Positions 1 through 23,907 of a stretch of 23,907 nt of DNA are shown in pieces. The notes under the pieces are model-generated. The model saw only the letters and a program-made list of their open reading frames with translations. It was not told where the DNA came from and searched no databases. The DNA comes from an uncultured virus (IMG/VR IMGVR_UViG_3300033149_003774) (Duplodnaviria; Heunggongvirae; Uroviricota; Caudoviricetes). Positions within the stretch are counted from its first letter, which is position 1. Each line of letters begins with the position of its first letter. The stretch is from IMG/VR virus record IMGVR_UViG_3300033149_003774. The stretch is one strand, 5' to 3'. A program made the translations under genes and the position numbers.

Positions 1-1
1 A

Positions 2-115
2 GAGTTTTTTGCTAGTTATGGATGGGATTGTTTTGTTATCTGGGGTAAAGATATGTCGTCAGTAGAGAAGAGAAAAATTCTTCTTCAGCGTCTTTTGGAA
101 TGGTTTTCTAAGTAA
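2..115 (+). CDS. 3' end of a Vsr/DUF559-like (PD-(D/E)XK) endonuclease, truncated by the window edge
   Basis: Frame 2 reads EFFASYGWDCFVIWGKDMSSVEKRKILLQRLLEWFSK*. The 'xxxGWxxxvIWxxd' pattern resembles the Vsr/DUF559 C-terminus. Not in the ORF track. Confidence 0.45.
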   Translation, partial: EFFASYGWDCFVIWGKDMSSVEKRKILLQRLLEWFSK

Positions 116-127
116 TCTTTTTGTATA

Positions 128-142
128 CCAAAACCTTTATAT
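128..142 (+). promoter_or_regulatory. Archaeal BRE-TATA promoter of the eS30 gene
   Basis: CCAAAACC-TTTATAT; the TATA starts at 136, 29 nt before ATG 165, which suggests a leaderless transcript. Confidence 0.6.
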
Positions 143-164
143 CCACCCCTTTTTTATATTATAT

Positions 165-368
165 ATGAGAAAAATGTCATCTAGTGGTAAACGTGCTGGA
201 CGCGGTTCACATGGAAGTCTCACAAAAGCCGGAAGGGTTCGTAGTACAACACCTCTAGTTCCACCTCAACCACATAGACCGCATCTTCACCCTCGTCTTG
301 CCAATCGTCGCAAATATGTTCATAGAATTTTAAATCCACGATCTCGCAAACCTAGGCGGCGTCGTTAG
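165..368 (+). CDS. rps30e: Small-subunit ribosomal protein eS30 (S30e)
   Basis: SHGSLTKAGRVRSTTP...PRLANRRKYVHRI matches the archaeal/eukaryotic eS30 signature (HGSLxKAGKVRxQTP...PRxxNRxxYxxR). 67 aa, very basic, with its own promoter and a T-tract after the stop. Confidence 0.93.
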   Translation: MRKMSSSGKRAGRGSHGSLTKAGRVRSTTPLVPPQPHRPHLHPRLANRRKYVHRILNPRSRKPRRRR

Positions 369-418
369 TTTTTGTAGAAACAACACAAGATTTATTTGTG
401 ATACTATCTATATGATAA

Positions 419-1201
419 GTGATCTTAATGCCGATTCTAACAGACGGAAGTTTGTACATTGACTACAAGAGAATAGCAGTTACCGATACGGAGCAAAGCT
501 ATACAATTGGAACCCAATCTGGTACACCGTTTGGTTCCGAGAGGATACGTTTTTTGGCTGATGAGGATTGCTATGTCAGATTTAATGAACCCACAGCTCT
601 GCAAATCCTTATCAAGGGAAAGGACATCTGGGAGTTTGAAAAAAGAGTTACAAAGATATATGTTGTGCGGGTTTCAGCGAATGGAAACTTGGAAGTGTGG
701 GCGGAGGGGGATATCCCATCTGCGATCAAGGGGAGATATCGAGCAGTACTAGAGAGATTGGTTTTGTTGGTGGGTAATTCTCTTAACGAAGCTGACTACG
801 ATGAGTATTATGTTACTGGGGACTATACACAACTGCCTACGAACCTGAGCAAGATGCCCTATGTAACGGTAAGAATTAATCCAGTTTTAATAGAGGATGA
901 AACATATGGAAGGCGTCTTCCAAGTGTAGGAAGCATGGCAACACATTATTTCACTTTATATGTTTACGAAACGAGCAATACAGTTGCTAGTGAAAATAAG
1001 AATAGAGATGCACACATCTGTGCAAGAACAATAATGGACTTTTTACGTGGAAAAGATCAAGATTCGACAGAAGGAGAAACTTATGGAATATATAGAATAT
1101 ATGATATTGGTGCAAGAGAATCAGAACCAGAGGGATTAAGGGGGATAAGTAGAATGATTGTTACTGGTGCAATGTGGGTGAAGAGGTTGGATTCACCATG
1201 A
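419..1201 (+). CDS. Two-domain virion protein: N-terminal ~90-aa beta-rich domain (paralog of 19262..19543) fused to a tail-terminator-like domain
   Basis: The N-domain aligns without gaps to 19262..19543. The C-domain has 'PYVTV...FTLYVY...IMDFL...S-R-x-x-V-x-G-x-x-x-V', the pattern of lambda gpU/SPP1 gp17-like tail completion proteins. Start may be ATG 428. Confidence 0.5.
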   Translation: MILMPILTDGSLYIDYKRIAVTDTEQSYTIGTQSGTPFGSERIRFLADEDCYVRFNEPTALQILIKGKDIWEFEKRVTKIYVVRVSANGNLEVWAEGDIPSAIKGRYRAVLERLVLLVGNSLNEADYDEYYVTGDYTQLPTNLSKMPYVTVRINPVLIEDETYGRRLPSVGSMATHYFTLYVYETSNTVASENKNRDAHICARTIMDFLRGKDQDSTEGETYGIYRIYDIGARESEPEGLRGISRMIVTGAMWVKRLDSP

Positions 1202-1680
1202 GTGATCCTAATGGAGATCCAAAGGGCAAGTTTGAGTCCGTGAAGAATAGATTGAATGATTATGTTACAGCAGCCATCGGTGGTCATGTTAGTAATGATT
1301 GGAGAATCAACATAAAAGAGCTCGGCACATTTCCCATTAGTACATTAAGATTTGGTGTGGTTTCTTTACTTAATGAAAATTATGGTGGTTTAACACCAGA
1401 AAGTGGTTGTTGGGCAGAATACGAGTTCAGTATATTTATTCAAGATAAAGAGTATAGCGATCAATTGGATACGGTTTTAAAACACTATAGTGTAATGGAT
1501 GATGCATCAGATGTGGTAGATTATTTAATTGGAAAAAGCGGAGACAGCACCGAAATTTCTTCTTATGGAATATATGAAATAGGTGAACTTAGAATTGAAT
1601 ATAATCAATTTAGAAGGGGCGGTAGGAACGTCGGTCGTGCAATTGTGAGGGGAAAGATTCGGTCTAAGTGGCTCGACTGA
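1198..1680 (+). CDS. Tail-terminator/tail-completion-like protein, paralog of the upstream C-domain
   Basis: ATG 1198 overlaps the upstream TGA (ATGA). Shares 'ExYG', 'DFL/DYLxGKxxDSTExxxYGIYxI' and 'RxIVxG..KxLD' with 419..1201. Confidence 0.5.
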   Translation: MSDPNGDPKGKFESVKNRLNDYVTAAIGGHVSNDWRINIKELGTFPISTLRFGVVSLLNENYGGLTPESGCWAEYEFSIFIQDKEYSDQLDTVLKHYSVMDDASDVVDYLIGKSGDSTEISSYGIYEIGELRIEYNQFRRGGRNVGRAIVRGKIRSKWLD

Positions 1681-1687
1681 CTAAAAA

Positions 1688-1702
1688 GGAAACATTTAAA
1701 TA
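1688..1702 (+). promoter_or_regulatory. BRE-TATA promoter
   Basis: GGAAACA-TTTAAATA. It is too close to ATG 1708, so the true start may be the in-frame TTG 1732. Confidence 0.5.
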
Positions 1703-1707
1703 CCCAT

Positions 1708-2046
1708 ATGCAATCTATTATTCGGTTCAAATTGGCTGAAACAGAAAGAGTTGATGTCGAGGAGATAATCTCCGAAATAAACAATATGGACACGACGAAG
1801 ATGGATCGGCTTGGCATACTGACGAGTTTGGTGAAATTGACACAAATAATAAATAAAATTTCGGGCGTGTGGTTGCTCTTCTATGGTCTACCTAACATTT
1901 CAAGTGTTTCCAGAGAAGTGCTTGAGGAGTTTTTGAATTTTCAAAAAGATATATCCATCGGCATCATAAAAAACGGTCTCAAGTTTCAGAAAACCTTGCT
2001 CGAAAAACAACCGCAAAAAGATTCAGTTGGTGTTGGTGTAGTTTGA
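1708..2046 (+). CDS. DUF2153-like helical protein
   Basis: 'DRL...W....P....SREVLEE' spacing recalls the archaeal DUF2153 family (DRL...W..DP...PREMLEE). Confidence 0.4.
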   Translation: MQSIIRFKLAETERVDVEEIISEINNMDTTKMDRLGILTSLVKLTQIINKISGVWLLFYGLPNISSVSREVLEEFLNFQKDISIGIIKNGLKFQKTLLEKQPQKDSVGVGVV

Positions 2047-3317
2047 AAACAAAGCTAATGGTATGTTCCGATGTTATTTATGCTGGAACTGGTTTTTCTG
2101 AGGAATTGAGAAACATTCTCTTCAGGTTGGTTCAGACGGGAGAATATGAGGTATATTGGATCGGACTTCAACACGTTGGGTTTGATGTGGATGTCCCAGA
2201 TATGATGTTTCCAGATCTAAGGCAGATTGGGGCATCTATACGAATGGTTAGTGGTATGGGTCCGACAGAGCTGTATGGTGTTTCTGGTTTTAAAAGGTGT
2301 TTTGATAGAATTGCTCCCGATTTGTTTATGATGATGGGAGATCCCAAACATTTTGTTCCTTATGTAAAATTAAAGAAAAAAATGTATTTTCCACTTATTC
2401 TTTATACTACTTTGGATGGATTGCCAATTCCATTCACTTGGAAAAAAACGTTTTCTGGTTCAAATGTGAATCTTGCGATGACAGAATGGGCAATGTTGGA
2501 ATTTATGAAGGCAAAGATTCCTATGGGCGGTTATATTCATCATGGAGTTAATTGGCAGTGGTTTACGACAAATGATGTTGAAAAACAACGACTACGACGG
2601 CATTTTGGCATTAATGAAGAAACAACTTTGTTTATAAATTGGGATGTTAACCAATTTAGAAAAAGACTTGATGCATTACTACGATGTTGGAGGGATTTCA
2701 AACCAGAATCAAAGAATGCAAAACTATTTTTACATACTGATTCTTCCTGTTTTCTTGGGTTTAATTTGGAGAATTTAATGGAACAATATAATATTCCACG
2801 AGAGACGGTTTTGCTTCCAGAGGACGTATATGGAAGGAGAAAATATTTTGGTCAGGGAGAACCAATAGACTTTCACAGGAAGATGTGCGCTTTAGGTGAT
2901 GTGTATGTTTCAACGACGGGGGGAGAAGGGTTTGGTAAGACAGGACTTGAAGCTATGAGTCTTGGAATGCCCGTGATAATTACTGATTATTCTGCTTGTT
3001 CCGAGGTGTGTGAAAAGGGTTCAATTCTCGTTCCAACATATGAGGGACGGGCTGGAAGATACAGACTCCATGATAAGGTGAAGCAGGTAGAGATGGGAAT
3101 AGTGAATGAAGAAAAATTTGTGGAAGCTATGTTAAGATTGTATGATAATCCAGAGGAGAGAAAGGAGTTGGGTATGAGGGCTAGGGAGTGGTCAAAAACA
3201 TTTGATTATGATAGCCAAATAGTTCCAGCATGGATTGATGTTCTAAATAATATAGATCCGAATGTCATCTTTGCTTCAGAGGTTTTATCTTCTAAATCAA
3301 AGGAGCGAGTAATATAA
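2043..3317 (+). CDS. GT-B glycosyltransferase, GT4-like (#1)
   Basis: N-terminal 'SD....TGFS', then 'IHHGVN', 'RKRLD' and 'GEGFGKTGLEAMSLGMPVI' (E-x7-E motif). Confidence 0.9.
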   Translation: MKTKLMVCSDVIYAGTGFSEELRNILFRLVQTGEYEVYWIGLQHVGFDVDVPDMMFPDLRQIGASIRMVSGMGPTELYGVSGFKRCFDRIAPDLFMMMGDPKHFVPYVKLKKKMYFPLILYTTLDGLPIPFTWKKTFSGSNVNLAMTEWAMLEFMKAKIPMGGYIHHGVNWQWFTTNDVEKQRLRRHFGINEETTLFINWDVNQFRKRLDALLRCWRDFKPESKNAKLFLHTDSSCFLGFNLENLMEQYNIPRETVLLPEDVYGRRKYFGQGEPIDFHRKMCALGDVYVSTTGGEGFGKTGLEAMSLGMPVIITDYSACSEVCEKGSILVPTYEGRAGRYRLHDKVKQVEMGIVNEEKFVEAMLRLYDNPEERKELGMRAREWSKTFDYDSQIVPAWIDVLNNIDPNVIFASEVLSSKSKERVI

Positions 3318-3337
3318 GTGGGAGGTGGGAAAAAAAG

Positions 3338-3571
3338 ATGGTAGAACCAGAAACAGGGAGGGAGACGGTGACGAAGTTAAATATTGCCACACCAAGGCGC
3401 AAGATTAATTGTTGTGCGTGTGGTTATAGTGGTTTCTCGTGGACGGCGTTGCAAAACTGGCTTGTACCACCAGTATATTTTGAGGGAGCAAAAAAGGCTC
3501 TTGATATATGTCCCGTTTGTGGCTCATTTCAATGGGTAATAGAAGAAAATGTAAACGGAGGTGAGAAGTAA
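3338..3571 (+). CDS. Zinc-ribbon protein
   Basis: CCACG...CPVCG; SD-like GGAGGTG upstream. Confidence 0.6.
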   Translation: MVEPETGRETVTKLNIATPRRKINCCACGYSGFSWTALQNWLVPPVYFEGAKKALDICPVCGSFQWVIEENVNGGEK

Positions 3572-3574
3572 AAA

Positions 3575-3934
3575 ATGGGTATTGAAATAGAACAGCCGTC
3601 ATTAGATGAGTATCCCCTGAACAGGGTTGGCGGAAAGATAGAGTTGTTAGACGCGGAAACCATATATAGATTCAAAAATTCAAATGATACGGATGGTAGA
3701 TGGCTCGCCGTCCTCAAGATCAAGTCAACATTCGGTAGGAATAATCGTGAATCTGTTAGTGTTAGGATTTATCGGTGGCGATGGAGACAGCCCACAAAGT
3801 GGAACCAAGAACAAAGAAAGCGCGTTCCAGAGGGAGAGTATCGTTGGTTCTTGGAACAGAAACACAACATAAATAAGCGCGAGATATGGGAGAGAACGAG
3901 GGCGGCTGTGGATAAATTCCTCAGTAACATTTAA
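3575..3934 (+). CDS. Hypothetical protein, possibly a PC4-like ssDNA-binding fold
   Basis: Trp/Arg-rich beta strands (VRIYRWRW...RWFLEQK) followed by a C-terminal helix; directly upstream of RadA. Confidence 0.35.
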   Translation: MGIEIEQPSLDEYPLNRVGGKIELLDAETIYRFKNSNDTDGRWLAVLKIKSTFGRNNRESVSVRIYRWRWRQPTKWNQEQRKRVPEGEYRWFLEQKHNINKREIWERTRAAVDKFLSNI

Positions 3935-3937
3935 ATA
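3924..3937 (+). promoter_or_regulatory. TATA promoter upstream of the RadA homolog
   Basis: GTAACA-TTTAAATA, followed by SD-like GGAAGGGGAG before ATG 3982. Confidence 0.45.
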
Positions 3938-3981
3938 GATAGACCGCCACGCTATAGATATAAGGTTAGGAAGGGGAGTGC

Positions 3982-5028
3982 ATGAAGAAGAAAAAAACAG
4001 ATAGAGAAATGTGGTTAGAAACCCTAAAAGTCAAGGATGACATAGTTGATTCCATAGGGAAGAGTTCAAATTATTTTAAGAAAATTCAAAAATTAAGAAC
4101 ACGATCAATATCAAATCCTCTGAGTGATGGGAAAGTTCCAGTAAAAAGAATTCTGACTGGAACGGCTTTAGATGAAATTCTCAGTTTTAATGGTGGGATA
4201 GAGGTTGGCAGTACTGTGGAGTTTTATGGTCCTTTTGCGGCGGCAAAAACACAGATATGTGAAACACTCGTTACAGAGGCTGAAGGATTAATCATATATA
4301 TAGATTCGGAGCGAACCTTCAGGAAGGAAAGGGTGAAGGGCATAGCGGTAGCGAGGGGAAAGGACGTAGAAGACATCAACAAAAGACTCTTATTGTATCA
4401 ACCAGAAGACTGGATGGAACAAGAAGCAATAACAATGAATCTTCCTGAGTTTGACTCTGAGGGAAATTTTATAGATGTCGGTCTGGTTATAATTGACTCA
4501 TTGATGAAGCATTGGGCGGATGCGCCAGAGTTCTTTGGAAGGGAAAAATTGACTACGCGACAACAGATGGTTCGGGCTGAACTTGCCAGACTCGTGAGAT
4601 ATGTGAGGAGACATAGTGCAGTTTTGGTCTATACCAACCAGATCTATGATAAACCAATAGATACTAGATACGCATCCCCAGAACAAAAGATCGGCGCGCG
4701 GGGCGGACGCTCCCTAGAACACATCGCAGACTACAGAATTCTTCTTATCAAGAAACGGGGGAATGTGAGGGTAGCTCGCTTGGTGGATAGTCCAGATATC
4801 CCCCTACTCGAAGTTCCATTTGTATTGGATGAGAGAGGAATATCGGATATTCCAGATCCAGCAGAAAGAGCAAAAGCCCTAGAATTGACCGAGAGTTACA
4901 GAGAGAAGTTTCTTTCGGGAAGAATAGGTTCAAAACCTGCTGGAAAGAAGTATATTGAAAAAGCAAAGGAAATCGGGTTAATAGTTGAAGAAGATGAGGA
5001 AGTAGAAGAGGTAATAGGTGAAGAATAG
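3982..5028 (+). CDS. radA: RadA/Rad51-family recombinase homolog
   Basis: 'TG..LDEIL..GGIEVG..VEFYG....KTQ', 'YIDSERTFR', Walker B 'LVIIDSL', 'TNQ', 'GGRSLEH' and 'RVARLVDSP' are collinear with archaeal RadA. Walker A is GPFAAAKT. Confidence 0.88.
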   Translation: MKKKKTDREMWLETLKVKDDIVDSIGKSSNYFKKIQKLRTRSISNPLSDGKVPVKRILTGTALDEILSFNGGIEVGSTVEFYGPFAAAKTQICETLVTEAEGLIIYIDSERTFRKERVKGIAVARGKDVEDINKRLLLYQPEDWMEQEAITMNLPEFDSEGNFIDVGLVIIDSLMKHWADAPEFFGREKLTTRQQMVRAELARLVRYVRRHSAVLVYTNQIYDKPIDTRYASPEQKIGARGGRSLEHIADYRILLIKKRGNVRVARLVDSPDIPLLEVPFVLDERGISDIPDPAERAKALELTESYREKFLSGRIGSKPAGKKYIEKAKEIGLIVEEDEEVEEVIGEE

Positions 5029-5030
5029 AA

Positions 5031-5294
5031 TTGGGAAGATATATTCTTATTCCGAAGGTCTATAATAAATTTAAAACCCTTGGGTATGATTTGAATTGTA
5101 AAATATGCGGCTGTCCAATCAATATCGGAGAAGAGGTAGAATCTAAGAGTGGGAGTAAGGGTCCAAAGTTATATCATGCTGAGTGTTATGATAGATTTCA
5201 TCTAAATTTTAAAGATCATAAGATACTGAACGGATATGGAGAGCTTATAGCGGAAGAAAAGGTTGATGAGAGCGGTGATGAAAATGATGAATAG
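5031..5294 (+). CDS. Zinc-finger protein (CxxC...HxxC)
   Basis: CKICGCPINIGE...LYHAECY; TTG start 3 nt after the radA stop. Confidence 0.6.
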   Translation: MGRYILIPKVYNKFKTLGYDLNCKICGCPINIGEEVESKSGSKGPKLYHAECYDRFHLNFKDHKILNGYGELIAEEKVDESGDENDE

Positions 5295-5856
5295 GGAGTG
5301 GTATAGGAAACACTTGGATGTTTCTATTGGTACGCCGATCATAAATCCACTTGCGAGCTTGGAAAAAAAAGCAAAAAAGGAAACTCGAAAAGCTCACTAT
5401 TATTTAAGGATAGCGGCGGCTGTGGCATCTCGCTCCCCCTGTTCGAGACGCAGGTTTGGCGCAGTTCTGGTAAAAAACGATACCATATTGAGTACCGGAT
5501 ATAATGGCTCCGCAAGAAATACACTTAATTGTGGTACAGACATCCCTTGTTTAAAGGACTTATATGATGAGGAACACTACAAATCATATGAATATTGTCC
5601 AGCCATTCATGCAGAACAAAATGCCATTATTAATGCTGGGCGTGTACGTGCCATCGGTTCAACTCTTTATTTAGCTCCAGAAAATGCAGGTGATGGTGAT
5701 AGACCGTGCCATTTGTGCAGGAGATTCATCATAAATGCTGGTGTTTATGATTGTTGGTACATTGACAAGGAAGGAAATTTGAAATATGAGCTTGTGGAGG
5801 AGTGGGTAGAAATGGAGAACGCGTGGATGAAAAAACTCGCCGAGGGGAAAAAATGA
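5284..5856 (+). CDS. dCMP deaminase (ComEB-like)
   Basis: 'RS.C.RR.FGAVLV', 'TGYNG', 'HAEQNAI' (HxE) and 'PCHLC' (PCxxC). Start ATG 5284/5287 overlaps the upstream ORF. Confidence 0.92.
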   Translation: MMNREWYRKHLDVSIGTPIINPLASLEKKAKKETRKAHYYLRIAAAVASRSPCSRRRFGAVLVKNDTILSTGYNGSARNTLNCGTDIPCLKDLYDEEHYKSYEYCPAIHAEQNAIINAGRVRAIGSTLYLAPENAGDGDRPCHLCRRFIINAGVYDCWYIDKEGNLKYELVEEWVEMENAWMKKLAEGKK

Positions 5857-6200
5857 AACTGGAAGACGCGATAAAGTTACAGGAGCGACTGTTCAAAAAG
5901 AGGATGGAGATAAGAAGAAAGAAGGGACATGATTATGCAAATTTGGAGGACTGTTTAATCAACTTTAAAACCGTAGCAACAATTGCCCATCTTTTTGGTG
6001 TTGATGTTACAAAACCATACGGTGTGGCATTCTTTTATAAGATACTCAAATTACAGCGCGAGGCGAACCTTCTTTTTTCTAACAAAACACCAGAAAACGA
6101 ATCTCTTCTTGATACTCTATTGGATCTGAGTAACTATAATGATTTGGAATTGGAGTGCCTCGTAGAAAGTGGAATAATAGAGGTTGAAAACGAAGAATGA
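5853..6200 (+). CDS. DUF1599/Nmad1-like all-alpha NTP-pyrophosphatase-fold protein (nucleotide-modification associated)
   Basis: 'KGHDY...NF...K..R...NESLLDTLLDLSNY' matches the KxxDY / ESxxDTLxDLxNY pattern. ATGA-coupled on both sides. Confidence 0.7.
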   Translation: MKLEDAIKLQERLFKKRMEIRRKKGHDYANLEDCLINFKTVATIAHLFGVDVTKPYGVAFFYKILKLQREANLLFSNKTPENESLLDTLLDLSNYNDLELECLVESGIIEVENEE

Positions 6201-7381
6201 AAACCATTGGAATATTCGGAGATATGTACACCGCCTCGACCGGCATGGCGGTAGTACTTAGAAATTTAGCTAATCAACTTTCAAAATGGTTCCAAGTTAT
6301 TTATTTTGGAAGATTCGGTCAGGAGAAGGAATTTTCCAAAAATCCCTTCGTTCCTCTCACGGAGTCATTTTCCTATGTAACCACGGAGGGGGGAGTGTGG
6401 GATAGAGAACTCGTCGTTAGAATACTGAAACATTATAAAGAAGTGGACATATGTTTCACGGAAGATGATTGGTTTAGCAGTTATGGTATAGTTCAAGCAT
6501 GTAATTTTTGGGATAAACCAATCCACCTACTCACTCCAATAGACTCTCTTCCAATACCAAGGATGGCATTTACCGATGTTTTTTTTCTGTGTGATAAACT
6601 GTATGTTCCTAATGGAAGTTGGGAAATGTTTAATGGGATGAAGAGAGTGGGCGGTGAGAGTGCCGGTGCGGCGAGGAGAAGTGGTTCTCGCCTTAAGAGC
6701 GTTTTCCTTCCACATGGGGTAGATTTTAATGCCTTTCGTCCAAAGAAAGTTCAACGCTCCGATAAATTTACCTTTCTCTGGACTGGAAGAATAGAAGAGA
6801 GAAAAAATCCACGTGCCTTCGTTTTGGCGGCGGAAAAAATACATAATAAGATGGATGCAGATTTTTTTATGCGTTCCGATTGGAATACACCATATGCACG
6901 TCGCCTTTTTCAATATATAGAAAGAAAAAATCTCCCATTCATATTGGATCAAATGAGTGATATTCCCCATAACGGAATGGCGGATGTATATAATATGGGG
7001 GATGTTTTTGTTTGCACAAGCAAAGCGGGCGGGTTTGAGCTCTCCATAATTGAAAGTATGGCTTGCGGTCTCACCACTATAGTTACAGATTGGACGTTTA
7101 TGAATGAAAATATCATAAATGGAAGAAGTGGTTTTCTAGTTCCCGTGGAAAGTTTTTGTCATCCTCCTGCTCCCGATCCGAGAGAAAAAAGAACTTCAGA
7201 TATTGCTCGTGATAGAATATGGGGTAATATTTCTATTGAGGGGCTAGCGAATAAAATGTTGTGGATGTACAACAATCAAGGAAAGGTGAAGGCTATGGGA
7301 AGATGGGCTTCAGCATATGCGCGGCAGAGATATGATTGGGGGAGAATAGGAGAAAAGTTGAAGAAAGAACTGATGGAGTGA
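6197..7381 (+). CDS. GT-B glycosyltransferase, GT4-like (#2)
   Basis: 'STGMA', 'LPHGVD', 'GRIEERKN', 'AGGFELSIIESMACG' and C-terminal 'YDW'. Confidence 0.9.
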   Translation: MKTIGIFGDMYTASTGMAVVLRNLANQLSKWFQVIYFGRFGQEKEFSKNPFVPLTESFSYVTTEGGVWDRELVVRILKHYKEVDICFTEDDWFSSYGIVQACNFWDKPIHLLTPIDSLPIPRMAFTDVFFLCDKLYVPNGSWEMFNGMKRVGGESAGAARRSGSRLKSVFLPHGVDFNAFRPKKVQRSDKFTFLWTGRIEERKNPRAFVLAAEKIHNKMDADFFMRSDWNTPYARRLFQYIERKNLPFILDQMSDIPHNGMADVYNMGDVFVCTSKAGGFELSIIESMACGLTTIVTDWTFMNENIINGRSGFLVPVESFCHPPAPDPREKRTSDIARDRIWGNISIEGLANKMLWMYNNQGKVKAMGRWASAYARQRYDWGRIGEKLKKELME

Positions 7382-7386
7382 ATAAA

Positions 7387-8097
7387 ATGTCTAAGAAGAG
7401 TCGTATGTTTTCATTTATTACTGGTTGTGAGAATCCATTAGGAGGAAAGTGTCCATATGGTTGTGTTTATTGTTGGGCGCAGGGAGAAAAAGGTTTGGTA
7501 AATAAATATGAGATGAAAAAATATACGGGAAATGCCAGATTAGTTCCGCACATCCTAAAGAAGCGTTTTTCAGAGGGAGATTTCATATTCGTGGTTGATA
7601 TGAGAGATATGTTCAGTCCAGATGTTCCCGATGATATGCTATTAGAAATATTTGACTGGATAAGAAAAAACGATGAAGCTAGGTTTTTGTTTCTGACAAA
7701 AAATCCAAGAAGATATATTAAGGTAATAGAAAGTGGATGGGATTTTCCTTCTAATGTAGTTTTGGGTGCCACAATAGAGTCGAATAGAGATTTTCTTGAT
7801 ATATCGAAGGCACCGCCGCAATCTGACAGGCTTTACTGGATGTACAAATTATCAAAAATGGAAAATGTAAAAAATGATCTTTTTATATCCATAGAGCCGA
7901 TATTAGAGTTTGATTTTCAAGAGTTCTATGAGGTTTTACGCAAGATCAATCCTTGGAAGATTGCCGTCGGCTATGATAATTATGGCTATAAACTGCCAGA
8001 ACCCAGTCTCGATACCACCATAAGATTTATAGAAGAGCTAGAAGGTTTTACTGATGTGGAGGTTAAGTCGTTAAGGAGGGCTTGGTGGGCGGAATAA
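7387..8097 (+). CDS. DUF5131 (phage Gp37/Gp68-like) radical SAM protein
   Basis: CPYGCVYC (CxxxCxxC), 'IFVVDMRDMF', 'FLTKNP', 'NVVLGATIE', 'FISIEPIL'. Likely start ATG 7387. Confidence 0.85.
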   Translation: MSKKSRMFSFITGCENPLGGKCPYGCVYCWAQGEKGLVNKYEMKKYTGNARLVPHILKKRFSEGDFIFVVDMRDMFSPDVPDDMLLEIFDWIRKNDEARFLFLTKNPRRYIKVIESGWDFPSNVVLGATIESNRDFLDISKAPPQSDRLYWMYKLSKMENVKNDLFISIEPILEFDFQEFYEVLRKINPWKIAVGYDNYGYKLPEPSLDTTIRFIEELEGFTDVEVKSLRRAWWAE

Positions 8098-8553
8098 ATG
8101 AAAAAACTACATATTAAACCAGAGGATATGAAAAATCTTACAAAGTGGCCTGTTGGTTATGGAAGGAACTTTAGGGTTATGGTTCCATATCCAGAGAATC
8201 CGAGAGAGGGGGTTTGTGATGCGTGCGGAAAATCGGTTTCAAAGGGGGAAATTTCGGTTACGGCACTTCATCATTGGATTTATGCATATAAGCGTAAAAC
8301 AGTTTCTAGGAATCCGCTTCTTGTATTGGATAATTGCTCCGAATTTTGTTTTGGTTGTCATGGTGTGGCTGATGCTCTACGGACAATCTGCACGCTAACG
8401 GAAAAGCGGTTATGGATTGTGGTGAGGGTTGCTCTCCTTATGCCAGAGAAAATGAAGGAAAAATTGGATTGGATAGCAAGGGCGTGGTTGAAGGCAAGAG
8501 AGCGGGATAAAACGCGGAAGGGGAAGATTACAGCCTTTATCAGAAAGACTTAA
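8098..8553 (+). CDS. HNH-like zinc-binding endonuclease
   Basis: CDAC...LHHW...DNCSEFCFGCH is the CxxC/HH/N/CxxCH layout of HNH nucleases. Confidence 0.55.
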   Translation: MKKLHIKPEDMKNLTKWPVGYGRNFRVMVPYPENPREGVCDACGKSVSKGEISVTALHHWIYAYKRKTVSRNPLLVLDNCSEFCFGCHGVADALRTICTLTEKRLWIVVRVALLMPEKMKEKLDWIARAWLKARERDKTRKGKITAFIRKT

Positions 8554-8577
8554 ATATTGGTTTGAGGTAAATGAGGT

Positions 8578-8847
8578 GTGGTTGGTTTGGAAGAAAAAAA
8601 CATTACTGACTGGGAGGTGGTATATCAACCCAGTTTCTCACCGAGATTCAATCTCACAGTAGACTATCCTCAATATATAACTTGTCCCTTCTGTAATTCC
8701 ATATTGTCTTCTGAAAATAATTATGTGTTTTGTCCATATTGTGGTTCTCGATTGAAGGAGGCAAAAAGCGATGATATTTCAAAAAAACTGAATCGCATAA
8801 TATCGATGCTCGAAGATATAATTTGTAGAATGGATGAATTGGAGTAG
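8578..8847 (+). CDS. Zinc-ribbon protein with a C-terminal coiled coil
   Basis: CPFC...FCPYCG followed by an amphipathic helix. Confidence 0.6.
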   Translation: MVGLEEKNITDWEVVYQPSFSPRFNLTVDYPQYITCPFCNSILSSENNYVFCPYCGSRLKEAKSDDISKKLNRIISMLEDIICRMDELE

Positions 8848-8854
8848 AGTGAAT

Positions 8855-10033
8855 ATGACGAGATATTGCTATTGGGGTCCTGTTCCTAATGAGCGAGATG
8901 GTGGTGCAATTGTAAATTATTATCTTCTAAAAAAATTTAATGAATTGAGACCAATGGATGAATATTACGGTGTACCAAAAGTTCCAGAGGAGCTTGATCC
9001 ATCTTGGCTTCCTTGGGTTAACTATTTTACCGTGAGAAACTCCGTGGAGTTCATCCCTTCTCTGATGTTGAGGAAGGATATACCTCTTCTTAATATTTTT
9101 CATATTGGACGTGGAGATATAGAAAGAGTATTGGAACCAGTCCACAACATAGGTGGAAAAATAGTCTGTCATCAGACAATACATTGGGACGACGATGATA
9201 TATTGAAATCAAATAGACTTATCGAGCTAGATAAGATTGTTGCGCCAACTAGATATGCATATGACATATTCAAAGAAAAGGCGCGTCTTCCACCAGAGAA
9301 ACTGGCTATCATACCTCATGCCGTCGATACGAATAGATTTTATAAACATGAAACCATTCTTGAACGCCGTTGGAACATAGATAAAAAACGACAGAGGGTA
9401 ATCCTTTTTACTGGAAGACTTAGTTATTGGAAGGGAGTTCATCAGATCATCCCAATAATACGTCCCCTCGTTAGGGCTTTTGATTGTGTATTTGTAATAC
9501 GTGGTTCCGCATTTGAGGGCGTCGAAGAATCAAAAAAACTTGCTTATATATTCAATAGACTTTCTGTGAATAATCCAAATATAATATTCATCTCTGAGTG
9601 GCAACCTCCAGCCTTTATGGAAGAGTTATACGCAATGACGGATGTTCTGATCGCGAACTCGGCACATGAGGGATTCAACCTTCCGTTAATCGAGTCTCAA
9701 GCTGTAGGTGCCATTCCAATTACTACTGCAATCCCCAATCACGTTGAGATTTTGGGACGAACTGGTTATTGTGGAATATTGGTGGAACCAAGAGTGAGGG
9801 TTGGGGAGGTAAACGATGGAAGAGAACTGATGGTAGCTGAATCAGATCAACTCTATGGTGCCGTCAAATGGGTTCTTGAAAACCCAGCGGAGTGCGCGGT
9901 TATGGGACAACATGGAATTGAAAACGTGAAGAAAAGATTTGATCTTTCAAAGATAGCCCCGTCTTGGCTTCAATTGTATGATTCTCTTCTCTCAGATGAT
10001 ATGAATGAAAATATGCGTAAAGGCATATTATGA
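8855..10033 (+). CDS. GT-B glycosyltransferase, GT4-like (#3)
   Basis: 'DGGA', 'IPHAVD', 'GRLSYWKG', 'HEGFNLPLIESQAVG'. Likely start ATG 8855. Confidence 0.9.
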   Translation: MTRYCYWGPVPNERDGGAIVNYYLLKKFNELRPMDEYYGVPKVPEELDPSWLPWVNYFTVRNSVEFIPSLMLRKDIPLLNIFHIGRGDIERVLEPVHNIGGKIVCHQTIHWDDDDILKSNRLIELDKIVAPTRYAYDIFKEKARLPPEKLAIIPHAVDTNRFYKHETILERRWNIDKKRQRVILFTGRLSYWKGVHQIIPIIRPLVRAFDCVFVIRGSAFEGVEESKKLAYIFNRLSVNNPNIIFISEWQPPAFMEELYAMTDVLIANSAHEGFNLPLIESQAVGAIPITTAIPNHVEILGRTGYCGILVEPRVRVGEVNDGRELMVAESDQLYGAVKWVLENPAECAVMGQHGIENVKKRFDLSKIAPSWLQLYDSLLSDDMNENMRKGIL

Positions 10034-10052
10034 TATTTACGTGATTTTTGAA

Positions 10053-11066
10053 ATGACATTAGATGATGTTCTTTTTTGCACCACAGATGGCAGGGAGTTC
10101 TCAAGGGGAAAATATGATTTGAGCAAGAACTATCAGTCAAGTGCGCTTTTACGCCTCCGTCCAGATGTTCTGGGTCTTGCTGGTTGGAATAGATACAAGG
10201 ATATGGATTTCAAGCAATATAAATTGATATGGCTTCATCTGAATCCACAATTATTATTTCCTCCTTGGTATGTCTTTCCTCGCCTTTTAAAAAAGGCGTC
10301 TCCAGATTCCATTCTCCTGCTCAAGCATGAATACTGGGAACGTTACTATGATAAACCTATGGAACACATTCTCAAGAGGTATTTCAACCAAGCAGACTAT
10401 ATTGTTACAAATACAAAAATAGGAAGAGATGTTGTTGAGGATAATCTGAGTCCTCCAGTATTATACGCTCACATTGGTCAGCCCACAATAGATGAAATGC
10501 CTTGGTCTTCTCCACTTTCGTGGGATGAAAGAAATGGAGTATTTGTCTTGAGACACACTACAAGAGACTCAATGATTGGAAAACTTGAAATCGGGAAGAG
10601 AACGGGATTACACGTTCATCTTGTGGATTCAGTTCCTCCACCATATGGTAATATCGATCAGTTAAAACACTTGGCGGATACTATTGGTGTGAAAGCGACA
10701 GTTTATGGAAGGCTCGATTGGAGCGATTACATTAATGTATTGAGGAGATGTAGGGTTGCGCTTGATACGGATTACGTCGGTGTGTGTAGAATGGCTTATG
10801 AGGCGGCTAGGGTTTCTGTACCAGTAGTCGGCACCAATTTAGCCGAATATAGAAACATTCTTTATCCAACTTTAACATATCGTCCTACCGATCTTTCTGG
10901 GATGTCAGAGAAAATTATGGAAATACACGAAGGCTCCGAACCAAAATCTTTAAATAACTATGCATCTACTTTAATACGGGAGTATTGGAGTCATAAGAGC
11001 TGTAAAAAGAGATTGTTAAAACTGTTTGAAAAGATCGGATATGATTATGATGGTGGCGGGGAATAA
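10053..11066 (+). CDS. Divergent GT-B glycosyltransferase (#4)
   Basis: 'ADYIVTNT', 'YINVLRRCRVAL' and 'GVCRMAYEAARVSVPVVG' (degenerate sugar-nucleotide motif). Likely start ATG 10053. Confidence 0.6.
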   Translation: MTLDDVLFCTTDGREFSRGKYDLSKNYQSSALLRLRPDVLGLAGWNRYKDMDFKQYKLIWLHLNPQLLFPPWYVFPRLLKKASPDSILLLKHEYWERYYDKPMEHILKRYFNQADYIVTNTKIGRDVVEDNLSPPVLYAHIGQPTIDEMPWSSPLSWDERNGVFVLRHTTRDSMIGKLEIGKRTGLHVHLVDSVPPPYGNIDQLKHLADTIGVKATVYGRLDWSDYINVLRRCRVALDTDYVGVCRMAYEAARVSVPVVGTNLAEYRNILYPTLTYRPTDLSGMSEKIMEIHEGSEPKSLNNYASTLIREYWSHKSCKKRLLKLFEKIGYDYDGGGE

Positions 11067-11292
11067 AAAAACGAAACAAAATGTGGCGAATATTTTTGGT
11101 TTTCTTTTATGGCTTCAGGATAGAGAGCGAAGAGGATTGATTTCATTTGAAGTAAAACAAGATGTTGGATATTTAGTTTTTGAATATCTTAGAGAACAAA
11201 CTATAGATGGAGAGTTTGTAGATGTGGATTCAATAGAAAAGAAAATAGAAGAAGCCGAAAGTGAAGTTATGGTGAATGAGGATGGAGAATAG
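11041..11292 (+). CDS. Hypothetical protein
   Basis: ORF overlapping its neighbours within the operon; no recognisable motif; start uncertain. Confidence 0.5.
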   Translation: MIMMVAGNKKTKQNVANIFGFLLWLQDRERRGLISFEVKQDVGYLVFEYLREQTIDGEFVDVDSIEKKIEEAESEVMVNEDGE

Positions 11293-11572
11293 AATAAAAA
11301 TAGGCGTTTTTCACGAAAATAAAACAGGAAGACTATTGGAGGCTCTGAAGAGAAACGGAATAGATGTTTCTAAGTGTTATATATGTGGTGCGCCAATAGT
11401 TGCGACGGAGAGACCGCCAAGAAAATGGGTATTATGGGAGTGGTGGGATGCCATCATACACAAAAGAAAATTCTATGATTGGAATGTAGGCGGCATCTCT
11501 GATAAAGGTGTCATCTGTGATAAAATAAAGTGTTTTGTGGATGCGCTATACGAACAGTATGAAGATGAGTGA
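11276..11572 (+). CDS. Cys4 zinc-finger protein
   Basis: CYICG...ICDKIKC. Confidence 0.55.
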   Translation: MRMENRIKIGVFHENKTGRLLEALKRNGIDVSKCYICGAPIVATERPPRKWVLWEWWDAIIHKRKFYDWNVGGISDKGVICDKIKCFVDALYEQYEDE

Positions 11573-11724
11573 AATTGGGACGAAAAATAGACGTGTTGGA
11601 GTTACCATTTTCTTTTTTTGAGGGAATGGAACCGCCATGTTTGGGAAAATATAACGGTAGGAACACAAGATGCAAGAATTGTCCCTCCAAGAACTATTGT
11701 AGAAAAATATCAAAATGGAAGTAG
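11569..11724 (+). CDS. Small Cys4 metal-binding protein (51 aa, missing from the ORF track)
   Basis: GTG overlaps the upstream TGA. Reads MKLGRKIDVLELPFSFFEGMEPPCLGKYNGRNTRCKNCPSKNYCRKISKWK* and fills the gap up to 7 nt before the next ATG. Confidence 0.65.
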   Translation: MKLGRKIDVLELPFSFFEGMEPPCLGKYNGRNTRCKNCPSKNYCRKISKWK

Positions 11725-11731
11725 ATAAAAA

Positions 11732-12181
11732 ATGAAGAAGGTGTATCTTTCTGGCGGTCTCGTGTCCAATTGGCAAGAAGAGGTTGTTGATGCCGTTCCG
11801 ATGGCAATTTTCTATAACCCAAAAGATTTTTCATTAGGAGGGATACCAAGACCAGATTCTAGGATTTATGCGCCTATGGATCGGTTAAAGATAGACGAGT
11901 GTGATATTGTATTTGGTTATCTGGAGGCGAGTAATCCCACACCGATAAATGTCATAGCAGAGTGTAGCTATGGTAAGGGACGGGGGAAAACCATCATTTT
12001 TTGTAATGAGTGGATCGAGAAAAACATCCAATTGGGGATGTTGAAGGCAACTTCCTTTAAAGATGGAGAAGGACGTACTTGGTTCAAACCCCATTATTTT
12101 GATTTGGTGTCCCATTGGTTCGACTTTGTAGAAACGGACTTGGGTCGCGCCATCGACATACTTAGAGAAATAGTTACATAA
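11732..12181 (+). CDS. Nucleoside 2-deoxyribosyltransferase-family / nucleotide N-hydrolase (NDT, DNPH1/Rcl, MilB-like)
   Basis: 'KVYLSGG...W', 'D...IDECDIVFG' and catalytic-type 'AECSYGKGRGKTII' (E-x-x-Y-x4-K-x-I). Confidence 0.75.
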   Translation: MKKVYLSGGLVSNWQEEVVDAVPMAIFYNPKDFSLGGIPRPDSRIYAPMDRLKIDECDIVFGYLEASNPTPINVIAECSYGKGRGKTIIFCNEWIEKNIQLGMLKATSFKDGEGRTWFKPHYFDLVSHWFDFVETDLGRAIDILREIVT

Positions 12182-12196
12182 AGATGAAGGTTTACA

Positions 12197-12211
12197 CGAA
12201 AGGCTTAAATA
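12197..12211 (+). promoter_or_regulatory. BRE-TATA promoter
   Basis: CGAAAGG-CTTAAATA upstream of ORF 12246 and the polymerase gene. Confidence 0.55.
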
Positions 12212-12245
12212 TTATGACGTTCATAGTGGAGGTTGTGCTTGGAAT

Positions 12246-12578
12246 ATGATGTTCGACTTTATGAGGATATTGAAAGAATTGGTGGGACGGCGGGTTTCAC
12301 TGAACTTTTCTAGGGCGAATAATGACGAGAGTCGAGGTTCTTATATGTGGCTTGGAACCATATTAGAAATTAAAAATAATGATAGAGTTCTTGTTTTTCA
12401 ACATCTTCCAAGGGAGGCTAGGAGGATGCAAATCGAGAAGAGTTATCTGAATTTAGATGCCACAATAATATGGTCTATCGATCTTTTGTCTGAGGATTAT
12501 GAGGAGGAAATTTATGTTACCTGTCCAAAATGCAAAACAAAGTTTTCTGTAACAGAAAAAAATCCAGAAGATAAGTGA
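12246..12578 (+). CDS. Hypothetical protein, possible Sm/SH3-like beta-barrel with a C-terminal CxxC
   Basis: 'LKELVGRRVSL....GTILEI' resembles an Sm1 motif; ends in CPKC. Confidence 0.35.
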   Translation: MMFDFMRILKELVGRRVSLNFSRANNDESRGSYMWLGTILEIKNNDRVLVFQHLPREARRMQIEKSYLNLDATIIWSIDLLSEDYEEEIYVTCPKCKTKFSVTEKNPEDK

Positions 12579-12585
12579 GAGATCT

Positions 12586-15147
12586 TTGATTCCTTACTTT
12601 CTGATCAGGAGAGAAAGACCGCGCTTTGGTTATCTGATCGATGCCATCTATGACGGAAAGCGCGGAGTTATTCGTCTTAGTTTTTTAGATCCAGTTTCTC
12701 AAACAATATTTTTTTGGTATGATAATACGGGACACCATCCCTACCTTCTCACCTCAGCTTCAAAAGAAGAGATAGAGGAATTGATTGGAGAACGAGGAGA
12801 CTATTTAGGTTCAAACGATGTAACAAAATACGATTCAATAAAAGATGAAAATGTTATTCTGAGGAAGGTATATGCTTCTAATCCACTCGCAATAGGTGGA
12901 GATTTTATTAGGAAGGGTAATTTTAGAAGCGTGCTTTCAAAAGCCGGTCATAATGTATGGGAAGCACGAAAACAATATTTTCAATGTTTTTGTTTTGACA
13001 TGAGGTTGGAGATGGGGATGCCATATCTTGTTTCAGAAAAAAATATCACTCCATTCAAAGATGTCGTTGTAGAAAAAAGGATCGAGAAAACTCTGAGAGA
13101 GTTAAATGAAAAACATAGGGTTCCAGATACGGAGGAACTTCGTTTCTGGCTTAAAATTTTTGAATATCCTTTTTTTAAACCCAAATTCATCACCATCGAC
13201 ATAGAGGTTCAACCGGAAGATTCGGATAGGATGCCCAACCCACAAATTGCTAAACAGCCAATAATAGCAGTTTCTTTTGTGGATTCGGAAGACAAGAAAG
13301 AAGTTTTTCTATTAAAGAGAAGTGGGACAAAATCAGGAAATGAAGAGTTAAAAAACGTGTATTTTTTTGACAAAGAGGAAGAATTGATCTCGACAACATT
13401 TAAAAAAATAGATAGTTTTCCATTCGTGGTTACATTTAATGGGGATAACTTCGATTTACTCTATCTCAGTAATCGTGCAGAATGCCTTGGGTTGCGAAAA
13501 AAATGGAATCCGATTATAGTTCAGAAAAAACAATGCAAGTTGAAACGTGGCATTCATATTGATCTGTATCATTTTTTCAAGATCAGAGCAATACAGATAT
13601 ACTCTTTTAAGTCAGCATACAAGGATTTCAAACTCGATAGTATTTCAAAAGCTCTGCTTAAAAAATCAAAGATCATACATAAAAAACCAATTGAACTCCT
13701 TTCATATTCAGAACTTAAAAATTATTGTCTTCGCGACGCAGAACTCACACAACAACTTTTGACATTTAATGATAATACGGTATTCAACCTCATTCTTTCA
13801 CTTACAAGAATGTCAAATCTGCCAATTGGTGAGTTAATTCGGAGAAATCTTTCAGATTGGATCAGGAGTACTCTATTTTATTTTCTTACAAAAAAGAACA
13901 TTCTCATTCCATCACGCGACCAACTTAGAATGAAGGGGGGTGCCCAAACAAAACCAAAGATAAAAGGAAAAAAATATGAGGGGGCGATTGTGAGAAAACC
14001 AAACCCAGGAGTATTCTTTGATGTGAAGGTCTTGGATTTTGCCTCCCTCTATCCTTCTGAAATTAAACTAAGAAACATTGGTTTTAGTACCGTAGATTGT
14101 CCACATGAGGATTGTAAGGTAAATGTTGTGCCTTACACGAAGCATTGGATATGTATGAAAAATAGAGCAATCGAGGCAGATGCAATCGGCAGTCTGAGGG
14201 ATATTCGTGTTTTCTTATATAAACCGAGAGCAAAAGATCCCCTTCTTCCAAAAGAATTACGTGTTTTTTATGGTGCGCTGGAACAATCAATAAAAGTTTT
14301 TCTTAATGGTCATTATGGAATTTTTGGTTATGAAAAATTTGCACTTTATACGCCAGGTGTTGCCGAAACGACTACTGCCTATGCGAGAAAGCATATGACA
14401 ATCCTAATGAAAAAGAGCGAGGAAGCTGGGATAGTTGTTCTTGGAGGAGATACTGATAGCTGTTTTCTTTATAAGCCAAGTGAAGAACAGATTAGGAAAT
14501 TAAAAGAAGAAATAATGGAGGAACTTGGACTCGATCTTGGCATCGATAAAATATATAGATATGCTGTTTTTAGTCATAGGAAGAAGAATTATCTCGGTGT
14601 GTTTGAGGATGGAACAGTAGATATAAAGGGACTTACCGGTAAAAAGAGTAATATTCCAGAAATAATAAAAAAACCATTTTTTCGAGCAATTAAAATTCTG
14701 AGTTCTGTTAAAAATATGGAAGAGTTTACGGAAGCCAAAAAAAGTATACTGGAATTGGAGATTGAAACATACAATAAAATTAAGAATAGAAAGTGGGAAG
14801 ATGTATCTGAATTGGCATTTCATACGAGACTCAGCAGAGATCCAGACTCATATGAAACAAATCCACAACACGTGAAGGCGGCGAAGATGCTTCGAGAACT
14901 GGGACACGAAGTAAGAGGTGGAGATCTCATTCATTATATCAAGGCGACAAACGAAGATGGCGTTATGCCTGTTTTTGATACGGACTCGGAGATGGTGGAT
15001 ACTGATGCTTATATTGAGCAGTTGCGTTCCGTGTTTGACCAAGTAACTGAAGTATTGGGAATTGATTTTGAAAAGGATGTTCTTGGCAAAAAAACTATGG
15101 ATGATTATATTTATGGCGACACAAACATTTCTCAATTTTTATCCTAG
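12586..15147 (+). CDS. polB1: Family B DNA polymerase of the archaeal PolB1 clade
   Basis: N-terminal 'YDG...DP.SQ.I..WYDNTGH.PY' typical of PolB1. Exo motifs DIEV, FNGDNFD, YCLRDAE; polymerase motifs DFASLYPS, KVFLNGHYG, GGDTDS, KKNY. PIP-like C-terminus. Confidence 0.95.
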   Translation: MIPYFLIRRERPRFGYLIDAIYDGKRGVIRLSFLDPVSQTIFFWYDNTGHHPYLLTSASKEEIEELIGERGDYLGSNDVTKYDSIKDENVILRKVYASNPLAIGGDFIRKGNFRSVLSKAGHNVWEARKQYFQCFCFDMRLEMGMPYLVSEKNITPFKDVVVEKRIEKTLRELNEKHRVPDTEELRFWLKIFEYPFFKPKFITIDIEVQPEDSDRMPNPQIAKQPIIAVSFVDSEDKKEVFLLKRSGTKSGNEELKNVYFFDKEEELISTTFKKIDSFPFVVTFNGDNFDLLYLSNRAECLGLRKKWNPIIVQKKQCKLKRGIHIDLYHFFKIRAIQIYSFKSAYKDFKLDSISKALLKKSKIIHKKPIELLSYSELKNYCLRDAELTQQLLTFNDNTVFNLILSLTRMSNLPIGELIRRNLSDWIRSTLFYFLTKKNILIPSRDQLRMKGGAQTKPKIKGKKYEGAIVRKPNPGVFFDVKVLDFASLYPSEIKLRNIGFSTVDCPHEDCKVNVVPYTKHWICMKNRAIEADAIGSLRDIRVFLYKPRAKDPLLPKELRVFYGALEQSIKVFLNGHYGIFGYEKFALYTPGVAETTTAYARKHMTILMKKSEEAGIVVLGGDTDSCFLYKPSEEQIRKLKEEIMEELGLDLGIDKIYRYAVFSHRKKNYLGVFEDGTVDIKGLTGKKSNIPEIIKKPFFRAIKILSSVKNMEEFTEAKKSILELEIETYNKIKNRKWEDVSELAFHTRLSRDPDSYETNPQHVKAAKMLRELGHEVRGGDLIHYIKATNEDGVMPVFDTDSEMVDTDAYIEQLRSVFDQVTEVLGIDFEKDVLGKKTMDDYIYGDTNISQFLS

Positions 15148-15166
15148 AAAATTATTATGAATATTG

Positions 15167-15181
15167 TTTTTTTCTTTTTTT
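15167..15181 (+). terminator. Oligo-T archaeal terminator
   Basis: TTTTTTTCTTTTTTT about 20 nt after the polB stop. Confidence 0.6.
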
Positions 15182-15215
15182 AATAAGAAACATCACATTC
15201 AAATAGCCAAAAAAC

Positions 15216-15230
15216 ATAAGAGATATAAAT
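15216..15230 (+). promoter_or_regulatory. TATA promoter of the portal-like gene
   Basis: ATAAGAGA-TATAAAT; the spacing favours ATG 15259 over the ORF-track start 15229. Confidence 0.45.
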
Positions 15231-15258
15231 GTCAGTTGTAATATATTATTTGTTTGAT

Positions 15259-17160
15259 ATGGTCGAAAAAGAAGAGAAAACAGTAGAAAAAACATTTATG
15301 TTTCCTAAAGACTTTGCTAGTGCTTTAGAGAAGGAGGCGCGCGATGCAAAGAAAACCGAGGAAGAAGTACTAAATGATTGGTTTTCAGAAAATGGTTTTT
15401 GGGTTCTTGGTATGAATGCAGAAGAATCAATAATAAGTCTCAGGTATGTCGATAAAGGAGGTGTTGGTTCTCTTGATGAAGTGGGAGAAGATGGAACCGA
15501 ATCAGAAAAAAACATTAAGATATACAGAGAACTACGGGATACGTTTCCCCCTGTTACTGCTGGCATAGATTATCTGAAGAGTTTTGTTTCTGGGAGCGGT
15601 TTTACCGTTGGCGTGGATGACGGTGATGATCCACATCAAAAAGAAGTTCAGCAGATTATTAATGATTTTAATAGAAATATCTTTATGGATGAAGTAACGC
15701 AGGGATTGGATTCGATCATAGATATCGCCCTTGAACCCGCATTCGTGGATGGTTGTACTGCATGTGAGGTCGTGTACAAGAAATTTAAGGAGGCAGGTAG
15801 TTTCAATTTCCATGATTATGTGGAATCCTCTTCAACAGATAAAGATGGAAAAACGATCTACAAACCGAGGGAACTTACTGAAGAAGATTGGAAGGAACTT
15901 GGCGGAATAGTTCAACTAAAGATAATAAACAACGCATACTCCCGTCTCAAGCCATACAGAGACAAGAGAACGTATCAAATCTTATATTGGACTGTGGACG
16001 AAAATGAAACGGAAAGCTGGAACAGATACCATAAAGATGATCAGAGAGAAGTCATCAAGTTGCTTCCGTGGCAAATATTCTGGTTCAGTCCAAATAGGCG
16101 TGGAACGAGGCTTAAAGGTCCCTCTATGATCAAACCCGTAGCTACTACTGCTCTTCTACTGAAAAAAATACTTAACGATGTTGGTATCAGTTTTGATAAA
16201 TGGGCTGATAGAAAATACTTCTTCATTCTTGGGAGCGACAAAACGGGGAGAAGTTGGGCACCCCCACACATCAGAAACTTCTTGGCAAACGTGAAGAAAA
16301 TGTCAGAAAAAGGTGGAGTGGGCATTCCGGTTCCACCTGGCTTTGATGTGAAGGACATAGGTGGGGAGGTGTATGATGGAGGACAAATACTTGACAGGCT
16401 AATTAGTATGATAGTCGGTGGAATGAAATACCCCCGTACCTTTTTGGAACAGGGAAAAACTCAGGAGGGGGATAAGGCTTGGTTGGCGTGGCTTGTAACA
16501 TATGGCAGAATTCAGACGCAGTTACGGCGTTGCGTGGAACATCAACTCTGGAAACGCCATCTGAATTGCATTTATGGGTTTTCATATGAGACGACAAAGA
16601 GAGGTCCAGAGCCGGAGGGAGGACGACCCAGAAAACCAGTATATGTACCAAAAATGCAGTGGAGGAGTGAAGGGAAGTGGCACATGGAGACAAAACTAAA
16701 AATGCTTTATGGTGGTTTGAACGTAGCCAATCCCATAGGACCAGAAACGAAGTTGGAGATAGAGACGGATATTGCAAAAACACTAGGCTATAGTGAAATG
16801 AATCTTGATGTGGCTAGAGAGTTGCTACGAATAGACAGGGAAACTGAGAAAGTAAACAGGGAAATCGAATTGTTGAATAAAAAAATGGAGCTTGAACTTT
16901 TACAGAAGGCGTATAAGGAAAAGGCATATATGGATGAGGAGCCACGCCTGAAGTTTGTTCAACCATCCATTACGGAGCAACCCACGAAGAGTAAACCACC
17001 GCCAGAAAAATTGGCTGAGGGGGAGGAGGAAAAAAAACCATCCCCCGTGGAGAAAAGATTGGCTGGCGGAGTCAGCAAACGAAAGAAAGAAACTGGAACA
17101 AAGTCGAAGAAGGGTGTGGCACGCCCCCTCGGTTCTACCAGAAAACCAAAGAATAAATAG
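15259..17160 (+). CDS. Portal protein (Caudoviricetes-type)
   Basis: Portal-like succession of motifs: 'YREL....V.AGIDYLK..V.G.GF.V', 'DG.TACEVV', 'L.P.QI', 'GPSMIKP', 'VPPGFDVK.I', 'GMKYPR.FL'. Followed by a coiled coil and a disordered basic tail. Confidence 0.65.
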   Translation: MVEKEEKTVEKTFMFPKDFASALEKEARDAKKTEEEVLNDWFSENGFWVLGMNAEESIISLRYVDKGGVGSLDEVGEDGTESEKNIKIYRELRDTFPPVTAGIDYLKSFVSGSGFTVGVDDGDDPHQKEVQQIINDFNRNIFMDEVTQGLDSIIDIALEPAFVDGCTACEVVYKKFKEAGSFNFHDYVESSSTDKDGKTIYKPRELTEEDWKELGGIVQLKIINNAYSRLKPYRDKRTYQILYWTVDENETESWNRYHKDDQREVIKLLPWQIFWFSPNRRGTRLKGPSMIKPVATTALLLKKILNDVGISFDKWADRKYFFILGSDKTGRSWAPPHIRNFLANVKKMSEKGGVGIPVPPGFDVKDIGGEVYDGGQILDRLISMIVGGMKYPRTFLEQGKTQEGDKAWLAWLVTYGRIQTQLRRCVEHQLWKRHLNCIYGFSYETTKRGPEPEGGRPRKPVYVPKMQWRSEGKWHMETKLKMLYGGLNVANPIGPETKLEIETDIAKTLGYSEMNLDVARELLRIDRETEKVNREIELLNKKMELELLQKAYKEKAYMDEEPRLKFVQPSITEQPTKSKPPPEKLAEGEEEKKPSPVEKRLAGGVSKRKKETGTKSKKGVARPLGSTRKPKNK

Positions 17161-17161
17161 A

Positions 17162-17180
17162 TTTTTTTCTTCATTTTTTT
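17162..17180 (+). terminator. Oligo-T terminator
   Basis: Two T7 tracts right after the portal stop. Confidence 0.6.
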
Positions 17181-17189
17181 CTGAATAAC

Positions 17190-17204
17190 CGAAGTGTTTA
17201 AATA
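17190..17204 (+). promoter_or_regulatory. BRE-TATA promoter
   Basis: CGAAGTG-TTTAAATA. Confidence 0.5.
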
Positions 17205-17236
17205 TTGGAATGTGGTAGTGTTTTTCGTGGTCTGAT

Positions 17237-17431
17237 TTGAAGAAATCTGTAGTTTCTGGCGTATTATATAATCAAGATAGAGAAAGATGGTCATATGAAA
17301 TTGATGATGGGGATCATCTTTGGGTAGACCCAGACTCATTAGCGGAGGTATTGAATTCACTTTGTGGTTCTCTTCCTTTTGGAACGTGGAAGTTCGTCTT
17401 AACACTAGAGATGGAGCCGACTGATCAATAA
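17237..17431 (+). CDS. Hypothetical protein
   Basis: 64-aa ORF between a promoter and a T-rich tract. Confidence 0.5.
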   Translation: MKKSVVSGVLYNQDRERWSYEIDDGDHLWVDPDSLAEVLNSLCGSLPFGTWKFVLTLEMEPTDQ

Positions 17432-17483
17432 AAATTTTGTATGCATTTGTTTTTAAAATAATCTTTCGTTGAACATTTGTATA

Positions 17484-17499
17484 CGGAAAGATTTAAATA
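17484..17499 (+). promoter_or_regulatory. BRE-TATA promoter
   Basis: CGGAAAGA-TTTAAATA, 32 nt before ATG 17524. Confidence 0.6.
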
Positions 17500-17523
17500 A
17501 CTCTATGTTTTATAGATACCTAT

Positions 17524-18171
17524 ATGGTTGTTCTTAAAGAAGTTGGTCTTGAATGTGAGTATTTTCTTTTAGATGAAAATGGGGAAATTGTGGAAGCACC
17601 AAAATATAATTTTCCTGCTGATGAGATGGGATTTCTCATAGAACTCAGAACTTCGTGGGGAAGAACGGCATATAACGTGGTTGGAACGCTGGAGTGGAAG
17701 TTAAAAGATGCAACACTCAAAGCCGAGGATTTGAATCTCCAACTGAAGGAGGTTGCTTGGCTTCCAGTATCTTCTGAATGGCAAAGGTATATAGCAGAAA
17801 AATACCACCATGCGGATATGATAGATCACACGAGAAATATCTACAATATTAAAGAAACACAACATACTGGATTTAGAGAGGGACGCGCTACTGCTGGTTG
17901 TCACGTTCATTTTTCTAAGTGGGATACAGAACGAGAGGCATTTATACCTTTTTCAGAGTGTGAAGTTGCATTAATTGTAGCTGAAATGGATTATATTTTT
18001 GAAAGCGAAATAAAAGACGCAGAGAGAATAGCGGGTGAATGGGAACCGAAGGGCGTCGGAGACGATACGAAGAGACCGCATGGTTTTGAGTATCGCAGTC
18101 TTCCTGCCACAATTCCTAAACGGAGGGTCGTTCTTGAAGCTCTAAAATGTATGGATTTATTTTCGGAGTAA
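17524..18171 (+). CDS. Carboxylate-amine ligase of the glutamine synthetase/GCS2 fold (phiEco32 COOH-NH2 ligase-like)
   Basis: 'GLECEYFL' (ExE), 'IELRT', 'AGCHVHFS' and 'PHGFEYRSLP'. Confidence 0.75.
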   Translation: MVVLKEVGLECEYFLLDENGEIVEAPKYNFPADEMGFLIELRTSWGRTAYNVVGTLEWKLKDATLKAEDLNLQLKEVAWLPVSSEWQRYIAEKYHHADMIDHTRNIYNIKETQHTGFREGRATAGCHVHFSKWDTEREAFIPFSECEVALIVAEMDYIFESEIKDAERIAGEWEPKGVGDDTKRPHGFEYRSLPATIPKRRVVLEALKCMDLFSE

Positions 18172-18174
18172 AAA

Positions 18175-18189
18175 CAAAAAATTTAAATA
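18175..18189 (+). promoter_or_regulatory. BRE-TATA promoter
   Basis: CAAAAAA-TTTAAATA. Confidence 0.45.
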
Positions 18190-18218
18190 TGACTTTTTTA
18201 CATTAAAAATATTAGGAG

Positions 18219-18473
18219 GTGAAAGACACGACCGAGAGGAAGATGGTTGAGGTCTTCCGCTACTCTGGTTTTGACTCTGAGAAGGAGGCGAGAGAATATA
18301 TGGAGAAACTGGAGGAGGAACTGGAGAGGTGGATAAAGAGGACTGAAAGGATACTGTTTGAGCCATTTTTGCCCTTCGGATACCTCGTTCATCCGTTTTT
18401 CATCTCTCCTTTCCCCACCTTGATATCTCTCCCCTTCAGAGAAAAAACCGAGGTGGCGAAAGAGGAAAAGTAG
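18219..18473 (+). CDS. Hypothetical protein (charged helix plus Pro/Phe-rich segment)
   Basis: Flanked by a promoter and a T-tract; start may be ATG 18243. Confidence 0.55.
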   Translation: MKDTTERKMVEVFRYSGFDSEKEAREYMEKLEEELERWIKRTERILFEPFLPFGYLVHPFFISPFPTLISLPFREKTEVAKEEK

Positions 18474-18482
18474 TTTAAAGAA

Positions 18483-18513
18483 TTTTTATCTTTATGTTTT
18501 TTTTCATGTTTTT
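18483..18513 (+). terminator. Oligo-T terminator
   Basis: T5, T8 and T5 tracts after the stop at 18473. Confidence 0.5.
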
Positions 18514-18540
18514 GTTATTATGGTTACTATTTTAGAAACA

Positions 18541-18554
18541 TAAAACATTTATAT
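18541..18554 (+). promoter_or_regulatory. BRE-TATA promoter
   Basis: TAAAACA-TTTATAT, 27 nt before ATG 18575. Confidence 0.55.
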
Positions 18555-18574
18555 GTTGTTTTACCCATTTATAT

Positions 18575-18835
18575 ATGATCAAGATGGATGATGATAGTTT
18601 GCCTGAGCGGGTTGCATATCTTGAGGCACGTATGAATGGACTTGAAAAGGAAATATCTGAATTAAAAGGGAACGTTGATGCAATGAGAAATGACATTTAT
18701 TCCATTCGCAATAATGAGATAAATCATTTACGACGAGATAAAATGTTTTGGATGAAGGTTCTCGGTGCTGGTGGTGCTGGAGCCATCATCTTGGACAGAC
18801 TATTGTCGCTTCTTCTGCATCTTTTGGGCGTATAG
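18575..18835 (+). CDS. Coiled-coil plus C-terminal membrane anchor protein (XhlA/holin-like)
   Basis: Heptad region ERVAYLE...INHL followed by the hydrophobic VLGAGGAGAIILDRLLSLLLHLLGV. Confidence 0.5.
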   Translation: MIKMDDDSLPERVAYLEARMNGLEKEISELKGNVDAMRNDIYSIRNNEINHLRRDKMFWMKVLGAGGAGAIILDRLLSLLLHLLGV

Positions 18836-18852
18836 TTTCTTTGGAAATCAAC

Positions 18853-18867
18853 AAAAACCTTTTAATA
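18853..18867 (+). promoter_or_regulatory. BRE-TATA promoter of the tRNA gene
   Basis: AAAAACC-TTTTAATA, 29 nt before the tRNA 5' end. Confidence 0.6.
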
Positions 18868-18888
18868 TGTCTTGCGTTTCATCATATT

Positions 18889-18961
18889 GGGTGAGTGGTG
18901 TAACGAGTTAGCATATGGGTCTGTGAAACCCAAGGATCGAGTGCAAGTCTCGACTCGACCC
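18889..18961 (+). tRNA. tRNA-His(GUG), non-canonical
   Basis: Cloverleaf folded by hand: acceptor GGGTGAG/CTCGACC with C73, D-stem GTGT/GCAT, anticodon arm TGGGT-CTGTGAA-ACCCA (GTG at 18923-18925), T-arm TCGAG-TGCAAGT-CTCGA. No encoded CCA. Confidence 0.85.
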
Positions 18962-18980
18962 GTTTAGAATATTCAAAGAA

Positions 18981-18994
18981 GAAAAGATTTAAGT
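18981..18994 (+). promoter_or_regulatory. BRE-TATA promoter of the RHH-like gene
   Basis: GAAAAGA-TTTAAGT upstream of ATG 19026. Confidence 0.55.
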
Positions 18995-19025
18995 GTATCT
19001 TTTATAATTATATAATTAGAGTGTA

Positions 19026-19187
19026 ATGTCTGAGCGTAAATACACAACCATATCAATTGCCCTGAAAACATTCGATGAATTATATGCTCTGAAGGGCATT
19101 CTGATGAAGGGGACAAGAGATAAATCATGGAATCACTTTATGATGAAGGTAATTGAAATAATTAATGAATACATATATAATATTTAA
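19026..19187 (+). CDS. Ribbon-helix-helix-like DNA-binding protein (53 aa, missing from the ORF track)
   Basis: MSERKYTTISIALKTFDELYALKGILMKGTRDKSWNHFMMKVIEIINEYIYNI* has the TTIxI strand, a helix, then 'SW' and a second helix, as in archaeal RHH/VapB-like regulators. Confidence 0.7.
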   Translation: MSERKYTTISIALKTFDELYALKGILMKGTRDKSWNHFMMKVIEIINEYIYNI

Positions 19188-19261
19188 TTATGTAATTACC
19201 GTAATTGCAAAAAAACAATAACACTTATAAGTTGATTTGTATGGTATATATATGAACAAAA

Positions 19262-19543
19262 ATGGGATATCTTTATAATGATTATAAGAGATTGGCTGTT
19301 ACAGATACAGAACAAAGCTATGTGATAGGAACAGAATTAGGCACTACGTTCAGAGCGGAGAAGATATGCTTCCAAGCTGATGAGGACTGTTATGTTAGGT
19401 TCAACGGCGCATCCGCCGTTCAGGTTCTCATTCCAAAGGAGGACATCTGGGAGTTCGAGAAGAAGACAGTACGAATATATGTTGTGAGAGTTTCTGCAAA
19501 TGGTAACTTGGATATATGGGCGGAGGGAGATATACCGACTTAG
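19262..19543 (+). CDS. Stand-alone ~90-aa beta-rich protein, paralog of the N-domain of 419..1201; probable virion accessory protein
   Basis: Ungapped alignment to the N-terminus of 419..1201; directly precedes the fibre gene; TTATAA box at 19226-19231. Confidence 0.7.
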   Translation: MGYLYNDYKRLAVTDTEQSYVIGTELGTTFRAEKICFQADEDCYVRFNGASAVQVLIPKEDIWEFEKKTVRIYVVRVSANGNLDIWAEGDIPT

Positions 19544-19582
19544 AATGGTGACTGAAATGAAGAAAAAGAGGAGTGAGGCGTA

Positions 19583-21430
19583 ATGCCACGGGGCTATGTT
19601 TCATGGAAAACACTTCAGAACCTAAGCATCACTACGCTAACTACCAGTGGAGCCATTACCTGTGGTGGAGATCTAACAGTTCAAGGCAATTTCACCGAGG
19701 AGTTGGACGAATCTCTCCTTGGCGATCTTACTCTGGGAACAGCTACACAAGCAGGCGGAGATATCACAGTTTATAAAGATGGCTCTGGAAACAAAGCCTT
19801 CTTCCTAGATGCTTCAGCGGGTCAGCTTCAGCTTCCGACGACGGGTTCTGGTGGCGGGATTCTGATCGGCGGTGATACTCAATGGTATCGAAGTGCTGCT
19901 AATGTCTTACGTACACCAGATGTTGTCGTGACCGAAGATCAATTCCAAAGTTATCCATCAGATGCGGCAGATACCGCTTATCTAGCGAGTGTTTTGGGAG
20001 AAAGCCCAGCTCGATTCCGAATTCGTGCGGATGGAAAACTAGAATGGGGACCAGGAAACGCAGCACGTGATATTGAGCTTTATCGTTCTGCTGCAAACAC
20101 GCTGAGCCTCGGCTCGGGCGACAGTTTCGGGGCGACGACGTTCAGCGACGCTATAACAATTAGTCATGGGACACCTAGAGTGTATCTAACGGATACTGAT
20201 GAAACTTCCCCCGCTGGGAAATTCGCTATGGAATCACAGAACGATTATTGGAACTTGCTGGGTCGCAAATCTGATGACTCTGGTTGGATTCCTATTATTG
20301 TTGCTGAGCGTATTGAAGACGGCGGTCTCGTGGAGTTCAAGGGAGCGAGTGGGATAAAACTCACTGGCAAACTAAATATGAACAGTCAGGACATTAATGA
20401 TGTAGGAAACTATCTCTATGGTGTTGATGGCGCGGCACTGAGAATTCGACCGGAGAGAACATCAAGTGCTACTGGGCAGGATTTGATACTTCAGACCTAC
20501 GATGTGGATGCGACGAGCTGGATTGATGTTCTCACAGTAAAAGGAGAGCCTACAGGAACCGGGGTTGATCCTTATGTGTTGCTAGGTGGAAATCTGGATA
20601 TGTCCAGTGGTTCCTACGACATTCTCATCCCAGATAATCAAGCAACGGCACTAGAAATAAAGGAAGGAACTAATGCTTACATAACTTTTAATAGCACCGA
20701 TGGAAGCGAGCGGGTTACTATAAATAAGAACATGACCGCCGCATTAAACTTAACAGTTTCGAGTAGCTTTTACTTAGACGGACAAGCCTTATGGGGACTG
20801 CAAGCAGATGACAACAGCTTAACCATAAAAGGAAGAACGGCGTCAGCCGCACAGACAGACACCATAGTAATTCAAACAAGTAACGCATCTCATGGAGTGA
20901 ATTTCTCCGATAGGATTCAGATCGGCGGAGGAGCGGCAACTGTTGATATTGACATCTTAAATGCAAATCTCGACCTCGGCGGGAACTTATTGAAGACGAC
21001 GACCTATTATCTAAACGAAGTTACTGGCGGCTTTGGGATACAGAAGATCTCTGATGATAGTTATGTTACACTTAAGACCGGCGATTTAAATATTCAGAAT
21101 GCCGAGAACGCCATAAAGTTCGAAAAAAATGCGGCGAAGATCAAGGCGACGAATACGGATGGTTATTACGTTACTATATGGGCAAGAGATACAGGCGTCG
21201 GTCTTGTTGAGGTTGCAAGATTCGCAGGTGACACTGATCCATTCTTCAGCATGGGCGGAAGTCAGGAGTTCAAGTTCACAAATGGCGGATTGATGGGTTT
21301 ATTTGGCGCAACTCCTGTAGTGCAACAGACACATATAGCTGACGCGGATGGAACACTGGCTGACATTACAACAAAGTTTAATTCGTTGCTCGACAAACTA
21401 GAAGCATATGGATTGTTAGCAACTTCGTAG
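19583..21430 (+). CDS. Virion fibre protein (tail or head fibre)
   Basis: G/T/S/D/A-rich beta sequence with the repeat DTQWYRSAANVL / DIELYRSAANTL. The C-terminal 'GLFGATPV...FNSLLDKLEAYGLLA' resembles the ends of phage head-fibre proteins. Confidence 0.75.
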   Translation: MPRGYVSWKTLQNLSITTLTTSGAITCGGDLTVQGNFTEELDESLLGDLTLGTATQAGGDITVYKDGSGNKAFFLDASAGQLQLPTTGSGGGILIGGDTQWYRSAANVLRTPDVVVTEDQFQSYPSDAADTAYLASVLGESPARFRIRADGKLEWGPGNAARDIELYRSAANTLSLGSGDSFGATTFSDAITISHGTPRVYLTDTDETSPAGKFAMESQNDYWNLLGRKSDDSGWIPIIVAERIEDGGLVEFKGASGIKLTGKLNMNSQDINDVGNYLYGVDGAALRIRPERTSSATGQDLILQTYDVDATSWIDVLTVKGEPTGTGVDPYVLLGGNLDMSSGSYDILIPDNQATALEIKEGTNAYITFNSTDGSERVTINKNMTAALNLTVSSSFYLDGQALWGLQADDNSLTIKGRTASAAQTDTIVIQTSNASHGVNFSDRIQIGGGAATVDIDILNANLDLGGNLLKTTTYYLNEVTGGFGIQKISDDSYVTLKTGDLNIQNAENAIKFEKNAAKIKATNTDGYYVTIWARDTGVGLVEVARFAGDTDPFFSMGGSQEFKFTNGGLMGLFGATPVVQQTHIADADGTLADITTKFNSLLDKLEAYGLLATS

Positions 21431-21438
21431 GTGATCTA

Positions 21439-21783
21439 ATGCTCGTCAGGCGAGAACCAGACTTGAAGGCAAATCCAAATGCACCATTTGAGATCCGACT
21501 TGACTCCAAGCCATTCCTTGAATCCACTCTAAAAGGTCTGCCTAAAATCTCCGGCATCCTCAAATACATCAAATATGCTTTTGTTGTCATAGACAGAAGA
21601 GAGAATAAAGTATTAGTGTGGAAATTCGGAAATAAAATAACTCAAGTCTCTAAGTATTTCGATGCCGCCTGCAAGCGCAGACTTGGAATGACGGCGAAGC
21701 AGATATACGAGCGGAACTGGAACTTAAGATTGAAGAAAAATAGAAGAAGAAAGTTCTTGAAAAGACGCATCGCCATCATTTGA
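21439..21783 (+). CDS. Basic hypothetical protein
   Basis: SD-like AGGTGA before the ATG; T-tract after the stop. Confidence 0.55.
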   Translation: MLVRREPDLKANPNAPFEIRLDSKPFLESTLKGLPKISGILKYIKYAFVVIDRRENKVLVWKFGNKITQVSKYFDAACKRRLGMTAKQIYERNWNLRLKKNRRRKFLKRRIAII

Positions 21784-21798
21784 TTTTCTCCTTTTTTT
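21784..21798 (+). terminator. Oligo-T terminator
   Basis: TTTTCTCCTTTTTTT. Confidence 0.5.
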
Positions 21799-21804
21799 AT
21801 TCAT

Positions 21805-21819
21805 AGAAACGTTTAAATA
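21805..21819 (+). promoter_or_regulatory. BRE-TATA promoter
   Basis: AGAAACG-TTTAAATA, 29 nt before ATG 21841. Confidence 0.6.
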
Positions 21820-21840
21820 TATCCTCTGCCACATAAGAGG

Positions 21841-22224
21841 ATGATTGATATGGGAAAAAGTGGAAAAAAATCCAGAGGAAGTGTAGAAAAACCAGAAAAG
21901 AAGACAGCTCCCGTTAAGGAGAGGGAAACTGATGCAATTGGACTGGAAAAGGGCATGGTTGGAACAAAGCTCTCCAGCGAGGAGAATAGGAAGTATGAAG
22001 TTTTCCGTGAACAGTTGATTCAATTATACTCTCAATATGGACAGTTCTCCCTTCTCAGGAAGCAGAGAGAAGCCGAGTTTGATCAGAAACTTCTTCAGAT
22101 ATTCGAGGGAATACGTCAGGTTGAAGCCGAACTGGCAAAGTTTGTCGATAATCTGAAGTATAAATATGATCTGCCGCAAACTGACAATTATAGAATTTCG
22201 GATGGTTACATATCTCCAGCATAA
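21841..22224 (+). CDS. Coiled-coil hypothetical protein
   Basis: Lys-rich N-terminus, long heptad helix, short C-terminal 'KYDL....Y.I.DG.I' hairpin. Confidence 0.55.
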   Translation: MIDMGKSGKKSRGSVEKPEKKTAPVKERETDAIGLEKGMVGTKLSSEENRKYEVFREQLIQLYSQYGQFSLLRKQREAEFDQKLLQIFEGIRQVEAELAKFVDNLKYKYDLPQTDNYRISDGYISPA

Positions 22225-22232
22225 AGCAAGTT

Positions 22233-22856
22233 GTGTCGAATATGAAGGTAAAACTGTTAAACCATACACCATCGCCAGAAAAACTAATCGTTGAGGCATA
22301 TCTTTCTTGTAGAAACATTTACGATGATATAAAAATAGAAAGCGACGATGATATAAAAAAGAGAATAGAGCGGATATGGCAGGCAAAACATTTTGGTTGT
22401 TTTGAAGAGGCGGGGGCAACAATTCTCGCATCTGGTTTGAGCAGGTCATGCACACATCAACTTGTAAGACACAGATTGTTCTCGTTCAAACAGTTGAGTA
22501 TGAGGGCGGTTGAACCAGATAAATTGGATTTCATCACGCCCCCTACTATAGAACACAACCCAGAAGCATTTTACCCATATCAGGTTTTTCTTTATGAATC
22601 TAAGAGATTATATAGTAAATTAAGAGAAATAGGAATTCCAAAAGAGGATGCCCGATTTTGTATCCCGATGGGTATCGAGACACAAATAGTGATAACTGGT
22701 AACTTCAGGACTTGGCTTCATTTTTTGAATATGAGAACTAATCCGAGGGCGCAGTGGGAGATTAGGGAACTGGCTTGGTCGTGTTATGTTTTACTTAAAG
22801 AAATCGCACCAAATGTATTTTCCATAAAACAAAAAGAAAATTGGATATACGTTTAG
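22233..22856 (+). CDS. thyX: FAD-dependent thymidylate synthase
   Basis: RHR-x7-S motif (RHRLFSFKQLS), 'GIPKEDARF', 'NFRTWLHF' and 'AQWEIR'. Confidence 0.95.
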   Translation: MSNMKVKLLNHTPSPEKLIVEAYLSCRNIYDDIKIESDDDIKKRIERIWQAKHFGCFEEAGATILASGLSRSCTHQLVRHRLFSFKQLSMRAVEPDKLDFITPPTIEHNPEAFYPYQVFLYESKRLYSKLREIGIPKEDARFCIPMGIETQIVITGNFRTWLHFLNMRTNPRAQWEIRELAWSCYVLLKEIAPNVFSIKQKENWIYV

Positions 22857-22861
22857 TTTCA

Positions 22862-22873
22862 TTTTTTTCTTTT
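22862..22873 (+). terminator. Oligo-T terminator
   Basis: T7-C-T4 tract after thyX. Confidence 0.5.
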
Positions 22874-22877
22874 AACC

Positions 22878-22891
22878 AATATGTTTAAATA
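22878..22891 (+). promoter_or_regulatory. TATA promoter
   Basis: TTTAAATA at 22884-22891, upstream of ATG 22922. Confidence 0.45.
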
Positions 22892-22921
22892 CAGCCCTTC
22901 TCAATACTGTTGTGAGAGAAA

Positions 22922-23281
22922 ATGAAAAAACCAGAAATTCGAGATGAGGACTGGAATCGTTTTTTAAGATTGCGTGAATGTCTGTTTAAAGCCATAGGGG
23001 AGAGTCTTGAAATAGGTGGACACTGCAAATCCTATGAAGGACGTTTTGACATAGAGGTTTCTCTTCCCAATTATTTTGAGGGGGATGAGAAGAAACCGAT
23101 GTGGTGTCTCCATTTGGCGTGTTACTTGATAGGTTCTCATCGTGGCGTAGACTGGTATGGTGAGAGCTTTCATTCTGTTCTGAAGAGTGCCGAGAAAGAT
23201 TTGATTGATTGGTTGGAAAACCATAAAGAATGGATGGATCAATTCAGAGCTGGGAAAATAAAGACATTAAACGAAGGTTAA
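22922..23281 (+). CDS. Hypothetical protein
   Basis: 119-aa ORF after a promoter; no recognised motif. Confidence 0.6.
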   Translation: MKKPEIRDEDWNRFLRLRECLFKAIGESLEIGGHCKSYEGRFDIEVSLPNYFEGDEKKPMWCLHLACYLIGSHRGVDWYGESFHSVLKSAEKDLIDWLENHKEWMDQFRAGKIKTLNEG

Positions 23282-23286
23282 AAAGA

Positions 23287-23439
23287 ATGAAGCCTCTTAA
23301 TTTTTCTGGCTCCAAATCTGTAAATTTGGACAAGGTAACTGAGGTAGCCAAGAAGAATCCAGCCAACGCCATCTTGATGCTGGTGACATACCTGAAAATA
23401 CGACAAGAGAAGGAGTCTAAACTGAAAGTTACAGGGTAA
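23287..23439 (+). CDS. Small hypothetical protein
   Basis: ATG 23287 lies 6 nt after the upstream stop; 50 aa. Confidence 0.45.
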   Translation: MKPLNFSGSKSVNLDKVTEVAKKNPANAILMLVTYLKIRQEKESKLKVTG

Positions 23440-23461
23440 TGTTTATATACTTCGTTCTGTT

Positions 23462-23785
23462 ATGGGTTCGGGGGGAGAGGAGTTGGGAGAGAGTTTGCCC
23501 AAGTATCGCGTTGTCATGGGACGGACGCGGGAAGAGATCGAGGAGAAATTAAACACCTTGGCTGAAGTAGGATACTCATTACGCGAGGTCGTCGTAGATT
23601 CCAATATGGCGTACCCGTATAGAGCGATTATGAGTCTAAAGGACAGGGGGAAGTATGAGGATATAGAAAGTCTGGTGAAAGTCGATCTTGAGGATGTGGA
23701 TGAGTATTTGGAGAGAGGATATGTCATAACCGAGGTGTATTCAAAACACGCAATAATGGTTCTCAGGCGCGGAGAGGAAGAATGA
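23462..23785 (+). CDS. DUF4177/DUF1737-like protein with two small alpha-beta repeats
   Basis: 'YRVV....EEKLNTLAEVGYSL' and 'VDEYLERGYVI'. Confidence 0.45.
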   Translation: MGSGGEELGESLPKYRVVMGRTREEIEEKLNTLAEVGYSLREVVVDSNMAYPYRAIMSLKDRGKYEDIESLVKVDLEDVDEYLERGYVITEVYSKHAIMVLRRGEEE

Positions 23786-23834
23786 TCTGTTCAGATTGTA
23801 AAAAAGAAAAAGCGGAGTGGGTTTTATGACGGCA

Positions 23835-23907
23835 CCCGAAACCGTGCGTGACCGAGGAAAAATCCTACCTAGTCGGCTATCACCCTCCTCGGATTCTGCA
23901 CGGCGGG
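23835..23907. other. GC-rich RNA/DNA stem-loop running off the window edge
   Basis: CCCG(23835-38)/CGGG(23904-07), CCGTGC(23842-47)/GCACGG(23898-903) and CCGAGGA(23852-58)/TCCTCGG(23886-92). Confidence 0.6.

Follow-up and report, generated by a model that had tools for sequence, protein, structure and literature searches.

A homologue of ribosomal protein eS30 with a basic N-terminal extension encoded by an archaeal tailed virus

Background

Most of the ribosomal proteins known to be encoded by viruses are those of phages (bS21, bL12). Each of these phage genes specifies a single small, peripheral ribosomal protein in a tailed virus; the products of both enter Escherichia coli ribosomes, where replacement of the host protein is presumed, and viruses are described as favouring ribosomal proteins that are exchangeable (Mizuno et al. 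2019, PMC6375957). For archaeal viruses the literature searched holds few examples, namely L21e (eL21) in tailed viruses of the haloarchaeal Hafunaviridae (PMC8651126) and bL19 in Kunpengvirus, a tailed virus of Bathyarchaeia (PMC10541130), both of them large-subunit proteins, along with S6e, L15, L15e and L30 in proviruses; the available sections of these two papers make no mention of eS30. In the available sections of PMC6375957, the only eS30 domain listed among cultivated viruses is that of the fau gene (FUBI-eS30) of the retrovirus FBR-MuSV, a cDNA of an animal gene that is carried in inverse orientation and acts through antisense RNA, and is not a virus-adapted ribosomal protein. An earlier note, made from the letters of the DNA considered here, knew of no eS30 in an archaeal virus, and our literature search likewise found no report of one.

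Protein eS30 is one of three small-subunit proteins common to TACK archaea, Asgard archaea and eukaryotes. The range given for it in the earlier note (eukaryotes, TACK and Asgard archaea) agrees with PMC11698992, which places eS30 at the mRNA entry channel and its N-terminus, in Saccharolobus, on h44 close to the A site. Pro2 of the short archaeal N-terminus (Met-Pro...) contacts h44, and the tail of eukaryotic eS30 contacts A-site tRNA, eEF2 and eIF1A (PMC11698992).

We describe here an eS30 homologue found in the window, by which we mean the whole stretch of DNA analysed, 23,907 nucleotides of an uncultured virus (IMG/VR IMGVR_UViG_3300033149_003774; Caudoviricetes). It resembles phage bS21 and bL12 as a single gene for a small peripheral ribosomal protein in a tailed virus, in the purifying selection acting on its relatives and in the replacement of the host protein that is presumed for it (PMC6375957). 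It differs from them in being of archaeal/eukaryotic type, in belonging to the mRNA entry and decoding side of the subunit, and in the conserved added N-terminal tail that viral copies bear. In contrast to Hafunaviridae L21e and Kunpengvirus bL19, eS30 turns up repeatedly, on viral contigs of several unrelated types. The cellular archaeal eS30 proteins (PF04758, NF006817) are of the same family and size class and share the motif HGSLTKAG[KR]VR..TP...PR..NR.KY; an example is PDB chain 9fhl_e, which we take to be the Saccharolobus solfataricus eS30 chain of PMC11698992. Whereas cellular copies start with MP(G/S/T) or MG, the viral copy carries 14 additional basic N-terminal residues, scores below the equivalog cut-off, lies outside the housekeeping neighbourhood and is virus-encoded.

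Results

Identity of the eS30 gene

The features of the eS30 locus are as follows.

2..115, + strand: 3' end of an upstream ORF (P0048), 37 codons plus stop, running off the window (from its translation)
131..142, + strand: AAACCTTTATAT, a BRE/TATA-like promoter box that matches AAANNTTTAWAT and precedes the ATG by 34 nt
165..368, + strand: eS30 gene (P0001, 67 aa; PF04758, NF006817 and PDB matches)
165..206, + strand: first 14 codons, which specify the basic N-terminal extension MRKMSSSGKRAGRG (from alignment with the extensions of relatives)
369..373, + strand: five consecutive T abutting the stop codon, possibly an archaeal terminator

The eS30 ORF, which extends from an ATG at 165 to a TAG at 366-368, has an intact reading frame and encodes an eS30-like protein of 67 residues; no other ORF of at least 50 aa lies across 128-374 on either strand. 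The search with the Ribosomal_S30 profile proposed in the earlier note returned a match (PF04758, E 2e-8) whose 34.8 bits exceed the gathering cut-off of 27, with residues 16-64 aligned to positions 3-50 of the 58 in the model. The S30e equivalog model of NCBIfam (NF006817) matched with E 5.9e-15 and 54.8 bits, which falls short of the cut-off of 75 that would permit naming the product as a protein of the same function. A search of the PDB gave 62 distinct chains at E<=10, and the 60 listed are eS30, S30 or FUBI/FAU-eS30 by name, barring a few variants in depositors' labels; the top chains are archaeal eS30, 9fhl_e (E 3.5e-9, aligned over 51 residues) and 9e71_Ba (E 1.1e-8). The stand-alone eS30 ORF recognized in the earlier note is thus borne out both by its Pfam score and by the eS30 chains of the PDB.

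The protein has a pI of 12.0, with 21 Lys and Arg residues and no Asp or Glu, and keeps the eS30 core H-G-S-L-T-K-A-G-[KR]-V-R ... T-P ... P-R ... N-R-[RK]-K-Y. Residues H16, G17, K21, G23, V25, R26, T29, P30 and P43 occupy invariant or nearly invariant columns (alignment A1) that are also kept in cellular eS30. Its nearest relative (P0002) shows 76% identity over half the length, and no exact match to a 38-nt segment of the gene turned up in IMG/VR or in metagenome contigs. Two traits pointed out in the earlier note proved to be nothing unusual for the family: the Pro/His-rich middle aligns with a variable linker that is also rich in these residues in some cellular copies (for example ...IDPMPHPPTNP... 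and ...VPARPHKNLTP...), and poly-Arg tails occur in short eS30 copies too. A 1327-aa protein (P0004) with 21 matched stretches was rejected as an eS30 relative, the matches being spurious repeat matches to the P/H-rich stretch. Taken as a whole, ORF 165-368 is almost certainly an intact, virus-encoded eS30 homologue of a tailed archaeal virus of about 86 kb, with its own virus-type promoter and probably a leaderless mRNA.

Promoter and flanking sequence

The BRE/TATA element that the earlier note assigned to the eS30 gene itself belongs to a box found at six further places on the coding strand. Motif AAANNTTTAWAT has seven copies in the window, every one on the + strand, with 0.52 expected and seven reached in 0 of 100 shuffles; for six of the seven copies, an ORF begins 18-42 nt farther downstream. 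If the usual archaeal spacing is assumed, the TATA element at 136-142 would place the start of the transcript near 165, and the eS30 mRNA would therefore be leaderless. The downstream T-tract also described in the earlier note is present as the five T at 369-373, right after the stop. A scan of the window for sigma-70 promoters and hairpin terminators was set aside as not meaningful for archaea.

Upstream, the ORF at 2-115 had been taken for an endonuclease fragment. Even at E<=10 it draws no match from Pfam, and it has no counterpart in the related viral genomes; because it lacks a Pfam match, that label stands unverified, as one given by resemblance only. GC skew is negative across the eS30 gene and positive (+0.12 to +0.52) in the intervals from 501 on; the P/H/R-rich composition of the product may be the cause.

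The N-terminal extension and its distribution

The product lacks the short Met-Pro N-terminus of archaeal eS30, and 14 residues precede the HGS motif. Between the ATG at 174 and that motif there is no in-frame start, and the extension MRKMSSSGKRAGRG ends in a conserved G-R-G-S junction, with HGS following. The basic head noticed in the earlier note is real, and its junction is common property: G-[RKQ]-G-[ST] stands directly before HG in 95 of 110 distinct N-extended eS30 sequences, whose extensions have a median net charge of +4. The 14-residue head is therefore not peculiar to the window gene, which is part of a large N-extended eS30 family. Among short forms, 74 of 98 distinct sequences begin MPGS, MPS or MPT. 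All nine eS30 sequences named by their sources as archaeal have a short N-terminus, and the Loki-, Hel- and Jord-named copies begin MPGS or MSPGS; those named Loki and Hel are 56-58 aa long, and the one named Jord has 68 aa, its surplus length being C-terminal.

Gene neighbourhoods divide along the same line. Of the 96 ORFs surrounding 14 N-extended loci, 16 have a Pfam match and none is a housekeeping gene, whereas around nine short-N loci a match was found for 61 of 68 ORFs, including ELP3, Nop5, fibrillarin, GatD/E, MCM and GINS. N-extended eS30 is thus a large group in virus-like gene neighbourhoods, with the window gene as one member. Among the best 120 matches, contigs of at least 110 kb carry none of the N-extended copies and 4 of the 44 short ones. 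Some relatives bear a zinc-ribbon fusion (P0040 and the C-terminal part of the gene in the viral fragment G006).

Because the window gene has no close relative, selection was read from relatives and not from the gene itself. Pairs of relatives in virus-like neighbourhoods gave dN/dS of 0.03-0.28 where dS<1, and close pairs of relatives are under purifying selection. A hand sum over eight pairs gave pN/pS of about 0.37 for the extension vs about 0.19 for the core, so that, on small counts, constraint is weaker in the extension than in the eS30 core. The eS30 tree, built by a 'quick' method from 112 of 114 rows (the two rows without the HG motif were left out) over 56 columns with extensions trimmed, is mostly unresolved and leaves the window copy unplaced on a branch of length 0.99. 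The N-extended label nonetheless changes 12 times on this tree vs 37.9 in shuffles, which shows that N-extended eS30 clusters; a single origin does not follow.

Viral setting of the window

The following features bear on the viral nature of the window.

428..1201, + strand: neck protein, 257 aa, whose C-terminal domain (about residues 100-257) is predicted to have a tail-terminator fold (AlphaFold and Foldseek)
1198..1680, + strand: 160-aa paralogue of the tail-terminator-fold domain (alignment)
3982..5028, + strand: RadA/Rad51-type recombinase (PF08423, E 2.3e-32)
12586..15147, + strand: family B DNA polymerase, PolB (PF00136 and PF03104; phrog_262, E 1.3e-43)
15229..17160, + strand: portal protein, the virus-family marker (phrog_9232 portal, E 2.6e-10)

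The AlphaFold model of the 257-aa protein has a pLDDT of 75-93 in most 10-residue blocks of the C-terminal domain, with dips to 50-64, and a whole-model pTM of 0.62. Foldseek found 30 PDB matches at E<=0.001, headed by the gpU tail terminator of lambda (8iyd_K, E 4.4e-5, target TM 0.64) and including the tail of Haloferax tailed virus 1; the top BFVD match is a 'Tail terminator' (E 5.2e-7). The source contig, on which this protein is recorded, is 85,907 bp long. The 160-aa protein that follows shows 29% identity to this C-terminal domain and also aligns with the product of 87081-87521 in G001, a complete relative described below. The downstream genes called tail-like in the earlier note are accordingly supported by the fold predicted for the two proteins lying just 3' of eS30.

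ThyX, dCMP deaminase and DUF5131 are also encoded in the window, and an Rfam scan detected tRNA only. In the Atlas, the cluster nearest the window RadA consists of viruses to 98%; next come Nitrososphaerota, Nanobdellota and Promethearchaeota, no more than a lead to the host. The Caudoviricetes hallmarks present in the window itself are the portal and the tail-terminator fold, a head protein and the large terminase being seen only in the relative G001. The placement of the eS30 gene in a tailed archaeal virus, away from host translation genes, which the earlier note had read from its flanks, is supported by the portal, PolB, RadA and the two neck proteins, and by synteny with the complete 91-kb G001. 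Judged by the DNA from position 1 onwards, the gene is encoded on a genuine viral genome.

The virus family

Members of the virus family were found by similarity of their portals, and an eS30-like gene is present in all four so found, at differing positions; it is thereby shown to be a hallmark of the family. The window portal is 40% identical over 627 aa to that of G001, and 39% and 41% identical to those of G007 and G006. RadA is conserved in the family (39% identity to G001, 36% to G007), and PolB shows 37-46% identity to G006. The G001 genome (91,361 bp, with a 127-bp terminal repeat and a CheckV completeness of 100%) encodes a major head protein, large terminase and tail proteins, and has a homologue of the 257-aa neck protein two genes after the major head protein; its eS30 scores 48.2 bits with PF04758. 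G007 (79,309 bp, 99-bp terminal repeat) is likewise 100% complete, and its eS30-like gene reaches 33.8 bits with a custom HMM but only 13.9 bits with Pfam. G006 is a fragment, its eS30-like gene split across two frames. In both G001 and G007, eS30 lies among genes of sugar and nucleotide metabolism upstream of the portal, and not with the head genes. The variation in position among the four members is as compatible with mobility or repeated capture as with an old core gene.

Five of five IMG/VR records tested for PF04758 scored above the cut-off, and ten IMG/VR loci represent six distinct eS30 types; two other eS30-bearing records are classed by IMG/VR as proviruses. Neither eS30 nor the portal found a match in IMG/VR when used as a single query sequence, whereas profile scans did recover relatives. 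No match to the window eS30 or portal was found in a phage collection, in which PolB matches reached only about 22-25% identity, and eS26 (PF01283) was found in none of five related viral records.

Discussion

Proposed role and rival explanations

We consider it reasonably probable that the viral eS30 takes the place of eS30 on host 30S subunits and alters initiation or decoding for the virus. During infection, the viral protein would sit where eS30 belongs on the host 30S subunit, in the mRNA entry channel. It retains the conserved core, and the short cellular N-terminus (MP.. or MG..) is swapped for the 14-residue basic tail ending in G-R-G-S. In Saccharolobus the cellular N-terminus touches h44 at the A site; the viral tail would therefore reach the decoding and aIF1A region, where it could shift initiation or decoding in the virus's favour. 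By such means the virus may retune host ribosomes, and the suggestion of the earlier note that a viral eS30 could remodel 30S subunits or favour leaderless mRNAs stays conjectural. A more elaborate and quite tentative extension of this idea holds that N-extended eS30 could be a virus-adapted lineage spreading among several unrelated groups of tailed viruses of archaea and recognizable by a conserved junction, [KR]-[KR]-[GA]-G-[RK]-G-[TS], just ahead of HGS; its head would lie at the decoding centre and aIF1A site, perhaps reprogramming initiation to apparently leaderless viral mRNAs.

A protein that binds at the eS30 site might instead act in host shut-off, its basic head plugging the A site, the aIF1A site or the mRNA entry channel and making it an inhibitor of host protein synthesis or a selective filter, not a working ribosomal protein. 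The conserved binding core, the median charge of +4 in the extensions, and the replacement of exactly that N-terminus which in Saccharolobus touches h44 (PMC11698992) would all suit such an action; we think it unlikely, given that the virus's own mRNAs need the same ribosomes and that the extension is under less constraint than the core. Exaptation off the ribosome, as a polycationic binder of nucleic acid that might condense DNA in the capsid or protect viral nucleic acid, would account for the high pI, the 21 Lys and Arg and the absence of acidic residues, for the position of the window gene within a virion module directly before the neck proteins, and for the zinc-ribbon fusions of some relatives (P0040, G006). 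However, its conserved positions are the same as those of cellular eS30, and the G001 and G007 copies lie among genes of sugar and nucleotide metabolism rather than with head genes, so that this reading appears quite unlikely.

It seems very unlikely that the gene is a passenger, captured by chance from a host and without function: its frame is intact, it has a virus-type promoter box, an eS30-like gene is found in four of four family members though their portals are only about 40% identical, and relatives are under purifying selection. Viruses do sample host DNA (PMC6375957), and the variable position of eS30 in the family, together with the odd GC skew across the gene, is what a passenger might show. 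The gene's ATG is only 164 nt from the window edge, and two other eS30-bearing records are called proviruses by IMG/VR, both of which could speak for a chromosomal gene of a host next to a provirus, for a chimeric join in the assembly, or for a poorly sampled lineage of archaea whose ordinary eS30 sits on contigs misfiled as viral. Such an origin is nevertheless extremely improbable. The next genes downstream encode virion neck proteins with homologues placed after the major head protein of G001, the gene has the virus's own promoter box, and the complete G001 and G007 genomes with terminal repeats carry eS30 internally; moreover, the archaeon-named copies (nine of nine) have short N-termini, and in the best 120 matches contigs of at least 110 kb hold no N-extended copy as against 4 of 44 short ones.

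Significance and possible donors

A conserved viral eS30 with a rebuilt N-terminus suggests that viruses of archaea adjust the ribosome on its decoding side, and would offer a natural variant with which to probe the function of the tail in archaeal translation. Because only hosts with a ribosomal eS30 site could use a viral eS30, the gene may also be usable as a host-range marker for uncultured archaeal viruses.

The protein core shares 50-59% identity with copies of the Thermoprotei and Asgard types and about 40-49% with those of Bathyarchaeia, values that point to no clear donor. A profile search of genome contigs with a narrow eS30 alignment returned only two spurious bacterial loci. In the Atlas, the clusters nearest the window eS30 have Nitrososphaerota and Promethearchaeota as their commonest phyla, which serves as a lead only.

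An intact eS30 gene and its expression signals

The window carries a real, intact, virus-encoded gene for the small-subunit ribosomal protein eS30; the N-terminal head of its product is conserved and of viral type.

Features in the window
131-142, + strand: BRE/TATA-like box AAACCTTTATAT, upstream of the eS30 ATG
165-368, + strand: eS30 ORF, ATG 165 to TAG 366-368, 67 residues, MRKMSSSGKRAGRGSHGSLTKAGRVRSTTPLVPPQPHRPHLHPRLANRRKYVHRILNPRSRKPRRRR
18889-18961: tRNA-His (anticodon GTG), between the portal region and a fibre-like gene; sole Rfam match in the window

The product is a genuine but divergent eS30. The ORF claimed by the earlier note held up under the Pfam Ribosomal_S30 model (PF04758), which matched residues 16-64 at E 2e-8 and 34.8 bits (gathering cut-off, 27), and in a PDB search with 62 distinct chains matched at E<=10, of which the 60 listed are labelled eS30, S30 or FUBI/FAU-eS30, a few depositor label variants aside; the top two are both archaeal (9fhl_e, E 3.5e-9; 9e71_Ba, E 1.1e-8). 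The NCBIfam S30e equivalog model gave E 5.9e-15, its 54.8 bits lying below the cut-off of 75. The protein has a pI of 12.0, 21 K+R and no acidic residues, and no second ORF of at least 50 aa overlaps 128-374. GC skew runs negative across the gene (-0.18 to -0.20 in 101-400), near zero in 301-600, and positive from 501 onwards (+0.12 to +0.52); a P/H/R-rich composition or a foreign origin may be the cause of the negative values.

The BRE/TATA-like element and downstream T-tract previously ascribed to eS30 are both present, the former as one of seven coding-strand copies, the latter as five T read directly behind the stop codon. Matches to the motif AAANNTTTAWAT number seven in the window, all on the coding strand, where 0.52 were expected and 0/100 shuffles reached seven; six sit 18-42 nt ahead of an ORF start, and the match at 10944 lies within an ORF. 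Because 131-142 is among these seven copies, the eS30 promoter box is of the type used by other genes of the element. Archaeal TATA boxes typically lie ~26 nt ahead of the transcript start, and with a TATA at 136-142 this spacing would therefore have transcription begin close to ATG 165, so that the eS30 mRNA, judged from the position of the box, would be leaderless. A sigma-70 and hairpin scan of the window is uninformative for archaea.

Viral surroundings of the gene

The DNA around eS30 in the window is viral. All 33 ORFs taken as genes are on the + strand, and their content by Pfam and PHROG includes three GT4 glycosyltransferases, RadA/Rad51 (whose nearest Atlas cluster is viral, 98% viruses), dCMP deaminase, DUF5131, a family B DNA polymerase (PolB) and ThyX; a nucleoside deoxyribosyltransferase-like protein and a portal (phrog_9232, E 2.6e-10; weak Pfam Portal_Mu match) are also encoded. 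The immediate downstream neighbour of eS30 is the gene at 428-1201, the protein of which is recorded on an 85,907-bp contig; the window is therefore part of a contig of ~86 kb. In a fold predicted from a small alignment, the C-terminal domain of the 428-1201 protein reaches pLDDT 75-93 in most blocks, with dips to 50-64, and the N-terminal 100 residues are poorly predicted. Compared with PDB structures, this domain gave 30 matches at E<=0.001, mainly neck and terminator proteins, the best being lambda gpU (8iyd_K, E 4.4e-5, target TM 0.64); the weaker listed matches include the tail of Haloferax tailed virus 1 (E 4.4e-3), and the top match in BFVD is 'Tail terminator' (E 5.2e-7). As modelled, the domain has a tail-terminator fold, and the next gene, 1198-1680, is its paralogue; both support the tail-like genes that the earlier note saw beside eS30. 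Its 'endonuclease' label for the fragment upstream gained no support, as this 37-codon piece showed no recognisable family in Pfam. A second copy of the first ~95 residues of 428-1201 (window 428-720) forms its own 93-aa ORF at 19262-19543 (DNA identity 70-84%, protein 71%), directly preceding a 615-aa fibre-like protein (19583-21430); the domain common to both folds poorly.

A scan of IMG/VR with a portal profile yielded three loci, in the records G001, G007 and G006. G001 (91,361 bp, 127-bp direct terminal repeat, CheckV completeness 100%) encodes a protein 40% identical to the window portal over 627 aa, and around its ends it keeps in order homologues of the window's terminator-fold protein, a glycosyltransferase (46% identity), RadA (39%), a small zinc protein, a second glycosyltransferase (43%), the 8098-8553 product (39%) and a third glycosyltransferase (35%), with the portal further on. 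It also has a large terminase (phrog_2, E 1e-21), tail proteins and a major head protein (Phage_capsid_4, 27.5 bits against a cut-off of 27; phrog_267, E 2.8e-11). The head gene lies two genes ahead of the terminator-fold homologue, and by this synteny the window probably begins just past its own head gene. G007 is likewise 100% complete (79,309 bp, 99-bp terminal repeat); G006, a 13.4-kb fragment, has PolB (37-46% identity), dCMP deaminase and portal (41%) in common with the window. The G006 PolB homologue (L111 5688-9134, - strand) aligns to that of the window as two segments ~1 kb apart; an insert (for example an intein) or a split gene may account for this. The GT4 genes (2043-3317, 6197-7381 and 8834-10033) are kept in G001 and G007 at 35-46% identity, and G001 additionally encodes an epimerase, PIG-L and polysaccharide deacetylases; the trio together with the epimerase and deacetylases points to a glycan-modifying module across the virus family.

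eS30 genes within the family and in other viral contigs

An eS30-like gene is found in 4/4 family members, the G006 copy being broken as assembled. It stands ahead of the neck genes in the window, between epimerase and portal in G001 and G007, and ahead of dCMP deaminase, PolB and portal in G006.

eS30-like genes of G007 and G006
L106 1420-1719 (G007): ORF of 99 codons at a site similar to that in G001; ...KSKGTHGSLSKAGRIR..., a long linker insert, ...HSCPIVANRHRYKK...
L111 12433-12898, - strand (G006): gene split across two frames, the break (either an assembly error or a real shift) inside the HGSL/TKAGKVR motif

The G001 copy, ~1 kb ahead of the portal, scores 48.2 bits with PF04758 and is 44% identical to the window eS30 over 54 residues. 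The G007 ORF reaches only 13.9 bits in Pfam, lowered by its linker insert, and 33.8 bits (E 4.7e-9) with our own HMM built from the eS30 alignment A1, which lacks the G007 sequence; the scores of the window and G001 with this HMM are partly circular, their own sequence or a near-copy (P0034) being in A1. In G006, part one (...SSSKRRAGRGTHGSL) closely resembles the head of the window eS30, and part two comprises TKAGKVR and a C-terminal zinc ribbon also found in the intact 98-aa protein P0040. Inserts of 15-20 residues in the linker, between the TP and PR..NR motifs, occur in the virus-context eS30 of L106, L008, L076 and P0003.

In IMG/VR, an eS30 profile had matches in 21 stretches, and relatives are encoded by ten of them (10 loci, 6 distinct proteins); PF04758 exceeded its cut-off in all five records tested (by IMG/VR class, one with terminal repeats, two proviruses, two linear). 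Known families are sparse in the surroundings of L001 (Pfam matches in 5/30 ORFs), L006 (13/31), L007 (8/34), L008 (3/34), L009 (6/41) and L010 (3/31), and no second ribosomal protein gene was found in these six neighbourhoods. The record of L007 (G003) encodes a large terminase (E 1e-37). With the exception of L006, these loci have nothing in common with the window beyond a weak PolB match in L009; the eS30 gene is therefore present in several unrelated virus types. The IMG/VR contig L009, the eS30 of which is short-headed, has genes for an anaerobic ribonucleotide reductase and, at 13860-14381, a TATA-binding protein (PF00352, E 7.8e-27).

The N-terminal extension, its contexts and its origin

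The N-terminal extension is a family trait linked to virus-like contexts. An exhaustive search of representative proteins gave 42 eS30 matches at E<=0.001, many with extra residues ahead of HGS; one, P0004, was rejected as spurious. A metagenome scan gave 377 relatives, and among the best 80 analysed, 32 have at least 8 residues before HG and 48 have fewer (one clipped by a contig end). For the extended set, 113 neighbouring ORFs were taken from 15 loci; L042 (a duplicate of L001) and three eS30 ORFs were then removed, and of the 96 (14 loci) searched in Pfam at E<=1e-4, 16 matched, none a housekeeping gene, the matches including a phiEco32-type ligase, DNA methylase, integrase-like piece, Rad51 and DSPc. 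In the short-N control (97 ORFs from 13 loci, 68 from 9 loci searched), Pfam matched 61/68. In the ~8 kb around cellular short eS30 genes an ELP3-like radical SAM enzyme, Nop5 and fibrillarin recur, often with GatD/GatE (L060, L087, L088, L095, L078); MCM, GINS and Cbf5 are also among the neighbours.

When 5.8 billion proteins were searched with a profile, 1663 eS30 matches were obtained among 8000 scored candidates. Among the best 120, 76 are extended, with 0/76 on contigs of at least 110 kb (longest 103 kb), and 44 are short, with 4/44 on such contigs, up to 301 kb; in the metagenome scan, the extended L042 copy lies on a 162,755-bp contig. All nine copies given an archaeal name by their source are short-headed (Lokiarchaeota, Helarchaeota, Jordarchaeaceae, three Bathyarchaeota/ia, two Desulfurococcales and Crenarchaeota); the sole organism-named extended copy comes from a 1.7-kb contig assigned to a Desulfobacterales MAG. 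Of 208 distinct sequences gathered, 110 are extended, by a median of 20 residues (range 9-78) and a median net charge of +4, and 95/110 bear G-[RKQ]-G-[ST] directly ahead of HG. The basic extension noted earlier in the window eS30 is present and, as ...GKRAGRGSHG, conforms to this common junction.

Extended eS30 in virus-like contexts gave dN/dS of 0.03-0.28 for pairs with unsaturated dS (among them L063/L064 0.03, L067/L082 0.08, L054/L070 0.10, L031/L039 0.17). With sites summed by hand over 8 pairs, and counts small, changes per site in the extension were ~20/305 non-synonymous and ~16/91 synonymous (ratio ~0.37), and in the core ~73/1077 and ~113/316 (~0.19). The extension seems to be under constraint, weaker than that on the core, in these relatives; the window eS30 has no relative near enough for such a comparison.

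The tree was built from 112/114 core sequences over 56 columns, two rows without the HG motif being excluded and extensions cut. It is mostly unresolved, with the window copy on a long branch (0.99) that lacks a supported neighbour. On this tree the extended label clusters (12 changes, against 37.9 in shuffles), a pattern compatible with single and with multiple origins and favouring neither. The window core shares 50-59% identity with copies of Thermoprotei and Asgard type, and slightly less with those of Bathyarchaeia; nearby Atlas clusters point, as leads, to Nitrososphaerota and Promethearchaeota.

Predicted action at the ribosome

Virus-encoded ribosomal proteins are an already known kind, to which the window eS30 adds a variant. 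In the available portions of the sources, L21e is described as the first ribosomal protein of archaeal viruses (PMC8651126), bL19 is a further one (PMC10541130), and proviral S6e, L15, L15e and L30 are reported (PMC13573593); eS30 appears in PMC6375957, its Supplementary Table 2 of metagenomic ribosomal proteins aside, only for the retrovirus FBR-MuSV. The earlier note knew of no eS30 in an archaeal virus, and likewise no mention of one was found in the available portions of these four papers, PMC11698992 or Viruses of Asgard archaea (bioRxiv 10.1101/2021.07.29.453957), the last having no mention of S30.

According to PMC11698992, archaeal eS30 occupies the mRNA entry channel, touching h16, with its N-terminus (Pro2) packed on h44 at the A site; in eukaryotes the N-terminal tail contributes to holding the codon-anticodon pair and also contacts eEF2 and eIF1A, and in Thermococcales, without eS30, h16 is longer. 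Ribosomal proteins carried by viruses tend to be small and exchangeable, and E. coli ribosomes take up bS21 and bL12 of phages (PMC6375957). The window eS30 retains the conserved core, and its N-terminus is the part rebuilt. A ribosomal function is likely, and the best-supported reading is that the viral protein would displace host eS30 in the ribosome, its basic tail being placed in the decoding and initiation-factor region. Such replacement may favour viral mRNAs, which appear leaderless, or may alternatively shut off host translation. DNA condensation and other such uses have a lower likelihood than this predicted replacement, because the residues conserved in viral eS30 are those of cellular eS30.
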